The position numbers were made by a program, and so were the translations under genes. A stretch of DNA of 64,000 nt from Candidatus Onthoplasma sp. (lineage in GTDB: Bacteria > Bacillota > Clostridia > Christensenellales > UBA1242), in contig JAZUAD010000021.1 in NCBI GenBank assembly GCA_045637825.1, positions 84 through 64,083 on the forward strand. Direction: 5' to 3'. Below, piece after piece: positions 1 through 64,000 of this stretch; within the stretch, counting starts at the first letter, position 1; every line of letters begins with the position of its first letter. The notes beneath the pieces are model-generated. The model did no database searches and was not told the origin of the DNA. It saw only the letters and a list, made by a program, of their open reading frames with translations.

Positions 1-1317
1 AATAAATTTTTAAAATTAACTATATATTTTCCTGCGTTTATATTTTTAATGTTTTTTATTATATTTACTACATTTTTCTTAGTTGGTCCTATAATTAGTG
101 ATGCTTTTTTAAAAATATTAAATTATGTAATACAAAAACCAGTTATGAGCATTATTAAAAGTGCTACTAATTCAAAATTTATAATTGCAATTTTTAGCGA
201 AGGAATATTTGGGGCGTGCTTTAGTGTGTTGGGATTTTTACCACAGATTTGTTTAATGTATTTGTTTTTATCCATTTTAGAAAATAGTGGACTAATTACA
301 CGTATGGCATTTTTACTTGATGATATATTTCAAAAGATTGGATTAAATGGAAAGATGGTGTATACATTATTAATGGGGTTGGGGTGTTCAACAAGCGCAA
401 CTTTAACTGCTAAAAATATGGTGGACAAAAATTCGCAAATCAAGGCAAGCCTACTTACTCCGTTTATTAGTTGTAGCGCTAAGTTGCCTATATATACAAC
501 TTTGTGTTTAGCGTTATTTAGAGTTAATAGTATTTGGGTAATTTTTGGATTGTATATGTTAGGAATTGTGGTGGCGATTATATTTGCAATAATTTTTGAA
601 CGAACTATATTGCCTAGCCAAAACTCACAATTTATTATTGAGTTCCCTCCGTTGAAATTTCCTAAAATATTTGATATTTATAAAAGTATAAAAACAAGTT
701 GCAAGCAATTTATTTTTAAAGTATTTGGAATTATATTTGGAGCAAGTATAGTATTATGGTTATTAAGTAACTTAAACATTAGATTTGAATACGTGGGTGA
801 AGTTGGTAAATCAATACTTTATAGTTTTAGTAGTATAATTAGTTGGGCGTTTAAACCTGTAGGGCTAAACAATCCTAATATTATTTGTGCGTTACTAGTG
901 GGATTGGTTGCTAAGGAATTGATTTTGTCGCACTTTGCAATTTGTAACAAAGTAACTAATTTGGGTTTGTTGGGTGTCAGTTTGGTTAGCGTTTCAAGTC
1001 CGGTTAATTTTGGTATTGCCGAAGGGGTTTCGTTTTTAGTGTTCACCTTGCTGTATTTTCCGTGTATTTCAAATTTTGCAGTGCTGTTAAAAGAGGTTGG
1101 TGTTAAATATACCCTAATAGGTATAGCACTTCAACTAGGGCTTGCTTATTTGATTGCGTTTATCTTGTATAGTTTGCTGGCTAAGGGGTTGGTATATACA
1201 ATGGTTGCTTTGTTAGTGGTGGCAATAATTTTGTTGGCGATAAAAATAATATTAAACAAAGTCAAATCAAAAAAAATATTTTGTAAATGCGCAAATTGTA
1301 ATAATTGCAAATTTTGA
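1..1317 (+). CDS. feoB: Ferrous iron transporter FeoB, C-terminal membrane portion; the 5' end runs off the window
   Basis: Frame 1 is open from base 1, so the listed ATG at 49 is probably internal. Polytopic membrane protein with FeoB gate-type motifs (GLGCSTSATL, PFISCSAKLP) and a Cys-rich tail CKCANCNNC. TGA stop at 1315-1317. Confidence 0.75.
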   Translation, partial: NKFLKLTIYFPAFIFLMFFIIFTTFFLVGPIISDAFLKILNYVIQKPVMSIIKSATNSKFIIAIFSEGIFGACFSVLGFLPQICLMYLFLSILENSGLITRMAFLLDDIFQKIGLNGKMVYTLLMGLGCSTSATLTAKNMVDKNSQIKASLLTPFISCSAKLPIYTTLCLALFRVNSIWVIFGLYMLGIVVAIIFAIIFERTILPSQNSQFIIEFPPLKFPKIFDIYKSIKTSCKQFIFKVFGIIFGASIVLWLLSNLNIRFEYVGEVGKSILYSFSSIISWAFKPVGLNNPNIICALLVGLVAKELILSHFAICNKVTNLGLLGVSLVSVSSPVNFGIAEGVSFLVFTLLYFPCISNFAVLLKEVGVKYTLIGIALQLGLAYLIAFILYSLLAKGLVYTMVALLVVAIILLAIKIILNKVKSKKIFCKCANCNNCKF

Positions 1318-1352
1318 AAATAAAAAATATTTTTATTAATGGTTTCGACAGG

Positions 1353-1390
1353 GTTAGCCAAAATAGTTTTAAATTTTGGTTAACTTTTTT
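1353..1390 (+). terminator. Intrinsic terminator after feoB
   Basis: 12-nt arms gttagccaaaat / attttggttaac (1 mismatch) followed by TTTTTT. Confidence 0.6.
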
Positions 1391-1543
1391 AATTGTGTTA
1401 GATGGGGATTTTCTGAAAATTTAGTTATTTTTAAAATATTTTGAAATAAGGATTGAAAAAAAATAGATTATTTGATATAATATATTTTGAATTAAAAAAT
1501 TATTGCAAAGCAAATTATGTATTTGCAGTAAAAGAGGTGAATT

Positions 1544-2863
1544 ATGAATAAGCCAATTGTGGCAGTGGTTGGAAAACCTAACGTGGGTAAAAGCACGTTT
1601 TTTAACAAAGTTGTAGGACGTAGAATTAGTATAGTGGAAGATACCCCTGGTGTTACTAGGGATAGGATTTTTGCCGATGCAACTTGGTGTGGATATGCGT
1701 TTACTTTAGTAGATACTGGCGGATTAGATTTTGAAGCAAAGGACGAAATTAATGCAAACATTTTAGAGCAAGCGCAACTAGCAATTGATGTTGCAGATGT
1801 GATTGTGTTTTTTGTAGATGGTAAAGAGGGTATGACATCGCAAGATAAGGAAGTGGCAAATTATCTTCGTAAAAGCAAAGCGCCTAAAGTATTGGCGGTT
1901 AACAAGTTGGATAATAACGAAATAGAAAAGACGTATGAGTTTTACGACCTTGGTTTAGGCGAACCTTTTGGTGTGTCGGTAGAGCATGGTAAAGGGGTGG
2001 GCGACTTGTTAGATGAAATTGTGGCACATATTAAACAAATACCAGAAACTGAAGCAAACAAGGGGTTAAAACTTGCAATAGTAGGTAAACCAAACGCCGG
2101 TAAAAGTACGCTTACTAATTATCTAGTTGGTGAAAAGCGTGTGGCGGTTAGTAGCGTGGCAGGTACTACTCGTGACGCTATTGAAGTTCCATTTAGATAC
2201 AATAATGAAGATTACTTTATTATTGATACTGCAGGGCTTAGAAAGAAAAGCAAAATAGAACCATCTAGTATCGAGCGTTATAGTGCGGTGCGTAGTCTTG
2301 ACGCTATTACACGTTGTGATGTGGCAATACTGGTAATTGATGCCGAGCAAGGTATTACCGAGCAAGATGTAAAGATTGCAGGGCTAATTCACGAGCAAGG
2401 CAAACCTAGTGTGATAGTAATCAACAAGTGGGATTTGATTGATAAGCAAACTGGAACTTTGGAAAGTTATAAAAAGAAGTTGGAAGTAGACCTTGCCTTT
2501 ATGAAATATTTTGTACCAGTGTTTATTTCTTGTAAGGAACATAAGCGTACAGGCAAGGTTATGGAAATGGTTGAAAAGGTATATGCAAATTCAACTAGGG
2601 AAATAAGTATGGGATTATTTAATAACGTATTGGTTAATGCAATTAGTGTAACACAACCACCATACAAAAATGGCAGACGTATGAAAATTACACACGGTAA
2701 ACAAAGTTCTAACTGTCCACCAACTTTTGATATATATTGTAATGATGCATCTATTGCTGATAATGCATATACTAAATATTTGGAAAATGCATTTAGACGT
2801 GCTTGGGACTTTAGTGGAACTCCTATTAAAATTCAATTTAAGTCACGCAGTGATAAAGATTAA
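1544..2863 (+). CDS. der: Ribosome-associated GTPase Der/EngA (two tandem GTPase domains plus KH-like C-terminus)
   Basis: Two P-loops (GKPNVGKST, GKPNAGKST), two DTAG/DTGG and NKxD motifs. RBS agaggtg lies before the ATG. Confidence 0.95.
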   Translation: MNKPIVAVVGKPNVGKSTFFNKVVGRRISIVEDTPGVTRDRIFADATWCGYAFTLVDTGGLDFEAKDEINANILEQAQLAIDVADVIVFFVDGKEGMTSQDKEVANYLRKSKAPKVLAVNKLDNNEIEKTYEFYDLGLGEPFGVSVEHGKGVGDLLDEIVAHIKQIPETEANKGLKLAIVGKPNAGKSTLTNYLVGEKRVAVSSVAGTTRDAIEVPFRYNNEDYFIIDTAGLRKKSKIEPSSIERYSAVRSLDAITRCDVAILVIDAEQGITEQDVKIAGLIHEQGKPSVIVINKWDLIDKQTGTLESYKKKLEVDLAFMKYFVPVFISCKEHKRTGKVMEMVEKVYANSTREISMGLFNNVLVNAISVTQPPYKNGRRMKITHGKQSSNCPPTFDIYCNDASIADNAYTKYLENAFRRAWDFSGTPIKIQFKSRSDKD

Positions 2864-2870
2864 TTAATTT

Positions 2871-2898
2871 AACGCTTACATTTAGTAGGCGTTTTTTT
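2871..2898 (+). terminator. Intrinsic terminator after der
   Basis: Hairpin aacgcttac/gtaggcgtt followed by a T-run. Confidence 0.6.
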
Positions 2899-2986
2899 GT
2901 TAAAAAATATACAAATTTGATAACTTGGTTAAATTTGCTTGCTTAAAATTTAAAATTTGGTTATTATAAATGATATAAGGATATTT

Positions 2987-3751
2987 ATGAAAGTTTTATA
3001 TTTAATTATTTTAGCAGTATGTAGTTATTTGTTTGGCAATATTAACTTTGCCAAGATTATATCTAAGTGTAAAAAGGACGACATTACTAAGCATGGTAGT
3101 GGTAACCCTGGTACACTTAATATGTTGCGTACCTTTGGCTTTAAGTGGGCAATTCTTAATATGACCTTGGAAATATGTAAAGGATTGATACCAACCCTTG
3201 CAGCAAAACTAATATTTAAAGATATGGATATTGCGCAAATTGCAATATACGTTGCAGGCGTCTCAGTAATATTGGGTCATATTTTTCCAGTTATGTGCAA
3301 GTTTAAAGGCGGAAAGGGTGTGGCTGCCTTTGCGGGCTTTAGCTTTATAGCGCTACCTTGGTGGGTTGCATTAATTGTGCTAGTTGTTTGCTTTACCTTT
3401 GTTACAATTACCAGTATTGGTTCAGTTGGAACTCTAGGTTTTGTATTAATTTCTGCAACCATACAATTAGTTCGTATTAATCCAGAAAATTATGGTTGGC
3501 TTTGCTATATAGCATTGGTTGCTATAGTAACCTTAATTATGTATGTACATCGTGGAAACATTAAAAGACTATTCCAAGGTAAGGAAAATCCTACAAACAT
3601 TCGTGCTGCATTTAAAAAGGATTTTAATTTAAACAAGGAAAAAGTGTCTGCAGAGGGAAAAGATGTTAAAATTTTAAGTGCAGAAAGTACCGACGTTAAA
3701 CAAACTGAGGAAGTTAAACCAGTACAAGAAGATAGCGCTGAAAATAACTAA
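2987..3751 (+). CDS. plsY: Glycerol-3-phosphate acyltransferase PlsY, with an acidic/lysine-rich ~55-aa C-terminal tail
   Basis: Motifs SGNPGTLN and HIFPVxxKFKGGKGVA. The ATG at 2987 follows RBS aagga. The listed ORF start at 2957 is a TTG with no RBS. Confidence 0.9.
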   Translation: MKVLYLIILAVCSYLFGNINFAKIISKCKKDDITKHGSGNPGTLNMLRTFGFKWAILNMTLEICKGLIPTLAAKLIFKDMDIAQIAIYVAGVSVILGHIFPVMCKFKGGKGVAAFAGFSFIALPWWVALIVLVVCFTFVTITSIGSVGTLGFVLISATIQLVRINPENYGWLCYIALVAIVTLIMYVHRGNIKRLFQGKENPTNIRAAFKKDFNLNKEKVSAEGKDVKILSAESTDVKQTEEVKPVQEDSAENN

Positions 3752-3764
3752 AATTATATTAAAA

Positions 3765-3793
3765 TCAAGGTCGTTAAGGACTTTGGTTTTTTG
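3765..3793 (+). terminator. Intrinsic terminator after plsY
   Basis: Hairpin caaggtc/gactttg followed by TTTTTT. Confidence 0.55.
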
Positions 3794-3878
3794 TTTGTCA
3801 AAAAATGTAAAATTATAGTAAAATGATGATTTTAATATTAAAAATTTTAGCATAATTAAACTAAATTTTTAAAAACAC

Positions 3879-3907
3879 TTGTAATTTAGTTTTCGTTATG
3901 TTATAAT
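3879..3907 (+). promoter_or_regulatory. Sigma-A-type promoter upstream of rnj (TTGTAA-17 nt-TATAAT), implying a ~190-nt 5' leader
   Basis: -35 ttgtaa at 3879-3884, 17-nt spacer, -10 tataat at 3902-3907. Confidence 0.5.
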
Positions 3908-4101
3908 AACACCAGTAAGTTATTTTTTTATTTTTAATTTTGTAACAGGGGTGTTGCTAATAAAAGGTTTACATTGATGTATTATGAGCGGGAGAATTGT
4001 GCCCATAATCAAATGTATTGCATAAGTGTTTTTTGTAAGCACATATATACCGACTTAATAATTTACTAAATAATATAAAAATGATTTAAAAGGAAAAATT
4101 T

Positions 4102-6045
4102 ATGGAAGAATATGAAAGATTATTAACAAGTGAGGAGTTTGATAGTTCGCTATTAGAACAAGCAGAACTATTGATGAACAAATCCAATCGAAGCGGAATG
4201 CGTAAATCCTCAACTCGACCAAGAAATACTAAGGTGGCGGGCGCTAAGGGCGAAAAAACTAAGTCTAATAGTGCTAATAATAAGCAAAATACCGTAAAAG
4301 TAGACAAAGTTAACAATGAAAAGCCAGTAGCAAAAACTAAAGAAGAACCAAAGCAAATTAAAAAATCAACTTCTCGAAAAACTGGTAATAAAAACAACTT
4401 AAAAGTTATGTTCCTTGGCGGAATTGGCGAAGTAGGTAAAAATATGACCGTATTTGAATACGGCAACGATATATTGATTGTTGATAGCGGGGTAATGTTC
4501 CCAGACGATAGTTTGTTGGGTATTGACCTAGTTGTACCTGATATCACTTATTTGCTTGAAAATAAGGACAAAATTCGTGGTATGGTAATAACTCACGGTC
4601 ACGAGGACCATATTGGAGGGTTACCTTATGTTTTAAACGATATTAAAACACCTATTTATGCTAGTGCGCTTACTTGCGGTATGATTCAAAAGAAGATGGA
4701 CGAGTTTAGAAAAATTCAATATAAAACTCAAGTGGTTCGTCCTAGACAAAAGGTTAAAATAGGTTGTTTTGAAGTAGAATTTTTAAATGTTAACCACTCA
4801 ATAGCAGGAGCTTATGGCTTGGCTATTAAAACTCCTGTAGGTATTGTAATGCATTCGGGTGACTTTAAGGTTGACTTAACACCTGTTCACGGTGAACGTA
4901 TAGACTTCCATCGTTTTGCAGAATATGGTAGCAAGGGTGTGTTATTGTATATGGCAGACTCTACAAACGCTGAGCGTTCGGGCTATTCAATGAGCGAAAA
5001 AGTGGTAAGTAATACCTTTGAAAATTTATTTGCCGACCATAAAAAAGAACGTATTATTATTGCAACCTTTGCTTCAAACGTGCATAGATTGCAAGAAATA
5101 ATGAATATTGCCGAACGTAATGGACGTAAAATAACATTTACTGGTCGTAGTATGGTTAATGTTACAGATGTTGCTACAAAAGTTGGCGAAATGAAAATTA
5201 ATAAGGCAAACATTGTAGATATTGATAAATTAAATAATTATAGAGATGAAGAAATTTGTATCATTTCTACAGGTAGCCAAGGCGAACCTATGAGTGCGTT
5301 ATCACGTATGGCTAACGGCGAATTTAAGGGCTTGGAAATTGGAAATAACGATTGTATTATTTTCTCTAGTAGTCCAATTCCGGGTAACGAAAAAATGGTT
5401 AACAATGTAATTAACAAACTAATTACTTTGGGTGCCGATGTTATATACAATCAACTAGAACAAGTGCACGCTTCTGGTCATGCATACAAGGAAGAATTAA
5501 AGATGATGTTTGCGCTAGTAAAACCTAAATATTTTATACCAGTTCACGGCGAACAAAAGCATTTGATGGCTCACGCAAGTATTGCTGAAAGTATGGGCGT
5601 TGACCGCCATAATGTATTAATTCCGCAACTAGGTATGAAAGTAGATGTTGGCGAACGAACATTTAAGGCAAATGGCTTTGTTCCATTTGGTAACAGATTG
5701 ATTGACGGTGCTGGCGTTGGCGAAATGGAAAGTAATGTGTTAAAGGAACGTAAACAATTGTCGGAAGATGGACTATGTGTGGTTATTGTTAACATTAATC
5801 CTAACTTAGGCAAGTTTGCTTCACGTCCTGAAATAGTTTCGCGTGGTTTTACTTATATGGGTGAGGCACAATCTTGGTTGGAAGATGCTAAAAATGTAGT
5901 TATAGATTCAGCTGAGGAAGTCGACCTAAAAGCACGTGACTATATGACCTTAAAACAAAATATTAGAAAACAATTAACCAACTTCTTAAACAAAAAATTA
6001 AAGCGTAAGCCGATGATAATACCTATAATAGTGGAGAGTAATTAA
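4102..6045 (+). CDS. rnj: Ribonuclease J (metallo-beta-lactamase / beta-CASP) with a ~100-aa basic N-terminal extension
   Basis: Motifs GGIGEVGKNM and ITHGHEDHIGGLP (HxHxDH), beta-CASP region, C-terminal domain. RBS aaagga lies before the ATG at 4102. Confidence 0.9.
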   Translation: MEEYERLLTSEEFDSSLLEQAELLMNKSNRSGMRKSSTRPRNTKVAGAKGEKTKSNSANNKQNTVKVDKVNNEKPVAKTKEEPKQIKKSTSRKTGNKNNLKVMFLGGIGEVGKNMTVFEYGNDILIVDSGVMFPDDSLLGIDLVVPDITYLLENKDKIRGMVITHGHEDHIGGLPYVLNDIKTPIYASALTCGMIQKKMDEFRKIQYKTQVVRPRQKVKIGCFEVEFLNVNHSIAGAYGLAIKTPVGIVMHSGDFKVDLTPVHGERIDFHRFAEYGSKGVLLYMADSTNAERSGYSMSEKVVSNTFENLFADHKKERIIIATFASNVHRLQEIMNIAERNGRKITFTGRSMVNVTDVATKVGEMKINKANIVDIDKLNNYRDEEICIISTGSQGEPMSALSRMANGEFKGLEIGNNDCIIFSSSPIPGNEKMVNNVINKLITLGADVIYNQLEQVHASGHAYKEELKMMFALVKPKYFIPVHGEQKHLMAHASIAESMGVDRHNVLIPQLGMKVDVGERTFKANGFVPFGNRLIDGAGVGEMESNVLKERKQLSEDGLCVVIVNINPNLGKFASRPEIVSRGFTYMGEAQSWLEDAKNVVIDSAEEVDLKARDYMTLKQNIRKQLTNFLNKKLKRKPMIIPIIVESN

Positions 6046-6047
6046 TT

Positions 6048-6623
6048 ATGTTAACTGCCTTAAAAATATATGCAGAAAAAAACGATATTCCTATTACAAA
6101 AGATGATACAATGCAATTTATTGTTGACTATATTAATACTAACAAAGTAAAAACAATACTAGAAATTGGTACTGCTATTGCTTATGGTAGTATTAATATG
6201 GCAATGTGCGATAGCGTTACTAATGTAACAACGTTGGAAATATCAACCGACAACTATCGTGAAGCACTAAACAATATTGCTAAATATAATATGTTAAACA
6301 AAATAGATGCAAGACTGATTGATGCTAGGTGGTATATTAACGAGTGTGACAAAAAGTTTGATTTGATTTACCTAGATGGACCTAAAGGTCAATACATCAA
6401 TTATTTACCTAGATTATTGGAATTATTAAACCCAAATGGAGCAATTATTGCCGATAATATTTTGTTTCACGGAATGGTTAATGGCGAAATTGTTACACCA
6501 TCATCTTGTAGAAGTATGGTTAATGGTTTAAGGCAATTTATTGATGAGGTTACACATAATCCTAAACTGGACAGTCATATCTATCATATAGGTGACGGGG
6601 TTTGTGTAACTAAACTAAAATAG
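6048..6623 (+). CDS. trmR: Class I SAM-dependent O-methyltransferase, YrrM/TrmR-like
   Basis: SAM-binding motif ILEIGTAIAYGS and DLIYLDGPK. Sits directly upstream of a U32 peptidase, as in the Bacillus yrrM-yrrN/O locus. Confidence 0.65.
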   Translation: MLTALKIYAEKNDIPITKDDTMQFIVDYINTNKVKTILEIGTAIAYGSINMAMCDSVTNVTTLEISTDNYREALNNIAKYNMLNKIDARLIDARWYINECDKKFDLIYLDGPKGQYINYLPRLLELLNPNGAIIADNILFHGMVNGEIVTPSSCRSMVNGLRQFIDEVTHNPKLDSHIYHIGDGVCVTKLK

Positions 6624-6642
6624 AATTTAAAATGGAGAAAAT

Positions 6643-7842
6643 ATGGAATTATTAGCCCCTGTGGGAAATATTGATAAACTAAAACTAGCAATCCATTATG
6701 GCGCTGATGCAGTATATCTTGCTTCTAAGCGCTTTGGGTTGCGTACTTTTGCTGGCAATTTTGATATGGAACAACTTGCTTGGGCAGTAGATTTTGTACA
6801 CAAGGCAGGCAAAAAAATTTATATCACTATCAATATTATTCCGCATGATAGCGATTTTGATGGCCTTGAAGATTATATTAAAGATTTGAACAACCTTGGT
6901 GTAGATGCTGTTATTGTGGCAGATTTGGGTGTTATGCAAGTGGTAAAACGTGTGGCACCTAACCTTGATATTCATATATCAACACAAGCAAATGTGACAA
7001 ATAGCGAAACTGCTAAATTTTATGCTAGCTTAGGTGCGAAGCGTATAATTTTGGCTAGGGAGTTAAGTTTGGAAGAAATTAAAAAACTTCGTAGTGAACT
7101 TCCTAGTGAAGTGGAACTAGAATGTTTTGGTCATGGTGCTATGTGTATTAGTTATTCGGGTAGATGTTTGCTATCAACCTTTATGACAGGTCGTGATGCT
7201 AATCGTGGCGCTTGTGTGCAAGCGTGTAGATGGAATTACACTATTCGTGAAACTAATAAAACTGAGGAATATCCTATCGAGGAAGATAGTAAAGGTACAT
7301 ATATACTAAATTCACACGATATGTGTATGATAAACTATCTTGACCAACTTCGTGATGCAGGTATTGCCAGCATTAAGGTGGAAGGCCGTATGAAAAGCGA
7401 ATATTACGTGGCCAATATTGTAAATGCTTATCGTAAGGCATTAGATTATATGGAAAGTCACTCTAATTATGATTTACCAGAGGAAATTGCAAACGAAGTA
7501 AATAAATCTAGCCATAGAACCTATAGTACAGGATTTTTCTTTGGTTCGGCTAAGCAAAATTTACAAACCTCTATGCCTGAAGCGGAATATGATTTTATAG
7601 CAATAGTGCTAGAAGATAGTGCTAATGGTAGGGCGTTGGTTGAAATGCGTAACAGATTTTTAACAAATACAAGTTTAGAAGTGTTGTCTAAATTTAAAAA
7701 TAATGCTATAATAAATATCAATAAGATTGAAACCGAAGAGGGTGAAGAAATTGATGATGTTAAAGTGGTTCAACAAAAAGTATATGTTTATACCGATAAA
7801 CCTTTACATAAATTTGATATCTTGAGGCGTAAAAAATCTTAG
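6643..7842 (+). CDS. Peptidase U32 family protein (YrrO/TrhP-like, tRNA hydroxylation associated)
   Basis: U32 signature around ECFGHGAMCISYSGRCLLS and KVEGRMKS. Confidence 0.8.
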   Translation: MELLAPVGNIDKLKLAIHYGADAVYLASKRFGLRTFAGNFDMEQLAWAVDFVHKAGKKIYITINIIPHDSDFDGLEDYIKDLNNLGVDAVIVADLGVMQVVKRVAPNLDIHISTQANVTNSETAKFYASLGAKRIILARELSLEEIKKLRSELPSEVELECFGHGAMCISYSGRCLLSTFMTGRDANRGACVQACRWNYTIRETNKTEEYPIEEDSKGTYILNSHDMCMINYLDQLRDAGIASIKVEGRMKSEYYVANIVNAYRKALDYMESHSNYDLPEEIANEVNKSSHRTYSTGFFFGSAKQNLQTSMPEAEYDFIAIVLEDSANGRALVEMRNRFLTNTSLEVLSKFKNNAIININKIETEEGEEIDDVKVVQQKVYVYTDKPLHKFDILRRKKS

Positions 7843-7896
7843 ATTTGTACAAACATACAATACAAAAAATAAAATATAATACTATGAAGGAAGAAT

Positions 7897-8802
7897 ATGC
7901 AACAAAAGTCGCTAATTGTAATATACAATCCCAATGCACGTAAAGGCAAAATTAAGGAAGTTATGCCTTACATTCAACAACGTCTATCTACTAAGTTTAG
8001 TCCTTGCGACACTGTGCAAAGTAAAAGTGCGGAAGATATGATAGATTTGGCACGCAAAAATGCTGAAAAGTATGACTGTGTGGTGGTTGCTGGCGGAGAT
8101 GGAAGTATACATAATGTAATAAATGGAGTTAAGCAAAGCAAGGGTAGACCTACACTTGGATTTTTGCCTTACGGAACGGTTAATGATGTATGTAGAACGC
8201 TTAATGTACCTAGAGATTTAGATAAAGCAATAGACGTTATATTGCGTGGCGAAACTATTAAATATGACATTATGCAAGAAGGTAATAATTTTATGATATA
8301 TACCTTTGCGGGCGGAATGTTTGTTAGCACTAGTTTTAAAACCAGTACTGGTATGAAAAAATTATTAGGTAAATTTGCATATTTTATAACAGGCGCAAAG
8401 CAATTATTTAGCATGCGAACACTACCTTTAACGGTGGAAATAGATGGTGAACGTCATCATGGTAGATATATTATGATGATGGTGCTAAATAGTGCCTCAG
8501 CAGCGGGCTTTAAGATTAATAAAACTCGTGATATTGATGATGGGTTGTTAGATGTTATATTAATTGAGAAAAAGCGCAGTTTCTTTAAAGCTTTATTTAC
8601 CTTGCTTAAGATGTTTTTGTTTGGCTTAAAGAGCGTAAAAAAACATAAAAATGTTATACTAAGAAAGTGTAAAAGCGTAAAGATTGAAAATCACTCAAAC
8701 GAACCCTTTACTCAAGATGGTGAGGAGGCAGATTTCCTAACCAAGGAAATTAACATTACAGCACCTGTAACAGTGTTTTGGGGAACCGATAAAAAACAAT
8801 AA
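7897..8802 (+). CDS. dagK: Diacylglycerol/lipid kinase, YegS/BmrU/DagK family
   Basis: DAGK catalytic motif VVAGGDGSIHNV plus GTVNDV. Confidence 0.8.
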   Translation: MQQKSLIVIYNPNARKGKIKEVMPYIQQRLSTKFSPCDTVQSKSAEDMIDLARKNAEKYDCVVVAGGDGSIHNVINGVKQSKGRPTLGFLPYGTVNDVCRTLNVPRDLDKAIDVILRGETIKYDIMQEGNNFMIYTFAGGMFVSTSFKTSTGMKKLLGKFAYFITGAKQLFSMRTLPLTVEIDGERHHGRYIMMMVLNSASAAGFKINKTRDIDDGLLDVILIEKKRSFFKALFTLLKMFLFGLKSVKKHKNVILRKCKSVKIENHSNEPFTQDGEEADFLTKEINITAPVTVFWGTDKKQ

Positions 8803-8899
8803 ATGATTATTGAATAAAAGAGAATATTTAACAAATAATATTTGTATGTTAGACTTATCTTAAAAGGTAAGTCTTTTTTATTGATAAAAGGGGAATACA

Positions 8900-9694
8900 A
8901 TGAAAAAATTAGCACTAGTTTTAGGTGGCGGAGCAACTAAGGGTTATGCTCATATTGGAGTTTTAAAAGTGTTGGAACAAAATAATATAATTCCAGACCT
9001 AATAGTGGGTTGTAGTATGGGTGCTATTGTAGGCGGGCTATATGCTAGTGGTAAGGATAGCGATTACTTGTTAAATATAAGCAAAAAAATAACCAAAAAT
9101 AAGTTGATGGATTTTAATTTAATCAATCTTTTTGTAGGTTCTAATATAATGAGTGGTAAAAAACTAAGAAAAGTATTGTTTCAAGAAATAGGTGATATTA
9201 CTCACGAGCAATTAAAAATACCTTTTATAAGTGTAGCAACAGATATTATGGAAGGTAAGTTGGTGATTTTAAAGCAAGGTAAATTACTAGATAATATTTT
9301 AGCCAGTTCGTCTATTCCTGTAGTATTTCCTAGTATAAAAATAGATAATCAAATATTAGGCGATGGAGGTATATTAAATAATGTTCCAGATGCTGTTGCA
9401 AGAAAGGAAGCAAAAGATTATATTATTTTAACGATAGATGTTGTTGCTGATTATAAAAAACAGATTGAACATAGTAAATTAAAGATAGTGGCTTCAATGA
9501 TTAATTTAATTACATTAATGCAAACGGAAATAACTAAATTAAAAGGAGATTGTAGCGATATCCGTATAAATATTACACAGTCGGATATTTCGCAAATGGG
9601 CTTTGATAAAGATAGTATTGAAAGTTCAATAGACTATGGAATGGAATATATGAAAAGACATATATCAAAATTAAAAAAATTGTTGAAAGATTAA
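8900..9694 (+). CDS. Patatin-like phospholipase
   Basis: Oxyanion GGGATKG, nucleophile elbow GCSMGA (GxSxG), catalytic DGG. Confidence 0.85.
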   Translation: MKKLALVLGGGATKGYAHIGVLKVLEQNNIIPDLIVGCSMGAIVGGLYASGKDSDYLLNISKKITKNKLMDFNLINLFVGSNIMSGKKLRKVLFQEIGDITHEQLKIPFISVATDIMEGKLVILKQGKLLDNILASSSIPVVFPSIKIDNQILGDGGILNNVPDAVARKEAKDYIILTIDVVADYKKQIEHSKLKIVASMINLITLMQTEITKLKGDCSDIRINITQSDISQMGFDKDSIESSIDYGMEYMKRHISKLKKLLKD

Positions 9695-9748
9695 ATTTTT
9701 GTTGTTTATTTGCTTTACAAATTTTTTCAAGTAAGCTATTATAGAACT

Positions 9749-10729
9749 ATGGATATTATTAATAGATTATACATTAAAGCAAAAGAAAAGAAAGGAACAA
9801 TATTGTTGCCAGAGGCGCTTTTAGATGAGCGTGTGATGAAAGCTAGTTGCAGATTAGTTGCCGATGCTGTATGTAACCTAGTTTTATTAGGGAAAAAGGA
9901 GCAATATCCTATTGAACTTAAAAATAGTTCGTGGGTTAAAATTATAGACCCAAGCAACTATAATAGATATGATGAAATGGTGGACTTGTTTATTAAAAAG
10001 CGTGCTAAAGCAAACTATACACGTGAGCAAGCGATGGATATTTTAAGTGACCCTAGTTATTTTGGAACTATGTTAGTAGAAATGGGCGAGGCGGACGGAA
10101 TGGTAATAGGTGCCTATTACACTTCGGCAGATGCTTTAAGACCTGCTTTGCAAATAATAAAAGGTAAGGCAGGGCAAAGGGTTGTTGGCTGTATGCTGTT
10201 GGACCGTGAAGATTTTGTTGAGCCAAAACTATATTTAGATGTATCTACAAATGTTAATCCAAACGAGGAAGAACTTGCACAAATTGGAGTAGCAGGAGCG
10301 AACTTTTATTACAATGTAATAAATCGTGAACCTAAAGTTGCATTTGTGTCATACTCTACTTTTGGCAGCGCGGAGAGCGATTTGGTTAAAAAAGTGTATA
10401 ACGCAACCAAGTTGGCTAAGGAGAGCGCACCTAACTATATTATAGAAGGCGAAATGCAATATGATGCGGCTTCAGTTCCTGAAATTGCCAAGATAAAATG
10501 TCCTAATTCACAAATTATGGGTAAGGCAAATGTGTTTGTATTCCCTGACTTAAATTGTGGAAATACTGCTTATAAAATTGCTGAACGATTGGGAGGTTGC
10601 AAGGCAACTGGTCCAATAATGATAAACTTTAATCACCCAGTAAATGATTTATCTAGAGGTTGCTCGATTAATGATATTTACAATACAGTGATTATAACTA
10701 AATTACAAATAGAAGAAGGAGAAAATTAA
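9749..10729 (+). CDS. pta: Phosphate acetyltransferase
   Basis: Pta core motifs (ILLPEALLDERV, GMVIGA, FPDLNCGNTAYK), immediately upstream of ackA. The ATG at 9749 is preferred over the TTG at 9710. Confidence 0.9.
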   Translation: MDIINRLYIKAKEKKGTILLPEALLDERVMKASCRLVADAVCNLVLLGKKEQYPIELKNSSWVKIIDPSNYNRYDEMVDLFIKKRAKANYTREQAMDILSDPSYFGTMLVEMGEADGMVIGAYYTSADALRPALQIIKGKAGQRVVGCMLLDREDFVEPKLYLDVSTNVNPNEEELAQIGVAGANFYYNVINREPKVAFVSYSTFGSAESDLVKKVYNATKLAKESAPNYIIEGEMQYDAASVPEIAKIKCPNSQIMGKANVFVFPDLNCGNTAYKIAERLGGCKATGPIMINFNHPVNDLSRGCSINDIYNTVIITKLQIEEGEN

Positions 10730-10734
10730 ATATT

Positions 10735-11925
10735 ATGAAAATTCTAGTTATTAATGCGGGAAGTTCTTCCCTAAAGGCGCAATTAATTGATAGCCATACC
10801 TCTAAAGTTTATGCAAAATGTACTTGCGAGCGTATTGGTTTGGACGGCTCTTTTATTAAATTTGAAAGCGAAAAGGGTAAAACAAAATTAGACTATGTTA
10901 TGCGTGAGCATAGCGATGCAATCAAGGGGCTTATTGAATTATTGCTTAGCGAAGAATATGGTTGCATTAAAAATATGAGCGAGATTGATGCTATTGGTCA
11001 CAGAATGGTGCATGGTGGCGAAAAGTTTGTTAAATCAGTTGTTTTAGATGAAAATACTTTAAAGGCATTTGAGGAAATTGTTAATCTTGCTCCGCTTCAC
11101 AATCCAGCACATATTGTTGGTATGCGTGCTTGTATGGAAGCAATGCCTGACAAGAAGAATGTAGTAGTATTTGATACTGCTTTCCACGCAACTATGCCTA
11201 AAAAGGCGTATATGTATGCTATCCCTTATGAAATGTATACTCATCATCAAATTCGTCGTTATGGCTTCCATGGTAGTTCACATAGATATGTAACTGAAAA
11301 GTTGGGCGAAATAATGGGTGGATTGCAAGGTAAAAAGATTATTTCTTGCCACTTGGGTAATGGTAGTAGTGTTACTGCTATTAAAGATGGTAAAAGTATA
11401 GATACTTCTATGGGATATACACCACTTGCCGGTGTGGTTATGGGCACTCGTTCAGGTGATATTGACCCAGCTATCGTAGAACAAATTATGAAGCATAAAA
11501 ATCTTGATATCTCTGGCGCAATTAACTACTTAAATAAGCAAAGTGGTTTATTTGGTATTAATGGCGAAAGTAGTGATATGCGTGATATTGATGAAAAATG
11601 TACTACTGATGCTAGATATAAACTAAGTTTTGATATGCTTTGCTATAGCATTAAAAAATACATAGGTTCATATGCTGCAGTTTTAGGTGGTGTTGATGCT
11701 ATTATCTTTACAGGTGGTATTGGTGAAAATGATGAACTAGTGCGTGCTGAGGTTATGAAGGATATGGAATATCTAGGCATTGATTTTGACTTTGATAAAA
11801 ACAATTCAATCCCTCGTGGTACTATTGAGTGCTTAACTAAACCTAGTTCAAAGGTACAAGTGTATCGTATTCCTACAGATGAAGAATACATTATTGCACG
11901 TGATACTGAAATGTTGGTTAAATAA
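10735..11925 (+). CDS. ackA: Acetate kinase
   Basis: Motifs MKILVINAGSSSLK, HRMVHGG, FDTAFH, RRYGFHGSSH. Confidence 0.95.
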   Translation: MKILVINAGSSSLKAQLIDSHTSKVYAKCTCERIGLDGSFIKFESEKGKTKLDYVMREHSDAIKGLIELLLSEEYGCIKNMSEIDAIGHRMVHGGEKFVKSVVLDENTLKAFEEIVNLAPLHNPAHIVGMRACMEAMPDKKNVVVFDTAFHATMPKKAYMYAIPYEMYTHHQIRRYGFHGSSHRYVTEKLGEIMGGLQGKKIISCHLGNGSSVTAIKDGKSIDTSMGYTPLAGVVMGTRSGDIDPAIVEQIMKHKNLDISGAINYLNKQSGLFGINGESSDMRDIDEKCTTDARYKLSFDMLCYSIKKYIGSYAAVLGGVDAIIFTGGIGENDELVRAEVMKDMEYLGIDFDFDKNNSIPRGTIECLTKPSSKVQVYRIPTDEEYIIARDTEMLVK

Positions 11926-11940
11926 TTAGAATACAAAAAG

Positions 11941-11978
11941 TGTCAAAAGTTATTGTTAAACTTTTGGCATTTTTTTTA
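11941..11978 (+). terminator. Intrinsic terminator after ackA
   Basis: 11-nt arms tgtcaaaagtt/aacttttggca followed by T8. Confidence 0.7.
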
Positions 11979-12217
11979 TATAAATAAAAAATTTTTACAC
12001 AGGTAGTTGACATTATATAATTTATTTGTTATATTATTAATGTGCAATAGCAGTATTTTTTTTGTGCTGTTGTATGTTTCAAAAATAAGCACCTGCAAAT
12101 ATTCATTGTCGGTTGCCCAATATTAATGCATATATGCTTGCTAAAAATTGCATTAATGCAAGGGTTGACGAGGGAGTTGACTTTGTGGGGAAGACTAAAA
12201 ACAAGGAGGAAAAATAA

Positions 12218-13030
12218 ATGTCTGTTATTTCAATGAAACAATTACTTGAAGCCGGCGTTCATTTTGGTCACCAAACACGTAAATGGAACCCAAAGATGAA
12301 GAAATATATCTTCACAGATCGTAACGGCATTCACATCATCAATCTTGAGGACACATCTAAGCTAATTGATAAAGCTTATATGTTTATCAAGGAAAAAGCA
12401 GCTGCTGGTGCTAGCGTATTATTCGTTGGTACTAAAAAGCAAGCAAGTGAAACTTGTATGCAAGAAGCAGAACGTGCTGGTATGTACTACGTAAACAGCC
12501 GTTGGTTGGGTGGTACACTTACTAACTTTAGCACAATCCGTACTAGAGTTGAACGTATGAACAAGCTAAACAGTATGGAACAAATGGGTGACTTTGAGTT
12601 GCTACCTAAGAAGGAAGTTATCAAACTTAAGGCAGAACGTGACAAATTACAAGCTAATTTGTTAGGTATTAAGGATATGACTACACTTCCAGGTCTTATC
12701 ATTATGGTAGACCCTAAATCTGAACACATCTGTGTTAAGGAAGCTAAGCGCTTAGGTATTCCAGTTGTAGGTATTGTAGATACTAACTGTGACCCTGATG
12801 ATGTTGATGTATGTATTCCTGCTAATGATGACGCTATCCGTTCAGTTAAGTTGATTCTTAACGCTTTGGCAGATGCTATTATCGAAGGTCGTGACGGTGT
12901 TACACTTCGTGATATGAACGCAAGTGATGAAGAAGTTTCTATGGACGCAGTTGTTAAATCAACAGTTACTAATAAAATTGCTGATGAAAAAGAACAACCT
13001 GCAGAAGAAGTTGTTGAAGAAAATAAATAA
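12218..13030 (+). CDS. rpsB: 30S ribosomal protein S2
   Basis: [22 protein letters not shown] and strong RBS aaggagg. Confidence 0.97.
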
Positions 13031-13048
13031 TATAGGGGGATAAAATTT

Positions 13049-13720
13049 ATGGAAATTACCGCAAAAATGGTTGCTGACCTACGTCAAATGACTGGTGTTG
13101 GCATGATGGAATGTAAAAAAGCTTTGACTGAAGCTAACGGAAACGTTGACGAAGCTATTAAAATTTTAAACAAAAACAGTGCTAAGAAAGTTGAAAAGAA
13201 AGCTGGACGTATTGCTGCTGAAGGAACTATGGGTATTTATGACCATATGAATCTTCACCAAAAGGTTGCAATGGTTGAAGTTAATACTGAAACTGACTTT
13301 GCTGCTAAAAATCCTAAATTGTTGGAAGCTGCTAAAGATTTTGCAATGCAAGTAGTTGCTACTAATCCTATGGCTGTTAAACCAGAAGATTTAAGTGCTA
13401 GTTATATTGCTGAACAAAAGGAAATCTTTATTGCTCAACTTAAAAATGACCCTAAAAATGCTAACAAACCTGAAGCAGTTTTGGAAAAAATTATTGAAGG
13501 TAAGTTAAATAAGCATTATGAAGAAGTTTGTCTTTTAAATCAACCATTCATTAAGGACCCAGATAAGAAAGTTCAAGATATTATCAACGAATTAACTCTT
13601 GTTATCGGCGAAAAAATTACTATTCGTAGATTTATTCGTTGGGAAGTTGGTGAAGGTATTGAAAAACGTAAAGATGACTTTGCTGCAGAAGTTGCTGCAC
13701 AAGCAAACGGAAACTTTTAA
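13049..13720 (+). CDS. tsf: Translation elongation factor Ts (short form)
   Basis: N-terminal UBA-like motif [16 protein letters not shown], directly after rpsB. Confidence 0.93.
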
Positions 13721-13745
13721 TTAATGGATACAATTTAAAATCCTT

Positions 13746-13779
13746 AAAAACAGATGTTGGTATGACATCTGTTTTTTTA
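13746..13779 (+). terminator. Intrinsic terminator after tsf
   Basis: Hairpin cagatgt/acatctg followed by T7. A second hairpin at 13784-13812 serves the convergent (-) gene. Confidence 0.7.
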
Positions 13780-13815
13780 TATTAAAAAAAGAGTCTGCAA
13801 TAGACTCTTAACTTT

Positions 13816-14595
13816 TTAGTTGTTTAGTTTTAAATGCATTTCCTTAGCGCAATTAATGGCAATAGGTATCATACGATGACGTGTATTAAGTGCGTAATTG
13901 CGAAGGTTACGTGGGTCCCAGTAGTCGCTATCTAGATTATCAGCCGAATAGAATAGTTGACCAAAGTTAACCTTTCTAAAACGTGCAACAGCAATCATTG
14001 CAGAACATTCCATATCAACCACACGACAGCCCATTTCACGTCTACGCTTTACCTTTGATTTGGTTTCACGATAAAAGGCATCGTTAGTCCACGTTTTTGC
14101 CTTGATAAAGTCAGCACCTTGTTTACGTAATGAATCTTCCAAAATTTTAACCACACGTGCATTCATACGAATTTCATCATTTTTAGGGTAGTAGTGGTAA
14201 CTAGTGCCTTCATCACGAACCGCTTCGTGAGGGATTATTATTGAAAACTCCTCAATGGATTTATCTAAGCAACCACAAGAACCTATAAGCACCAAATTTT
14301 TAACGCCTAAAGCAATTATTTCCTCATATTGCAAAGCACAAGCAGGGGCACCAATCATTGATTGATATACGGCAATATCAATTCCTTCGTGCTTTATCTT
14401 ATAAATTGGAAAACTGCCAGAACTATGTGAAAGTTCTGCTATTTTTTTTGGCTTGTAGGTTTCAACAAATTTTTTCATCAACGCCTTAGAAAAAAACGAT
14501 ACTGCAGTAGTAGGGAAATTTTTAATATTGTTTTTAAGTGAGGCAGAAGGGTTTACAACCGAAGTAACTTCATTATCAAATTCGTCTAAAATCAT
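13816..14595 (-). CDS. Nucleoside phosphorylase, PNP/UDP family (uridine phosphorylase-like)
   Basis: PNP_UDP_1-type core (LIGSCGCL, DMECSA). The ATG at 14595 follows RBS aggaga. The longer ORF start at 14664 has no RBS. Confidence 0.75.
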   Translation of the reverse strand: MILDEFDNEVTSVVNPSASLKNNIKNFPTTAVSFFSKALMKKFVETYKPKKIAELSHSSGSFPIYKIKHEGIDIAVYQSMIGAPACALQYEEIIALGVKNLVLIGSCGCLDKSIEEFSIIIPHEAVRDEGTSYHYYPKNDEIRMNARVVKILEDSLRKQGADFIKAKTWTNDAFYRETKSKVKRRREMGCRVVDMECSAMIAVARFRKVNFGQLFYSADNLDSDYWDPRNLRNYALNTRHRMIPIAINCAKEMHLKLNN

Positions 14596-14770
14596 ATTAT
14601 CTCCTAAAATAAAACAAATAGTATTTGCTAAATCTTTATTAACTATATTATATAAAAAAATCATAAAAAATGCAAAGATTATTACGTTTTTATATAATTA
14701 TTTATAAATTTTATAGGGTTTGATTAATAAATTTTGTCAAATTTGTGCAAATTTAATAAAATCTTAATAA

Positions 14771-14835
14771 ATTAGTTAAATAAATTAGTTAAATAAATTA
14801 GTTAAATAAATTAGTTAAATAAATTAGTTAAATAA
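14771..14835. repeat. Perfect tandem repeat, 13 bp x 5 (attagttaaataa), with partial units on both flanks
   Basis: Read directly: five identical consecutive 13-mers at 14771-14835. The repeat abuts the -35 box of the next gene. Confidence 0.95.
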
Positions 14836-14837
14836 AT

Positions 14838-14866
14838 TTGACTTAAAAAAACATATTTGCTATCAT
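14838..14866 (+). promoter_or_regulatory. Sigma-A-type promoter of the TM2-domain membrane protein gene
   Basis: TTGACT at 14838-14843, 17-nt spacer, TATCAT at 14861-14866, RBS aaggaggg downstream. Confidence 0.6.
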
Positions 14867-14891
14867 AAAAATATCAAAAGGAGGGTTTTTT

Positions 14892-15635
14892 ATGAAAAAG
14901 TGGATTGGAGCATTATGTTCTGGTTTGGCTGGCGTTTTGTCACTAGTATTCCTAGCAATGCCTGCATTAAAAATGAAAGGTGCTGATCCTGCATCTGGTT
15001 GGGATTTGTTAACTGACAAGGTATGGGGCGAAATGGACCTTACTGCTGTAACTTGGTATCGTATTTTTGCTTGGATTATGGTAGTATTGGCTATCGTATT
15101 AATCATTGTGGCAATTTTACAAGTATTAGCAAACCTTAACGTTATAAAAATGCCTGAAATCATTAGCAAAGTTGCTAAATATGCTTTAATTGCTGTTGCT
15201 GTTTCTGCAGTATTAGTACTAGTTGCTGGTTTCGGAATCCGTGGTGAAATGATTGACATGTACAAAGATCTGCTTGGCGGACTTGCCGCTAAAGAATACG
15301 GCAAGATGCTAAGCGTTGGTATTGGTCTATGGCTAGTTGTCGTTACAGCAATTGTTGCTTTAATTATTGTAATTTTAACAGAAATAATAAAATCATCTGA
15401 TAAAGAAATACAAGTGTATAGATTATCAACATTTTTATTCTGTTATATATTTGGATTTTTAGGATTCCATAGATTTTATGTTGGCAAGAAGGGGACGGGC
15501 ATACTGTATCTATTTACAGCAGGATTATTAGGTATAGGTGTATTGGTTGATATTATTAAGATTCTTCGTGGTACCTTTACTGATGGTGCAGGAAATAGAA
15601 TAATAACATGGGTAGAACCATATAAAGAGTATTAA
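14892..15635 (+). CDS. Membrane protein with a C-terminal TM2 domain; paralog of 15777..16283
   Basis: Several TM helices. The C-terminus FGFLGFHRFYVGKKGTGILYLFTAGLLGIGVLVD matches the TM2 domain pattern. Strong RBS. Confidence 0.7.
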   Translation: MKKWIGALCSGLAGVLSLVFLAMPALKMKGADPASGWDLLTDKVWGEMDLTAVTWYRIFAWIMVVLAIVLIIVAILQVLANLNVIKMPEIISKVAKYALIAVAVSAVLVLVAGFGIRGEMIDMYKDLLGGLAAKEYGKMLSVGIGLWLVVVTAIVALIIVILTEIIKSSDKEIQVYRLSTFLFCYIFGFLGFHRFYVGKKGTGILYLFTAGLLGIGVLVDIIKILRGTFTDGAGNRIITWVEPYKEY

Positions 15636-15776
15636 AATAAGGAGAATTTCCTCCTTATTTTTTTATAAAAAAGAACAATTAAAAAATTATTTAATAAAAT
15701 TATAAAAACTAATTAAATATGTTTGACATAAAAATTTAGATTTGTTATTATACTAATATCAAAAGGAGGGTTTTTT

Positions 15777-16283
15777 ATGAAAAAGTGGATTGGAGCATTA
15801 TGTTCTGGTTTGGCAGGAGTTTTGTCATTAGTTTTCCTAGCACTACCTGCATTTGCGCTAAAGGGTTATGGATTTAAGGAATCTTATTCTGGCTACGACC
15901 TTTTAACTAAAAAGGAATGGGGCGAAATGGACCTTACTGCTGTAACTTGGTATCGTATTTTTGCTTGGATTATGGTAGTATTAGCTATCGTATTAATCAT
16001 TGTGGCAATTTTACAAGTATTAGCAAACCTTAACGTTATTAAAATGCCTGAAATCATTAGCAAAGTTGCTAAATATGCTTTAATTGCTATTGCTGTTTCT
16101 GCAGTATTAGTACTAGTTGCTGGTTTCGGTCTTCGTGCTGAATACATTAAGGAAATCGTGGGTGGCAAGAAAGTTCTTGAAGCTGCTAAGGGTTCTGTTT
16201 CAGTAGGTATTGCATTATGGCTAGCTGCTGTTGTTAACGTTGTTGCTGCTGTTTGCGCAAAAGTATTTGCAAAGGCTGAATAA
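15777..16283 (+). CDS. Membrane protein, paralog of 14892..15635 without the TM2 domain
   Basis: Shares blocks of near-identical DNA and protein with the upstream gene. Own promoter TTGACA (15723-15728), 17 nt, TATTAT, and an identical RBS. Confidence 0.7.
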   Translation: MKKWIGALCSGLAGVLSLVFLALPAFALKGYGFKESYSGYDLLTKKEWGEMDLTAVTWYRIFAWIMVVLAIVLIIVAILQVLANLNVIKMPEIISKVAKYALIAIAVSAVLVLVAGFGLRAEYIKEIVGGKKVLEAAKGSVSVGIALWLAAVVNVVAAVCAKVFAKAE

Positions 16284-16434
16284 TTAAAATAAAACTAAGG
16301 GTATCAACTCTTAGTTTTTTCATGCTCAAAATTTAACAAATTTATGGTAAAATATAATAAAAATATTTGACTTAGGGTATAAATATCACTATAATTATTA
16401 ACATAATATTGCTTAAATAATAAAGGGGATATGT

Positions 16435-17985
16435 ATGAAAAAATTTATCAAAGTTTTAATGCTAATGTTGATTGTTCCAGTGGCATTTATAGTGTGCGGT
16501 TGTGATAGTAATGTTAAACCGGTTTCAATTAAAAGTATTGATAAAACTGATAGCGTAGGACTAGTAGATACTTATACTGTGACCTATACTAATGGCAAAA
16601 CTGAACAATTTACCATAGTTAATGGTGCCGATGGCGAAGAGATATATCAAAATATAACAATAAATGATTTGTATGAAGAAGTGAAAAAATCAAAACCTGA
16701 AGGATACACCCTTATTAACTTTATTGATGAATATTTGGATATTCAAATAGATAGCACTGCTATTGCTAGTTCTAAGGCATTAAGGTCAGGTGTGTCGATA
16801 TATGTAGAGCATGAAATAGACATTATTGATTATAACACTAAATTAAGCGTTACACAAAAACCTTATGGCGAAGAAATTAATTATGCTTTTAAAAAATCAA
16901 TTACAATAGGTGCTGGTGCGGGTGTTATATATAAGTTGGATAAAGCTAATGGCGATGCTTATATTATAACTAACTATCACGTATGTTTTAGTTCTAATGT
17001 GGCGGCAAGTGATGGTATTGCTACAAGATTTACTGCATACTTGTATGGAGGAGAAAGTATTGAAAGCATTTCAACACTAAGCACTAACCTAAATAACTAT
17101 AATAATAACTGTAAAATATATTCAAATTTATTTAATTATGATGAACAAGGACTTCCTATTGTAAACTATGGTTATGGAGCAATTAATGCTGAATATATTG
17201 GGGGCTCTGAGCAATATGATATAGCCGTATTAAAAGTTACTAATAGCGAGGTAATTAAAAATAGTGATTGCATTGAGGCGGAAGTTGCTGATTCAGATTT
17301 GGTTACCCCTGGAACAACTTCAATAGCGGTAGGAAACCCTGGTATTGGCGGTATTGCTGTTACTAGCGGTGTTATTAGCGTGGATAGTCAATATATATCA
17401 TTAAAAATTAGTGATACTGCAGTAGTGTTAAGAGAATTTAGAGTAGATACTCCTATAAATGGCGGAAATAGCGGCGGCGGATTGTTTGATAGTTTTGGCC
17501 GACTAATAGGTATTGTTAATGCTAAATATCCAGATGCATCAGTATTTGAAAATATTGGTTATGCTATTCCTACAAATGTAGCAATTCGTGTTGCAGATAG
17601 CATTTTAGATAATTGTAATGGTGTTGACCGCAAAACTATTAGAGTTATGTTAGGCGTGTACTCTAAAACTATTAGTTCTAAGAGTGTGTATGACTCAACA
17701 ACTGGTTTGATGCGCATTAAAGAAGTAGTGGCTATTGATAACTTTACAACCGAAAGTATGTTAAGAGAACTTGGATTAAAGGTAGGAGATGTTATAACTA
17801 GCGTAGATATTATTAATGATAAGGGAACAACTCATATTGATATTGACAGAGTGTTTAAATTGCCAGATGCTATGCTATTAGTTAGAGTTGGTGATTGTGT
17901 TAAAATCAACTATGAGCGTGGCGGTGTTGCTGGCTCAATTACAACTTCTGCTTTAATAAATACAAACTTTATAAGCATCGATTAG
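16435..17985 (+). CDS. Lipoprotein, trypsin-like (S1/HtrA-like) serine protease
   Basis: Signal peptide with lipobox-like VCGC. Catalytic His (ITNYHVC), Asp (YDIAVLKV) and Ser (GNSGGGLFD). Confidence 0.8.
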   Translation: MKKFIKVLMLMLIVPVAFIVCGCDSNVKPVSIKSIDKTDSVGLVDTYTVTYTNGKTEQFTIVNGADGEEIYQNITINDLYEEVKKSKPEGYTLINFIDEYLDIQIDSTAIASSKALRSGVSIYVEHEIDIIDYNTKLSVTQKPYGEEINYAFKKSITIGAGAGVIYKLDKANGDAYIITNYHVCFSSNVAASDGIATRFTAYLYGGESIESISTLSTNLNNYNNNCKIYSNLFNYDEQGLPIVNYGYGAINAEYIGGSEQYDIAVLKVTNSEVIKNSDCIEAEVADSDLVTPGTTSIAVGNPGIGGIAVTSGVISVDSQYISLKISDTAVVLREFRVDTPINGGNSGGGLFDSFGRLIGIVNAKYPDASVFENIGYAIPTNVAIRVADSILDNCNGVDRKTIRVMLGVYSKTISSKSVYDSTTGLMRIKEVVAIDNFTTESMLRELGLKVGDVITSVDIINDKGTTHIDIDRVFKLPDAMLLVRVGDCVKINYERGGVAGSITTSALINTNFISID

Positions 17986-18108
17986 TTGTGAATTAAAAGT
18001 AAAACGTGTATTCTTAAGAATATGCGTTTTTTTGTTATAAATTTTTAATTTATATATTGACAAAATTTTTATCTATGATAGAATAACAAAAACAGGGAGA
18101 TATTGCTT

Positions 18109-19221
18109 ATGAGTGGTTTAATTCAAAATATTATTCAAGAGAATTCAAATAATGAAAGAGTTGGTTCACGTTATGATATTTTAAAGTCTTATTATGATGA
18201 ATTGGGTAGTTTGGATAATATTAAAATGAGTGATGTTTATGTATATAATGGACATAGCATAAACATCGGTCGTGTTATTATTAATTTGCGTCAAGAATAT
18301 AAAAATGGTTTATTATCAGAGGATAGGATTGAACAACTTAATAATTTGGGTATGAAATGGAAATACGATAAGTATGAGTGGTTTAAAGCGTATTATAGTG
18401 AATTTGGGACATTGAGTAATATTAAAAGTGGTGATGTTTATTTATATAGAGGAAAAATTATTCAAATAGGCAAATTGACTAGCGTGTTGCGTCAAGATTA
18501 TAAAAAGGGCAGATTAAGTGAAGAAGAAATAGCTCTTTTTGAAAGTATGGGGATAGTATGGAAATATGACCGAGTGGAGCATTTTAGAGAATACTATAGG
18601 CAAGTTGGAAGTTTAAAAACTATTAAAAGAAATACTATATTTAATTACAATGGCAAAGATTTAAAAATGTATGAATTGCTTCGTCAAGAACGTCTGCGAT
18701 ATAAAAATGGTTTACTAGACGCAGAAACTATTAAAGAACTAGAAAGTATGGGCATTATTTGGGAAATTAAATCATTTGATAATCGAATTGCTCCATTAAG
18801 AGACTATTATCAAACTTATGGCACAATAGGGATTATTAAAAAAGACGAAACTTATATATTTAATGGTGAAGAAGTTAAAATTTACGTATTGGTATATATG
18901 TTACGTAATGAATATAGAAAAAATAAATTAACCAAACAACAAATCAAAGAATTAGAAAGTATGGGTATGATTTGGAAACATCAAAAGATTAATGCTAGAT
19001 TACAACCTTTAATTGCTTATTACAATCAATATGGTTCAACAGCAGATATTGATTTAGATACAATATATGAATATAAAGATAATGATGTTAAAGTAGGTTT
19101 GCTTGTTGATAGATTAAAAAATGAGTATCGTGATAATGCATTATCTGCAAGGGAAATTAATATTTTAAATTTAATTGGTATGAATTTGGATAAGTTGAAC
19201 AATACTGGTATAAATAAATAA
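18109..19221 (+). CDS. Protein made of ~5 tandem helicase-associated (HA) domain repeats
   Basis: A ~65-aa unit recurs five times: YYxxxGxLxxIKxxxxYxYxGxxxxIGxxxxxLRQxYKxGxLSxExIxxLExxGMxW. The ATG at 18109 follows RBS agggaga. Confidence 0.7.
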   Translation: MSGLIQNIIQENSNNERVGSRYDILKSYYDELGSLDNIKMSDVYVYNGHSINIGRVIINLRQEYKNGLLSEDRIEQLNNLGMKWKYDKYEWFKAYYSEFGTLSNIKSGDVYLYRGKIIQIGKLTSVLRQDYKKGRLSEEEIALFESMGIVWKYDRVEHFREYYRQVGSLKTIKRNTIFNYNGKDLKMYELLRQERLRYKNGLLDAETIKELESMGIIWEIKSFDNRIAPLRDYYQTYGTIGIIKKDETYIFNGEEVKIYVLVYMLRNEYRKNKLTKQQIKELESMGMIWKHQKINARLQPLIAYYNQYGSTADIDLDTIYEYKDNDVKVGLLVDRLKNEYRDNALSAREINILNLIGMNLDKLNNTGINK

Positions 19222-19309
19222 AACAAGGATTTTCCTTGTTTTTTTATAACTTGTCATAATAAATATAGACAAAACCAAAAAAATATGTTAAAATTAAAAA
19301 GATTAATAA

Positions 19310-20437
<1,128 letters not shown>

Positions 20438-20586
20438 TATCCTCTTTTAATCTAAAATTTATATATTTTTGTTAAATTTTGTTGAAAAGAATTAAAAATA
20501 ACATAAAATTCAAGATTATTTAATAAATATGTTTGACTTTAAATACTTGTTTGTGATAAATTATAATTGTGGGGGAGAATAAGAAC

Positions 20587-20952
20587 ATGATTAATAACAT
20601 TTTAGCTTTTAAGGTTGAGGCATTGTTAATGATTGCAATATTATTATTCCTAGTTGTGTTAATGGTTATGGGCTATATGAAGCGCCGTAAATTTAATACT
20701 CAATTAACAGAACTACGTGATAGTATTAAAGTTGGTGACAAAGTTATGACTGATACTGGTGTTGTTGGTGAAGTTGTTGAAAGTTCAACTGAAGGCGAAC
20801 ACAAATATATCGTTATTAAGTCTGGAACTGAAAAGAATTTTGGTTTTATTAAAGTTCATGCTAACGCAATATACTATGTGTTTGATAAAAACGAACCAAA
20901 GTATGTTACAACTGAACAAGATGACGATTTAGATGCTGAAGATGCAGAATAA
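20587..20952 (+). CDS. yajC: Preprotein translocase subunit YajC
   Basis: Single N-terminal TM helix plus the motif LKVGDKVMTDTGVVGEV. The ATG at 20587 follows RBS gggggag. Located upstream of secDF. Confidence 0.85.
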   Translation: MINNILAFKVEALLMIAILLFLVVLMVMGYMKRRKFNTQLTELRDSIKVGDKVMTDTGVVGEVVESSTEGEHKYIVIKSGTEKNFGFIKVHANAIYYVFDKNEPKYVTTEQDDDLDAEDAE

Positions 20953-21046
20953 GTAATCTACAAAATAATTTAAAATAATTGTTAAAAATTATTTAAAAGG
21001 ACTAATATCTTAGTCCTTTTTTTCATAGTGTATTATGGAGGCATTT

Positions 21047-21442
21047 ATGAAAGAAAAGATAAAAAAAATAAACGTAGGAACTATTGCTAGTATTATCAAG
21101 GCAAGTTTGATAGGAGTGATTGTTTCGATATTGTTAGTACTGGCATTTGCTTTTGTATTAAAATTTGTAGACTTAAGTTCTGGTATTATTTCATTAGTGG
21201 ACCAAATTATTAAGGTGTTAAGTATTATGTTGGCGGTAATTAGTTTAAATAAAAGTAATGGTGAGGGTTTATTAGTAAAAGGATTGTTTACTGGTTGTGC
21301 TTATTCTATTATAACCTTTATAGTATTTTCAGTATTAAATGGCGGATTTAATTTTGGAGCTGGAATTATTAGCGATATTATATTTTCGGCTATGGTTGGT
21401 GGCGTGTGTGCTATAATACTAAATTTAATAAAGAAGAAATAG
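21047..21442 (+). CDS. Small 4-TM membrane protein (YrzE/TIGR04086-like)
   Basis: Four hydrophobic helices. Its position between yajC and secD is typical in Firmicutes. The ATG at 21047 follows ggagg. Confidence 0.55.
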   Translation: MKEKIKKINVGTIASIIKASLIGVIVSILLVLAFAFVLKFVDLSSGIISLVDQIIKVLSIMLAVISLNKSNGEGLLVKGLFTGCAYSIITFIVFSVLNGGFNFGAGIISDIIFSAMVGGVCAIILNLIKKK

Positions 21443-21661
21443 TGTTGTAGGGGAATGAAGAATCCCTTCTTATCCAAAAAAGATATATTAAAACTTGATA
21501 AAAATTTAAGTATTTGTTTGAAAAGTAATAAGCATTTTAAGATATTAGTCGTAATATAGTTATTTTTTGCTAAATTTTAGTCAAAGATTGATTTATGGGG
21601 TAAAAATTAGTTGACATAAATCGATTAATAAACTATAATAACTAAGAAATTGGGAGAAATT

Positions 21662-22996
21662 ATGACTAAAAATCGTTCTAAAATGCTTATTATTTTATTA
21701 ACTCTTATATTAACTATAGGACTTGTGGCAAGTTTTGTAAATTTCACATATCCATTTTCTATTAACGGAGTTAAATACAGGTATTCAAGTTTTGTTAATG
21801 AACTAGTATTGGGTTCTGACGTGGGTGATGGCGTAATATTGGAATACAAAGCCAACACTCGTAATGATGCCGATGATGAAAATTATAATCTTTTAATGGA
21901 TAACACTATAGATGGTATCCGCAACATATTGGAAGATAGTGGCTTTAAAAATAGCACTATTTCTCGTAAAGGTAATGACGAAATAAGGGTAGAGGTTGGC
22001 GGAATAGTAAATCACGATGACAGTAGCGAAGTTATATCTCTAATAGGCAATCCTCAACAATTAGTATTTAGTTCTAGCACTAATCCAGATGACGCTTTTA
22101 TGACTAGTGAATATATTGCTAGCGTTAAAGCGATGGAAATGTCTAATGGTGTGCAAACTCAATATTATGTTGAAATTACATTTACAACTGAGGGTTACAA
22201 TATTATATCTGAAAAGTCTGCTGACATTGTAGAAGATAGTGGAACAATATATATGTTGTTGGGTGAAACTCAAGTGGGTAGTAGCACTGAAGCAATTACT
22301 ACCAAATCTTTAACAATGTCTAGTCCAAAGTTTGTAGACAAAGCAACTACCGAGGAATATGCTATTCAAATACGTACAGGTATGTTACCACTTGATTTGA
22401 TTTGCACTTATAGTGGCGATATTTCAGCAAGCGCAGGCGTTAGAGCAAATGTGGCAAACCCTATGTTATATATATGGGTTGCATTAGGCGTTATGGCAGT
22501 GGCTAGTATGGTATTTTTAGCAATTAGATATAAACAATTGGGCTTAATGGCAATACTTAATATGTTGTTCTATATCGTGCTTGGATTATTCTTCTTACAA
22601 TCTGTGCCATTGGTGCATATTAACCTAAGTGGTATATTTGCTATTGCGGTGGGATACATTATGGCTGTTATTGCTTTAACCAACACTTTGGAAACCGCTA
22701 AAAATGAATATGCTAAAGGTAAAAAATTACACACCTCATTAAAACTAGGAATAAATTCGACAGTGATATCAACAATTACATTTAATGTTATGCTAGTATT
22801 AGCAGGAATTGTTTGTGCTTTGATGCCTACTATGGCTATTCAATCGTTTGGTATAGTTACAATGGTGTTAGGTTTAGTTAATATCTTCTGTTCACAAGCA
22901 TTAATGCGCTTGATGCTTAAATTATACTTACCTCTTAACCCTGAAGATGGTAAAAAGTGTAATTTTACAAGAGAGGAGGGCTTAAATAATGATTAA
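21662..22996 (+). CDS. secD: Protein translocase subunit SecD
   Basis: N-terminal TM helix, large periplasmic-type domain, C-terminal 5-TM bundle. Overlaps secF by 8 nt. Confidence 0.88.
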   Translation: MTKNRSKMLIILLTLILTIGLVASFVNFTYPFSINGVKYRYSSFVNELVLGSDVGDGVILEYKANTRNDADDENYNLLMDNTIDGIRNILEDSGFKNSTISRKGNDEIRVEVGGIVNHDDSSEVISLIGNPQQLVFSSSTNPDDAFMTSEYIASVKAMEMSNGVQTQYYVEITFTTEGYNIISEKSADIVEDSGTIYMLLGETQVGSSTEAITTKSLTMSSPKFVDKATTEEYAIQIRTGMLPLDLICTYSGDISASAGVRANVANPMLYIWVALGVMAVASMVFLAIRYKQLGLMAILNMLFYIVLGLFFLQSVPLVHINLSGIFAIAVGYIMAVIALTNTLETAKNEYAKGKKLHTSLKLGINSTVISTITFNVMLVLAGIVCALMPTMAIQSFGIVTMVLGLVNIFCSQALMRLMLKLYLPLNPEDGKKCNFTREEGLNND

Positions 22997-24062
22997 TAGA
23001 GATTTTACTAAAACAGGCAAACAATACATTAAACAAAATAAAACACCTTTAATAATTCTAGCAGTAATTATTGCTGTGGGAATAGCAATGTTGTGCGTAT
23101 TTGGTTTTAAGGGTGGTACAGAAGTTAAAGGTTATAACACCTTTTCAGTTAATATAGGAAGTTCTTATAAGGCTGACAAATTAACAGATTATACTTCGGC
23201 TATAAACGATAATCTAGATGATAGTAAAGTAGAGTTGCAATCAGTGCAAGTGGCAGGAGAGGGTGACTATACTAAACTAATAGTAAAATATTCAGGAAAA
23301 ATAAAAGATGAAATAAAATTTAATACAAATCTTTCAAAAGATTTAAAAATTAGTTATTTTACTATTTCTGAACATTCAAAAGTAGAAGCCACTTTAACCC
23401 AAAAAGATTATGTTTATGCTTTGGCGGGTGGTTTAATTATTATTGCTTTGGCAGTAACTTATATTGCTATTAGATACAATTTGGCTTGTGCAATCACTGC
23501 TTTGGCAAGTAGTACTCTAGGGGTAGCATTGTTAATGGCTTTGACTGCTATTTTTAGATTAACTATAAATAGTTCGTTCTTAACCATTAATATTTTAACA
23601 GCATTGTTGATTTTGGGCGAAAACTTTATGTTGTTTGATTCGCTTGAAAAGGAACGTGCTAAACTTAAAGATAAAAAAGATTATTCAACTCAACTTGCAA
23701 ATGCAGTAAAATCTAATTCATTTAGACAAAAGTTGATGTATGGAGCAATATTTGCTTTGGCGTTAGTATTTGTAATTTTAATGCCTACAACCATTAAGCA
23801 AGCAAGTTTAATAGCGTTGTTTGCTACAGTTATTACATTATTTGTTACAATTTATGCCTTACCTTTTGTATGGTGCTTGACAATTACTCAAGTTAATGAT
23901 AAAATAAGAGTGAAAAAAGTTGATAATGTTAAACAACAACAAAGTACAGAAGAAGTGGAAGGCGAATTAGAGCAAAAATATACTGAAAATCAAGTGATTG
24001 AAGTTAAGGAAGATGATGGAGAGGATACTCCATCTAGTGAAGATAATATAATTATCGAATAA
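22989..24062 (+). CDS. secF: Protein translocase subunit SecF, with an acidic C-terminal tail
   Basis: SecF topology and position. RBS gaggaggg. Confidence 0.88.
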   Translation: MINRDFTKTGKQYIKQNKTPLIILAVIIAVGIAMLCVFGFKGGTEVKGYNTFSVNIGSSYKADKLTDYTSAINDNLDDSKVELQSVQVAGEGDYTKLIVKYSGKIKDEIKFNTNLSKDLKISYFTISEHSKVEATLTQKDYVYALAGGLIIIALAVTYIAIRYNLACAITALASSTLGVALLMALTAIFRLTINSSFLTINILTALLILGENFMLFDSLEKERAKLKDKKDYSTQLANAVKSNSFRQKLMYGAIFALALVFVILMPTTIKQASLIALFATVITLFVTIYALPFVWCLTITQVNDKIRVKKVDNVKQQQSTEEVEGELEQKYTENQVIEVKEDDGEDTPSSEDNIIIE

Positions 24063-24128
24063 TCAAAGTCGCCTTTATTATAAGGCGACTTTTTGTTGAA
24101 GTTTTGCATTTTAAAAGAGGGTATGGAT

Positions 24129-26510
24129 ATGAAATATGTAAATTCGTGTGAAGGGGTACAAATAGACAATAATTTTGTTAGTAATATGGCTAAAAAGTTT
24201 TTGCTAGATGAACGAGTGGTTCGTCTATTGTATGTTAGAGGTATAAATACCGAAAATAAACTAAGAGACTATTTAAATCCTAATATATCACAATTAAACA
24301 ATCCTTATTTGTTTGAAAATATGGCTTTAGTTGTTCAAAAAATCAATGACCATATTGAATTAAACCATAATATTTTAATATATGGCGATTATGATGTAGA
24401 TGGTATTACTGCAACTGCAACAATGTATGATTATTTAAAAAAAATAGGGGCAAAGGTTTCTACCTTTTTACCTAACAGATATATTGATGGTTATGGCCTA
24501 AATTTGGAAACTATTAATAAGGTATTAGAAAAGGAAACACCTGATTTAATTATTACTGTTGACTGCGGAATTACAGCGGTTAATGAAGTTGAATATTTAA
24601 AATCTAAAAATATAGATATTATAGTAACTGACCATCACGAAAGCGATGGAAATTTACCTAATTGTTTAATTATTAATCCTAAAGTAAGCTCTACTTATCC
24701 ATTTAAGTATCTTTGTGGTGCAGGAGTTGCGTTAAAGTTGGTGCAAGCACTTGGAGGCGTGGAGGCAATTATGCCATACTTGTCTACAACTGCTATTGCT
24801 ACAATTTCGGATATAGTAGAAATGATTGATGAAAATCGTGCTATAGTTACTTTAGGTTTATCTCGCATGGACACTTTGCCACAAGGTTTATTAAAATTGG
24901 CTAGCGAGTGTGGTATAGGTCGCAGTGCTAAAGCTAATGAAATTGCCTTTAAATTAGCGCCTAAAATTAACGCTTCGGGCAGAATGGGAGATGCGGACTT
25001 ATCGTTGAAATTATATATAGAAAAACGTCCAACAGAAATAAATAAAATATGTAAAACTATATTAAATTATAATATACAACGTCAACAATTGTGTAATAAA
25101 ATTTACGATGATGTTAAAGCTTATCTAAATAGTATTGACATATATTCAATAAAGGCCATTGTTTGCAAATCTACCGAGTGGGAGGCAGGTCTTTTGGGCA
25201 TTGTGTGTGCTAAACTTAGTGAGGAATATCATAGACCTACCTGTTTATTTAGTGACAATAACGGAGTGTTGACGGGTTCTTGCCGAAGTGTCAACGGGGT
25301 TAATGTGCATACACTTATGTGCAGCATGAGTGATATTTTGGAAAAATTTGGCGGTCATACAATGGCAGCGGGCTTGACCTTAAAGGGTGAGCATTATGAT
25401 GAATTTTGTGCAAAATTTAATGATTACGTTGACAAAAATTTAATAAAAGATGAGTTTTTGCCTACTAAGGTATATGATTTTGAAATTTCAATAGATGAAG
25501 CAAACATTGCATTTATTGAAAGTGTAGAGCGTATGGAGCCATGTGGACACGAAAATTCACGCCCTATATTTAAAATTACTGCTTCAAAGGCGGAAGTGTC
25601 ACCAATGAAAGCACACCCAGAGCATTTATTGGTTAAATATCCTAATTTGTCATTATTGGCCTTTAATTTTGCGCCAATGCAATATATTTTGGCAAGCGAT
25701 ACTAAAAGTAACATATTAACTGATTTAAGCATTGAAACCTTTAAAAATATTAAGCGTATTACAGGCATAATCAAAAGTATTGACTATGAAGATATTTATC
25801 GCCCTGAGGACAAGGGTTTGATTGCTTATAATTACTTGCATCAAATGGCTTTTGAAGAAGGTGGAAGCGCTAAATTTATTAATTATACACGTGAAAATTT
25901 AATCCGCCTGCTAGTAGATATGCAGGAGAGTATATATGGAACACTGATAGTTGTAAATGATTATAATTCATACCTAAATTTTAAAAGCATATATGACAAT
26001 ATTAATATTTTCCGTAATAGATTGTTTGAAATTGAAGATGAAACTGGATTAAATACTATTTTGCTAGCACCTAATAGTTTTAAACATTTTAATAGTTTTA
26101 AAAGGATAATATTTATTGACCCTATATTAAATTTGGGTTATATTTCTGCGCTAAATCAAACTACAAAATCAGCAGTTTATATTCCATACAAAAGTCAATT
26201 TAGTTATTCGTTATTTAAGGACGTTAGCGTTGACCGTAAAGTTTTTGCTGACTATTTTAAGGTATTAAAATTTGCTTATGACAACCAAATTTCAGGTAAT
26301 AGCACCTATCAATTTTATCAAAAAATTGTCAATATTTCTAAGCGTAAGTTATCGTATTTGCAATTTATGATATGTCTAACAATATTTAAACAATTAGATA
26401 TTATACAAACTGAAAATGATGTTAAAATTACTAATATTTCTATGGATAAAAAGGAATTGAGTGCAAGCACTTTTTACAAGCAATTAACTTTAATAAAATT
26501 TAAAAAATAG
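24129..26510 (+). CDS. recJ: Single-stranded-DNA-specific exonuclease RecJ
   Basis: DHH motifs (IYGDYDVDGITA, TVDCGI, VTDHH) and DHHA1 (GGHTMAAG). Confidence 0.9.
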   Translation: MKYVNSCEGVQIDNNFVSNMAKKFLLDERVVRLLYVRGINTENKLRDYLNPNISQLNNPYLFENMALVVQKINDHIELNHNILIYGDYDVDGITATATMYDYLKKIGAKVSTFLPNRYIDGYGLNLETINKVLEKETPDLIITVDCGITAVNEVEYLKSKNIDIIVTDHHESDGNLPNCLIINPKVSSTYPFKYLCGAGVALKLVQALGGVEAIMPYLSTTAIATISDIVEMIDENRAIVTLGLSRMDTLPQGLLKLASECGIGRSAKANEIAFKLAPKINASGRMGDADLSLKLYIEKRPTEINKICKTILNYNIQRQQLCNKIYDDVKAYLNSIDIYSIKAIVCKSTEWEAGLLGIVCAKLSEEYHRPTCLFSDNNGVLTGSCRSVNGVNVHTLMCSMSDILEKFGGHTMAAGLTLKGEHYDEFCAKFNDYVDKNLIKDEFLPTKVYDFEISIDEANIAFIESVERMEPCGHENSRPIFKITASKAEVSPMKAHPEHLLVKYPNLSLLAFNFAPMQYILASDTKSNILTDLSIETFKNIKRITGIIKSIDYEDIYRPEDKGLIAYNYLHQMAFEEGGSAKFINYTRENLIRLLVDMQESIYGTLIVVNDYNSYLNFKSIYDNINIFRNRLFEIEDETGLNTILLAPNSFKHFNSFKRIIFIDPILNLGYISALNQTTKSAVYIPYKSQFSYSLFKDVSVDRKVFADYFKVLKFAYDNQISGNSTYQFYQKIVNISKRKLSYLQFMICLTIFKQLDIIQTENDVKITNISMDKKELSASTFYKQLTLIKFKK

Positions 26511-26515
26511 GAGAA

Positions 26516-28561
26516 GTGATGAGTATACAAAATTATATTAAAGATGATAAATATATATCATTTTTACAAAAATATTTTCAAAACTCAACAACCGAACAAC
26601 AAGATACAATAATTTATATTTATGATATATTAAAATCTTATAATTTAGATGATACTTGTTTTATAGCAACCGCATTGTTTATATTAAAACCCAAGGAAGA
26701 GATTAATTACGATGAGGTTGCTAAAGAGTTTGGCAAGGATATTAGCGAAATGCTGGCCAACTTAAATTCGGTTGGAATAAAACATTCTTTTGATAACACT
26801 GAAGAATTTGAAAGTGTTAGAAATATGCTCATAGTAATGTCAAAAGATGTAAGAGTGTTGATTATTTTATTAGCGTACAATGTTTTTAAGGTGGAACATC
26901 TAAATTTAATGAGAGCAGAAGAACAAAAACTATTTGTTCGTTCGGTAAAAGAAATATATGCACCATTATCATCACGTTTAAGTTTAAATGAAATTAAAAA
27001 TAAGATGGAAGATGCGTGCTTTAAGTTTTTGGAACCACAAATGTATGAGAAATTATCACTTGATGAAAGATTAAATAAGGATGAACGTCAACAACAAGTT
27101 AAAATCATTATTGAAAAAATCCAAAGAGCGCTTATGTTGATGGGCATTAAGGGGAAAGTGTATGGTAGGGAAAAACACTTAGCCAGCGTATATAATAAGT
27201 TAAAATTAAAACAACTAACTTTAGGTCAAATTTATGACCTTATGGCAGTACGTGTAATTGTAGATACAGTCGAGGAGTGTTATAGCGTATTGGGTAAAAT
27301 CAATGAGATGTTCTCAATACTTCCTAGCAGATTTAAGGATTATATTGCAACACCAAAACCTAATGGTTATCAATCAATCCATACTTGCATATTAGCTCCA
27401 AATAATCGTCCTGTGGAAGTTCAAATTAGAACACATCAAATGCATCATTTTAATGAATACGGTGTTGCAGCTCACTGGATATATAAGGACAAAGTACATA
27501 AGGCAAGTAGTTTTGATAAATCTATTAGTTGGTTAAAGGAACTTATTGATGAAAATAAAGATTTAAGCAGTAAAGAGTTTACCGAAACTGTTAAAATGGA
27601 TATGTTTAATAGCGAAATTTATGCTCAAACCCCTAATGGTAAAATTATTAAATTCCCAGTAGGTGCTAATTGTATAGATTTTGCTTATGCGGTGCATACA
27701 AATATTGGTAATCGCTGTATTGGTGCTAAGATAAATGGTAAATTTGTACCACTTTCAACAGAACTTAAAAATGGTGATGTGTGTGAAATATTACTGGGTG
27801 CCGAAAACAAAGGACCTTCACGAGATTGGTTGAAAATAGTTAAAACCAGTTCTGCACGCACTAAAATTAATAGTTATTTCAAAAAACAATTTGTTGAAAA
27901 TAATATTCGACTTGGAAAATCAATGTTTGAAACAAGCGCAAAGAACAATCAAGTAAATGTAAGCTCTTTACTTGAAAGTGATAAACTTGCTTCAACGCTT
28001 AATAAGTATTCACTATCTAGCATTGAAGAAATGTATGCAATGATAGGGGCTGGCACGCTTAATAGCGATAGCTTAGTTAAACGTTTAACACCTCAAGCAA
28101 AGGTTGAAAAACCTACAACCTTTAAGCCAATTAAGGTTAGTGGTAATGTATTAGTAGATAATAGTAGGGGAATGATGACAAGGTTTGCTAAATGCTGTTT
28201 GCCTATTCCTGGGGACGAAATTATAGGGTTTGTGTCACAGGGTAGAGGTGTTACTGTACATAGAGCAGATTGCATTAATGTAAAAACACTTGACAATCAC
28301 CGATTTATTCCTGTTAGTTGGGACGAGGATAAGGCCTCAAATTATCTAGCACGCATAATAGTAGCAGGGGATAATAGAGTATTGTCGCAAATTAGCAATC
28401 TGCTTGAAAAAATGAGTGTTAAGATTAACGCACTAGAAATTAATCCTACTAACCTCAATGAATATATGCTAACGCTTAGTTTAAAATCAAGCGATGAATT
28501 AAACAAGGCAATTACTAAAATACGACAAATTAATAAAGTTCAATCAGTTGAACGTGCATAA
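26516..28561 (+). CDS. relA: Long RelA/SpoT homolog, (p)ppGpp synthetase, with an apparently degenerate hydrolase domain
   Basis: Synthetase core (YDLMAVRVIV, FKDYIATPKPNGYQSIHT, VEVQIRTHQMHH), TGS domain, CCxP zinc-finger region, C-terminal ACT. No HD dyad in the N-terminal ~190 aa. Confidence 0.88.
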   Translation: MMSIQNYIKDDKYISFLQKYFQNSTTEQQDTIIYIYDILKSYNLDDTCFIATALFILKPKEEINYDEVAKEFGKDISEMLANLNSVGIKHSFDNTEEFESVRNMLIVMSKDVRVLIILLAYNVFKVEHLNLMRAEEQKLFVRSVKEIYAPLSSRLSLNEIKNKMEDACFKFLEPQMYEKLSLDERLNKDERQQQVKIIIEKIQRALMLMGIKGKVYGREKHLASVYNKLKLKQLTLGQIYDLMAVRVIVDTVEECYSVLGKINEMFSILPSRFKDYIATPKPNGYQSIHTCILAPNNRPVEVQIRTHQMHHFNEYGVAAHWIYKDKVHKASSFDKSISWLKELIDENKDLSSKEFTETVKMDMFNSEIYAQTPNGKIIKFPVGANCIDFAYAVHTNIGNRCIGAKINGKFVPLSTELKNGDVCEILLGAENKGPSRDWLKIVKTSSARTKINSYFKKQFVENNIRLGKSMFETSAKNNQVNVSSLLESDKLASTLNKYSLSSIEEMYAMIGAGTLNSDSLVKRLTPQAKVEKPTTFKPIKVSGNVLVDNSRGMMTRFAKCCLPIPGDEIIGFVSQGRGVTVHRADCINVKTLDNHRFIPVSWDEDKASNYLARIIVAGDNRVLSQISNLLEKMSVKINALEINPTNLNEYMLTLSLKSSDELNKAITKIRQINKVQSVERA

Positions 28562-28611
28562 AAATAACCCTCTTATAATAGTGAGAGGGTTATTTAAAAC
28601 TTTTATAAAAC

Positions 28612-28649
28612 AAAAAAAGAGGACGCGAGATAATTTCGTCCTCTTTTTA
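28612..28649. terminator. Bidirectional intrinsic terminator between rel (+) and rnpB (-)
   Basis: Hairpin agaggacg/cgtcctct flanked by an A-run upstream and a T-run downstream. Confidence 0.7.
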
Positions 28650-28673
28650 TCATCCGAAAAGGATGAAAGCATT

Positions 28674-29036
28674 TAGGTGGCAGTTTGGTCTATAAGCCGA
28701 GTTCTGTATTTGATGGTCATCTATCTAAATTAATCGTTACCGTATCAATTTTAGCGGTATTTTTGAAAAACTTAGCGAGCAACTAATAACGTTTTTCTTA
28801 ACCTTGCTTCGGGTGGGGTTTACATGGACCACATCTGTCGCCAGATGTGCGGTGAGCTCTTGCCTCGCCTTTTCATCCTTACAATAACCACTCAGGGGTA
28901 TAGCGGTATATTTCTGTTGCACTTTCCTTCTAGTTGCCTAGACTGGTAATTAGCCAGCACCCTGCTCTGTGAAGCTCGGACTTTCCTCACGATAGTCATT
29001 ATAACTATCCTGCGACCATCTGACCAAGCTGACGCT
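28674..29036 (-). ncRNA. rnpB: RNase P RNA (bacterial ribozyme component)
   Basis: The reverse complement contains the universal GAGGAAAGUCCG motif (28975-28986), AAGUGCAACAGAAA, GUAAACCCCACC, and the 3' ACAGAACUCGGCUUAUAGACC. P1 pairs the two ends. Own promoter TTGACA-16 nt-TATTAT on the (-) strand at 29040-29067. Ends are approximate (+/-5 nt). Confidence 0.88.
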
Positions 29037-29286
29037 ATAATAATAACACATATTTAAGATTTGTCAATACCCTTTTTCAAAATTTTTTCAAAAATTTTTT
29101 ATATTTCGCTAAAAAGTGCTTATTTTAAGTGGTTTATTGACCATAATTTTTTTAAAAAGTTGGGGAAAAGGCATTAAAATTATCAAAAGTACAGTTAAAT
29201 TTAAATAAATTTAAGTAAAATTTTCAAATTTTGTTTGACAAAAGTTAAATCGAAACCTATAATTTAATTAGGAGAATACTAAAATA

Positions 29287-30213
29287 ATGGAGTTTAATCA
29301 CATTTCTGTACTAAAAAAGGAGAGCATTGAGGGCTTAAATATTAAGCCAGATGGGATTTATGTAGATTGCACTCTAGGTGGAGGGGGACATTCACTAGAA
29401 ATAGCCAAAAGACTGACCACCGGTAGGCTAATATGCTTTGATAAAGATGAAGACGCTATTAAATATGCAAAAACCGTATTAAAAGAGCATTTGAATAAGA
29501 TTACAATAGTTCACGATAACTTTAAAAACATTAAGGAACGATTAAACCAGTTAGGGATATATAATGTAGATGGTATTTTGTGCGATTTAGGAGTATCATC
29601 TTATCAACTAGATACTGCAGAAAGGGGATTTAGTTATCGTTATGATGCTCGCCTTGATATGCGTATGGACAAAAGTAAAGGTATTAGTGCTTACGAAGTG
29701 GTAAATAATTATACCGACAAGGAGTTGCAAAAAATATTATTTAGTTATGGTGAAGAAAAAAATACTTTTGCTATAGTTAAAAAAATTATAACCGCTAGAC
29801 AAATCAAACCAATCGAAACAACATTTGAATTAAAGGATATTATTACTAGTTGCTATCCGCCAAAGGATAGAAACAAACCGGCACTTGCCAATAAAGTATT
29901 CCAAGCCATTCGTATTGAAGTTAATGGCGAATTAGAGGATTTGGATAGTTTGGAAGATATGATAGAACTTTTAAATTCAAATGGTAGATTGTGTGTAATT
30001 ACTTTCCACCCACTGGAAGATAGGATTGCTAAAAATGTGTTTAAATTACATTCAACTGATTGTTTATGTCCTGCAAGTTTTCCAAAGTGTGTTTGCGGAC
30101 ATATAAGCGATATTAAATTAATAAGTAAAAAACCAATTATTCCAACTGATGAGGAATTATTGTATAATAGCCGTTCGGCTAGCGCTAAATTAAGAATAGT
30201 GGAAAAGAAATAA
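29287..30213 (+). CDS. rsmH: 16S rRNA (cytosine1402-N4)-methyltransferase RsmH/MraW
   Basis: Motifs HISVLxxE, DCTLGGGGHS, DLGVSSYQLD. First gene of the dcw cluster. Confidence 0.95.
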   Translation: MEFNHISVLKKESIEGLNIKPDGIYVDCTLGGGGHSLEIAKRLTTGRLICFDKDEDAIKYAKTVLKEHLNKITIVHDNFKNIKERLNQLGIYNVDGILCDLGVSSYQLDTAERGFSYRYDARLDMRMDKSKGISAYEVVNNYTDKELQKILFSYGEEKNTFAIVKKIITARQIKPIETTFELKDIITSCYPPKDRNKPALANKVFQAIRIEVNGELEDLDSLEDMIELLNSNGRLCVITFHPLEDRIAKNVFKLHSTDCLCPASFPKCVCGHISDIKLISKKPIIPTDEELLYNSRSASAKLRIVEKK

Positions 30214-30240
30214 AAAAATAAAAGGGGGAGGTGAATAAAA

Positions 30241-30783
30241 ATGGACGAGCAAAAAGAAAGGTCTACAACTATTGAAAAAGACTTGGAAATTGAAAATATG
30301 CGTGAATTTTTGCTTGAAAATCAAGATATTAAACTTGAAAACTTGCCAAGATATGAAGATTTGATTAAACCAGAAATTCAAACCGAAACAAAACTTGATA
30401 ATATGCAAGAAGTTAATACTTTGCCATTTTTTGAAACCAAAACCAAACAAAAACAAGAAACACCAACAAAATCTATTCATCAAAAGCGTTTTAAAATTGC
30501 CACTAGTTGTTTTGCAGTAATTGGGGTGCTAATTGCCTCATTGGCATTAATTAATGGAGTATCTTTAACGATGCTTGCTAACGAAAAAAAGGATAATCAA
30601 AAGCAAATAGGCACACTTACTGAGGAAGTAACAAATTTGCAACAGGATTTGGAGTTGGATAATATTGATGGGGCGGAAAAGGTGAGTTATAAATTAGCAC
30701 TTCCACGAAACTATCCTGACAACACCGCCGATTTGACGTGGTTTGACAAACTTAGTATATTTTTAATGAAATTGTTTGGTTAA
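30241..30783 (+). CDS. ftsL: Bitopic membrane protein in the FtsL position of the dcw cluster (FtsL-like)
   Basis: Acidic cytoplasmic N-terminus, single TM helix (CFAVIGVLIASLALINGV), then a short coiled-coil segment. Synteny rsmH-ftsL-pbp. Confidence 0.5.
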   Translation: MDEQKERSTTIEKDLEIENMREFLLENQDIKLENLPRYEDLIKPEIQTETKLDNMQEVNTLPFFETKTKQKQETPTKSIHQKRFKIATSCFAVIGVLIASLALINGVSLTMLANEKKDNQKQIGTLTEEVTNLQQDLELDNIDGAEKVSYKLALPRNYPDNTADLTWFDKLSIFLMKLFG

Positions 30784-30844
30784 AAAAAATTACATTTAAC
30801 CCTATAATTAATCAAAGCAATTAAATAAAATAGCATAAATAAGC

Positions 30845-30905
30845 AGATTGTAAAATACAATTAAGTATGAGTAAACTTAAAAGATTTTACAATCTTTTTT
30901 CTTTT
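30845..30905 (+). promoter_or_regulatory. Terminator-like hairpin that encloses the PBP start codon
   Basis: Perfect 12-nt arms agattgtaaaat (30845-30856) and attttacaatct (30884-30895), followed by TTTTTcTTTT. The ATG at 30867 lies in the 27-nt loop. Confidence 0.5.
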
Positions 30906-32774
30906 CAAAAAAGAGTATTTATATTGCTTCTAATGTTTATTGTGGTGTTTAGCGCAATATTTCTTAGGTTGGGTTATTTGCAGTTAGTTGCGGGCAAAGA
31001 ATTACAGGTTTTGGCTTCTAGTCAGTGGTTGCGAGATTTGCCCTTATCTGCAAAGCGTGGAGATATTGTAGACTGCAATGGTGTGTTACTGGCAACAACT
31101 GAAACCACCTACGACCTATATGTACGTGCTAGAAGTGTAGATAAGCCAACAGAGTTGGCACGCCTATTGGCAGATAAACTAAAATTAGATTTTGACAAAA
31201 CCTATACCAAAGTAACTAATACAAGAATATCGGAAAGTTTAATCAAACTGCAAGTAGCGGAAGATGTGGCGTTAAGTATTGCCAATTCCAATTTGAAAGG
31301 AATTTATTTATCACAAAATGTAGGGCGGGTTTATCCGTACTCTAACCTGCTTACACAAGTGTTAGGTTTTTGCTCAATAGATAATGTTGGTCAAACGGGC
31401 TTAGAGAGTTATTACAACAAGTATTTAAAAGGCGTAAATGGCAAAAGTTTAGTACAAACCAATGCGCAGGGATTAGAACTTGATAATAGTTTACAATATT
31501 ATATTCCAAGTATTGCAGGAGCAAATTTAACGACAACCATAGATGTTTCATTGCAAATAATTCTTGAAAAATATTTATATGAGGCCTATATTGAGCATAA
31601 GGCTAAGGGTGTAACAGGAATAATTTTAGATGCAACTAATGGAAATATTTTAGCAATGAGCAATATTCCAGATTTTGACCTAAACAATGTGCCAAGAGAA
31701 GACTTAAATGCACTATTTAGCATTAGCAAAAACAAGGCGGTGGTTGACGTATATGAACCCGGTAGTACCTTTAAAATTATTACAATGGCGGCAGCGCTGA
31801 ATGAGGGATTAACAAATGTTGAAGAAAGGTTTTATTGCGGAGGAAGTTGCAGTGTAGATGGCGAGCGAATAAAGTGTTGGCGAACAATTGGTCATGGCTC
31901 ACAAACGCTGGTAGAGGGCTTTAAAAATAGTTGCAACTGCGTGTTTGTGCAACTGGCTTTAAGACTAGGTGTAGATAAATTATATAAATATATGGATTTG
32001 TTTGGCGTTGGTCAAAAAACAGGGGTAGATATTTCTAGCGAAAGTTCAGGTATTGTAATGAATAAAGGGCTGGTTAAAAATGTTGACCTTGCACGTATTG
32101 GTTTTGGTCAATCGGTTGCAGTAACCTCTTTGCAATTAACTAATATTTTTGCGTTTATTACAAGTGGTAAATTGTATACACCACATTTGATTAATAGTAT
32201 TTATACTGATGATGTTAGCTTGTATAAATATACACCAACATCTAAAAGCACAACGCTAAAATCAAACACTGTAAATACTATTAATATGATGCTGGCAAAT
32301 AATATTAATGCCGACGGTAATTATAATTTTGTGGCGGGGTATGATGTTGGAGGTAAAACAGGTACGGCACAAAAGTTTGAAAATGGTGTTATAGCAATAG
32401 GTAAATATGTATCTAGTTTTATAGGTGTTTATCCTACTAGCAGTCCTAGATATATATTGTTTGTCAGTGTTGATGAACCCTCTAATGGCGTGTATTATGG
32501 CGGAATGGTTGCTAAACCGATAGGTCAAAAGATTTTTAGTCAAATGTTTAGCATTAAAAACATTGTTCCTGAGGATATTAGCCAATTAACAAATCAACCA
32601 AATATTGAAATGCCTGAATTGGTTGGCAAAACGATAGCAGATGCGTGCGCTAAACTAAGAAGTTTGGGCTTAAATTCAAATATTGATGGAAATGGCGGTT
32701 ACGTTATTAGTCAACTTCCACTTAGTGGAACAAGGTTATATCAAGATGAGGAAGTTTTATTAGTGACTAATTAG
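30867..32774 (+). CDS. Class B penicillin-binding protein (FtsI/PBP2B/SpoVD type) with a C-terminal PASTA domain
   Basis: Transpeptidase motifs STFK, SCN (SxN-type) and KTGT. N-terminal TM helix, and one PASTA-like module at the C-terminus. Confidence 0.9.
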   Translation: MSKLKRFYNLFSFQKRVFILLLMFIVVFSAIFLRLGYLQLVAGKELQVLASSQWLRDLPLSAKRGDIVDCNGVLLATTETTYDLYVRARSVDKPTELARLLADKLKLDFDKTYTKVTNTRISESLIKLQVAEDVALSIANSNLKGIYLSQNVGRVYPYSNLLTQVLGFCSIDNVGQTGLESYYNKYLKGVNGKSLVQTNAQGLELDNSLQYYIPSIAGANLTTTIDVSLQIILEKYLYEAYIEHKAKGVTGIILDATNGNILAMSNIPDFDLNNVPREDLNALFSISKNKAVVDVYEPGSTFKIITMAAALNEGLTNVEERFYCGGSCSVDGERIKCWRTIGHGSQTLVEGFKNSCNCVFVQLALRLGVDKLYKYMDLFGVGQKTGVDISSESSGIVMNKGLVKNVDLARIGFGQSVAVTSLQLTNIFAFITSGKLYTPHLINSIYTDDVSLYKYTPTSKSTTLKSNTVNTINMMLANNINADGNYNFVAGYDVGGKTGTAQKFENGVIAIGKYVSSFIGVYPTSSPRYILFVSVDEPSNGVYYGGMVAKPIGQKIFSQMFSIKNIVPEDISQLTNQPNIEMPELVGKTIADACAKLRSLGLNSNIDGNGGYVISQLPLSGTRLYQDEEVLLVTN

Positions 32775-32800
32775 TTATATAAAATAAAAAAGGAGATTAT

Positions 32801-34261
32801 ATGGATTTACAACAACTAGTACAAGATTTTAAATTTAATGGGATTAAAAATTATAAGAATGTAGATATACAAAATTTAACAAATTCTAGTACGCAAAACA
32901 CAAATCAAGCGCTATATTTTTGCCTAAAAGGTAGCAAAGTTGATGGACACGAATATGCTAAGGAGGCGATGGATGATGGCGCAGTTTGTTTGGTGGTAGA
33001 GAAATATTTGGATTTACCTATAACTCAAATATTGGTTGACAATGCTAGAAGTGCAATGTCAGCCCTTAGTGCTAAGTTTTATGAGTTTGACAAATCTAAA
33101 ATAAAGTTTATAGGAGTTACAGGAACTAACGGAAAAACCACCACCGCTTTTATTACTAGGCACATTCTTAAAAATTTAGGCAAACGTGTAGGAATGATAG
33201 GCACTGAGGGTACCTATATGGGGGATATTAAAATACCTTCAGCTCTTACAACTCCAGACCCTATTAATTTACATAAAATCATACACGAAATGGATTTAAA
33301 CGGTATTGAATATGTGGTTATGGAAGTGTCGGCACACGCTATTGCATTAAACAAAATTGATAGCATTATGTACGATGTGGTAGGAATTACTAATATTACT
33401 CAAGACCATCTTGACTATTTTAATACTATGGAAAATTATGCAAGGGCAAAAGCTGAATTGTTTACATATAAACACGCACAAAAAGCCATAATAAATATCG
33501 ATGACAAATATACTAGGGCGGTATTAAAAAAATGCGATATTGAACATTCTACGTTATCTTTAAATAGACCTGCTGATATTAGTTTAGAACAAAGTGATTT
33601 AAAGCCAGATTCAACGCAAGCAATCATAACCATTAATAACAAGCAATATATGTTAAATAGTTCATTGGTTGGTGAATATAATCTTGCTAATACTCTTATG
33701 GCTATAGGGTTTTGCAATGTTCTGGGCTTTGAAGTTAGTAATATTTTACAGGCGCTTAATAGTTCGCAGTTGATAGTTCCAGGACGATTAAATTTAGTAA
33801 AAACACCTAAAAACAATACGGTTGTTATTGACTATGCTCACACGCCTGATGGGATTGAAAAAGTGTTGACTACCATCAACCAAATCAAAACAGGTAAATT
33901 AATAGTGGTGTTTGGCTGTGGTGGCGGTAGAGATAGCAGTAAACGAGCCTTAATGGGTGACATCGCTACAAAACTTGGAGATTATGTAGTTATAACTAGC
34001 GATAATCCAAGAAATGAAAATCCTTATCAAATTATTGCAGATATTAATAAAGGAACAGCTAATAGAAAAAATTGTGTAAATATTGCAGATAGAACAAGTG
34101 CTATTAATTATGCTTTGGCTATATCAAATGAGGGAGATATAATAGCAATATTGGGTAAGGGTAATGAAGCATATCAAGAGATTAAGGGAACAAAATATCC
34201 GTTTAGCGATTATCAGGCGGTAGATAATTATTTTAATAACAAACAAGAATATATTAAATAG
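32801..34261 (+). CDS. murE: UDP-N-acetylmuramoyl-L-alanyl-D-glutamate--2,6-diaminopimelate ligase
   Basis: P-loop GVTGTNGKTT, and DNPRNE (the DNPR motif typical of meso-DAP-adding MurE). Confidence 0.93.
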   Translation: MDLQQLVQDFKFNGIKNYKNVDIQNLTNSSTQNTNQALYFCLKGSKVDGHEYAKEAMDDGAVCLVVEKYLDLPITQILVDNARSAMSALSAKFYEFDKSKIKFIGVTGTNGKTTTAFITRHILKNLGKRVGMIGTEGTYMGDIKIPSALTTPDPINLHKIIHEMDLNGIEYVVMEVSAHAIALNKIDSIMYDVVGITNITQDHLDYFNTMENYARAKAELFTYKHAQKAIINIDDKYTRAVLKKCDIEHSTLSLNRPADISLEQSDLKPDSTQAIITINNKQYMLNSSLVGEYNLANTLMAIGFCNVLGFEVSNILQALNSSQLIVPGRLNLVKTPKNNTVVIDYAHTPDGIEKVLTTINQIKTGKLIVVFGCGGGRDSSKRALMGDIATKLGDYVVITSDNPRNENPYQIIADINKGTANRKNCVNIADRTSAINYALAISNEGDIIAILGKGNEAYQEIKGTKYPFSDYQAVDNYFNNKQEYIK

Positions 34262-34285
34262 TTAACATATTAAAAGGAAATAAGT

Positions 34286-35293
34286 ATGATAAAAATTATT
34301 GTGGGCTTTATACTAAGTTTTATTTTAGGCATTGTTTTAATGCCTTTGATAATTAAGATTATACGAAAATTTAGTTGCTCACAAACTATTTTGGAATATG
34401 TAGAGGAACACAAATCCAAACAAGGTACGCCAACAATGGGTGGGGTAGTATTTTTCATATCAACCCTACTAATAGTGGTGTGCCTGATGGATTATAGCAC
34501 CGAACTAGCAATGGCTTTGGGGGTTGGACTGGCCTTTGCTATAATTGGATTTATGGACGATTTTATCAAGGTAAAGTTTAAACAGAATTTAGGTCTTAGA
34601 CCGTATCAAAAAATTATTGGACAAGTAGGTGTTGCGTTAATACTTGCCGTATACATATATTTTTGGTCACCTAATAAGGGGATAATATATTTGCCCTTTA
34701 CCTTTAAAGCAATAGATTTAGGAATATGGATAATTCCTTTAGTTATAATAGTTTGTTTAGGTGCAACTAATAGCGTAAACTTAACTGATGGGTTAGATGG
34801 CTTGGCTGGTGGTGTAAGTGTAATATATAGCGGAATATTTATTGCTTTGATTACAATTTTTTCAACTCTTGCCTTTAAAAATGGCGAATTGGATAGTTTT
34901 GTAACTATGTATAAGGATATGGCACTACTGCTTGCAATTTTTATGGGTAGCATCATAGCTTTTTTGATATTTAATACTAATAAGGCAAGTATATTTATGG
35001 GAGATGTAGGTTCTCTTGGTATTGGAGGACTATTTGCCTCCAGTGCTTGTATAATGGGTTTTGAATTTATGCTTGCAATAGTGGGCGTTATGTTTGTAGT
35101 ATCGGCCTTGTCAGTAATACTGCAAGTATTGTATTTCAAAAAAACAAAAGGTAAACGTATATTTAAAATGGCTCCACTTCATCATCACTTTCAAATGTGT
35201 AGGCATAGTGAGGCAAAAATAGGTTATATTTACCAAACAATAACACTAATGATAGGACTTGTTGTAATTCTTTTAACTTTGCTTTTTATCTAA
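34286..35293 (+). CDS. mraY: Phospho-N-acetylmuramoyl-pentapeptide transferase
   Basis: Motifs KxGTPTMGG, NSVNLTDGLDGLA, MGDVGSLGIGG, PLHHHF. Confidence 0.95.
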   Translation: MIKIIVGFILSFILGIVLMPLIIKIIRKFSCSQTILEYVEEHKSKQGTPTMGGVVFFISTLLIVVCLMDYSTELAMALGVGLAFAIIGFMDDFIKVKFKQNLGLRPYQKIIGQVGVALILAVYIYFWSPNKGIIYLPFTFKAIDLGIWIIPLVIIVCLGATNSVNLTDGLDGLAGGVSVIYSGIFIALITIFSTLAFKNGELDSFVTMYKDMALLLAIFMGSIIAFLIFNTNKASIFMGDVGSLGIGGLFASSACIMGFEFMLAIVGVMFVVSALSVILQVLYFKKTKGKRIFKMAPLHHHFQMCRHSEAKIGYIYQTITLMIGLVVILLTLLFI

Positions 35294-35331
35294 AAGTTAT
35301 AATTGCTAATTAATTTTAATATATATATTTT

Positions 35332-36432
35332 ATGATTAAGTCCTACAAAAATTCAATTATAATAGTAGTTTGTACAATAGTTTTGGTTAGCGTAGGGGTG
35401 ATTATGGTGTATAGTGCCAGTAAATACTCTGCCAACCTTAATTATGGTAATAAATATTTTTATATGACCAAGCAGTTGGTTGGTGCAGTGTTAGGATTAG
35501 GTGGTATGATTGCTACATCATTAATCAACCATAAGATATATAAAAAGTTTTATATATTAGCATATATAATAGGACTGGTTTTATTGTCGTTATTGTTTAT
35601 TCCAGGACTTGCCAAGACGAGTTATGGGGCAACTAGATGGATAAATTTGGGCTTTTTTACTATTCAACCTAGTGAAATTGCAAAGTTTTGCTTAGTATTG
35701 TTTTTAAGTGTGGCATTGACTAGAGGTAAAGATATTAATAAACCTAGTAAATTATTAGGGATAATATTTGCTGGAGTATTATATTGCGTACTTATTATGC
35801 TTGAGCCAAATATGTCAATTACAATATGTGTAGGACTTACATTGGTGGTAATGCTATTTATTGGCGGGCTTAATATTAAAACCTTTGCAATAGGGACTAT
35901 ACCGATTATTTTATTAGGTGTGGGGCTTGTAATGTTGGAGCCATATCGTATGAAGCGAATAATTGCCTTTATTGACCCCTGGCAAAATCCACTAGAGGAG
36001 GGTTATCAATTAATTCAATCTTTATATGCAATATCCAGTGGAGGATTGTTTGGTGTGGGGCTAGGTAACAGCCGTCAAGCACAATTATTTTTGCCTTTTG
36101 CTGAAAGTGATTTTATATTTTCCATAATTTGTGAAGAACTTGGCTTTATAGGTGGAGGAGCAATACTTTTAACTTATTTAATATTAATAATAACAATAAT
36201 TAAAGTAGGAATTAAGGCAAAAGATAATTATTCCAAGTTTCTGTGTATAGGTATTGCTTGTGTTTTAGGAATTCAAACAATGCTCAACATCTGTGTTGTC
36301 TCTGGCTCAATTCCGCCAACAGGCCTGCCACTTCCGTTCATTTCCGCAGGGTCAACAAGTTTGCTAGTTTTTATGAGTGCGATCGGGGTGGTTTTAAATG
36401 TTGATAAACAATCTAGAAAAGGTGTAATTTAA
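35332..36432 (+). CDS. ftsW: SEDS-family peptidoglycan glycosyltransferase FtsW/SpoVE
   Basis: 10-TM SEDS protein with RWINLGFFTIQPSE, ESDFIFS and the C-terminal PPTGLPLPFISAGSTS motif. Confidence 0.9.
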   Translation: MIKSYKNSIIIVVCTIVLVSVGVIMVYSASKYSANLNYGNKYFYMTKQLVGAVLGLGGMIATSLINHKIYKKFYILAYIIGLVLLSLLFIPGLAKTSYGATRWINLGFFTIQPSEIAKFCLVLFLSVALTRGKDINKPSKLLGIIFAGVLYCVLIMLEPNMSITICVGLTLVVMLFIGGLNIKTFAIGTIPIILLGVGLVMLEPYRMKRIIAFIDPWQNPLEEGYQLIQSLYAISSGGLFGVGLGNSRQAQLFLPFAESDFIFSIICEELGFIGGGAILLTYLILIITIIKVGIKAKDNYSKFLCIGIACVLGIQTMLNICVVSGSIPPTGLPLPFISAGSTSLLVFMSAIGVVLNVDKQSRKGVI

Positions 36433-36446
36433 AAATTTTATTTAAG

Positions 36447-36493
36447 AATGTATGCAAATTGCAATCAAGGTGTATACATTTTTATTTTTTTGT
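36447..36493 (+). terminator. Intrinsic terminator after ftsW (cassette module, copy 0)
   Basis: 10-bp stem aatgtatgca/tgtatacatt (one G-U pair), 14-nt loop, then TTTTTATTTTTTT. Confidence 0.65.
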
Positions 36494-36501
36494 GTTATAC
36501 T
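36493..36501 (+). promoter_or_regulatory. Extended -10 promoter (TGTTATACT) for the first HD cargo gene
   Basis: TGn + TATACT directly after the terminator T-run and ~24 nt before the ATG. The same arrangement recurs in all four units. Confidence 0.45.
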
Positions 36502-36524
36502 TGTTTTTAACAAGGAGATTTTCA

Positions 36525-37190
36525 ATGAAACAAGTTGAAGAAATTATAAATAAATTAAGAAATAAAGTTGAAGAATATTTTAGCAAAGATGCTAGTGGAC
36601 ATAATATAGACCATTTAGAAAGAACATTAAAATATGCTTTATATTTACAATCTAAAGAAGGTGGAGATATTATTGTTGTGGCTACATCTGCTTTTATTCA
36701 TGACATACATAGAATTTTGGGCGCTGAACAAAATAAGTTTGTTTCGCCAAAAGAAAGTTTACCTGTTGTTGAACAGTTTTTAGATGAAATTGAATTAACA
36801 CCAAAACAAAGAGAACATATATTATTTGCTATTGAACACCATGAAGAATATTCTTTTGGTGAAGGTGGTGTTAATGTTCAAGATATTGAAAGTAAAATTT
36901 TACAAGATGCAGATAATTTAGATGCGATTGGTGCAGTTGGGATTGTTAGAACTTTCAAATATGGAATGGCTCATAATGTAGTTGATTATGACCCAAGCGT
37001 TCCTTTATATCAAAATGAATATAACGAGAGTAAAGAAGATGCATCAACAATTCATCATATCAATAATAAACTTTTAAGATTGGGTGAACACATGAACACT
37101 AAAACTGCTAAAAGGTTGGCAAAAGAAAAAATAAAATTAATGAAAGATTTTATGGATATGTATATTGAAGAAGTTGTTGGAAAGGTTTAA
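36525..37190 (+). CDS. HD-domain phosphohydrolase, YpgQ/YedJ-like (putative (d)NTP pyrophosphohydrolase); cassette cargo 1
   Basis: Motifs SGHNIDHLERT ... AFIHDIHR ... HHEE ... LQDADNLDAIGA (H..H, HD, D pattern). RBS aaggaga lies before the ATG at 36525. The upstream part of the listed ORF (from 36459) overlaps the terminator and promoter. Confidence 0.75.
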   Translation: MKQVEEIINKLRNKVEEYFSKDASGHNIDHLERTLKYALYLQSKEGGDIIVVATSAFIHDIHRILGAEQNKFVSPKESLPVVEQFLDEIELTPKQREHILFAIEHHEEYSFGEGGVNVQDIESKILQDADNLDAIGAVGIVRTFKYGMAHNVVDYDPSVPLYQNEYNESKEDASTIHHINNKLLRLGEHMNTKTAKRLAKEKIKLMKDFMDMYIEEVVGKV

Positions 37191-37213
37191 TTTTTAATAA
37201 AGTATTTATAATA

Positions 37214-37360
37214 CAATAACTCGTGTTAAGAGGCTCAATCCCGCCAACAGGGTTGCCGTTGCCATTTATATCTGCCGGCTCAACAAGTTTGCTTGTTTTT
37301 ATGAGTGCGATTGGTGTGGTGCTGAATGTGGATAGGCAATCACGGGAGAATAAACTTTAA
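37214..37360 (+). pseudogene. Displaced ftsW 3'-end fragment, copy 1 (43 codons, intact frame, no start codon)
   Basis: 37232-37360 translates to GSIPPTGLPLPFISAGSTSLLVFMSAIGVVLNVDRQSRENKL*. The first 38 codons match the FtsW C-terminus with one conservative change and 19 synonymous codon differences. A TAA lies 4 codons upstream. Confidence 0.85.
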
Positions 37361-37370
37361 TTTTTTAGTA

Positions 37371-37417
37371 AAAATGTATACAATTTGTAATGAAAAAGTA
37401 GACATTTTTATTTTTTT
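37371..37417 (+). terminator. Hairpin terminator of cassette module, copy 1
   Basis: Arms aaaatgtatac/gtagacatttt (1 mismatch), then TTTTTATTTTTTT. Homologous to the ftsW terminator. Confidence 0.55.
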
Positions 37418-37418
37418 G

Positions 37419-37427
37419 TGTTATAAT
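37419..37427 (+). promoter_or_regulatory. Extended -10 promoter TGTTATAAT for cargo 2
   Basis: TGnTATAAT directly after the T-run. RBS aggaga downstream. Confidence 0.5.
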
Positions 37428-37449
37428 GTAAGCACAGGAGAAGAATGAT

Positions 37450-37686
37450 ATGGGATTTTTTGATATTTTTAAAAAGAAGAAAGAAGAGTGGTATAAGCAA
37501 AAAGAAACAGATATTATTTGGTGGTTAGATAATAGCGATAAAATTGGAGAGCATGTGTTTAGTTTTGATAAGAAAAAAAAGTTTAATTTGTTTAGAGATT
37601 ATCCTTATCAATTAACTGCTGAGCAAAAAGAAATATTTGATAAAGAAAATCCGTATTGGGCAGATTTTTTTAAAGATAGAAAATAA
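37450..37686 (+). CDS. Hypothetical 78-aa protein (Trp/Lys-rich, no TM helix); cassette cargo 2
   Basis: ORF with RBS aggaga 8 nt upstream and its own promoter module. I recognise no family. Confidence 0.5.
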   Translation: MGFFDIFKKKKEEWYKQKETDIIWWLDNSDKIGEHVFSFDKKKKFNLFRDYPYQLTAEQKEIFDKENPYWADFFKDRK

Positions 37687-37732
37687 TGTAAAGAGCAATA
37701 ATTTTGCTTTTTTTATTAAAAATTTTATAATT

Positions 37733-37975
37733 CAATAACTGATGTTAAGAGGATCAATTCCACCAACAGGATTACCCGCGTCAAAACTCTCGTTTATTTT
37801 GCTTGTGCGCGCAGTTGCTTGCACATTCGCTTAACACTCGGTTTTTCCTTTCCACTTCAAAGCTTTCGCTTTGTGGGGTCCCCAAAAGTCTGCCGGATCA
37901 ACAAGTTTGCTGGTTTTCATATTTGCTATCGGAGTTGTTTTTAATATAAATAGGAAGAGCAAGAAAAACAATTAA
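37733..37975 (+). pseudogene. Displaced ftsW 3'-end fragment, copy 2, interrupted by a 111-bp insertion
   Basis: GSIPPTGLP (37751-37777), then the insertion, then SAGSTSLLVFIFAIGVVFNINRKSKKNN* (37889-37975). The four codons for LPFI are missing. Confidence 0.8.
37778..37888. other. 111-bp GC-richer insertion of unknown nature inside fragment copy 2
   Basis: About 47% G+C by manual count, against an AT-rich background. The (-) strand folds as CCAC-AAAGC-GAAA-GCUUU-GAA-GUGG (GNRA-capped hairpin). Contains the GGGGTCCCC palindrome. Confidence 0.4.
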
Positions 37976-38013
37976 ATTTTTTGAATAAGTGTATACACTT
38001 TTTGTTTTGTATA

Positions 38014-38022
38014 TGTTATAAT
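38014..38022 (+). promoter_or_regulatory. Extended -10 promoter TGTTATAAT for cargo 3
   Basis: Follows the short hairpin aagtg-tata-cactt plus T-run (37987-38008). RBS agaggg precedes the ATG at 38045. Confidence 0.5.
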
Positions 38023-38044
38023 AAAATTGTTAGAGGGCATTGTT

Positions 38045-38764
38045 ATGAGCATAAAAAACGAAAGAGAAGAAAAAATTCTTCAAATATCAGTTAGAAAAAA
38101 GTTTAGTTATAAAGATATTTTAAAAAGCAATTATTATAAAGAAACATATACTAAAATCGAAGAGCTTAAGAAAGATTTTTATGTTAACCATGGCTTTATT
38201 CATATTAAGAATGTAACTAATAATGCTGAATATTTAGCAGATCTTTTTTGCCTTGATTCAAGACAGAAAGAATTGTTACTTATAGCAAGTGTGTTGCATG
38301 ATATTGGTTATCTAAAAGGGAGAGAAAACCATGACGTAAATGGCAGTGTATTGGCTTATGAATATCTTAAAAATCTAATGCCTAAAGAAGATGTTGATTT
38401 AATTTGCAGTGCAATAGCAAGTCATGGTGGCAAAAATGATGAAGATTATATTAACCCTATTTCAATGTGTTTGATTTTAGCAGACAAATTGGATTTTACT
38501 AAAGATAGATATAAAGATGATGGAAAAGAACATGTTAATCTACCATTGTTTTTAAGTATAGAAAAAATTATGTTAACAAAAGATGATATAAATAATTTTA
38601 CACTTAAAATTTACACTACAAGCAAGCCTCTATTCGATAATTTAGATGACAATTATTATTTTAAAAAACTCTTTGAGGTTTTAAGAAAATTAAAAAATAT
38701 TTGCAATTATGATGTTAAAATTAATTTTATTGATTGCAAAAAAGATTTTGAATGCAATAGCTGA
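38045..38764 (+). CDS. HD-domain phosphohydrolase unrelated to cargo 1; cassette cargo 3
   Basis: Motifs HGFIHIKNV ... LHDIGY ... NHDVNGS ... ASHGG ... ILADKLDF. The ATG at 38045 follows RBS agaggg. Confidence 0.7.
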   Translation: MSIKNEREEKILQISVRKKFSYKDILKSNYYKETYTKIEELKKDFYVNHGFIHIKNVTNNAEYLADLFCLDSRQKELLLIASVLHDIGYLKGRENHDVNGSVLAYEYLKNLMPKEDVDLICSAIASHGGKNDEDYINPISMCLILADKLDFTKDRYKDDGKEHVNLPLFLSIEKIMLTKDDINNFTLKIYTTSKPLFDNLDDNYYFKKLFEVLRKLKNICNYDVKINFIDCKKDFECNS

Positions 38765-38893
38765 TGGGTGGTCCAATCGACAGGATTACTATTGACCTTC
38801 ATTAGTGTTGGCTCAACAAGTTTGCTAGTATTTATGAGTGTAATAGGGGTTGTACTAAATGTTGATAGACAAAGTAGGAAAAGTAAGATTTAA
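38755..38893 (+). pseudogene. Displaced ftsW 3'-end fragment, copy 3 (most degenerate; overlaps the stop of cargo 3)
   Basis: Encodes VVQSTGLLLTFISVGSTSLLVFMSVIGVVLNVDRQSRKSKI*, against native VVSGSIPPTGLPLPFISAGSTS... It has a ~4-codon deletion and several replacements. Confidence 0.7.
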
Positions 38894-38904
38894 AAAATGT
38901 AAAC

Positions 38905-38937
38905 AAAATGTATGCGTATTGTATACATTTTTTTGTT
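38905..38937 (+). terminator. Hairpin terminator of cassette module, copy 3
   Basis: Arms aaaatgtatgc/gtatacatttt (one G-U pair), 5-nt loop, T-run. Confidence 0.55.
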
Positions 38938-38941
38938 TATA

Positions 38942-38950
38942 TGATATAAT
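38942..38950 (+). promoter_or_regulatory. Extended -10 promoter TGATATAAT upstream of the dual-HEPN gene
   Basis: TGnTATAAT directly after the T-run. A second TGTATAAT lies near 39026. Confidence 0.4.
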
Positions 38951-39056
38951 ATAAATTATTAATAATTAATTATTACATTTTTATAAAATAATGATTATTA
39001 ATATAAGCTATATAACTTTTGGTGTTGTATAATATTTATGTGATGGAGATTATTTT

Positions 39057-40589
39057 ATGGATGCAAACAAACTATTAGAAATTGCAGATAAAACTAAAAT
39101 GTTTGTTAAAGAATTAAACAATGCAAACAAAAAAATTGAGTTATTTAATACTCAAGAATATATGAATGAAATAATGCAATATAAAACCTATGAAGCAAGA
39201 AGTTCTTTTTTAAAAAGGGCTTTGAGAAAAGTATATAAAGAAGTATATAATGTTGTACATAATTTTACAAAACAGGACTCGATAGAAGTATTGTTGCCAT
39301 TATCGCTAAATTGCTACAATCAAGATTGGGATTATGTTACCAAGGCAATACAAGATAGATATAATGATCCTAATGATTTTATACATAGCATAACTAATGG
39401 AGATGGAGAGAACAGGTCAATTGAAGATATAATACAAGTAAAAAGTTGGGGACATATTCGTCCTAAATATGATGTAAATTTTTTTATAAAAGTAAGAAAT
39501 GGTTTGTCACACTCCAAGTTTGATTATGATGAAGAAAACAACAAGTTAATTATTAATATGTATCAAGGAACGTTTGTTGTTGAGTTTGATATGTACTTTA
39601 TGCACTGGTTTCCTATTAATATATGGCGAATGAGCGAACAATCGTCTTCGATAAATTCGGAACAAAGACTCTTGTTAATCAATAACTTACCTTGCAAAAC
39701 TGCTTATTCAGTATTAGTAAAAAATACTAATAGAGAATTAACCAATGCAATAAAAAGGAAATTTAGAAATGCGGGTGTTAATGCCTCGCTTAAACAATAT
39801 ATAGAAAATATTAAAACAACGTTAGATGCAGACCCAAATATAACTTTAGTAGATAAGATAGAGATATTGACTCCACTTTTATCGGTTGATGATATGTCAA
39901 AAGAATTAACTGAAAGTCAAGCAGATGCCATAGTTACGATATTTGAATATTTGGGCTTGACTGTAGAAGAGAACCAAAAGGTTGAATTATATCAACTGCT
40001 AGGAAAAGATAACGTATTATTAACTTTTTTATTAAACGATATGATGGTATCTAAAGAGATTGCTGAAGATGATAAGCGCATTATGTTATCTAGAGGAGTT
40101 GCAACCAAAATAGATAAGCAAAGCAAAAATATTAGACCATATCAATATTTATTTGGATTAATGACATTATGTGAAGATGTAAGTGAAAGTAAATTTAATT
40201 CTAACATAAAGCAATCTCCAATCCCTTATATTATGGACGAGCTTTGTACATTTGCAGATATTGCTTATTTTAATTATGTATTTAATTATTTGGCACAAAA
40301 ACTAGAACAACCTCAAGAATTAGCATCACTACCAGCTACCGATTATTTTAAAGAAAATAGTTATACAAGTGGCAAAAGTATATCTGATACATTTTACTAT
40401 ATAAGGAATTGTGTTGTACATCCTAATAGAGTAATAAAGGTTAAAGATGTGTATATACTAACAGATTATGAACGAGATGGATCTTTAGTTTTTTCTGCTG
40501 AAATTGAGTGTGATAAGTTTTTTGAACTTGCTAATTTAGTTGTTTTCAAAATGAAGGAACATAACATAACTTTAAACAACACAAATTAA
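39057..40589 (+). CDS. 510-aa protein with two RNxxxH (Rx4H, HEPN-type) motifs; candidate single-chain dual-HEPN RNase
   Basis: R147-N-G-L-S-H152 (nt 39495-39512) and R450-N-C-V-V-H455 (nt 40404-40421). Each motif sits at the end of a predicted helical stretch and is followed by a similar beta-like segment. RBS ggaga. No signal peptide or TM helix. Confidence 0.55.
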   Translation: MDANKLLEIADKTKMFVKELNNANKKIELFNTQEYMNEIMQYKTYEARSSFLKRALRKVYKEVYNVVHNFTKQDSIEVLLPLSLNCYNQDWDYVTKAIQDRYNDPNDFIHSITNGDGENRSIEDIIQVKSWGHIRPKYDVNFFIKVRNGLSHSKFDYDEENNKLIINMYQGTFVVEFDMYFMHWFPINIWRMSEQSSSINSEQRLLLINNLPCKTAYSVLVKNTNRELTNAIKRKFRNAGVNASLKQYIENIKTTLDADPNITLVDKIEILTPLLSVDDMSKELTESQADAIVTIFEYLGLTVEENQKVELYQLLGKDNVLLTFLLNDMMVSKEIAEDDKRIMLSRGVATKIDKQSKNIRPYQYLFGLMTLCEDVSESKFNSNIKQSPIPYIMDELCTFADIAYFNYVFNYLAQKLEQPQELASLPATDYFKENSYTSGKSISDTFYYIRNCVVHPNRVIKVKDVYILTDYERDGSLVFSAEIECDKFFELANLVVFKMKEHNITLNNTN

Positions 40590-40632
40590 TAATGACTTTA
40601 ACGTAAAAAGTAAATGTATCATATACTAGATT

Positions 40633-41895
40633 ATGAATACATATAATGATAAATTTATAATAGTTGGTGGTAACGAACTTGAGGGTGAGGTTATTATCCA
40701 AACCAGTAAAAACGCAGTTTTACCTATACTGGCGGGCAGTATACTCTGTGATAAACCAATGGTTATTAAAAATGTACCTAACCTATTAGATGTAAGTAAT
40801 ATGTTTGCTATTTTACGCAATCTTGGAGTAAAGCTGGATTATTTTAATAAAGACTGCTATATAGATGCAAGTAATATAAACAGTACTATGCTTAATCAAG
40901 AATTATGTAAAACATTGCGTTCATCAATATTTTTGCTAGGTCCTTTATTAGCAAGGTTTAAAAAGGCAATTATTTCTTATCCCGGAGGGTGTGATATTGG
41001 TAATAGGCCTATAGATTTACATTTAGGAGGGCTACAAAAACTAGGAGTTAAAATAACCAATCGACATAGTCTTATATATTGCGATGCTAAAGATATGAAA
41101 AGTGGGGTAGTTCAATTAGATTTTCCGAGTGTTGGTGCTACTGAAAATCTTATGATGAGTGCGGTGTTTTTAAATGGAACTACACGTCTTATTAATGTTG
41201 CCAAAGAACCAGAGATAGTTGACCTGCAAAATTTTTTAAATAGTATGGGGGCAGATATTTCAGGCGCTGGCTCCTCAGAGATTACTATTAATGGTGTAAA
41301 TACTTTACATACTACACAATATACGCCAATAAGCGATAGAATTGTAGAAGGAACGCTTATGCTTGCTACTGCAATTTGTGGTGGAAGGGTTTGTTTAAAA
41401 AACACAAATTTTAAAAATAATCAAAGTTTAATTGCAAAACTTTCGTCAGTTGGTTGCCAAATAGATACTAAAAATGATATAATACATATAACTTCAAAGG
41501 GACGGCTTCCATCTATTGATTTGATAGACACTCAAGTATATCCAGGATTTCCTACAGATTTGCAGGCCCAAATGATGGCTCTTCAAACGGTTAGTGAAGG
41601 TGTTAGTGTTATGTGCGAAAATGTGTTTGAAAATCGTTATAAGCACGCTAAAGAGTTGATTAAAATGGGTTCAGATATAATTCTTCGTGACCGGGTGGCT
41701 GTTGTTAAGGGTGTGAGTGAACTTGCAGGTGCTCCTGTAGATGCTAGCGATTTACGTGCTGGTGCGGGCTTGGTGCTAGCGGGCTTAAAAGCAAAAGGTT
41801 ACACCACAATCAATAATATCTATCATATTGATAGGGGTTATGAAAACTTTGAAAATATATTAACAAGTTTAGGTGCAGATATTAAAAGATTATGA
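40633..41895 (+). CDS. murA: UDP-N-acetylglucosamine 1-carboxyvinyltransferase
   Basis: N-terminus FIIVGGNELEGEV, and active-site Cys in YPGGCDIGNRPIDLH. Confidence 0.93.
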   Translation: MNTYNDKFIIVGGNELEGEVIIQTSKNAVLPILAGSILCDKPMVIKNVPNLLDVSNMFAILRNLGVKLDYFNKDCYIDASNINSTMLNQELCKTLRSSIFLLGPLLARFKKAIISYPGGCDIGNRPIDLHLGGLQKLGVKITNRHSLIYCDAKDMKSGVVQLDFPSVGATENLMMSAVFLNGTTRLINVAKEPEIVDLQNFLNSMGADISGAGSSEITINGVNTLHTTQYTPISDRIVEGTLMLATAICGGRVCLKNTNFKNNQSLIAKLSSVGCQIDTKNDIIHITSKGRLPSIDLIDTQVYPGFPTDLQAQMMALQTVSEGVSVMCENVFENRYKHAKELIKMGSDIILRDRVAVVKGVSELAGAPVDASDLRAGAGLVLAGLKAKGYTTINNIYHIDRGYENFENILTSLGADIKRL

Positions 41896-42773
41896 CTAAG
41901 CGAGCAGTTATTATCATCACTAGTATATTGGTGGCAATAGTTACAGTTTTAACCATATTATTGGGGTTTGTTTTTCGTGTGCGCAAAATTGAACTATTGT
42001 ATGACCAAGACTTTTGCTATATAGGCGAAGTAGATATGGTTAAAGAAAGTGGTAAATTAAAGAAAAATACTAGCATTTTTGCAGTTGAACGTGATATTAT
42101 TAAAAATAATATTGAAAAAGCATATCCTTATGCTCGTGTAAGGATTAATATTTCTAGTATGACTAGCGTTAAAATTACTCTTTCGAATCGTGAGCCATTG
42201 TATTATATTGCACACGAAATTTCACACGAAATAGTTTATTATATTTTAGATGAAGATTGTAAAATTTTGGAAATTACAACTGATGAAAATAAGGCAACGC
42301 AATATATATTGCTAGATGATGTGTTTAGCGTAACTGAGCAAACTGAGGTTGGCGAATTTTTGGATAATAAATATACTGAGGTTTGCACAAGTTTATATAA
42401 GGCATTATATTCAAATGCTGTATTAAATATTGGTGAAGATAGCGATAGTGATGGGTTTGCTGATGAAAAATATTTAGAACGACAAGATATGTATGAGATT
42501 ATCCAAAGCGTTAAATTTGTTCCAGAAAATGAACTAGGTGGCAAAAAAGACAAGTTGGTTATTAATACTGATGCTAGTAATGGATATGGAGTAAAACTAA
42601 CTATAATTGAACCACAAAAAGATTTGGATAATAAAATAAATAGGGCATTTTCGGCAATGCGCACTTTAATAAACTTGGGTGAGCAAGATAAATATACTAC
42701 AGGTTCAATTAATGTTGATTATGATTATGATAGTGATGGAAAAATAGTTTTAGTGTGCAATTATAGCAAATAA
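41892..42773 (+). CDS. ftsQ: Bitopic membrane protein in the FtsQ/DivIB position
   Basis: N-terminal TM helix, POTRA-like segment (VRKIELLYDQDF...). Start overlaps the murA stop (ATGA). Synteny with ftsA-ftsZ. Confidence 0.5.
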   Translation: MTKRAVIIITSILVAIVTVLTILLGFVFRVRKIELLYDQDFCYIGEVDMVKESGKLKKNTSIFAVERDIIKNNIEKAYPYARVRINISSMTSVKITLSNREPLYYIAHEISHEIVYYILDEDCKILEITTDENKATQYILLDDVFSVTEQTEVGEFLDNKYTEVCTSLYKALYSNAVLNIGEDSDSDGFADEKYLERQDMYEIIQSVKFVPENELGGKKDKLVINTDASNGYGVKLTIIEPQKDLDNKINRAFSAMRTLINLGEQDKYTTGSINVDYDYDSDGKIVLVCNYSK

Positions 42774-42907
42774 TTGTTAAAAAACAGTAAAAATATAACA
42801 AAATTTACTTAAATAACTTAAAAAAATATATAAAAAAGGCAAAAAGTGTTTGACTTGCCTTTTTTAAATGATATATAATATATTATATATTACTTAGGAA
42901 GGAAGTT

Positions 42908-44017
42908 ATGAAGAATTTAACATATGTGCTAGACATTGGTTCTTCTAAAATTAGTTTGCTTGCTTGCAATGTAAATAAAAAGAAATCGCTTATAGTTACT
43001 AGCATCAATCACGAATATGATGGGTTTATGGACGGTGAGTTTTTTTCGACTGACCAGGTAAAAGTAGTTATTGGCGAATTGCTTACCGAAATGAGGGACA
43101 GAATTAATAAACCTATAAATAGCGTTTATATCGGCGTTCCTAGTGAATTTAGTGCGTGTGTATGCAAAAGGGTTACTCGAAATTTTGTTCCTGCACAAAA
43201 ACTTGATGAAAACACGTTAAAAGAAATGTTTGATGGCGTTAATGAATTTGGGCAAAAGGATAATTACGTTGTAACAAGCTTTAGTCCATTGCAATATGAG
43301 TTGGACGGGGCGGTAGTTAGTACTTTAACCAATAAGCGTGTAAGTCAATTTGTTATGGACTGTAGTTATATTCTAGTAAAAAAACAATTTATTGAACTTA
43401 TGCAACAAATATTTAATGACTACAATATAAAGGATGTAGATTTTGTGTCTACAGCGTTAGCGCAAGCGCAATTTGTAAGACAACAAGTGGACACCGACTT
43501 GCAACCAATAATTGTTGTAGATATTGGTCATATTACTACCAGCGTAGCGGTAAGTAAGGGCGAGGGGTTGATGATGCTTAGTTCGTTTTCATTAGGCGGT
43601 GGGCATATTACGGCTGACCTAATGCAAGTAAATAACCTAAATTATTGGGAAGCGGAAAAAATTAAACGTAAAGTTTGCTTGACTATCCAAAGTAAGAAAG
43701 ATGATAAATATATTGTTTACGATAAAAATGGCAAAAAGTTAAAGGCAATAATTAATATTACAAATGATATTGTTAAAGCAAGAATTGAAAATATTGCTGA
43801 AGTGTTAAACCGAGTGTTAAATTTTAACAAAGCATTTAATAATCTTCCAATATATTTAACGGGCGACGGGATATGTAATTTTAGGGGAGTGGTAAATATA
43901 TTTGAGGCAGTGTGCAATAGAAAAATACATATTTTAAAAAGTCCTTTGTATAACGGAGAGGATAAATATCAAACTTCAAAAATTAGTTTGGCAAATATTA
44001 TAGGGGATTTAGTATAG
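42908..44017 (+). CDS. ftsA: Cell division protein FtsA (actin-like ATPase), short form without an obvious C-terminal amphipathic helix
   Basis: Motifs LDIGSSKISL, VVDIGHITTSV, GGGHITADL. Immediately upstream of ftsZ. Confidence 0.75.
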   Translation: MKNLTYVLDIGSSKISLLACNVNKKKSLIVTSINHEYDGFMDGEFFSTDQVKVVIGELLTEMRDRINKPINSVYIGVPSEFSACVCKRVTRNFVPAQKLDENTLKEMFDGVNEFGQKDNYVVTSFSPLQYELDGAVVSTLTNKRVSQFVMDCSYILVKKQFIELMQQIFNDYNIKDVDFVSTALAQAQFVRQQVDTDLQPIIVVDIGHITTSVAVSKGEGLMMLSSFSLGGGHITADLMQVNNLNYWEAEKIKRKVCLTIQSKKDDKYIVYDKNGKKLKAIINITNDIVKARIENIAEVLNRVLNFNKAFNNLPIYLTGDGICNFRGVVNIFEAVCNRKIHILKSPLYNGEDKYQTSKISLANIIGDLV

Positions 44018-44026
44018 GAGGTAAAA

Positions 44027-45250
44027 ATGGAAAATTATCATAATAATGTGTGCAATATCAAGGTAATAGGTGTTGGTGGTGCTGGTAATAATGCAGTTAA
44101 CCGTATGATAGAGGCAGGAATTACAAGTGCATATTTTGTGGCTGTTAATACTGACCAACAAGTACTTAATATGAGCAAGGCAGATAGGACTATTACTTTA
44201 GGACGTAAGGTAACCAGGGGCTTGGGTGCTGGTGCGAAGCCAGAAATTGGACATGCGGCTGCTGAGGAAAGCGAACAAGAAATTAGAGATATGCTAGAAG
44301 GCAGTAATCTTGTATTTATTACTTGTGGTTTGGGTGGAGGAACAGGTACAGGTGCGGCGCCAGTAATTGCCAGAATTGCTAAGGAAATGGGCATTTTGAC
44401 TGTAGGTGTTGTAACTAAACCTTTTGCATTTGAAGGTAAAACCAGACAATCTAATACAGAAAGAGGTTTAAATGAATTAAAACAGCACGTAGATACTTTA
44501 GTAATAATACCTAACGAAAAATTATATAAAATATTGAAAAAGGATATTTCATTGGTAGATGCTTTTAGATATGCAGATGATGTGTTGCGTCAAGGTATTC
44601 AAGGAGTAAGTGAATTAATTGTAAAACCTAGTTTGATTAATCTAGACTTTGCCGATGTTAGTACTATTATGAAAGATAAAGGTTTGGCACACATGGGAAT
44701 AGGTAAAGGTCGTGGCGAATACAAGACTATGGAAGCGGTGCGTCAAGCAGTTACTAGTCAACTACTTGAAACCTCTATCGAGGGTGCAACAGGAATATTA
44801 ATCAATATTACTGGTGGCAGAGATTTGTCGCTTGCTGAAATATATGAAGCGGTTGATTTGGTTAGAGATGTTGTAGATAGTGATTGTAATATAATATTTG
44901 GTGCAACAATTGATGAAAATTTAAAAGATGAAGTGCAAGTAACTGTTATAGCAACTGGTTTTGATATGAAAGATAAACCAAAGGAAACTATTCCAACACC
45001 TACAATGACATATTCTCCAGTAGATCCTATTAATCCTGTTCAAGAACCTGAGCAAGAATTAGATGAGTTAGATGAAGATGTCTTGGAAGAATATGAGGAA
45101 GCAGAAGAGGAAGATGATGAGGACGACGATTATGAAGATGAATATGCTGAACAAGAACAAGCGCCTCAAGTGGAAGATATAACTTTTAATAGTAAAATTG
45201 ATTTAGGAGATACTTCAATTCCTCCATTCTTGCGTAAATTGAAAAAGTAG
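44027..45250 (+). CDS. ftsZ: Cell division protein FtsZ
   Basis: Motifs GVGGAGNNAVNRM, GGGTGTGAAPV, NLDFADV. Acidic linker, then the conserved C-terminal peptide IPPFLRKLKK. Confidence 0.97.
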   Translation: MENYHNNVCNIKVIGVGGAGNNAVNRMIEAGITSAYFVAVNTDQQVLNMSKADRTITLGRKVTRGLGAGAKPEIGHAAAEESEQEIRDMLEGSNLVFITCGLGGGTGTGAAPVIARIAKEMGILTVGVVTKPFAFEGKTRQSNTERGLNELKQHVDTLVIIPNEKLYKILKKDISLVDAFRYADDVLRQGIQGVSELIVKPSLINLDFADVSTIMKDKGLAHMGIGKGRGEYKTMEAVRQAVTSQLLETSIEGATGILINITGGRDLSLAEIYEAVDLVRDVVDSDCNIIFGATIDENLKDEVQVTVIATGFDMKDKPKETIPTPTMTYSPVDPINPVQEPEQELDELDEDVLEEYEEAEEEDDEDDDYEDEYAEQEQAPQVEDITFNSKIDLGDTSIPPFLRKLKK

Positions 45251-45464
45251 TACAACAATGGCTAAAAACAAGCGAACTTAATAGTTTTGCTTGTTTTTAG
45301 TTGTAATTTTAAGTTTTTTAGTTAATGTAATTAGGTAAAAAGGTATAAAATTTATACAAAATTCAACAAATTTTAAAAAAAATTAAACAATTTTGCAAAA
45401 TCACTTGTTTTTTTAAAATATATGTTGTATAATAACAAAGTCACGCAATGTAAAGGTGTGATAT

Positions 45465-45540
45465 GATCCATTAGCTCAGTTGGTAGAGCACATGACTTTT
45501 AATCATGGTGTCCCGGGTTCAAGTCCCGGATGGGTCACCA
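45465..45540 (+). tRNA. tRNA-Lys (anticodon UUU), CCA encoded
   Basis: Manual cloverleaf: acceptor gatccat/atgggtc (one G-U pair), anticodon stem catga/tcatg, loop cTTTTaa, T-loop ttcaagt. Confidence 0.9.
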
Positions 45541-45543
45541 AAT

Positions 45544-45626
45544 GCGGATGTGGCGAAATTGGCAGACGCGCTAGACTTAGGATCTAGTGGGCGACCGTGG
45601 GGGTTCAAGTCCCTTCATCCGCACCA
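45544..45626 (+). tRNA. tRNA-Leu (anticodon UAG), long variable arm, CCA encoded
   Basis: Acceptor gcggatg/catccgc, anticodon stem ctaga/tctag, loop ctTAGga. Confidence 0.9.
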
Positions 45627-45701
45627 AGGGGTATCGCCAAGCGGTAAGGCACAAGACTTTGACTCTTGCACGCGGTAGTTCGAATCTACCTACCCCTGCC
45701 A
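45627..45701 (+). tRNA. tRNA-Gln (anticodon UUG), CCA encoded
   Basis: Acceptor aggggta/tacccct, anticodon stem caaga/tcttg, loop ctTTGac, T-loop ttcgaat. Terminator hairpin ataagc../gcttat plus a T-run follows. Confidence 0.88.
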
Positions 45702-45897
45702 AATATAAGCTCTAGTTATCTGGGGCTTATTTTTTTGCAAATTTTTATTATAAAATATGTCAAATTTAACTCTATAATTTATGAGTTTGTACTAAATTAA
45801 TAAAGTATTATTAATAATTAAATATATTTATATAAAATAGTTTGACAATTATGTTTTGTTTTTGATATCATATAATAAAGCAAAAGGGGAAATTGAT

Positions 45898-47052
45898 ATG
45901 AATCAAGATAGAAGGATAAATGGTTGGATTTTAGTTGCATCCATTATAGGTTTGATAGCAGGACTAAGTTTTGTTATTAGTGGTGCATTAACCAGCATTG
46001 TAGGATTTGTAAAACCAGAACAATTATTTAAAATAGACTTTTTGAGCTTTTTTGTTATGCAAGAAGGTTTTTTTGAATTACAAGAAAATATTTTTGGTAG
46101 TATTTTAGAGTATAAATATTTGTTCCTATTTTTAGGTATTGCTATAGCAGTAATAGGACTTATTCAATTAATACTTTCAATTATTTCATTAAACTATGCA
46201 AAAAAACAAAAGGTAGTAAGAAGACGTGTTGCCATAATTTGTTTTAGTGTTTTGCCAATATTAATTGCGGTTAGTGCTATCACATATTTTGTTTTGGAAA
46301 AAGAACTATTGATTGATGATATTAAGTATATAATTTATGGAATTGCGGGCGTATTTTCTATAATTGTGTTGTTTAATATTTTAGGCGTAATATTTGGAAG
46401 AAGCGAACAATTTATGTCCAATGATAATAGTAAATATGCATTTGATAATTCCTCACTTCGTCAAGCAAGGGTTAATGTTAATAATAGCGTAAATGATGCA
46501 ATTACTCAACCTAATATATATTCTAGACCTAACAATCAACCAATAAATGGAACACAATTACCAATTCAACAAGGGGCATCTCGTCCTGCAATGCAAAGGG
46601 TGCAACAAAGACCACAAACTTTGCAAACAATAAGACGTCAAATACCTGTTGTAAGACAATCTAGCAATCCAGTTACACGCACGCTTAATAACGCTAATGC
46701 AAATAATAGACCTGCACAATATCAACCTGTGAGACCAAATACAGCAACAAGCACAATGCAACCTCAAAGAATTATTCAACGTGCGGTAGCTAACCCCCAA
46801 GCAAGACAACCTCAACAAGTTGCAGGCCAACGCCCAGTTATGTCACAACAAAACAGGAATTTACAACCAACAAGGCCAGTACAACAAAGACCTAATCAAC
46901 CTGCAAGATTAGTACAACCTGTTAGACCAATTCAAAGTTCAAACCAAACAACCAATCAACCAGTAAGACCTGTAAGAAGATGTGTAAGATGTGGTAAAGT
47001 ATTAGCACCTAATGAAAAATATTGTAACAATTGCGGACAACGAACAGAATAA
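45898..47052 (+). CDS. Multi-TM membrane protein with a Q/P/R-rich low-complexity region and a C-terminal zinc ribbon
   Basis: 4-5 TM helices in the first ~170 aa, then a ~170-aa region of RPxQ-type repeats, then CVRCGKVLAPNEKYCNNCG. The ATG at 45898 follows RBS aagggga. Confidence 0.6.
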   Translation: MNQDRRINGWILVASIIGLIAGLSFVISGALTSIVGFVKPEQLFKIDFLSFFVMQEGFFELQENIFGSILEYKYLFLFLGIAIAVIGLIQLILSIISLNYAKKQKVVRRRVAIICFSVLPILIAVSAITYFVLEKELLIDDIKYIIYGIAGVFSIIVLFNILGVIFGRSEQFMSNDNSKYAFDNSSLRQARVNVNNSVNDAITQPNIYSRPNNQPINGTQLPIQQGASRPAMQRVQQRPQTLQTIRRQIPVVRQSSNPVTRTLNNANANNRPAQYQPVRPNTATSTMQPQRIIQRAVANPQARQPQQVAGQRPVMSQQNRNLQPTRPVQQRPNQPARLVQPVRPIQSSNQTTNQPVRPVRRCVRCGKVLAPNEKYCNNCGQRTE

Positions 47053-47076
47053 TAAATGGAGTAGATATTATTAACA

Positions 47077-48354
47077 ATGGCTAAATTTTATAAATTTGAT
47101 AGTGGTTTGATGTTGTTGTATGAAACCAACAATATCAATAAATCTACTAGTATAGAAATATCCTTTGATTGCGGAGCAAGGTGTGATGGAAAAATTTCAG
47201 GGCTATCACATTTTTGCGAGCATATGTTTTTTAGCGGAACTAACAAACTGTCTAAGCAAGAAGTAACCAAAAGATATTTTGATTTTATTAAAACTAATGC
47301 TTTTACAACCAATTCTAATATAACTTTTACTGGAAGCATTGTTACAAGAAGACTTGCCGAATATTTGTCGTGCGTGCAAGATATGATATGTAATAGCACG
47401 TTTAAAGCTTCGGCAATAGAGGAAGAAAAAAAGATTGTTATTCAAGAAATAGTGCAAGCATCTGATAATCATATTAGAATTGCTGACGAATTATATAGTT
47501 ATGACATATATGAACAAGAGCATTATAAAAATGGAGTTCTAGGCAGTAAGGAAAGCGTTAACCAAATAAAAAGCAAAGATGTAAAGAATTATGTAAATAA
47601 ATATTTTGTAAAAAATAACTGTATTATTTATATTTGTAGTCCATTATCTTTTAGTAAAGTTAAAGATATCGTTAAAAAGCATTTTGATGATAAAATGCCT
47701 AGTAATAATTTGGAAAAACTTCCTTATTGTGAAAATAAGTTAATAGATGCTGAAAGAGTTACAATTAATCATAAGAAAATTGACAAGAACTTTTTATCCA
47801 TAACATTTAAGTTTAAGCGTAACGGACCTGATTTGAAATATAGGGTAATGTTGGGTGCAATTTGTAATATTATAGATGATATTAGCGATGGTTTAACCAA
47901 GGAATTACGGCTAGATAATAGCTTGATTTATGGTATGGGTTCAGATTATATGGTAAACAAAGTTAATTCTTATTTAGAACTACGTACAGAAATTTCTAAG
48001 GAAAATATAAAACCATGCTTAGATATAATTATAGATTATATTAATAGATTAAGAGCAAATGGATTTACAAAAGAACAATTTTTAAAAGAACTTGAAAAAG
48101 ATGAGTATTACTGGCAAACCAAAGTAATTACGCCAAGTAATATATTAAATATCTTGACAAGGTATCGTTTTTATGGTAAATTTATTAATGATGAAAGTGT
48201 TCATAAGCAAGTACAAAGTTTAAAGTTAGCAGAACTAAATGAAACAATGAAAGATTTATTTAATGATGCTAAAATTCAACTGTTTGTGTATGGTAATGCT
48301 AATAAACGCGACGTGTATACAATAGATCAAATTCAAAAAAAGATAAAAATGTGA
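47077..48354 (+). CDS. M16 (pitrilysin/insulinase) family zinc peptidase
   Basis: Inverted zinc motif HFCEH (HxxEH) followed by the downstream Glu region. About 425 aa, typical of bacterial M16B. Confidence 0.75.
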   Translation: MAKFYKFDSGLMLLYETNNINKSTSIEISFDCGARCDGKISGLSHFCEHMFFSGTNKLSKQEVTKRYFDFIKTNAFTTNSNITFTGSIVTRRLAEYLSCVQDMICNSTFKASAIEEEKKIVIQEIVQASDNHIRIADELYSYDIYEQEHYKNGVLGSKESVNQIKSKDVKNYVNKYFVKNNCIIYICSPLSFSKVKDIVKKHFDDKMPSNNLEKLPYCENKLIDAERVTINHKKIDKNFLSITFKFKRNGPDLKYRVMLGAICNIIDDISDGLTKELRLDNSLIYGMGSDYMVNKVNSYLELRTEISKENIKPCLDIIIDYINRLRANGFTKEQFLKELEKDEYYWQTKVITPSNILNILTRYRFYGKFINDESVHKQVQSLKLAELNETMKDLFNDAKIQLFVYGNANKRDVYTIDQIQKKIKM

Positions 48355-48362
48355 GGTGTTGC

Positions 48363-48959
48363 ATGAAAGAAAAAGAAATCAGCGCTATATTAGAGCATTA
48401 TAAATCAAATTTAGGCGAAATAGAGTTGTTGGAATACACTCCTAGCAAGGATATGCCTTTTAATCCACAACTTATTTTGTCACGCCCTAACAAACTTCAC
48501 AATTACAACATTATAGCAACAATAGGTGTTAGTGATATTAAAATGAAAGGCACTTATTCAAGTTGCGAATTTGTTATGTTGCTAGATAAAAAATGGAAAT
48601 TTAAGTTGGATAATATTAACCATAATTGGCCATTAGATTTAATACATAAAATTTCTAATATAGTATACTTAACAGATGAAAATATAGGTTATGGTAAATA
48701 CTTTATTAATGAAAACAATCAAACATTTTGTCCAACTACCGATATGGGTGTAGCATTAATAGGCGTTCCTGCAATGCTCGATACTAGATTTTTTGAACTA
48801 AAGGTAGGCAAAAAAACAACTAACTTCTTTGTGATTACCGCTGCTACACTAGATGAATTAAAACTAATCAAACATATCGGCGGTATTAACTTTATCCAAC
48901 GCTATTTATTGCCAGAAGGAGAGGAAGCGTTTATATTAAGAAATAGCAAAATAAAATAA
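48363..48959 (+). CDS. Hypothetical protein, possibly SUFU-like fold
   Basis: ~199 aa. The ATG at 48363 follows gaggtg, which overlaps the M16 stop. The SUFU-like assignment rests only on a weak resemblance I cannot verify. Confidence 0.35.
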   Translation: MKEKEISAILEHYKSNLGEIELLEYTPSKDMPFNPQLILSRPNKLHNYNIIATIGVSDIKMKGTYSSCEFVMLLDKKWKFKLDNINHNWPLDLIHKISNIVYLTDENIGYGKYFINENNQTFCPTTDMGVALIGVPAMLDTRFFELKVGKKTTNFFVITAATLDELKLIKHIGGINFIQRYLLPEGEEAFILRNSKIK

Positions 48960-49107
48960 AAATCATACTATTTTATAAAAAATGTTGACATAAAATATTA
49001 TGTGTTGTATAATATAAGTATGAAAAAGTGTTGCTGTAACTTAAAATAAATTATGTACAAATATTTGTACACGTTTTTAGGTTGTGCAATCTGGATATAA
49101 AGTAAAA

Positions 49108-49141
49108 TAGTCAGGAGAACACAACTCTTGACTATTTTTTA
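49108..49141 (+). terminator. Intrinsic terminator inside the cysS leader (candidate attenuator)
   Basis: Arms tagtcaggag/ctcttgacta (one G-U pair) followed by TTTTTT, ~45 nt before the cysS ATG. Promoter TTGACA (48985-48990), 17 nt, TATAAT (49008-49013) lies upstream. Confidence 0.55.
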
Positions 49142-49184
49142 AAACAAAATTTTAAAATAATTCATATAAATTAAGGAGAGTAAA

Positions 49185-50543
49185 ATGTTAAAATTGTATA
49201 ATTCATTAACCAAACAAAAGGAAGAATTTAAACCTTATGGCGATAAGGTTAATATGTATAGTTGTGGTCCAACAGTGTATTATTATCCTCATATAGGTAA
49301 TATGCGTGCATACTTGTTTATGGATAATTTGCGTAGGACATTAAAGTATAATGGCTACGAAATTAATGGCGTAATGAATATTACCGATGTAGGGCATTTG
49401 ACTAGTGATGCAGATGAGGGCGATGACAAGATGCTAGTGGCAAGCAAGCGTGAAAATAAATCTCCTTGGGAAATTGCTAAGTTTTATACTGATATCTTTA
49501 TGAATGAAGCAAAACGTTTAAATTTGGACTTACCTGAGCATATTTGTCCAGCAACCACAATAATTGATGAAATAATTGCCTTTGTGCAAGGTTTATTAGA
49601 TAAAGGTTATGCTTATGAAACTAGTAAGGGAATATATTTTGATATTTCTAAGTTTAATGCTTATGGCGAATTAAGTGGTAAGGTGATTGAGCAAGATATT
49701 GCCGGAGCTCGTATCGAAGTTGACCCTGAAAAGCGCAATCCACAAGACTTTACTGTTTGGATTAAAGCACCTAAAGAACATATAATGAAGTGGGAAAGTC
49801 CTTGGGGGCTAGGTTATCCGGGTTGGCATATTGAATGTTCTGCTATTGGCAAAAAATATTTAGGAGAGCATATAGATATCCATACTGGTGGTGTAGACCA
49901 TAAACCTATCCATCACGAAAACGAAATTGCTCAAAGTAACTGTTTGGAAGGTCATAAGGTTGTAAATACTTGGATGCATCTTGAATTTTTGCAAATAGAT
50001 GGCGGAAAAATGGGCAAAAGTTTGGGCAACTTATATACACTAGATGATTTAATTAAACGAGGATTTGAACCAGAAGTGTATAGATATTTCTATTTTATGG
50101 CGCACTATTCTAAGCAACAAAACTTTACTTTTGATGCAATGCAATCTGCAAAAAATTCGTTAATAGCTTTAAAAACTGCTGTTTTAGAGCATAAAGATGG
50201 TACTGCTACAATAAATACCGAACAATATCAAAAAGAGTTCTTAGAGGCTATTAATAACGACCTAAATATGCCTGTTGCACTTTCAGTTGTGTGGAAGCTG
50301 TTAAAGGAAGATAAGTCTAAAGACGTTTATAATACTATAATTAAATTTAACGATATTCTTGGCTTTAATTTTGATGTTCAACAAGATGAAATTCCTGAGG
50401 AAGTTAAGGAAATGGCAGAAGCTCGTTGGCAAGCTAAACTTAATAAAAACTGGGCTGTTGCTGATGAAATGAGAAACAAAATAACTGCACTGGGTTACCA
50501 AATTTTGGATAGTAAAGAAGGTTATTCGATAAAAAAATTATAA
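49185..50543 (+). CDS. cysS: Cysteine--tRNA ligase
   Basis: HIGN motif (YPHIGNMR), KMGKS (KMSKS-type), CGPTVY. Confidence 0.95.
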   Translation: MLKLYNSLTKQKEEFKPYGDKVNMYSCGPTVYYYPHIGNMRAYLFMDNLRRTLKYNGYEINGVMNITDVGHLTSDADEGDDKMLVASKRENKSPWEIAKFYTDIFMNEAKRLNLDLPEHICPATTIIDEIIAFVQGLLDKGYAYETSKGIYFDISKFNAYGELSGKVIEQDIAGARIEVDPEKRNPQDFTVWIKAPKEHIMKWESPWGLGYPGWHIECSAIGKKYLGEHIDIHTGGVDHKPIHHENEIAQSNCLEGHKVVNTWMHLEFLQIDGGKMGKSLGNLYTLDDLIKRGFEPEVYRYFYFMAHYSKQQNFTFDAMQSAKNSLIALKTAVLEHKDGTATINTEQYQKEFLEAINNDLNMPVALSVVWKLLKEDKSKDVYNTIIKFNDILGFNFDVQQDEIPEEVKEMAEARWQAKLNKNWAVADEMRNKITALGYQILDSKEGYSIKKL

Positions 50544-50753
50544 TATATAAAAACTTGCTTTATAACAATATATTGTATTGCTAGTAAATATAATACAGTA
50601 TATGTGGATAATTGATTTATTAAAAGGGATATTGATATAATACCCCTTTTTTTAAGTTGACAAAAAAATTAATATATATTATAATGCTTTCCGTAAATTT
50701 GACAAAGTAATTATATTTGCAAATTTTTGATAAATAACTATTAAGGATAAATT

Positions 50754-51356
50754 ATGGGGAACTGGTTTAAGATATTTAAACGTGGCAAAAAATCAGAGCA
50801 GAGCAATCAAGTCACACCGATTGAACAGACTGATTTACAAAGAAAACAACAATCCACAGTAAGTGTTAAATACCGTGTGGGAGATATAATAATTGCTAGT
50901 TTAGAAAATGTGAGTTTGAGTTGTAAAAATCAGAGTTTTGGTACTGAGTTGATAATTAAGCCAATGAAACAAGAACGCTTGTTTGAACGATTAAATTATT
51001 GTGATATAGATGATTGGTTTGTAGATATTAATACAGGCAAGTATTATGAGGAACATTTAGGCGAAACTGAGGAAAAAACCTATATAAACCCTAAGAGTAT
51101 TAAAGTGTTTTATGACGCTTGTGAAGATATTTTAAAATCTAAAAATATTACTAGAAATACAATGTTAACTAAGCAACAACTAAATCAAATATTTGATGAA
51201 TATAATATGCAACAAATATTGTCGGAATTAAGTGTAGATAAGGAAGAGCATAATAATCAAGACTTACAGGAAGACATAAATATACAAGAGGATATTCAAG
51301 AAAACTTGAGCGATTTGTATGATGAGGTTACCGAAGAGGATATGAAACAATTATAG
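50754..51356 (+). CDS. Hypothetical protein, paralog of 51371..51805, with an acidic C-terminal tail
   Basis: Shares the block W[FY]xDIxTGKYY ... LTxKQLNxxxxxxN with the next ORF. RBS aagga. Confidence 0.55.
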   Translation: MGNWFKIFKRGKKSEQSNQVTPIEQTDLQRKQQSTVSVKYRVGDIIIASLENVSLSCKNQSFGTELIIKPMKQERLFERLNYCDIDDWFVDINTGKYYEEHLGETEEKTYINPKSIKVFYDACEDILKSKNITRNTMLTKQQLNQIFDEYNMQQILSELSVDKEEHNNQDLQEDINIQEDIQENLSDLYDEVTEEDMKQL

Positions 51357-51370
51357 ATAGGAGAAATATT

Positions 51371-51805
51371 ATGAGTTTTATTAAAAAAATGATGGAAAAA
51401 GAAGCAGAAAAAAGTCCAAGTTTTAGAGAGTATACTAAGGAAGAATTAACTAATGCTAAGTATATTTTATATACCGTAAGAATAGGTAGTTTATATCAAA
51501 AAGGTTTAAATGCGAAAGAAGATGTAAAAATTCTAAAAAAAGATGCAATAATGGTTAATGTGGCTACCTATTGGTATATGGATATTGAAACAGGTAAATA
51601 TTATCAATTTGGTGGTGATAATGGCGAAGAAGTAGCCAAAATTAAAGGCAAAACTTATGTTGGTAATTTAAGACCTATGTTCCATACATGCTATGAAACA
51701 ATTATGGACAAGCATTTTAATTGTAATCAAATGCTTACTGCCAAACAATTAAATGAACTTTATCAAGACCATTTAAATAGATGGGAAACTACAGAGGAAT
51801 ATTAA
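51371..51805 (+). CDS. Hypothetical protein, paralog of 50754..51356
   Basis: Same conserved block. RBS aggaga. Confidence 0.55.
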   Translation: MSFIKKMMEKEAEKSPSFREYTKEELTNAKYILYTVRIGSLYQKGLNAKEDVKILKKDAIMVNVATYWYMDIETGKYYQFGGDNGEEVAKIKGKTYVGNLRPMFHTCYETIMDKHFNCNQMLTAKQLNELYQDHLNRWETTEEY

Positions 51806-51925
51806 AGTAAGTAATTATTACTTACTTTTTTTGTTATTAAAAATTAAATTTAGTATTGACACTTATATTAATACGTGATATAATACATTTAGTTAAGTGG
51901 TAAAATACCATAAAAGGAGATAACT

Positions 51926-52894
51926 ATGAATAAAGAAAAATTAATTGACAGAATTAAAAAGGGTGTTGCGGGATTAGCAATTGCAGGAATGTTGATTGGT
52001 GGCGGAGCGCAAGTAAAGCACAACATTGATTTAAAGGAAGAAAACGAAGATTTAAAAACCAGTATTGCTACACTTAGTGATGAAATTGATAAATTAAAAG
52101 CAACCGATGAAGATTTTAGATTAGGGTTTGTTAATGATGAATATGCTAAGCATAAAGGTGAAAATGCTAAAGACAAAATCGAACTAAATAAAAAAATTGA
52201 TGAATTAAATAATGCAAATGAAGCTTTGAGTAACGAAATTGAAACATTAAAGGAAGGTTTGGAAGACTTAAAGGAACAAGATACAGTTTCTGAAGAAAAA
52301 TTAGAACAAATCGAAAGCAGAATTACAATGCTAGACCTTAAAAATAGTTTAAACAATACCTTTGGTGCTTATGAATACGTAAAGATGACAGGTAATATGA
52401 TGGAAGATGGCGTTGATAAAGAAGCTAAAGCATTATGTTATTTAAGCGCTAATGGTTCTTGTAATTTTTCTAAAATCCCTGGAGAGGGGGAAAGTTATTA
52501 CTATTATTCATCTGAGGAAAATTGTTGGTTAACGGCAGGAGTGTATGAAGAAGACTATTACTATGGTGAAAATGACGAATATGATGTGCGTATAACTAAG
52601 CAAAATTATCCAACTATGTTGATTGGAGAATTTGCACAACACTGTACTTATGATGTTGAAAATGGAATATATATAATTAGCTATGATGAACAAGATTTAA
52701 TTACGAAGTTTTATCAATCTAAAGCTGATTATGATGGTATTGATTTTGTAGAAATAATTGAAGGCGATTCTATTATATCAATAAGAATAGAGTCAACAAC
52801 AAAAGCTGAATATGATAAGGCAATGAAGCAAATTAAAAATAAATGTTTGGATATGATTAATGTTGCAAAACAACAAGAAAGTTTAACCAAATAA
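51926..52894 (+). CDS. Hypothetical membrane-anchored coiled-coil protein
   Basis: N-terminal hydrophobic anchor (GLAIAGMLIGGGA), ~110 aa of heptad-like E/K/L-rich sequence, then a Tyr/Glu-rich globular C-terminus. RBS aaggaga. Confidence 0.55.
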   Translation: MNKEKLIDRIKKGVAGLAIAGMLIGGGAQVKHNIDLKEENEDLKTSIATLSDEIDKLKATDEDFRLGFVNDEYAKHKGENAKDKIELNKKIDELNNANEALSNEIETLKEGLEDLKEQDTVSEEKLEQIESRITMLDLKNSLNNTFGAYEYVKMTGNMMEDGVDKEAKALCYLSANGSCNFSKIPGEGESYYYYSSEENCWLTAGVYEEDYYYGENDEYDVRITKQNYPTMLIGEFAQHCTYDVENGIYIISYDEQDLITKFYQSKADYDGIDFVEIIEGDSIISIRIESTTKAEYDKAMKQIKNKCLDMINVAKQQESLTK

Positions 52895-52993
52895 TTATTT
52901 CAACAAAATAAAACAAAAATAAGAGCAATGTGACAATTGTTCTTTTTTTTTGCACTCTTTAGTATGGTAAAATGATTGGCAAGGGAGGTGGAA

Positions 52994-53305
52994 ATGCAAA
53001 TTAAAACAAAAGTTTATAATAATTCGCTATATTTTTTGCTAATAGGAGAGTTAGATGAGGCAAATGCACCCTATGTACGTAAGAGTTTGGATTATGCTAT
53101 TGATAACGAAAAGCGCTTTAATAAGGTGATTGTAGATTTGTCGCAACTAGACTTTATGGATAGCACTGGTATAGGTGTTATGCTAGGTAGATATAAAAGA
53201 CTGCAAAGCAGAAATATACCAATATATATTATTAATCCTTCACGTCAAGCTGAAAAGATATTTCAAATGTCAGGGTTATACGATATTATGCCTAAAATAT
53301 CTTAA
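52994..53305 (+). CDS. spoIIAA: Anti-sigma F factor antagonist SpoIIAA (STAS domain)
   Basis: Phosphorylatable Ser motif DFMDSTGIGV. The ATG at 52994 follows RBS gggaggtgg. Operon with spoIIAB-sigF. Confidence 0.9.
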   Translation: MQIKTKVYNNSLYFLLIGELDEANAPYVRKSLDYAIDNEKRFNKVIVDLSQLDFMDSTGIGVMLGRYKRLQSRNIPIYIINPSRQAEKIFQMSGLYDIMPKIS

Positions 53306-53369
53306 ATAAATACTATTACCAAAGCTGGAAAGGTGGCGGATTTGCCATAAATTTAATATAGGAGAGTAT

Positions 53370-53801
53370 ATGAAAAATAAAATAGAAATTAAATTCAAAT
53401 CGCTTCCCGAAAATGAAGCGTTTGCACGAACTTGCGTGTCGGCATTTTGCTTGCAACTAAATCCAACATTAGATGAAATAGGCGATATAAAAACTGCAGT
53501 AAGTGAGGCGGTAACTAATTGCGTAGTACACGCTTATCCTAATAAAGTGGGCGAAATTACAATGCTACTTAGTAGGGAACAAAACCAAATACATATTGCC
53601 ATTAAGGATAATGGTGTAGGGATTGAAAATATTGAGGAGGCATTAACTCCATTTTATACTACCAAGCCCGATGAGGAGCGAAGTGGTATGGGCTTTACAG
53701 TAATGGATAGTTTTATGGATAGTTTAATAGTTAAACATAATGGTGCAAAAGGTCTGATTGTGGAGATGAGTAAAAGAATAGATAACAAACAGGCGGTATA
53801 A
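53370..53801 (+). CDS. spoIIAB: Anti-sigma F factor / serine kinase SpoIIAB
   Basis: GHKL ATPase motifs (EAVTNCVVHAY, DNGVGI, GMGF). Confidence 0.92.
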   Translation: MKNKIEIKFKSLPENEAFARTCVSAFCLQLNPTLDEIGDIKTAVSEAVTNCVVHAYPNKVGEITMLLSREQNQIHIAIKDNGVGIENIEEALTPFYTTKPDEERSGMGFTVMDSFMDSLIVKHNGAKGLIVEMSKRIDNKQAV

Positions 53802-53803
53802 CT

Positions 53804-54517
53804 ATGCTGTCTAATGAAGAAACTTTAAACCTTGTACAACTAGCGCAAGAGGGAAATGACAATTCAAAAGAAATTCTTATAACCGAAAATTCGCCATTAA
53901 TTAAAAGCGTGATTAGGCGTTATAAAAATAAAGGAGTAGAAGATGAGGACCTATATCAATTAGGTTGTATGGGTTTTGTTAAAGCAATTAATAATTTTAG
54001 CCCCGATTATAACGTAAAATTTAGTACTTACGCTGTTCCTATGATAGCAGGTGAAGTAAAAAGATTTTTACGTGATGATGGTAGTGTTAAGGTCTCACGC
54101 AGTATTAAGCACAACTCAATATTAATTAAAAATTACGTTACAAATTTTCAAGCTGAAATGGGGGTTGAACCAACTATTGAGCAAATAGCAAATAAGTTTG
54201 GAATGGAACAGCAAGAGGTAGTTTTTACACTTGAAGCATCTACTCAATTAGTTTCGATTGATGATAAATTTGATGATGAAGATGATAGTCTTGCCGAACG
54301 AACTCAAGATAGTTTTTCGCCCGATAGGTTGGTAGATAAAATTGCACTTAGAGATATGATAAATAGTTTGCCCGCACGTGAAAAAAGGGTGATTATTATG
54401 AGATATTATCTAGATAAAACCCAAAGCGAAATTGCTAGAGTTTTAGGAGTGTCACAAGTTCAAATATCCCGTATTGAAAACAAAGTACTACAAAACTTTA
54501 AGGAAATGATTAGATAG
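53804..54517 (+). CDS. sigF: Sporulation sigma factor SigF
   Basis: Sigma-70 regions 2-4 (DLYQLGCMGFVKAINNF, FSTYAVPMIAGEVKRFLRD, QSEIARVLGVSQVQISRIE) and its position after spoIIAB. Confidence 0.9.
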   Translation: MLSNEETLNLVQLAQEGNDNSKEILITENSPLIKSVIRRYKNKGVEDEDLYQLGCMGFVKAINNFSPDYNVKFSTYAVPMIAGEVKRFLRDDGSVKVSRSIKHNSILIKNYVTNFQAEMGVEPTIEQIANKFGMEQQEVVFTLEASTQLVSIDDKFDDEDDSLAERTQDSFSPDRLVDKIALRDMINSLPAREKRVIIMRYYLDKTQSEIARVLGVSQVQISRIENKVLQNFKEMIR

Positions 54518-54703
54518 ATTAATAAGAAATTTTTCCCATCAGTTATTAAAATTTTTGCCAAAAACCTTAATAAACTATTAAAAACTTGCTAAAACTGAGA
54601 AAATTAGGTTAAATTTTATAAAATTTGTTAAAAACCATTGACAAAAGGGTTGTAGATGTGTAAAATAAAAAAGAATTTATTAAACGAAAGGTGGTGAGAT
54701 TGA

Positions 54704-54892
54704 ATGAGTACAGTAAGAGTTGGCGAAAATGAATCTGTTGAAAGTGCTTTAAAGCGTTTTAAACGTAAATGCCAAAAAGATGGTATTATTGGCGATTTAA
54801 GAAAACGTGAACAATACGAAAAGCCTAGCGTTAGAAAAAAGAAAAAGAGCGAAGCTGCTAGAAAGCGTGCTATGAAGAAAAGCAGATATTAA
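54704..54892 (+). CDS. rpsU: 30S ribosomal protein S21
   Basis: [19 protein letters not shown] ... [12 protein letters not shown] aaggtggtg. Confidence 0.93.
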
Positions 54893-55034
54893 TTTGGTAA
54901 ATAAAGGTGTAACTATTTAGTTGCATCTTTTTTTGTTGACTGGTTATAATTGAAAAGTTTTTTGTCATAACCAAGTACTTTTTGTTTGGCAAAAAATTAA
55001 CTTTATGATATAATCATACTTAATTGGAGATATT

Positions 55035-59349
<4,315 letters not shown>

Positions 59350-59498
59350 CTAAAACTAGTCTTTTTTTTATTATAATTGTGCAAATTTATGAAAATGTGC
59401 TATTTTGTTTGGAAAAATCAACATTATTTGCTATAATAATGGTACTTAAAGGTCTTTTTTTATGTTAAATAATCTCACAAAGGACAAAAAGGGGAGTT

Positions 59499-62400
59499 AT
59501 GATTACTTTTAAGCAGATAGAAATGGCTGGTTTTAAGTCATTTGCCGACACTACTAAAATTAATTTTGACGGAGGTATTACTGCAATTGTTGGTCCTAAT
59601 GGTTGTGGCAAAAGCAATGTTGCAGATGCTATACGTTGGGTACTAGGTGAACAAAGGAAAAAGGAATTGCGTGGCGAGAGTATGCAAGACGTTATTTTTG
59701 CTGGCTCAGAAAAGCGTAAAAAGCTATCTTATTGCGAAGTTTCTATTATTTTTGATAACACCAACAAATGGTTTAATATCGAATATGATGAAGTAATGAT
59801 TACTCGTAAACTTTATCGTTCTGGCGAAAGTGAGTATTATATCAACAAAAAATTATGTAGATTAAAAGACATTACCAATTTATTGTACGATAGTGGTGTA
59901 GGGCGTGAAGGTTATTCTATTATAGGTCAAGGTAAAGTAGAACAAATTATATCTTCAAAGCCAGAAGATAGACGTACCATATTCGAAGACGCTGCTGGAA
60001 TTTCAAAATTTAAGGCAAGAAAAAATGAAGCAGAAAATGAACTAAGCAAATATCGTGACAACTTATCTCGTACTAATGATATTATGCTTGAAATTGAGCG
60101 TAGATTAGGACCGCTTAAGCGCCAATCGGAAGATGCTAAAAAGTCATTAATGTTGCGTGATACATTAAAAGATTTGGAAGTTAATGCTTATATTTATCAA
60201 TACGAGCACGCCAGCGTAATTAAAGATGAAATTAATGTAAGAAAAAAGGGTTATACCGATAATTTAACCATTAAACAAAACGAATATAATAATTTGCAAA
60301 TTAAGTATGCTTCTAATATGGCAGAAATGGATAGAGTAGATAAAACTATTAATGAATTACATGACAGAATACTTAATTTAACAGTACAATTTGAAAAGAA
60401 ACAAGGTGAAAACAACCTTTTAAATGAGCGTATGTTGCATATTAGCGAACAAACTAAGCGTGTAACAGATGAGGTTGGTACTCTTGAATTAGAGCACAAC
60501 CAAATTATTTCATTATTATCTAATGCAAAGGCATCTAAAGATGAAGAAACCGCTACATTAAAAACTTTACGTATTGAAAGCGAAAAATTGTCTAACGAAT
60601 ATTTGGAATTGATAGATAGAATTACTGAAAATGAGGATAGTAAAGAAGCAAGTCATAGGGCATATATAGACAATTTGGAAAAATTGACTGATATTAAATC
60701 TAACATGTCGGCTTTAATTGCTAAACGTGATGCAATGCAAACTAATATCGAGGTAGATACTAGTAAGGTTGATTTAATAAAATTAGAATTAGAAGACTTG
60801 CAAAGTCAAATAGACAAATTGTCAAAAGAAGTTGATGTAACTGAGCGTCAAAAAACAAAGGTAGAAACCGATATATCAGTTAATAAAACTAATTTGCAAG
60901 ACTTAGAAAATCAATTGGCTAATCTAAATAATGAGATTTTTGCTTATAAATCTGCCATTTCCAACGATACTAACCGTAAAGAATTATTGCAAAACTTACA
61001 AAGCAACTTTGAAGGGTATCAAACTGCCGTAAAAAGATTGTTAAAAGATAGTGCTTCCAATAAGCAATTATCAAGTGCCATAAAGGGTGTTATAGGCAAT
61101 ATTATTGAGGTAAAATCAACTTACGCTACTGCTATTGAAGTGGCTTTAGGTGCTAGTGTTCAAAATATTGTTACACAAAATGAAGAAGATGCTAAAATAC
61201 TAATTGATTACTTAAAAGCAGGCAAAATTGGACGTGCAACTTTCTTACCTATGTCTGCAGTTAAACCTAGAAGTTTAATGGCTAATGACAAGAGATATTT
61301 GTCTAGTAAAGGTTGTTTAGGTATTGCTAGCGAAATAATTTCTTATCCAAGTGAATATTCAAGGGTTATTGAAAGTTTACTGGGTAGCACAGTAATTGTA
61401 GATACATTAGATAATGCTGTAAATATTGCTAGAAATAGTGGATATTCATTTAAAATAGTTACCTTAGAAGGAGATGTGTTGTCACCACAAGGTTCAATGG
61501 CTGGTGGTAGCAAAAAATCTAACGAAACCTCTGTTATAGGTAAGGAAAATGAAATTAAAGAATTGACTAAAACTATTGAAAAAAATACTAAATATTTGCA
61601 AGAATTAGAGGATACTAATAAGGAACTATTAAATAAAGTTGTTTCTTTAAGACAATTTAGGGAAGAAAGTTCTAGTAAATTACAATTATTAAATAATGAA
61701 TTTGCATCTAAAATATCTAAATTGCAAGCATTACAAGAAAAGGCAGAGGTTTTAACTCAAAATATTAATCAATATGAAAGTCAGTTGACAGTTGCTAAGC
61801 AAATTATTAAAGACCTACAAGATAAAATTGATAGTGTGGATAGTTTGGAAACTGATATTACAACTTCACAAAAACAAATGAGCGAAACCTCAAATTCTTC
61901 ACAATCAATGTATACTGAACTTAAATCAAAACGTGAAGAATATAACACAAATATAACTGAATATAAGATAAAAATTGCAAGTTGTGAAGAAAAAATTAGG
62001 GCATTAGAACTTCAAATTGAAAATTATGAAAATCAATTAAAAGAAAGCGAATTAAATATTGAAAAAGCCAAAATAGAGTTATCTAAACAACAAGAAATAT
62101 TTAATCAAGCACAAATGCACCAACAAGAGTCTTTGCGTGAAATTGATTCATCAGGAATTGGGGAGGAGTTGCAAACCCTTAATGCAAAGCGTGGCACAAT
62201 TGAACAATTTAGGAGTTCTATATTAAATGAACTTAAAGACCTTGATGATAAAAAGGGCGAAATTCAAGCAGAGATTGGTAGACTTCAAAATAAATTATAT
62301 CAAGAAGAAACTAAACTCCAAAAAGTAGATATTGATATAGAAAATATGCAAGAACGTATTTATGAGGAATACGAAATGACATATAATGACTGCGTACCAT

Positions 62401-63104
62401 TTAAGCATGAAGATTTTGATATTAAGCAAGGAATGATTGAAATTAATAGAATTAAAACTCAAATTGCTTCCTTAGGTTCAATTAATATTAATGCTATAGA
62501 GGAATATAAAACAGAGGGTGCTAGATATGAGGAAATGAGCGCTCAAGTAAAAGACTTGCAAAAAGCAGAAGCTGATTTGGTAAAAATTATTCAAGACTTG
62601 TCTAGCGAAATGTTGCAAAAGTTCAATACAGAGTTTACTAAAATTAATACAAACTTTACTCAAGTGTTTAAGGAATTGTTTGGCGGTGGTGATGCTCGAC
62701 TAGAAATATTGCCTAACGAGGACCCTTTAAGTGCTGGTGTTGAAATTAGCGCTTGTCCTCCAGGTAAAGCATTAAAAAATATTTCATTACTTAGTGGTGG
62801 AGAAAAAACAATGACTGCCATAGCGATATTATTTGCAATATTAAAACTTCGTCCAATGCCTTTCTGTTTCCTAGACGAAATTGAGGCAGCACTAGATGAT
62901 AATAATATTGAAAGATATGCTAGATACTTAAAGAGATTCTCCCAAGATACACAATTTATTGTAATTACACACCGTAAGCCAACTATGGAATTAGCAGATA
63001 GTTTATTTGGTGTTACAATGCAAGAAAAAGGTGTATCTAAGATAGTGTCTGTAAAACTAAGTGAAGCAGTAAAAGTTACTGAAACGGACAAAAAAGATAA
63101 ATAA
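59499..63104 (+). CDS. smc: Chromosome partition protein Smc
   Basis: Walker A GPNGCGKSN, hinge (GRATFLPM), long coiled coils, signature LSGGEK, Walker B FCFLDEIEAALD. Confidence 0.96.
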   Translation: MITFKQIEMAGFKSFADTTKINFDGGITAIVGPNGCGKSNVADAIRWVLGEQRKKELRGESMQDVIFAGSEKRKKLSYCEVSIIFDNTNKWFNIEYDEVMITRKLYRSGESEYYINKKLCRLKDITNLLYDSGVGREGYSIIGQGKVEQIISSKPEDRRTIFEDAAGISKFKARKNEAENELSKYRDNLSRTNDIMLEIERRLGPLKRQSEDAKKSLMLRDTLKDLEVNAYIYQYEHASVIKDEINVRKKGYTDNLTIKQNEYNNLQIKYASNMAEMDRVDKTINELHDRILNLTVQFEKKQGENNLLNERMLHISEQTKRVTDEVGTLELEHNQIISLLSNAKASKDEETATLKTLRIESEKLSNEYLELIDRITENEDSKEASHRAYIDNLEKLTDIKSNMSALIAKRDAMQTNIEVDTSKVDLIKLELEDLQSQIDKLSKEVDVTERQKTKVETDISVNKTNLQDLENQLANLNNEIFAYKSAISNDTNRKELLQNLQSNFEGYQTAVKRLLKDSASNKQLSSAIKGVIGNIIEVKSTYATAIEVALGASVQNIVTQNEEDAKILIDYLKAGKIGRATFLPMSAVKPRSLMANDKRYLSSKGCLGIASEIISYPSEYSRVIESLLGSTVIVDTLDNAVNIARNSGYSFKIVTLEGDVLSPQGSMAGGSKKSNETSVIGKENEIKELTKTIEKNTKYLQELEDTNKELLNKVVSLRQFREESSSKLQLLNNEFASKISKLQALQEKAEVLTQNINQYESQLTVAKQIIKDLQDKIDSVDSLETDITTSQKQMSETSNSSQSMYTELKSKREEYNTNITEYKIKIASCEEKIRALELQIENYENQLKESELNIEKAKIELSKQQEIFNQAQMHQQESLREIDSSGIGEELQTLNAKRGTIEQFRSSILNELKDLDDKKGEIQAEIGRLQNKLYQEETKLQKVDIDIENMQERIYEEYEMTYNDCVPFKHEDFDIKQGMIEINRIKTQIASLGSININAIEEYKTEGARYEEMSAQVKDLQKAEADLVKIIQDLSSEMLQKFNTEFTKINTNFTQVFKELFGGGDARLEILPNEDPLSAGVEISACPPGKALKNISLLSGGEKTMTAIAILFAILKLRPMPFCFLDEIEAALDDNNIERYARYLKRFSQDTQFIVITHRKPTMELADSLFGVTMQEKGVSKIVSVKLSEAVKVTETDKKDK

Positions 63105-63110
63105 AAAAAT

Positions 63111-63144
63111 AAAAGTATACGAAATTAATTGTATACTTTTTTTT
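63111..63144. terminator. Bidirectional terminator between smc and the convergent M15 peptidase gene
   Basis: Arms aaaagtatac/gtatactttt flanked by an A-run and a T-run. Confidence 0.7.
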
Positions 63145-63147
63145 AAG

Positions 63148-63984
63148 TTATAAAGTTTGATTATTTTCTTTTTCATGTACCAATATTTCATTTATAAATA
63201 AATCAGCATATTGATTTAATAAGTCTTTTTCGTTTTCTGCTTTAATATCGTATTGCAATAGTTTTACATAATCTTCTAAAAATACATCTTGACCTACTTT
63301 GTCACGCAAATGTGCAATACGTTGCGAATGTTCAGGGCCAACATATCTCCAGTGCCATGCTTCAGCTTCTGGCATTCCAGTAACTGTTTCAATACGAGGG
63401 GATTGAGGGTAAGTTTGGATAAAACCAAATTTTTCCATTACTAAACGACGAGTTAGAAAATTTAATAATCCATTATTAGCATCAGGATATTTTTCTTTAA
63501 TTTTATCAGGAATTTTAACATTGGTCATATCAACTTTTATATCAATTGCAAGGCCAGAATGATGCTCGCTATGACCAATGCGTGCTGCATATTTTTTTTG
63601 ATGGCCATAAGCGATTTTGATTAGCTTGGGGTTTTTAACAATAGCTAAAACTTTTTTAGGTAAACTAACAGAACTTTTTTTGTCCTCAAGTTCTTTTTTT
63701 GCCTGATTATTTAATTTTATAGCAAAAGTTTCACCTTGCGCATATATTTGGTCAACAAAACTGCGTCCTGCTGATATTAGATTACATTTTATACCAAGTT
63801 TATCAAATTCTTGCAAAACAAGGTCAAAGGACTGCTTTGTATTTTTTTCAATAAAAGAGGTTTTTTTGCCCCAGTCTCCATCAGTAACGGCAACTTTTTC
63901 ATATTCAAAGTTTTTAAAATCTTCTTTATTATATGAAACTCTAGCGTTAATAATTGTTAGATATGGGTCTTTAATTTTTGTCAT
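63148..63984 (-). CDS. M15 family D-alanyl-D-alanine carboxypeptidase (VanY-like)
   Basis: Zinc-ligand motifs SEHHSGLAIDI (HxxxxxxD) and EAWHWRYVG (ExxH). RBS aaggaga on the (-) strand. Confidence 0.8.
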   Translation of the reverse strand: MTKIKDPYLTIINARVSYNKEDFKNFEYEKVAVTDGDWGKKTSFIEKNTKQSFDLVLQEFDKLGIKCNLISAGRSFVDQIYAQGETFAIKLNNQAKKELEDKKSSVSLPKKVLAIVKNPKLIKIAYGHQKKYAARIGHSEHHSGLAIDIKVDMTNVKIPDKIKEKYPDANNGLLNFLTRRLVMEKFGFIQTYPQSPRIETVTGMPEAEAWHWRYVGPEHSQRIAHLRDKVGQDVFLEDYVKLLQYDIKAENEKDLLNQYADLFINEILVHEKENNQTL

Positions 63985-64000
63985 AATATCTCCTTAAAAA

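Follow-up and report, generated by a model that had tools for sequence, protein, structure and literature searches.

Repeated ftsW ends and small cassettes between ftsW and murA in Candidatus Onthoplasma: a possible accretion array at an essential gene

Introduction

Why should the 3′ end of an essential gene be present four times between ftsW and murA, and which process could have placed different genes between the copies? The question is raised by a contig of Candidatus Onthoplasma, of which a 64-kb stretch (hereafter the window) was analysed as a whole; all features described below lie on its plus strand. A first-pass annotation had read the block as the product of serial Campbell-type insertion of single-gene cassettes carrying what looked like defence genes, with no recombinase in cis. 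Here we compare the locus with that of other Candidatus Onthoplasma and related Christensenellales, represented only by metagenome-assembled genomes (MAGs) and metagenome contigs. We propose that small self-expressed cassettes have accreted here into an array at the 3′ end of ftsW through host homologous recombination, a reading to which we assign a probability of about one half.

Repeated ftsW Ends and Their Modules

The ftsW gene (35332..36432) encodes a SEDS glycosyltransferase of 366 aa (PF01098, E=8e-95; blastn/tblastn self-matches), and its last 42 codons and stop (36304-36432, 129 nt) form copy 1, the functional end. With this native end as blastn query against the whole 64-kb window, copy 2 (37232..37360) was matched at 37232-37341 (81% identity, E=3e-25), copy 4 (38769..38893) at 38810-38893 (81%, E=4e-18), and copy 3 (37751..37975) in a 3′ part at 37889-37945 (79%, E=6e-9) and a 5′ part at 37751-37770 (90%, E=0.02), all remaining matches in the window having E>=0.9. 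Searching the window by tblastn with FtsW gave E values of 2.6e-18, 4.3e-12, and 3.4e-7, and a repeat search and MAFFT agree with blastn, so that the fourfold occurrence first noted in the sequence is confirmed by formal alignment with significant similarity. Copy 2 has a frame open to the stop and an in-frame GTG 9 nt on its 5′ side; copy 3 is split by a MITE-like insert of ~108 nt (37779-37886) and carries numerous non-synonymous changes in its 3′ half; copy 4, also recognized by translation, has decayed over ~45 nt at its 5′ side, where it carries an in-frame stop, and is well conserved in its 3′ 84 nt (38810-38893). Among 36 conserved codons, the native end and copy 2 differ by 17 synonymous and 1 non-synonymous changes, a pattern that a duplication in situ with later decay would not yield. 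The right border of the array is the native murA promoter region (40598..40632; TTAACG-18-TATACT, then 5 nt to the ATG), which is conserved in empty-site relatives, where murA (40633..41895; PF00275) is the core gene directly 3′ of ftsW.

Copies 1, 2, and 4 are followed by the same kind of module, as had been claimed for every copy; copy 3 departs from it, having only a 14-nt palindrome before TGtTATAAT. Module 1 (36443..36518) consists of a hairpin with T-run (36443-36484, fold -15.6 kcal/mol), a promoter found by scanning, with -35 TATACA (36473-36478) and TG-extended -10 TATACT (36496-36501), and the RBS AAGGAG (36512-36517). Module 2 (37367..37441) has a hairpin with T-run (37367-37412, -9.8 kcal/mol), -35 TAGACA (37399-37404), TG-extended -10 TATAAT (37422-37427), and the RBS AGGAGA (37436-37441), and module 4 (38897..39049) a hairpin with T-run (38897-38942, -15.4 kcal/mol), -35 TATACA (38922-38927), and TG-extended -10 TATAAT (38945-38950), followed by an AT-rich leader with a second TGtTATAAT (39028-39033) and an RBS (39045-39049). 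In these three the -35-like TATACA/TAGACA is supplied by the right arm of the hairpin, 17 nt 5′ of the TG-extended -10. Module 3 (37987..38037) holds the single palindrome AAGTGTATACACTT (37987-38000; weak fold, -4.3 kcal/mol), a TG-extended -10 TATAAT (38017-38022, within TGtTATAAT), and an RBS (38032-38037). Neither the module motif nor the junction motif described below occurs elsewhere in the 64-kb window. The hairpin/promoter module is absent from the empty ftsW-murA sites of relatives, hence it belongs to the cassettes, and the view of it as ftsW's own terminator had to be given up.

Cargo Genes

As first described, the four modules precede four different genes. Cargo 1, HD1 (36525..37190), is a YpgQ-like HD-domain hydrolase of 221 aa (PF01966; PDB 3djb, 1.7e-33, and 5dqv, 1e-18). 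Its copy at locus L051 is 93% identical in amino acids (tblastn) and 88-96% in nucleotides, although FtsW of L051 is only 63% identical, and module 1 is co-inherited with HD1 there; this near-identity beside a divergent FtsW argues for a probable transfer of the cassette. Cargo 2 (37450..37686) is a DUF7675 protein of 78 aa (PF24723, E=8e-34) with its own terminator at about 37689-37715 (fold -7.8 kcal/mol). Cargo 3, HD2 (38045..38764), is a second HD-domain protein of 239 aa, unrelated to HD1 (PF01966, E=3e-9), with a weak Cas3-HD match in PADLOC (3e-6) and relatives at L057 and L061 that are 42-49% identical. Cargo 4, P510 (39057..40589, 510 aa), carries two invariant RNxxxH motifs (R147-H152 and R450-H455) and is possibly HEPN-like. 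It has no match in Pfam, PADLOC, or PDB, and only 4 homologues in 5.8e9 proteins; the homologue P0243 likewise sits in an ftsW-murA island, its relatives match the HEPN family pEK499_p136 below cutoff, and its AF2 model (pLDDT 64) gave no Foldseek match. The last cassette (P510) no longer possesses an end on its downstream side, and the count of ends and cargos in the window is accordingly corrected to n cargos to n ends.

Across the clade, the 97 cargo proteins belong mainly to GNAT acetyltransferases (10) and SAM methyltransferases (4), with S41 peptidases, HD proteins, deaminases, HAD proteins, and decarboxylases as further main families. The supposed defence character of the cargo is not supported, since GNATs, methyltransferases, and hydrolases prevail and PADLOC matches are few. 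The single-gene design holds in the window; cassettes of relatives can carry several genes.

Distribution and Displacement of ftsW Ends

Among the 62 relatives having both genes, ftsW directly adjoins murA in 30 (gaps of 42-135 nt) and is separated from it by unrelated cargo of 0.6-7.9 kb in 27. Between one and five displaced ftsW ends are found in 17/80 loci, and many relatives (L002, L019, L059, L074, and L131) carry cargo between the two genes with no displaced end. Comparison of the interval revealed that presence/absence, order, and content of cassettes are polymorphic between species; thus the invariant arrangement that would have spoken against cassette insertion was not encountered, there being polymorphism, empty sites, and one junction described below. 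Arrays are identical across same-species samples in three species, which indicates slow turnover. Units measure 0.5-1.7 kb and share a uniform terminator/promoter/RBS/gene/P-arm design, the P-arm being the junction motif, and most cargo genes have the module in front of them, including those of arrays that lack fragments.

Distant hosts have functional ends in common, starting with the GG of codon 324, at 90-93% nucleotide identity vs. 57-70% for the ftsW bodies. The ends of L047 and L003 are 93% identical vs. 62% upstream, those of L006 and L008 90% vs. 58%, and the end of L054 has an identity of 0.77-0.86 to other ends vs. 0.46-0.55 upstream; in all pairs examined the left boundary of the replaced end lies within ~15 nt of GG. 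Moreover, ends of occupied loci are nearer to the pool of displaced ends than those of empty loci (0.685 vs. 0.657, p=0.0015). Displaced ends have pairwise identities of 0.77/0.87/0.465 at codon positions 1/2/3, the non-synonymous share of their codon differences is 0.213 (0.245 for functional ends), and pairs of displaced ends from one genome show 11:0, 13:0, and 4:1 synonymous to non-synonymous codon differences. These nearly synonymous-only differences, together with the shared functional ends, lead to the conclusion that ends are replaced horizontally and the old ones pushed downstream. At L006, L083, and L142 the array closes with a displaced end, behind which lie the native intergenic region and murA. 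L142 presents a clear single insertion: an APH-family kinase, a P-arm, and a displaced end stand, in this order, between ftsW and the native intergenic region that leads to murA.

Traces of homologous recombination between copies are also present. The L142 copies are 80% identical in the first 30 nt, ~98% in the central ~210 nt, and ~55% in the last 45 nt, and the copies of L025 and of L032 (96% and 91% identical) are bounded by homology edges. In one natural population (L127 and L130, from two samples) the end of a 2.35-kb cassette block is joined to its start. The block has two boundary repeats of 240 nt that are 90% identical, and the crossover falls where they agree fully over ~60 nt, in the tail region and not at GG. 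This junction could represent a circle or equally a tandem duplication, with a small chance of a metagenome mis-join; the search for circular junctions thus returned one circle-or-duplication junction, no circular form being directly seen.

The Junction Motif

Directly 5′ of copy 2 and copy 3 lie two P-arms, TTTATAATACAATAACTCGTGTTAAGA (37204..37231) and TTTATAATTCAATAACTGATGTTAAGA (37723..37750), and a degenerate P-arm (38744-38768) precedes copy 4 and overlaps the 3′ end of cargo 3, the last codons and TGA stop of HD2 falling within it. Throughout the clade every displaced end that is complete on its 5′ side opens with the same GG (Gly324 codon), and, a few atypical copies excepted, these ends are preceded by the conserved 28-nt P-arm, which is not native ftsW. 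A GGYTCAAT-like ftsW start follows the P-arm in 39/39 unique instances (32 exact, 7 near-variants) drawn from at least 17 species-level genomes. Conservation of the P-arm is 0.73 vs. 0.33-0.47 at adjacent neutral sites and drops abruptly at GG, the third positions of TCA and CCA are unusually conserved within the first 17 nt, and the P-arm with the first ~30 nt persists where the remaining fragment is lost. The first copy of an array has GGYTCAAT more often than an empty site does (12/17 vs. 10/29, p=0.03).

Mechanism and Rival Explanations

Under the reading we favour, a cassette comprises a replacement for the final 42 ftsW codons, a predicted intrinsic terminator with a right arm that also serves as the -35 of a strong TG-extended promoter, an RBS, one or sometimes several cargo genes, and the 28-nt P-arm. 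Its ftsW-end segment would recombine with the chromosomal ftsW end in a Campbell-type insertion, whereby the incoming copy would complete ftsW and the previous end, now prefixed by a P-arm, would shift downstream with everything behind it. Repeated insertion would stack cassettes, the newest adjoining ftsW, and the same repeats could later mediate excision, duplication, and gene conversion. The enzyme would not be encoded by the cassette but would be the general homologous recombination of the host, acting on the conserved end of ~130 nt (up to ~300 nt), presumably through a circular or repeat-flanked linear intermediate, with dependence on RecA and a route of transfer from cell to cell. Of the serial insertion first envisaged, the arriving replacement end and the displaced previous end stand; between site-specific and homologous exchange we lean toward the latter. 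Several observations weigh against homologous recombination. The ftsW ends share only 70-82% identity and no perfect run longer than ~20 nt, which makes them poor substrates for RecA, above all across species; the conservation of the P-arm and its drop at GG are left unexplained; and the boundary of replaced ends near GG and the GGYTCAAT enrichment in first copies point the same way. Slow array turnover and the lack of a directly seen circular form also count against the model.

The conserved P-arm, the boundary near GG, the GGYTCAAT enrichment, and the low identity of the ends are what a dedicated site-specific recombinase acting in trans, from elsewhere in the genome or from a helper element, would account for. 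It would recognise the P-arm plus the core GGYTCAATYCCNCCAAC and cross over at the Gly324 codon, leaving homologous recombination only to reshuffle the array afterwards, much as an integron integrase acts in trans on integrase-less CALIN-type arrays or Xer acts on IMEX elements that integrate at dif without a recombinase of their own. The invariant junction, the conserved third positions, and the P-arm outlasting the rest of the fragment speak for it as well. However, no recombinase is found in the block, the 64-kb window, or about 150 related loci (roughly 1.5 Mb), as the first-pass annotation had stated for the block, and native ftsW varies freely at synonymous sites across the putative attB. 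The native first copies of L030 and L058 use AGT/AGC for the serine that is TCA in displaced ends and so lack the core, from which it follows that crossover was not always at GG; MITE-associated end duplications are joined elsewhere (profile position 68 and the tail), and the L127/L130 crossover likewise falls away from GG. Furthermore, the P-arm has no conserved hairpin or dyad symmetry, and, GC skew being monotonic, the locus lies away from the replication terminus, the resemblance to dif being weak. We regard a recombinase in trans as a tentative second choice. Considerably more doubtful is that the units are decayed remnants of integrase-bearing elements (ICE, IME, or prophage) targeting the ftsW 3′ end, i.e., CIMEs formed through site-specific accretion, as happens in streptococci at fda, rpsI, or tRNA genes, or akin to the tycheposon remnants of Prochlorococcus; this is the least probable explanation that we considered. 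Truncation or disruption of 15/36 displaced ends would suit it, but integrase, excisionase, relaxase, and replication genes are absent from the 97 cargo proteins and from 1,936 ORFs of 85 loci, the small uniform units are unlike leftovers of random deletion, and IMG/VR viral contigs hold no ftsW-end copy.

The displaced ends themselves might be small expressed and selected genes for a peptide of ~45 aa, equivalent to the last transmembrane helix of FtsW, with the P-arm supplying a -10-like box and an ATG/GTG 9 nt before GG, which would explain its conservation and is compatible with either insertion mechanism. An in-frame ATG/GTG at -9 is present in 13/21 intact displaced ends (CTGATG or CTCGTG), gene callers predict such genes, at least 129 distinct 'FtsW' mini-proteins of 35-78 aa are in public data, in L122 the stop of the upstream cargo and the start overlap as TGATG, and purifying selection appears as strong as on functional ends. 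Set against this, the 15 damaged copies are truncated, frameshifted, or MITE-disrupted, 8/21 intact ones have no start codon, a Shine-Dalgarno sequence is missing, the -10-like box is degraded to CATAGT or TTAGTG in many copies, only copy 2 would be translatable in the window, and L051 and L047 tolerate 1-nt deletions between start codon and GG, so that we hold a coding role to be unlikely. An ordinary flexible island, exchanged by homologous recombination within ftsW and murA and carrying repeated ends incidentally from one spread ancestral duplication, appears improbable. It would fit the many relatives with cargo and no displaced end, and the single 12-nt shortening relative to ftsW that all typical P-arms share suggests common descent; but a locus can hold up to 5 displaced ends with deep synonymous divergence and foreign affinities (the copies of L030 have an identity of 0.57 to their own genome's end vs. 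0.80 to ends elsewhere), the replacement of functional ends, which starts at GG, is independent of the ftsW body, and fragment-free arrays also carry the cassette-borne module.

Relation to Known Systems

We found no published description of such ftsW-end cassettes. The block between ftsW and murA has the appearance of an undescribed, integron-like system that gathers foreign genes at an essential gene's 3′ end.

The ftsW Ends of the Window

When the native ftsW end, the last 129 nt of the gene (36304-36432), was compared by blastn with the whole 64-kb window, significant matches were confined to three regions, namely 37232-37341 (copy 2; 81%, E = 3e-25), 38810-38893 (copy 4; 81%, E = 4e-18) and the two parts of copy 3 at 37889-37945 (79%, E = 6e-9) and 37751-37770 (90%, E = 0.02), all others having E >= 0.9. 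The ftsW 3' end is therefore present four times, as the first-pass annotation had claimed. A ~108-nt insert at 37779-37886 breaks copy 3 in two, and the first ~45 nt of copy 4 have decayed. Four different genes stand one behind each copy, again as described earlier: HD1, a 78-aa DUF7675 protein, a second HD protein (HD2) unrelated to HD1, and a 510-aa protein with two RNxxxH motifs (P510). The further claim that every copy is followed by the same module holds for copies 1, 2 and 4, where a hairpin with a T-run (-15.6, -9.8, and -15.4 kcal/mol) provides in its right arm a predicted -35-like hexamer, with a TG-extended -10 box 17 nt downstream, then the RBS and the gene; it fails for copy 3, which has only a short palindrome before the extended -10. 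Both boundary motifs are absent from the remainder of the 64-kb window.

The right edge of the array lies 43 nt before murA, at a conserved murA promoter (TTAACG-18-TATACT) common to the window and empty-site relatives. P510, in the last cassette, is without a displaced end downstream, presumably through deletion. The array has a GC content of 0.24-0.31, compared with 0.31-0.38 in the flanking core genes (32000-45000), and a scan of both strands of 36000-41000 found no Rfam family.

The surrounding cluster has features of its own. The murA start codon follows its -10 box by only 5-8 nt (TATACT-AGATT-ATG, 40598-40635), also at the empty sites of five relatives (L005, L013, L020, L036, L041; L numbers denote ftsW-murA loci from genomes or metagenome contigs of relatives), and this spacing suggests that the mRNA of murA, an essential gene, may be leaderless or near-leaderless in the clade. 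In the window lineage ftsW directly follows mraY with a 39-nt gap (34286-36432), and murD lies between the two in relatives with 60-66% FtsW identity (compared in L009, L104, L131, and L142). murG and murC are missing between ftsW and murA in this division and cell-wall cluster.

Empty and Occupied Sites in Relatives

With FtsW as the guide, one genome for each GTDB species was scanned, which yielded 80 loci, nearly all from metagenome-assembled genomes (MAGs) that carry the label Candidatus Onthoplasma, Christensenellales or "Clostridia bacterium"; all data here are MAGs or metagenome contigs. The ftsW-murA interval, whose comparison across relatives had been proposed with the first annotation, turned out to be polymorphic for presence and absence, with a gap ranging from 42 nt to 7.9 kb, and is thus a flexible island of variable content between two syntenic core genes. 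Among the 62 loci containing both genes, the gap is 42-135 nt in 30, 210-346 nt in 5 and 0.6-7.9 kb in 27, so that murA directly after ftsW is the ancestral state. At empty sites, ftsW has another terminator and the AATGTATAC...GTATACATT hairpin is missing, which places the hairpin and promoter module in the inserted DNA and not in ftsW.

A profile of the four window copies found displaced ftsW ends, one to five per locus, in 17 of the 80 loci, and additional metagenome contigs carry them as well; a scan of metagenomes with the junction pattern gave five contigs only. Public protein collections hold at least 129 distinct "FtsW family" mini-proteins of 35-78 aa, which are displaced ends called as genes. 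In L006, L083, and L142, native-type intergenic sequence and murA lie directly behind the last displaced end, the product expected when an insertion displaces the resident end. The cleanest single insertion event is that of L142-L150, where the order is ftsW, an APH-family kinase, the junction motif, a displaced end, the native intergenic region and murA.

The more distant relative L131 (GCA_045650505.1) has nine genes between ftsW and murA (4167-12031), including Imm33, a P510 homologue, an HD protein and an ABC transporter, and no displaced ends or junction motifs in this interval, so that the hotspot is older or wider than the end-replacement cassettes. In the two closest MurA relatives (90% identity, two independent assemblies), the contigs stop ~200 nt upstream of murA (L092:1-223, L093:1-196), where the array is expected; these breaks are consistent with strain heterogeneity or repeats interrupting assembly.

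Origin and Exchange of the Ends

Of the codon differences between copy 2 and the native end over 36 conserved codons, 17 are synonymous and 1 is non-synonymous, and displaced pairs within one genome give synonymous to non-synonymous counts of 11:0, 13:0, and 4:1. When all pairs are taken together, non-synonymous changes make up 0.213 of the codon differences among displaced ends and 0.245 among functional ones. Differences that are nearly all synonymous rule out local duplication followed by neutral decay or divergence, and the displaced ends appear to be, or to have been until recently, working ftsW ends. Universal gene conversion from the first copy of the same genome was likewise rejected, as that copy is the nearest one for only 6 of 27 displaced ends.

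Many displaced ends in fact have far better matches among copies elsewhere than in the functional end of their own genome, as in L030, where the two values are 0.80 and 0.57. Functional ends, too, are exchanged horizontally. Between L047 and L003, the 114 nt from the GG that opens the Gly324 codon are 93% identical and the preceding 120 nt 62%; between L006 and L008 the values are 90 and 58%, and between L054 and several hosts 0.77-0.86 and 0.46-0.55. With hosts matched for FtsW divergence, functional ends of occupied loci are more similar to the pool of displaced ends than those of empty loci (0.685 vs. 0.657, p = 0.0015). The window HD1 cassette recurs together with its promoter module in L051 at 88-96% nucleotide identity, where FtsW is 63% identical. 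Sliding-identity comparisons among the closest relatives did not place the crossover, synonymous sites being ~50% identical even at 90% FtsW identity. HD1 is the sole cargo shared recently enough for its flanking ends to be compared with those of a relative, the downstream one giving 0.83 (rank 1) and the upstream one 0.80.

The Junction

All 5'-complete displaced ends start at the same GG, in the Gly324 codon of the motif GSIPPTGLPLPF, and nearly all have TTTATARTRCAATAACTSRTGTTAASR immediately upstream. This conserved 28-nt P-arm is atypical or degenerate in L025, L032, L053, and window copy 4. A GGYTCAAT-like ftsW start follows the P-arm in 39 of 39 unique instances (32 exact, 7 near-variants). 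The P-arm differs from the native ftsW sequence at that position and appears to be ftsW-derived yet 12 nt shorter; in the ftsW frame it contains a TAA, and most copies have an ATG or GTG 9 nt ahead of GG. In pairwise comparisons of 23 displaced ends, taken from different genomes, the mean identity rises from 0.33 in the 30 nt upstream of the P-arm to 0.73 within it, and is 0.77, 0.87, and 0.465 at codon positions 1, 2, and 3 of the fragment, a profile showing that the P-arm is constrained and that this constraint stops sharply at GG. RNAalifold gave no conserved P-arm structure on either strand (-0.5 and -0.1 kcal/mol). The P-arm is retained even where the remaining fragment is truncated or filled by small insertions.

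One cargo terminator, AAAGAGCAATAAnTTTGCTCTTTTTT, recurs upstream of the P-arm behind unrelated cargo genes (window 37689-37715; L047 at ~4870; L054 at ~13480 and ~15950; several sites in L122), so that in one subfamily the conserved cassette 3' end may exceed 28 nt.

Cargo

The 47 occupied intervals hold 206 ORFs of at least 50 aa, 132 of them singletons in BLASTP clustering. In the 97 larger cargo proteins, the Pfam families with most members are the GNAT acetyltransferases (10) and the SAM methyltransferases (4), followed by S41 peptidases, HD proteins, cytidine deaminases, HAD proteins, decarboxylases, ASCH proteins, alpha/beta hydrolases and HIT proteins; among the families seen once are a fucosidase, a CotH kinase, a 5'-nucleotidase, an M20 peptidase, a transporter and an APH-family kinase. 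Since PADLOC matches to the cargo are few, weak or rare, and GNATs and methyltransferases lead, the earlier description as defence cargo is not supported, and the defence-island reading was dropped. The cargo is more like that of chromosomal integrons than that of a defence island.

In the window, HD1 (36525-37190, PF01966) is similar over its full length, residues ~5-217, to PDB 3djb (1.7e-33) and 5dqv (1e-18), and is predicted to be a YpgQ-type HD pyrophosphohydrolase. The two RNxxxH motifs of P510 are invariant, the hallmark of HEPN proteins being Rx4-6H in a HEPN fold; its relatives match PF18736 below the gathering score (22.7 < 26.6 bits), and its AF2 model is of low confidence (pLDDT 64) and has no Foldseek match with E < 1 in the PDB, leaving P510 unproven as a HEPN protein. 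It has four homologues among 5.8 billion proteins, one likewise in an ftsW-murA island, and the HD protein adjoining that homologue is unrelated to HD2. Exact-protein look-ups for window proteins other than HD1 gave no match in a protein collection where the window's species is represented once.

Among the cargo is a phosphotransferase of the APH family (PF01636; L142:7116-7961 and L024:15179-16030), a family that includes aminoglycoside kinases, and by family membership a resistance gene carried by the cassette system is possible.

Array Dynamics and Small Elements

Arrays are identical across samples in three species, while a fourth has a fixed empty site and a fifth a fixed single-gene insertion, so turnover is slow on strain timescales. 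A single population shows variation. There, L122:1-14138 (JGI 3300031555) holds an array that spans 14 kb or more and has four GNAT genes. Two other samples gave L127 and L130, where a 2.35-kb block (GNAT, displaced end, serine hydrolase, 85-aa ORF, and DUF2262) has its end joined back to its start; along the hybrid junction, the right-hand boundary repeat gives way to the left-hand one within ~60 nt that are identical in both. Judged from its sequence, this junction is that expected of an excised circle or a tandem duplication; the circular junctions that the first-pass annotation had proposed to look for are thus matched by a join of block end to block start, which a duplication fits as well as a circle. 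L126 provides a third context of the same GNAT cassette, matching L054.

Boundary fragments of L122 are filled with small repeated elements, each flanked by ftsW-tail copies, AGAAAAAGTAAA, in the intergenic regions 672-1095, 2027-2365, 5212-5690, 6244-6552, and 8822-9158. Another element, MITE-like, ~100-108 nt long and with a conserved CCCC-ACAAAGC...GCTTTG-GGGG hairpin, was found solely inside ftsW ends, at two positions and in fixed orientation at each, and has no Rfam match. It occupies 37779-37886 in the window and further sites in L001 (8360-8469), L018 (from 12249), L030 (6406-6505 and 8328-8433), L032 (11745-11842), L046 (7120-7225), L047 (5008-5107), L051 (5549-5648), and L142 (6869-6968 and 8130-8228). 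In L046, L051, and L142 it lies in the functional ftsW and gives it a new C-terminal tail (…NVDRHSWGPHKTNVLKGKGKTEQ*), after which comes a duplicated ftsW segment starting ATGAGTGC. Several non-coding mobile sequences seem to have nested in the ftsW end.

Proposed Mechanism of Insertion

Displaced native ends of the L142 type, ends of foreign affinity and exchanged functional ends together support serial insertion, in which each cassette brings a replacement ftsW end and displaces the previous one (probability roughly 0.85), as had been proposed at the outset. As to the enzyme, we give about even odds to host homologous recombination. It is favoured by the L127/L130 crossover, which sits in identical sequence inside the boundary repeats, and by the two copies in L142, whose identity is 80% in the first 30 nt, ~98% in the central ~210 nt including the MITE-like element and ~55% in the final 45 nt, a pattern consistent with a heteroduplex or conversion tract. 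In L025 and L032, the copies are 96 and 91% identical and this identity stops at the edges of homology; the native first copies of L030 and L058 keep an AGT/AGC serine where their displaced ends have TCA; and small non-coding insertions are flanked by duplicated other parts of the ftsW end. A heteroduplex extending to the edge of the cassette-borne homology and repaired as a block would be expected to leave the sharp boundary at GG.

A less likely rival is a site-specific recombinase acting in trans, which the invariant junction, the constraint on the P-arm, the enrichment of GGYTCAAT in occupied sites (p = 0.03) and the identity of only 70-82% between ends would support. No recombinase was found by Pfam among the 97 cargo proteins or the ten largest ORFs, by PHROGs, or by phmmer among 1,936 ORFs (>= 100 aa) of the window and 85 loci, a search of limited sensitivity whose probes were E. 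coli XerD and Tn3 resolvase sequences; this agrees with the first description of the block as recombinase-less. Nor did ~150 loci from GTDB genomes and metagenomes, or IMG/VR, yield an integrase-bearing element at the same att site, the ftsW-end and junction patterns both being absent from IMG/VR. Tentatively, one may go further and regard the locus as a gene-capture platform of Christensenellales, equivalent to integrons in function and built differently, in which the 28-nt arm would address self-promoted cassettes to the last 42 codons of ftsW and some host-encoded activity would insert them, be it a novel recombinase working in trans or homeologous recombination that tolerates 20% divergence. 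Such a platform would have as a side effect the continual swapping between species of the C-terminal coding segment of ftsW, an essential peptidoglycan polymerase gene.

Comparison with Known Systems

One precedent for the insertion logic is tandem accretion of ICEs, IMEs and CIMEs at gene 3' ends, such as ICESt1/CIME at fda in Streptococcus thermophilus (PMC5704250). In both cases a housekeeping gene is targeted at its 3' end and the incoming element restores that end, each unit is flanked by direct repeats containing that end, units without recombination genes persist, and newer units stack beside the gene. Those arrays, however, are derived from and moved by integrases of related ICEs or IMEs, none of which was found in ~150 loci, their units measure several kb to tens of kb, as opposed to single-gene expression cassettes of 0.5-1.7 kb and uniform design, and their att repeats are short, whereas here a 129-nt coding repeat is combined with a conserved non-coding 28-nt arm.

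Like integrons and CALINs, the ftsW arrays are built from numerous small cassettes, most with one gene, whose functions are extremely diverse and for the most part unknown or accessory (GNATs stand out). Both kinds of array have polar growth at one end, and the stop codon of a cassette often falls within its boundary element. In contrast, there is no IntI next to an attI (window block, 97 cargo proteins, and 1,936 ORFs), the boundary is the P-arm plus a host-gene end instead of an attC folding into an imperfect palindrome, and the downstream hairpins would act as terminator and -35 elements, unlike attC. Integron cassettes are promoterless and share a common Pc, whereas each cassette here has its own predicted TG-extended -10 promoter, terminator and RBS. 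Integrons are rare in Bacillota, and to our knowledge essentially absent from gut Bacillota with reduced genomes.

The tycheposon islands of Prochlorococcus contain scattered partial tRNA copies (bioRxiv 10.1101/2020.12.28.424599). They share with the ftsW arrays repeated integration at one site with older elements pushed outward, partial target-gene copies throughout the island, and a streamlined genome with few classical transfer systems. Yet tycheposons are elements of 10-20 kb with tRNA targets, tyrosine or serine recombinases and often replication modules; here the target is ftsW, the array has neither tRNA (the nearest lie at 45465-45701) nor recombinase. Serial insertion also builds the SCCmec and pseudo-SCC composite islands at rlmH (orfX) in staphylococci. 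It does so site-specifically in the ssrA islands of Dehalococcoides (PMC3146451). In both, as in the present arrays, units insert serially and site-specifically where a conserved gene has its 3' end, and direct repeats of that end separate the tandem units, some without a recombinase; they differ in relying on Ccr or ssrA-specific serine recombinases in at least some units, in repeats of 15-20 nt and in large units.

IMEX elements and pdif modules, which exploit XerCD, are likewise small recombinase-less modules with repeated boundary sites, capable of forming tandem arrays and inserted by a host enzyme. Their 28-bp dif-like sites lie at the replication terminus or on plasmids, whereas the ftsW array lies in the dcw cluster, where nearly all window genes are co-oriented, GC skew is positive and cumulative skew climbs monotonically across 32-45 kb; this led us to reject a dif or terminus location. 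Resemblance to known dif sequences, from which that of the host may differ, is weak (7-8 of 11 nt matching XerD arms, in one arm only).

In its insertion logic the locus follows site-specific accretion at gene 3' ends, and in scale and cargo it is integron-like. The literature searched held no description of an ftsW-end cassette locus of this type, and it differs from all compared systems in that no integrase was found anywhere, in its uniform self-promoted single-gene design, in the pairing of a conserved 28-nt arm with a repeat of 129 coding nt from an essential SEDS gene, and in the horizontal circulation of the functional coding end, whereby part of an essential gene's coding sequence can travel within a mobile cassette. 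The arrays are also a reservoir of accessory enzymes (GNATs, APH-family kinase, and nucleotide hydrolases) in uncultured gut bacteria, and their simple design of homology arm, terminator, promoter, gene and junction arm may offer a targeting tool for genetically intractable organisms, the P-arm being a concrete 28-nt handle for locating the enzyme, if one exists. If the reading as a gene-capture platform is true, the ftsW end would represent a second, independent solution to the task of integrons, in which single foreign genes are collected and expressed at a fixed safe address.

Follow-up and report, generated by a model that had tools for sequence, protein, structure and literature searches.

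The locus described here lies in the window, that is, in the complete stretch of 64,000 nucleotides that was analysed, which belongs to a MAG of 1.05 Mb with 31% G+C (G000). The GTDB genus of this genome (Candidatus Onthoplasma, Christensenellales) is represented by 64 species genomes. The window carries, inside a division-and-cell-wall cluster, an array with the order ftsW, cassette 1, F1, cassette 2, F2, cassette 3, F3, cassette 4, murA, in which F1 to F3 are displaced copies of the end of ftsW and F0 is the copy within ftsW itself. The features are:

35332-36432, plus strand: ftsW, 366 aa, SEDS family (Pfam FTSW_RODA_SPOVE, E = 8e-95, residues 11-362).
36304-36432, plus strand: F0, the last 43 codons of ftsW, working copy of the repeated end, within the ftsW ORF.
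36433-36505, plus strand: junction module P0 (repeat family D3), in which an AT-rich palindrome (ATGTATRCA..TGTATACAT) and a T-run overlap a TG-extended promoter, TATACA-17-TATACT.
36525-37190, plus strand: cargo 1, an HD-domain phosphohydrolase (YedJ/PRK10119-like; Pfam HD, E = 6e-9; NCBIfam PRK10119, E = 1e-25, under its cut-off).
37191-37231, plus strand: tail, a conserved non-coding junction motif (TATAATACAATAACTSRTGTTAAGAG), repeat D5, which stops exactly at the start of the ftsW homology.
37232-37360, plus strand: F1, displaced ftsW end of 42 codons and a stop, encoding an intact peptide that equals the genus consensus over 38 codons.
37361-37432, plus strand: junction module P1, a terminator-like palindrome and TAGACA-17-TATAAT with TG.
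37450-37686, plus strand: cargo 2, a DUF7675 protein of 78 aa (Pfam PF24723, E = 8e-34).
37710-37975, plus strand: tail and F2, an older displaced end, of which codons 1-9 (37751-37777) and 14-43 (37889-37975) are parted by an M element; several amino acid replacements.
37778-37888, minus strand (sense): the M element inserted in F2, a structured mini-element of about 105 nt (covariance model R1, 105.8 bits).
37976-38030, plus strand: junction module P2, shortened (repeat analysis).
38045-38764, plus strand: cargo 3, a second HD-domain protein, unrelated to cargo 1 and weakly Cas3-HD-like (family-library searches).
38768-38893, plus strand: F3, the oldest displaced end; the left part is decayed (indel, replacements), the right part still reads ..VLNVDRQSRKSKI up to the stop.
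38894-38955, plus strand: junction module P3 (repeat and promoter scan).
39057-40589, plus strand: cargo 4, an ORF for a protein of 510 aa with no Pfam, NCBIfam or PADLOC match.
40633-41895, plus strand: murA, the conserved right-hand neighbour, which directly follows ftsW in 25 scored genomes of the genus.

The 3' end of the target gene is thereby doubled as direct repeats, F0 and F1 bracketing cargo 1; the working ftsW uses the proximal F0, and its ORF is intact. The Pfam FtsW/RodA/SpoVE domain takes in the repeated end, and the stretch PTGLPLPFISAGSTS is the most conserved loop of the SEDS family, with the last membrane helix coming next. After every ftsW-end copy the same terminator/promoter module (P) is found. 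Although the junction contains a palindrome (ATGTATACA..TGTATACAT), most of it consists of 129 nt of ftsW coding sequence. Three of the P modules share a promoter layout (36473-36501, 37399-37427, and 38922-38950 in the promoter scan), and a TG-extended -10 with a -35-like TATACA precedes cargos 1, 2, and 4, both being matches to the consensus only. Behind cargo 4 there is no ftsW-end copy; the conserved leader of murA begins at once. Within G000 both P and the tail are confined to this locus, and an Rfam search of positions 35000-41000 with E up to 1 yielded no match.

The tail motif at 37207-37231 and 37726-37750 contains a TATAAT box and, in frame, a TAA followed by an ATG or GTG; in the case of F1 this is the GTG at 37223. 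The frame of 45 codons started in this way (37223-37360, open) ends at the palindrome with its T-run, and the motif may serve in recombination, act as a promoter, or belong to a mini-gene. It is found ahead of most displaced ends in at least eight species, including the loci of G019, G020, G043, G047, G054, G056, and G079, and across species this non-coding motif is more conserved than the silent sites of the adjoining ftsW end. The proposal that the tail consists of decayed ftsW codons from upstream of the end was not convincing (identity of 0.33-0.36 in register versus 0.25-0.30 when shifted). Elsewhere in G000, on contig C36, a perfect 38-nt direct repeat (hairpin, T-run, TATGTG) at 71166-71203 and 71911-71948, 745 nt apart, surrounds one gene and resembles a second single-gene unit bounded by a duplicated terminator/promoter module.

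It had been stated in the initial annotation that F1 differs from F0 almost only at synonymous sites, and a codon-by-codon recount gave exactly the numbers claimed: within the first 38 codons 19 differ synonymously, one by a K-to-R exchange (AAA/AGG), and 18 are identical. Non-synonymous divergence is confined to the tail of the peptide, where codons 39-42 are all replaced before the TAA stop that both copies share. Over all 43 codons 19 are thus identical, 19 synonymous, and five non-synonymous, at a nucleotide identity of 76% (129 nt each). For codons 1-38 the method of Nei and Gojobori yields 22 synonymous differences at 30.5 sites (pS 0.72) and two non-synonymous ones at 83.5 sites (pN 0.024), from which a dN/dS of about 0.01 is obtained. 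The two classes of divergence are therefore not comparable: two or fewer non-synonymous differences among the 24 changes would arise by random scatter with p = 4e-11 (binomial; Fisher p = 7e-15). Since working ftsW ends from different species within the genus have a mean pS of 0.73, equal to that between F0 and F1, the synonymous sites must be considered saturated. A recent local duplication is excluded because of the pS of 0.72, and a long-decaying pseudogene by the zero replacements relative to the genus consensus peptide over 38 codons, as had been argued; the pattern agrees with the earlier view that both ends worked for a long time in separate lineages and were then united. A diversity-generating retroelement was also considered and was rejected, the differences between F0 and F1 being synonymous and involving all four bases; no RVT_1 match was found in five genomes of the genus other than G000.

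The displaced ends are in different states. Intact are 6-7 of about 15 full-length copies, among them F1 of G000, G019_1, G043_1, and both copies in G054. Frameshifts are present in G043_2 and G079_1, and replacements are found at residues that show no variation among working copies (P4L, P5S, G16V, L20S). The damage rises with the distance from ftsW in G000, G043, and G019, an exception being G047, in which the first displaced copy is the more damaged one. A particularly similar pair is found in G059 (L074:100-1240), where the working and the displaced end are 91% identical and all seven differences in the shared coding part are synonymous. The homology starts there at the same nucleotide as in the other arrays, and the displaced end, which contains an M element, has behind it another, partial end of still greater age. 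From its sequence this locus looks like a young version of the same event, and it fits the import of an allele that was selected elsewhere.

From which lineage F0 and F1 stem could not be deduced from nucleotide identity or pS, which have no power here: the closest ends reach only 83% identity. Since all ends fall within 75-83% identity of one another, a donor lineage cannot be named. Even in the nearest species (the clade of G000) the ftsW bodies have a pS of 0.54-0.81, and the end is in sliding windows not an outlier. Placement by BLASTN or phylogeny fails, since saturation of the synonymous sites extends even to the closest species available.

What does separate the ends is their type. Native ends (murA adjacent, n = 25) mostly read STSLF..NVDKQT.. 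and have long, varied tails; Ser17 is encoded by AGY in 19 of the 25 and Ser19 by TCN in 24. Ends linked to cassettes (followed by P or displaced, n = 28) read GSIPPTGLPLPFISAGSTSLLVFMSAIGVVLNVDRQSRKxKI before the stop, with TCN for Ser17 in 26 of the 28 and AGY for Ser19 in half of them. For the codon family of Ser17 the difference between the two groups has a Fisher p of 2e-7, uncorrected for kinship. The tail type ..LLVFMSAIGVVLNVDRQSRKxKI with its stop is found only beside inserts. In clade A, to which G000 belongs (murA 79-89% identical), the cassette-free genomes G048 and G063 read GL..IVV.. (GL..STSIVVFMSAMGIV..), as does G003, the downstream region of which is not assembled. The ends of G000, G022, G052, and G054 are of the cassette type, and those of two further members are chimeric, G051 switching between codons 2 and 20 and G045 after codon 34, i.e., in the tail only. 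Upstream of the end, ftsW of G000 keeps the sequence of its clade, and in four clade-A genomes the switch from clade to cassette type occurs within a few codons of the homology border.

Judged by these sequence types, the cassette-carried ends are a genus-wide pool of their own, from which both F0 and F1 were imported. Since both are of the cassette type, neither is the original end of the lineage. The earlier conclusion that a replacement end was imported horizontally is thus upheld as far as import is concerned (by cargo, end type, and clade pattern), and it has to be amended in that neither of the two copies is the resident one. Nor was the original end simply pushed to the far right, since there is no ftsW-end copy after the last cassette and since in G054 the end adjoining murA is also of the cassette type. 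In G051 (L044) and G045 (L046) the first 1.3 kb show one P-headed cassette between ftsW and murA and no displaced end. Their chimeric ends with differing switch points and the lack of a displaced end suggest a double-crossover replacement rather than an insertion.

Within the genus, ftsW and murA are adjacent in 25 scored genomes, inserts are present in about 25, and one to four displaced ends in about 15. The ancestral state was apparently ftsW directly followed by murA. In the gaps of about 35 genomes (loci L029-L099) a total of 98 ORFs was found, nearly all of them unique to one genome, and 14 small ORF families are common to several species, at differing positions in the arrays; family-library searches of gap ORFs covered the four cargos of G000. 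The ftsW-murA gap is a hot spot for accessory genes. For example, cargo 1 recurs as the second cassette in G020 with about 90% identity at the DNA and 91-93% at the protein level, whereas the FtsW proteins of the two hosts are 63% and their MurA proteins 49% identical; the ftsW ends flanking the shared cargo are 78-85% identical. The M-interrupted end has an identical left junction (..GGATTACCC|GCGTC..) in G000, G049, and G052. From this junction and the shared cargo 1 it follows that both cargo and junction modules move between species. Homologues of the HD protein are present in 11 other genomes, in none of which they adjoin ftsW.

The arrays seem to be confined to the genus, since a second ftsW end was found in only one of 80 metagenome ftsW loci; P and tail motifs had no match in viral contigs. 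A search of metagenomes for strains of the same species revealed nothing closer than 65% protein identity, and neither the metagenome scan nor one DNA sequencing run contained a strain with F1 fused to the ftsW body. This run (X1, an animal-gut metagenome) gave 6% of words and, at 85% likeness, fragments of relatives only. Compared with positions 35300-41000 of the window, it contains many contig pieces from related organisms that are 85-99% alike to the junction modules, and some of these contigs join modules differently, e.g., the P0 end at 36499 to the tail at 37215.

The insert in F2 deserves separate description. It is 111 nt long and one copy of a structured family of about 105 nt (M), which was found by covariance model search with more than 500 copies in 62 of the 64 genomes. 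In an alignment of 36 copies 15 of the 19 base pairs of the scaffold show compensatory changes, with none of 500 shuffles reaching the observed values, and 95.9% of the cells are paired as compared with 44-49% when the partners are slid. The family has no Rfam match, and nothing relevant on such elements was found in the literature. Most copies lie behind a gene end. The typical layout is the gene end, a short spacer (often a terminator), a 9-15 nt reverse complement of the target, M, and a duplicate of the gene end. The antisense segment just 5' of M (9-15 nt) matches the target at about -9 to +4 around the start of the repeat in 13 of 16 copies, and in 14 of the 16 this match beats at least 95% of the control windows. 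Among the copies scanned, 19 have a match to the post-M sequence (up to four mismatches in 22 nt) located 22-92 nt upstream of M. Targets are 3' and 5' ends of tRNAs, ftsW (two sites), and other protein genes; tandem copies occur. Further copies in G000 are at C36:13787-13893 (L035:1440-1546) and C13:1110-1215.

In some genomes the working ftsW itself ends in M, namely in G020 (L032, reverse strand), G019 (L031:1080-1300), G011, G076, and G053. There the frame runs from ..NVDR into M (..WGPHKTNVLKGKGKTEQ and stop), behind which part of an older ftsW end is found. Comparison of the stretch borne by the element with the displaced one in G020 gives seven differences over 39 nt, six of them synonymous, which is the same signature as that of F0 and F1.

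Taken together, F1 is most likely a complete, formerly working 3' end of ftsW that was displaced when a one-gene cassette recombined in at the end of the gene. While it evolved, F1 would have been subject to the same selection as functional ftsW ends. Each cassette unit would be made up of the last 43 codons of ftsW, which cover the conserved loop motif of the SEDS family and the final membrane helix, a palindrome resembling a terminator, a promoter with an extended -10, a single cargo gene, and the tail motif. As each cassette would bring its own ftsW end, the essential gene stays whole. By recombination in the shared homology of the ftsW ends the gene body would be joined to the incoming end, and the previous end would be left downstream as a relic, which would then be free to decay, F1 being still intact and F2 and F3 damaged. 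Repeated rounds could have led to the array of four cassettes between ftsW and murA. It is the order of events and the route of recombination that we infer here.

With respect to this route there are two options. Homology-driven recombination between the junction modules of imported or excised DNA is slightly favoured, the arguments being the varied switch points in G051 and G045, the cassettes without a displaced end, and the length of the homology modules. A recombinase acting in trans on the junction of tail and end may be envisaged instead, albeit with less confidence; for such a site-specific enzyme speak the fixed left border, the conservation and locus specificity of tail and P, and the low identity of the modules between species.

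Searches for an enzyme gave the following picture. A recombinase is found neither in the window nor inside any of the cassettes, and no integrase-bearing parent element was found at the ftsW loci of the 64 genomes. On the scale of the genome a single conserved XerS-like recombinase is encoded, beside lexA, in addition to sporadic phage-type tyrosine and large serine recombinases. G000 has four tyrosine-recombinase matches, none of them on the array contig, the conserved one, an ORF of 354 aa on contig C24 (L038), being XerS/XerC/XerD-like; the contig of the window has no Phage_integrase match, and the Resolvase match of the genome sits on contig C8. Large serine recombinases are present in G000 (on C8), in G043, and partially in G020, and were not found in G054 and G009. 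Apart from the housekeeping XerS-like enzyme no recombinase is common to the array-bearing genomes. With four known dif sequences as queries no dif-like site was detected. There was also no IS110 DEDD domain in 64 genomes, and searches of five high-copy genomes for reverse transcriptase and TnpB found neither; a Y1 transposase was present in one of five genomes searched. Guide-like antisense segments inside the cassettes amounted to 8-mers at chance level only.

It should be noted that several findings count against displacement of a working end by a cassette as proposed here. These are the lack of a nameable donor lineage, the original end not having simply been pushed to the far right, the lack of a recombinase in the window and in the cassettes, and the fact that no strain with F1 joined to an ftsW body was found. 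The decay order in G047, which does not follow position, also has to be mentioned. And finally, between species the junction modules have diverged too far for RecA to recombine them efficiently, which, together with the conservation of the tail beyond that of synonymous sites, rather fits a site-specific enzyme.

The most serious alternative, which is nevertheless somewhat doubtful, is that the repeated ends are primarily recombination sites and that cassettes are captured in the manner of integrons. A recombinase provided in trans would read the junction of tail and ftsW end or the P palindromes and insert circular cassettes at a fixed point. The coding capacity of the ends would then be kept because a broken end would kill the next host. 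In favour of this it can be said that the left homology border is at the same nucleotide in all arrays, including those with diverged tails, that tail and P are restricted to the locus and conserved across species, that single cassettes are shuffled among species and positions, and that the type switches near the border in four clade-A genomes. However, there is no integrase near the array, the XerS-like enzyme being the only one that the array genomes have in common. The switch points differ between G051 (codons 2-20) and G045 (after codon 34), both of which have a cassette without a displaced end, no circular junction was seen, and the P and tail motifs are without a match in viral contigs. 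Going one step further, the ftsW-murA gap might even be a new kind of gene-capture platform in which a junction module of about 270 nt, composed of the tail motif, the spare end of an essential gene, a terminator, and a promoter, is the recombination site for single-gene cassettes that are moved in trans, either by the housekeeping XerS-like recombinase or by the machinery that may move the guide-bearing M mini-elements, by which gene ends are replaced all over these genomes. Although we regard this as unlikely, it would, if true, amount to a capture system akin to integrons whose protection lies in the portion of a cell-division gene that it carries.

Much less probable is that F1 is a small gene selected in place. 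It would encode a 45-aa peptide (MLRGSIPPTGL...), with the TATAAT and the GTG or ATG start provided by the tail and the transcript ended by the palindrome and T-run, and the synonymous-only divergence would then reflect a present constraint on a mini-protein or a small RNA. Indeed, the ORF 37223-37360 is open, an ATG or GTG is at the same in-frame spot in 14 of 17 tails (counted from the printed sequences), the tail is more conserved than the third codon positions of the end, 6-7 of the full-length displaced copies have remained intact, and the young pair in G059 differs synonymously only. But there is no Shine-Dalgarno sequence upstream of the start codon, four displaced copies with the same tail have stops or frameshifts, others have replacements at residues invariant in working ends, and F2 is split by an insertion. 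That F1 was duplicated within the genome and later diverged from F0 or was gene-converted, without any import, is highly improbable, for although tandem direct repeats can come from slippage or unequal crossing-over and the pair in G059 is 91% identical, a pS of 0.72 with a pN of 0.024 would need protein-level selection on both copies since the species of the genus split, both copies are of the cassette type, which is foreign to the clade, and the intervening cargo is common to a distant species.

If F1 is a displaced working end, the last 43 codons of a gene for an essential peptidoglycan polymerase, among them those for the most conserved motif, would be routinely exchanged between species on small mobile cassettes. 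In these gut bacteria the 3' end of ftsW would therefore have a history separate from that of the rest of the gene, which should be borne in mind in phylogenetic work and in scans for recombination. Moreover, the locus offers a small natural model for the stacking of accessory genes at a single site, with the essential gene undisrupted and without a resident recombinase, and the array-specific junction modules provide a concrete substrate in the hunt for the enzyme. By the M element in F2 the locus is linked to a second, more puzzling class of elements that replace gene ends.

Several known systems have features in common with the array. In staphylococci, SCC elements (SCCmec and the ccr-less pseudo-SCC elements) insert serially at the 3' end of rlmH (orfX), where they form tandem composite arrays between direct repeats of the gene end. 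They carry accessory cargo, and some units have no recombinase and are probably mobilised in trans; repeat lengths are about 15-18 bp, the elements have tens of kb, and their enzymes, the Ccr serine recombinases, are known. The array, too, is characterised by serial insertion behind a single conserved gene, direct repeats of the gene end, and accessory cargo, but its target is ftsW rather than rlmH, its repeats are about 200-270 bp long, and no Ccr-type enzyme is linked to it.

Accretion of ICEs and CIMEs occurs at tRNA genes or at the 3' ends of protein genes, e.g., of ICESt1 and ICESt3 in fda of Streptococcus thermophilus. It also generates direct repeats of the target 3' end and tandem units, some of them without an integrase, the parents having integrases of known families and short att cores. 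Repeats of the 3' end and tandem units are found here, too, whereas an integrase-bearing parent is absent from the ftsW loci of the 64 genomes. With integron arrays and CALINs the locus shares single genes that are parted by a repeated junction element, shuffled cassettes, and a polar order. It differs from integrons in that there is no IntI nearby (IntI is absent from CALINs by definition) and in that the junction, which contains a palindrome, is dominated by the coding end of an essential gene, with a terminator and a promoter, and seems not to be an attC hairpin. And while integron cassettes are mostly promoterless and depend on a common Pc, cargos 1, 2, and 4 are each preceded by a promoter consensus.

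Closest in principle is the insertion of prophage e14 (and of phage 21) into icd of Escherichia coli K-12, where the element sits in the 3' end of a housekeeping gene, supplies a replacement end, and leaves the earlier end of the host beyond it as a fragment (Hill, Gray and Brody 1989, PMC210168; re-examined in PMC13626634). The gene runs into the prophage, the icdC fragment lies beyond, and excision results in multiple synonymous changes (PMC13626634). As in ftsW, the swap of the ends alters many synonymous sites and only conservative residues. But e14 is a prophage of 15 kb with its own integrase, SOS-induced excision, and a single insertion, whereas the units described here are 0.6-1.7 kb long, carry a single cargo gene without a recombinase, form a stack of four in which each has its terminator/promoter module, and have spare ends that form a genus-wide pool. 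The principle is thus known from e14 and icd/icdC; its serial form with mini-cassettes that lack a recombinase is new.

Follow-up and report, generated by a model that had tools for sequence, protein, structure and literature searches.

To our knowledge, no HEPN RNase has been characterised that does without a pair of adjacent Rx4-6H motifs, and the supply of both HEPN motifs by one chain has been regarded as the hallmark of Cas13 and its immediate ancestors. In HEPN domains the motif lies at the end of helix 3, inserts are found between helices 2 and 3, and the residue right after the arginine of Rx4-6H is a polar one (N, D or H) (PMC3710099). The Cas13an proteins, 429-577 aa in length, carry two HEPN domains per chain that dimerise intramolecularly, and these domains group with those of AbiD/F (PMC12165695). 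AbiF, a stand-alone HEPN RNase of the AbiF/AbiD (Abi_2) type that serves phage defence and is found among others in Firmicutes, is a symmetric homodimer with a single HEPN domain in each chain, and an adjacent ncRNA, AbiFr, neutralises it (PMC12737573).

The family that turned out to be closest to the protein described here is pEK499_p136 (PF18736), a family of predicted conflict or defence RNases sometimes encoded in restriction-modification or Pgl operons (PMC3710099). Its type protein (WP_000528932.1, from the E. coli plasmid pEK499) has a single domain of 166 aa and is annotated as 'HEPN family nuclease'. No solved structure was found within PF18736, so that the HEPN assignment of the family is a computational one. 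The literature on PF18736, on tandem HEPN proteins and on ftsW-linked cassettes yielded nothing beyond the 2013 HEPN survey.

Here we describe a gene located in a 64-kb stretch of DNA (the whole of which is referred to as the window), the product of which, the tandem-HEPN protein, carries two RNxxxH motifs in 510 aa. The original prediction had read it as a single chain with two HEPN modules, and the invariance of the motifs in homologs bears this out. The tandem arrangement is new; the HEPN family itself is already known.

The gene, its motifs and their conservation

As had been described, the ORF extends from 39057 to 40589 and encodes 510 aa from an ATG start. The start is backed by the N-termini of the homologs, all of which align within 3 residues, and also by a GGAGA ribosome-binding site. 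The two motifs that the original prediction had reported, R147-H152 and R450-H455, are both present. The features of the gene are the following:

39057..40589, + strand: gene of the tandem-HEPN protein, 510 aa (ORF with ATG start; homologs at E 1e-94 to 1e-69)
39495..39512, + strand: HEPN motif 1, R147-N-G-L-S-H152 (VRNGLSHSKF), at the end of helix 140-151; R147 and H152 invariant, N148 nearly so, across 13 homologs
40404..40421, + strand: HEPN motif 2, R450-N-C-V-V-H455 (IRNCVVHPNR), at the end of helix 442-454; R450 and H455 invariant and N451 nearly invariant
39045..39049, + strand: ribosome-binding site GGAGA, 7 nt before the ATG (direct sequence reading)

When the amino-acid frequencies of the 46 long ORFs of the window (18,260 aa) are taken as the background, RNxxxH is expected 0.016 times per 510 aa and the probability of at least two occurrences is approximately 1.3e-4. 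Indeed, the tandem-HEPN protein is the only carrier of RNxxxH among these ORFs (1/46), and it has two copies. The looser Rx4-6H pattern occurs twice by chance in approximately 17% of proteins of this size, and for this reason conservation is the decisive argument for the motifs. The earlier caveat that two such short motifs might have arisen by chance is countered both by the probability given above and by the invariance of the two motifs in 13 full-length homologs.

A word-indexed search of 5.8 billion proteins returned only four full-length relatives (34-38% identity, E 1e-94 to 1e-69), and when 1.84 billion cluster representatives were searched exhaustively with a HMMER profile, the family came to a total of 16 clusters at 50% identity. 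No further members emerged from follow-up word-indexed profile searches, and scanning with the family patterns found no relatives in JGI metagenome contigs or IMG/VR. Most of the homolog contigs are short metagenomic fragments. The conservation alignment comprised 13 full-length members, which are 17-38% identical to the window protein and share no more than 10 invariant columns, namely D92, R147, H152, Y404, N410, Y411, R450, H455, D470 and F479. Four of these 10 are the arginines and histidines of the motifs, while N148 and N451, together with N223 of the middle region, are nearly invariant. The residue following the motif arginine is asparagine in nearly all members and serine or histidine, still polar, in one of them (P0008), so a polar residue stands in this place in both motifs across the family, as the HEPN rule has it. 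Both motifs are thus the most conserved features of the tandem-HEPN family. For the closest homolog pair dN/dS is 0.16, which shows that the gene is constrained and functional. The family has no prior annotation, is very rare and occurs only in Clostridia of the gut and rumen, which are poorly studied.

Family assignment and domain architecture

The window protein itself has no match in Pfam, NCBIfam, PADLOC, PHROGs or PDB sequences; against Pfam nothing was obtained either with the whole protein (E up to 1) or with its halves taken separately (E up to 10), and neither PADLOC nor PHROGs pointed to a defence or phage protein. Of the 13 members, seven have a Pfam match, in each case to the one family PF18736, the gathering threshold of which is 26.6 bits. 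Two of them exceed it via the C-terminal motif region (P0012 with 32.1 bits and P0017 with 28.2 bits), and five (P0002, P0003, P0009, P0010 and P0020) stay below it, with 17.7-22.7 bits, via the N-terminal motif region. The family consensus behaves in the same manner: PF18736 is the top match of the C half (26.9 bits, E 4.6e-6, model positions 56-149), just above the cutoff, and of the N half (24.2 bits, E 3e-5, positions 38-110), below it. The profile check of HEPN identity suggested with the original prediction therefore led both halves to PF18736 and to no other fold, with the N half under the cutoff. Since the window protein has no direct Pfam match, its membership in PF18736 is transitive through the homologs. 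The consensus of the middle region had no Pfam match below E 0.28.

Aligned with each other by hhalign, the N and C halves match at E 2.3e-5 to 2.7e-5 over the motif, the hairpin and the following helix, which indicates an internal duplication. In the global alignment of the halves D92 is placed opposite the nearly invariant N406, with a probability of only 56%; the pairing is suggestive, in that it would fit the second conserved polar or acidic residue of HEPN domains (PMC3710099). Both halves also have the layout of the PF18736 type protein, in which RNxxAH is followed by a strand, a DG-turn, a strand and a helix. The hhalign comparison of each half with the single pEK499_p136 sequence is weak (E 0.03-0.07) and, the template being one sequence, has little statistical weight, although the layout agrees.

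Three regions can be delineated along the chain:

39189..39638, + strand: N-terminal HEPN-like domain, approximately residues 45-194 (AF2 secondary structure; N-half consensus against PF18736)
39639..40184, + strand: middle region, approximately residues 195-376, mixed alpha/beta (AF2 pLDDT mostly 81-93)
40185..40583, + strand: C-terminal HEPN-like domain, approximately residues 377-509 (C-half consensus against PF18736; hhalign to the N half)

With 5 sequences AF2 gave a poor model (pLDDT 64), for which Foldseek was uninformative; the model obtained from the 13-sequence alignment reached pLDDT 88.4 and pTM 0.90, the latter indicating a fixed arrangement of the predicted domains and nothing more. 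In this model the N-terminal domain consists of helices 45-69, 72-87 and 92-101, an insert, helix 140-151, a beta-meander (strands 155-158, 163-168 and 173-178) and helix 179-194. The C-terminal domain has helices 377-385 and 389-416, an insert, helix 442-454, a beta-meander (strands 459-462, 465-471 and 477-484) and helix 485-509. Each motif is thus modelled at the C-terminal end of a helix, after other helices and an insert and before a meander of three strands that leads into a long final helix, in agreement with the earlier description of a helix followed by a strand-like segment at both motifs. The order of the elements in both halves of the AF2 model fits the published description of HEPN domains (PMC3710099), with no 3D match to a HEPN structure in Foldseek, and Csx1 offers a precedent for a beta-hairpin behind the motif (PMC3710099). 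Foldseek found no structural neighbours of the 13-sequence model below E 1 in PDB or BFVD, the PDB set including structures of Cas13, Csm6, HepT, RnlA and AbiF. The structural check that had been proposed gave a confident AlphaFold model in its first part; in its second, neither a HEPN nor any other neighbour emerged. In the profile searches against PDB sequences the N-domain profile matched only eL30 (E 0.49). The best match of the domain-only profile, KSHV ORF37 (SOX), with E 0.11 over the motif and the hairpin, is not significant and was rejected as a chance match; the matched region presumably lies outside the SOX catalytic core. Taken as a whole, the assignment to a tandem HEPN family, which rests on profiles and topology and not on a 3D match, can be made with good confidence.

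PF18736 is the only profile family matched by either half, and the shared arrangement (R-N-x2-(A/S/V)-H, strand, acidic turn, strand, terminal helix) is the main likeness to pEK499_p136. The type family, however, is made of single domains of approximately 150-170 aa, whereas the tandem-HEPN protein has two diverged copies in 510 aa and adds a middle domain of approximately 180 aa and an N-terminal helical extension. As it also falls below the PF18736 threshold, the window protein is a distant, duplicated relative, and its gene resides at ftsW on Clostridia chromosomes instead of on plasmids or in restriction-modification operons. With Cas13 and Cas13an it shares two HEPN domains in one chain, and at 510 aa it is within the Cas13an range, which makes the earlier remark that it is much smaller than known Cas13 proteins outdated (Cas13an, 429-577 aa; PMC12165695). 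Unlike Cas13 systems, the tandem-HEPN loci lack a CRISPR array and a guide RNA, and no similarity to Cas13 was detected by profile search of PDB sequences or by Foldseek of PDB structures. In addition, the HEPN domains of Cas13an group with AbiD/F and those of the tandem-HEPN protein are pEK499_p136-like, so that the tandem arrangement would be an independent, convergent duplication.

As a predicted stand-alone HEPN RNase, the tandem-HEPN protein resembles AbiF, but it has no match to the Abi_2 domain, RF03085 is absent from the window (35000-42000) and from 8 homolog loci searched with Rfam, and the tandem-HEPN loci leave no room for a conserved ncRNA. The MNT gene that characterises HepT-MntA is not found next to the gene, the neighbours in the window being those of two HD proteins, a DUF7675 protein and MurA. 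As to the CARF sensor of Csm6/Csx1, the consensus query gave only a noise match to Cas_Csm6_CARF (7.3 bits, E 5.2). A 'dyad of HEPN domains' in one protein has been described in eukaryotic Swt1, which differs from the tandem-HEPN protein in its fusion to PIN and in a motif that is partly conserved or inactive (PMC3710099); no homology between the two was detected.

Cassettes at the 3′ end of ftsW

In the window, ftsW (35332-36432) and murA (40633-41895) bracket four cassettes, which encode, in this order after ftsW, an HD phosphohydrolase, a DUF7675 protein, a second HD protein and the tandem-HEPN protein. The gene is therefore the last cassette before murA, as the original prediction had placed it. 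Each cassette is preceded by a module comprising an ftsW 3′-end remnant of approximately 130 nt, TGTATACA-type palindromes and an extended -10 promoter, and a conserved cassette boundary runs between TTTATAATACAATAACTG and ATGTTAACAGG. For the tandem-HEPN cassette, the elements of the module are:

38768..38893, + strand: third ftsW 3′-end remnant, the left edge of the cassette (tblastn match to the FtsW C-terminus with 75% identity at E 2.5e-15; DNA repeat families D1 and D2)
38922..38950, + strand: promoter-like site, TATACA, 17 nt, TATAAT, with extended -10 TG (10/12 matches plus TG)

The same promoter module follows ftsW and every ftsW remnant. The promoter scan overall showed no enrichment over shuffles, and the support for the promoter is consequently the conservation of the module, not the scan. 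The gene can thus be said to have its own promoter module, as claimed earlier, in the form of the promoter-like site within the repeated cassette module. The wider neighbourhood in the window is a housekeeping one (RecJ, RelA/SpoT, MraW, a PBP, Mur ligases, MraY, FtsA, FtsZ and CysRS). The neighbouring cassettes mostly encode small-molecule enzymes (HD, NUDIX, HIT, GNAT and nitroreductase), not recognised defence systems. No integrase was seen in the ftsW-murA island.

The statement that no CRISPR array, MNT or cas gene lies nearby proved correct for the window, where no cas or MNT gene was found near the tandem-HEPN gene; CRISPR-like, regularly spaced repeats are absent from the 64-kb window and from 8 homolog loci. 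Rfam gave no RNA match at E up to 1 in the window (35000-42000), and none at gathering score in the 8 homolog loci. In an all-against-all BLAST of the neighbours within 6 kb in 9 loci, no conserved partner gene was found except for the housekeeping flanks. A two-gene system of HD and HEPN proteins was considered and rejected, the HD proteins of the window and of locus L001 not being orthologous and the HD gene of the window residing in a separate cassette.

The tandem-HEPN gene is found in the ftsW-murA island in the window and in the homolog loci L001, L002/L003, L006 and L009, and more distant members (L008 and L011) occur in unrelated loci. The loci come from Clostridia MAGs and metagenome contigs; the host samples, where the origin is given, are sheep colon and buffalo rumen. 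The other genes of the island differ completely between loci (Imm33, GNAT-like, ABC transporter, NUDIX, nitroreductase, hydrolase and AAA_18), and the place of the gene inside the island is first, middle or last. In L009 the tandem-HEPN gene is the sole insert between an intact ftsW and a second ftsW 3′ end plus terminator, which indicates arrival as a single-gene cassette. The identities between loci are incongruent with the flanks: the window and L009 share 56% for FtsW and 25% for the tandem-HEPN protein, the window and L001 48% and 38%, respectively, and L002 and L006 82% for MurA, 81% for the nitroreductase and 58% for the tandem-HEPN protein. This indicates cassette exchange, fast evolution, or both. 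Mobile single-gene cassettes carrying a HEPN nuclease in a chromosomal array are known from integrons (PDB 3jrt class) (PMC3710099). Those are gammaproteobacterial integrons with IntI and attC and encode a single-domain protein, whereas the repeat unit of the tandem-HEPN array is an ftsW 3′-end copy plus promoter.

Proposed mechanism, alternatives and significance

From the motifs, the duplication, the profile-level family and the setting observed here we infer, as the fairly probable interpretation, a stand-alone tandem HEPN RNase of the pEK499_p136 type, to which activity, pairing of the motifs into one intramolecular site, autoinhibition by a built-in control and a role in conflict would belong. 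Two diverged HEPN copies, separated by a domain of approximately 180 residues without recognisable relatives, would each provide one R-N-x3-H motif at the end of the third core helix. The copies would most likely pack together within one chain, as in Cas13, into one composite RNA-cleaving site. Control is probably internal, since no conserved partner gene, antitoxin or RNA adjoins the gene; the middle domain (195-376), a possible sensor or RNA-binding module, perhaps keeps the site shut as long as no trigger is present. With a promoter of its own, the gene would travel as a single-gene cassette, housed in the variable island at the ftsW 3′ end in gut and rumen Clostridia, and its faster evolution than the neighbours and its exchange between lineages would suit a conflict role, either abortive-infection phage defence or that of a toxin. 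The cassette setting, the rarity, the fast divergence and the HEPN precedent all point to a function of this kind. Regarding the parts separately, RNase activity is likely, a site formed within the chain rather than in a dimer has a slightly better than even chance, and the defence or toxin role is tentative, a little short of even.

A tandem HEPN RNase might also have its sites between chains, the domains pairing across a homodimer with two sites per dimer. Most non-Cas13 HEPN proteins do homodimerise (PMC12165695), AbiF is a symmetric dimer (PMC12737573), and the PF18736 type member, a single domain of 166 aa, must dimerise; an in-chain duplication with both motifs invariant is, however, what is expected when the partner is in cis, and the monomer pTM of 0.90 suggests a compact, fixed two-domain arrangement. 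Neither point is decisive, and we consider sites between chains unlikely. Whether the protein could be the toxin of a toxin-antitoxin pair, with a small protein or RNA as an unrecognised antitoxin, is more doubtful. Antitoxins of the MNT (type VII) or ncRNA (AbiF, type III) kind are common companions of HEPN toxins, and in L001, L004 and L005 the gene lies tightly against genes encoding 147, 290 and 240 aa, the 240-aa product being an HD protein. Nevertheless, the 9 loci share no partner within 6 kb apart from the housekeeping flanks, the adjacent HD proteins of the window and L001 are not orthologous, the spacers of 23-110 nt in most loci leave no consistent room for an ncRNA and have no Rfam match, and the L009 insert is the tandem-HEPN gene alone.

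The position of the gene between ftsW and murA in five of the distinct genomes examined, in which FtsW is only 48-56% identical, could be taken to mean a housekeeping RNA-processing enzyme tied to the division and cell-wall (dcw) cluster of a Clostridia lineage. This is very improbable for a family that numbers just 16 clusters (50% identity) in 1.84 billion proteins, in which the island position varies, two members (L008 and L011) lie in unrelated loci, divergence is faster than that of the flanks and incongruent with FtsW, and the gene, like an inserted cassette, has ftsW duplications on either side. Some HEPN domains lack catalysis (PMC3710099), and the protein has neither a structural neighbour nor a direct Pfam match; the motifs might accordingly belong to a helical scaffold or a ligand-binding HEPN, or be a coincidental resemblance. 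Such HEPNs, however, characteristically lose Rx4-6H (PMC3710099), while here the arginines and histidines of both motifs are among the only 10 invariant positions in 510, and we give non-catalytic motifs very little probability. The chance of a miniature RNA-guided effector of the Cas13an type, served by a CRISPR array elsewhere in the genome, is slighter still. Two HEPN motifs per chain and a length of 510 aa, inside the range of 429-577 aa, would be in its favour, but no CRISPR-like repeats were found in the 64-kb window or the 8 homolog loci and no cas genes nearby, no Cas13 appeared in the PDB-sequence profile or Foldseek searches, and the HEPN domains are pEK499_p136-like, not AbiD/F-like.

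The stand-alone tandem HEPN RNase can be taken further, to an interpretation that we offer as a speculative one, somewhat on the unlikely side. The protein would be a protein-only, self-regulated, intramolecular dual-HEPN RNase, derived by independent duplication of a non-Abi lineage that converged on the Cas13 architecture. It would have been spread by a previously undescribed integron-like system, which stacks promoter-bearing single-gene cassettes, each with an ftsW 3′-end copy, at the 3′ end of ftsW, an essential gene of cell division, in gut and rumen Clostridia. If this is true, there would be a second, unrelated HEPN lineage working without guide RNA or partner, and intramolecular HEPN dimers would be a recurrent solution; the protein would also be a compact (510 aa) protein-only RNase, the on/off switch of which is necessarily inside the protein. 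The stacked cassettes, each duplicating the 3′ end of ftsW, may represent a new route to variable gene arrays in Gram-positive bacteria.

ftsW 3'-end copies and the cassette array

In the region 36290-39056 of the window the 3' end of ftsW occurs four times, the repeated unit being approximately the last 42 codons and the stop codon. Downstream of every copy come palindromes of the TGTATACA type, a promoter with an extended -10 element and then a single gene; the last of these genes encodes the 510-aa tandem-HEPN protein. The copies, and the cargo of two of the cassettes, are the following:

~36290-36432, genuine ftsW 3' end
37223-37360, ftsW remnant 1
37450-37686, gene for a 78-aa cassette protein, DUF7675 (E 8e-34)
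37742-37969, ftsW remnant 2
38027-38764, gene for a 245-aa HD-domain protein, in the cassette directly upstream of the tandem-HEPN cassette
38768-38893, ftsW remnant 3

The array is thus an integron-like series of self-promoted single-gene cassettes. No integrase was found in the variable stretch between ftsW and murA in the window, and a literature search returned no description of ftsW-linked cassettes of this type.

Remnant 2 is interrupted at 37777-37888 by a GC-richer, unique insertion of approximately 100 nt (GCGTCAAAACTCTCGTTTATTTTGCTTGTGCGCGCAGTTGCTTGCACATTCGC...), which has no second copy within the window and no match in Rfam.

Cargo of the neighbouring cassettes

The 78-aa protein also matches the phage family phrog_6473 (E 1e-30), and is a small phage-associated protein located in a chromosomal cassette array. 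The 245-aa HD-domain protein displays weak, sub-threshold similarity to the HD nuclease domains of Cas3'' (E 1.4e-5) and Cas10 (E 2.2e-5); it may be another nuclease-type cargo.

Gene order upstream of ftsW and other features of the window

The region upstream of ftsW (window 32801-36432) was compared with those of two other Clostridia loci carrying tandem-HEPN homologs between ftsW and murA, L001 (2207-7065) and L009 (126-3534). While both of these loci have the order mraY-murD-ftsW, in the window ftsW directly follows mraY (34286-35293), with no murD ortholog between the two genes.

Elsewhere in the window, a perfect tandem repeat (5.6 copies of the 13-nt unit AATAAATTAGTTA, 100% identity) is located at 14766-14838. 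Downstream of the division cluster, amid housekeeping genes, 48351-48959 codes for a protein of 202 aa that contains a SUFU-like domain (E 8.7e-12).

ftsW-end duplication in other genomes

Duplication of the ftsW end is also present in other genomes (L009, 3400-5320; L015, 2-763; L018, 212-1029). In L009 ftsW is followed by the tandem-HEPN gene and then by a remnant of the ftsW 3' end that carries the terminator hairpin. In L015 and L018 two ftsW-end copies enclose one small gene, whose product is a HIT-domain protein in L015 and a protein of 139 aa in L018. Since the left boundary TTTATAATACAATAACTG|ATGTTAACAGGCTCAAT is common to remnants 1 and 2 of the window and to both L018 copies, the ftsW-end module seems to propagate as a unit.
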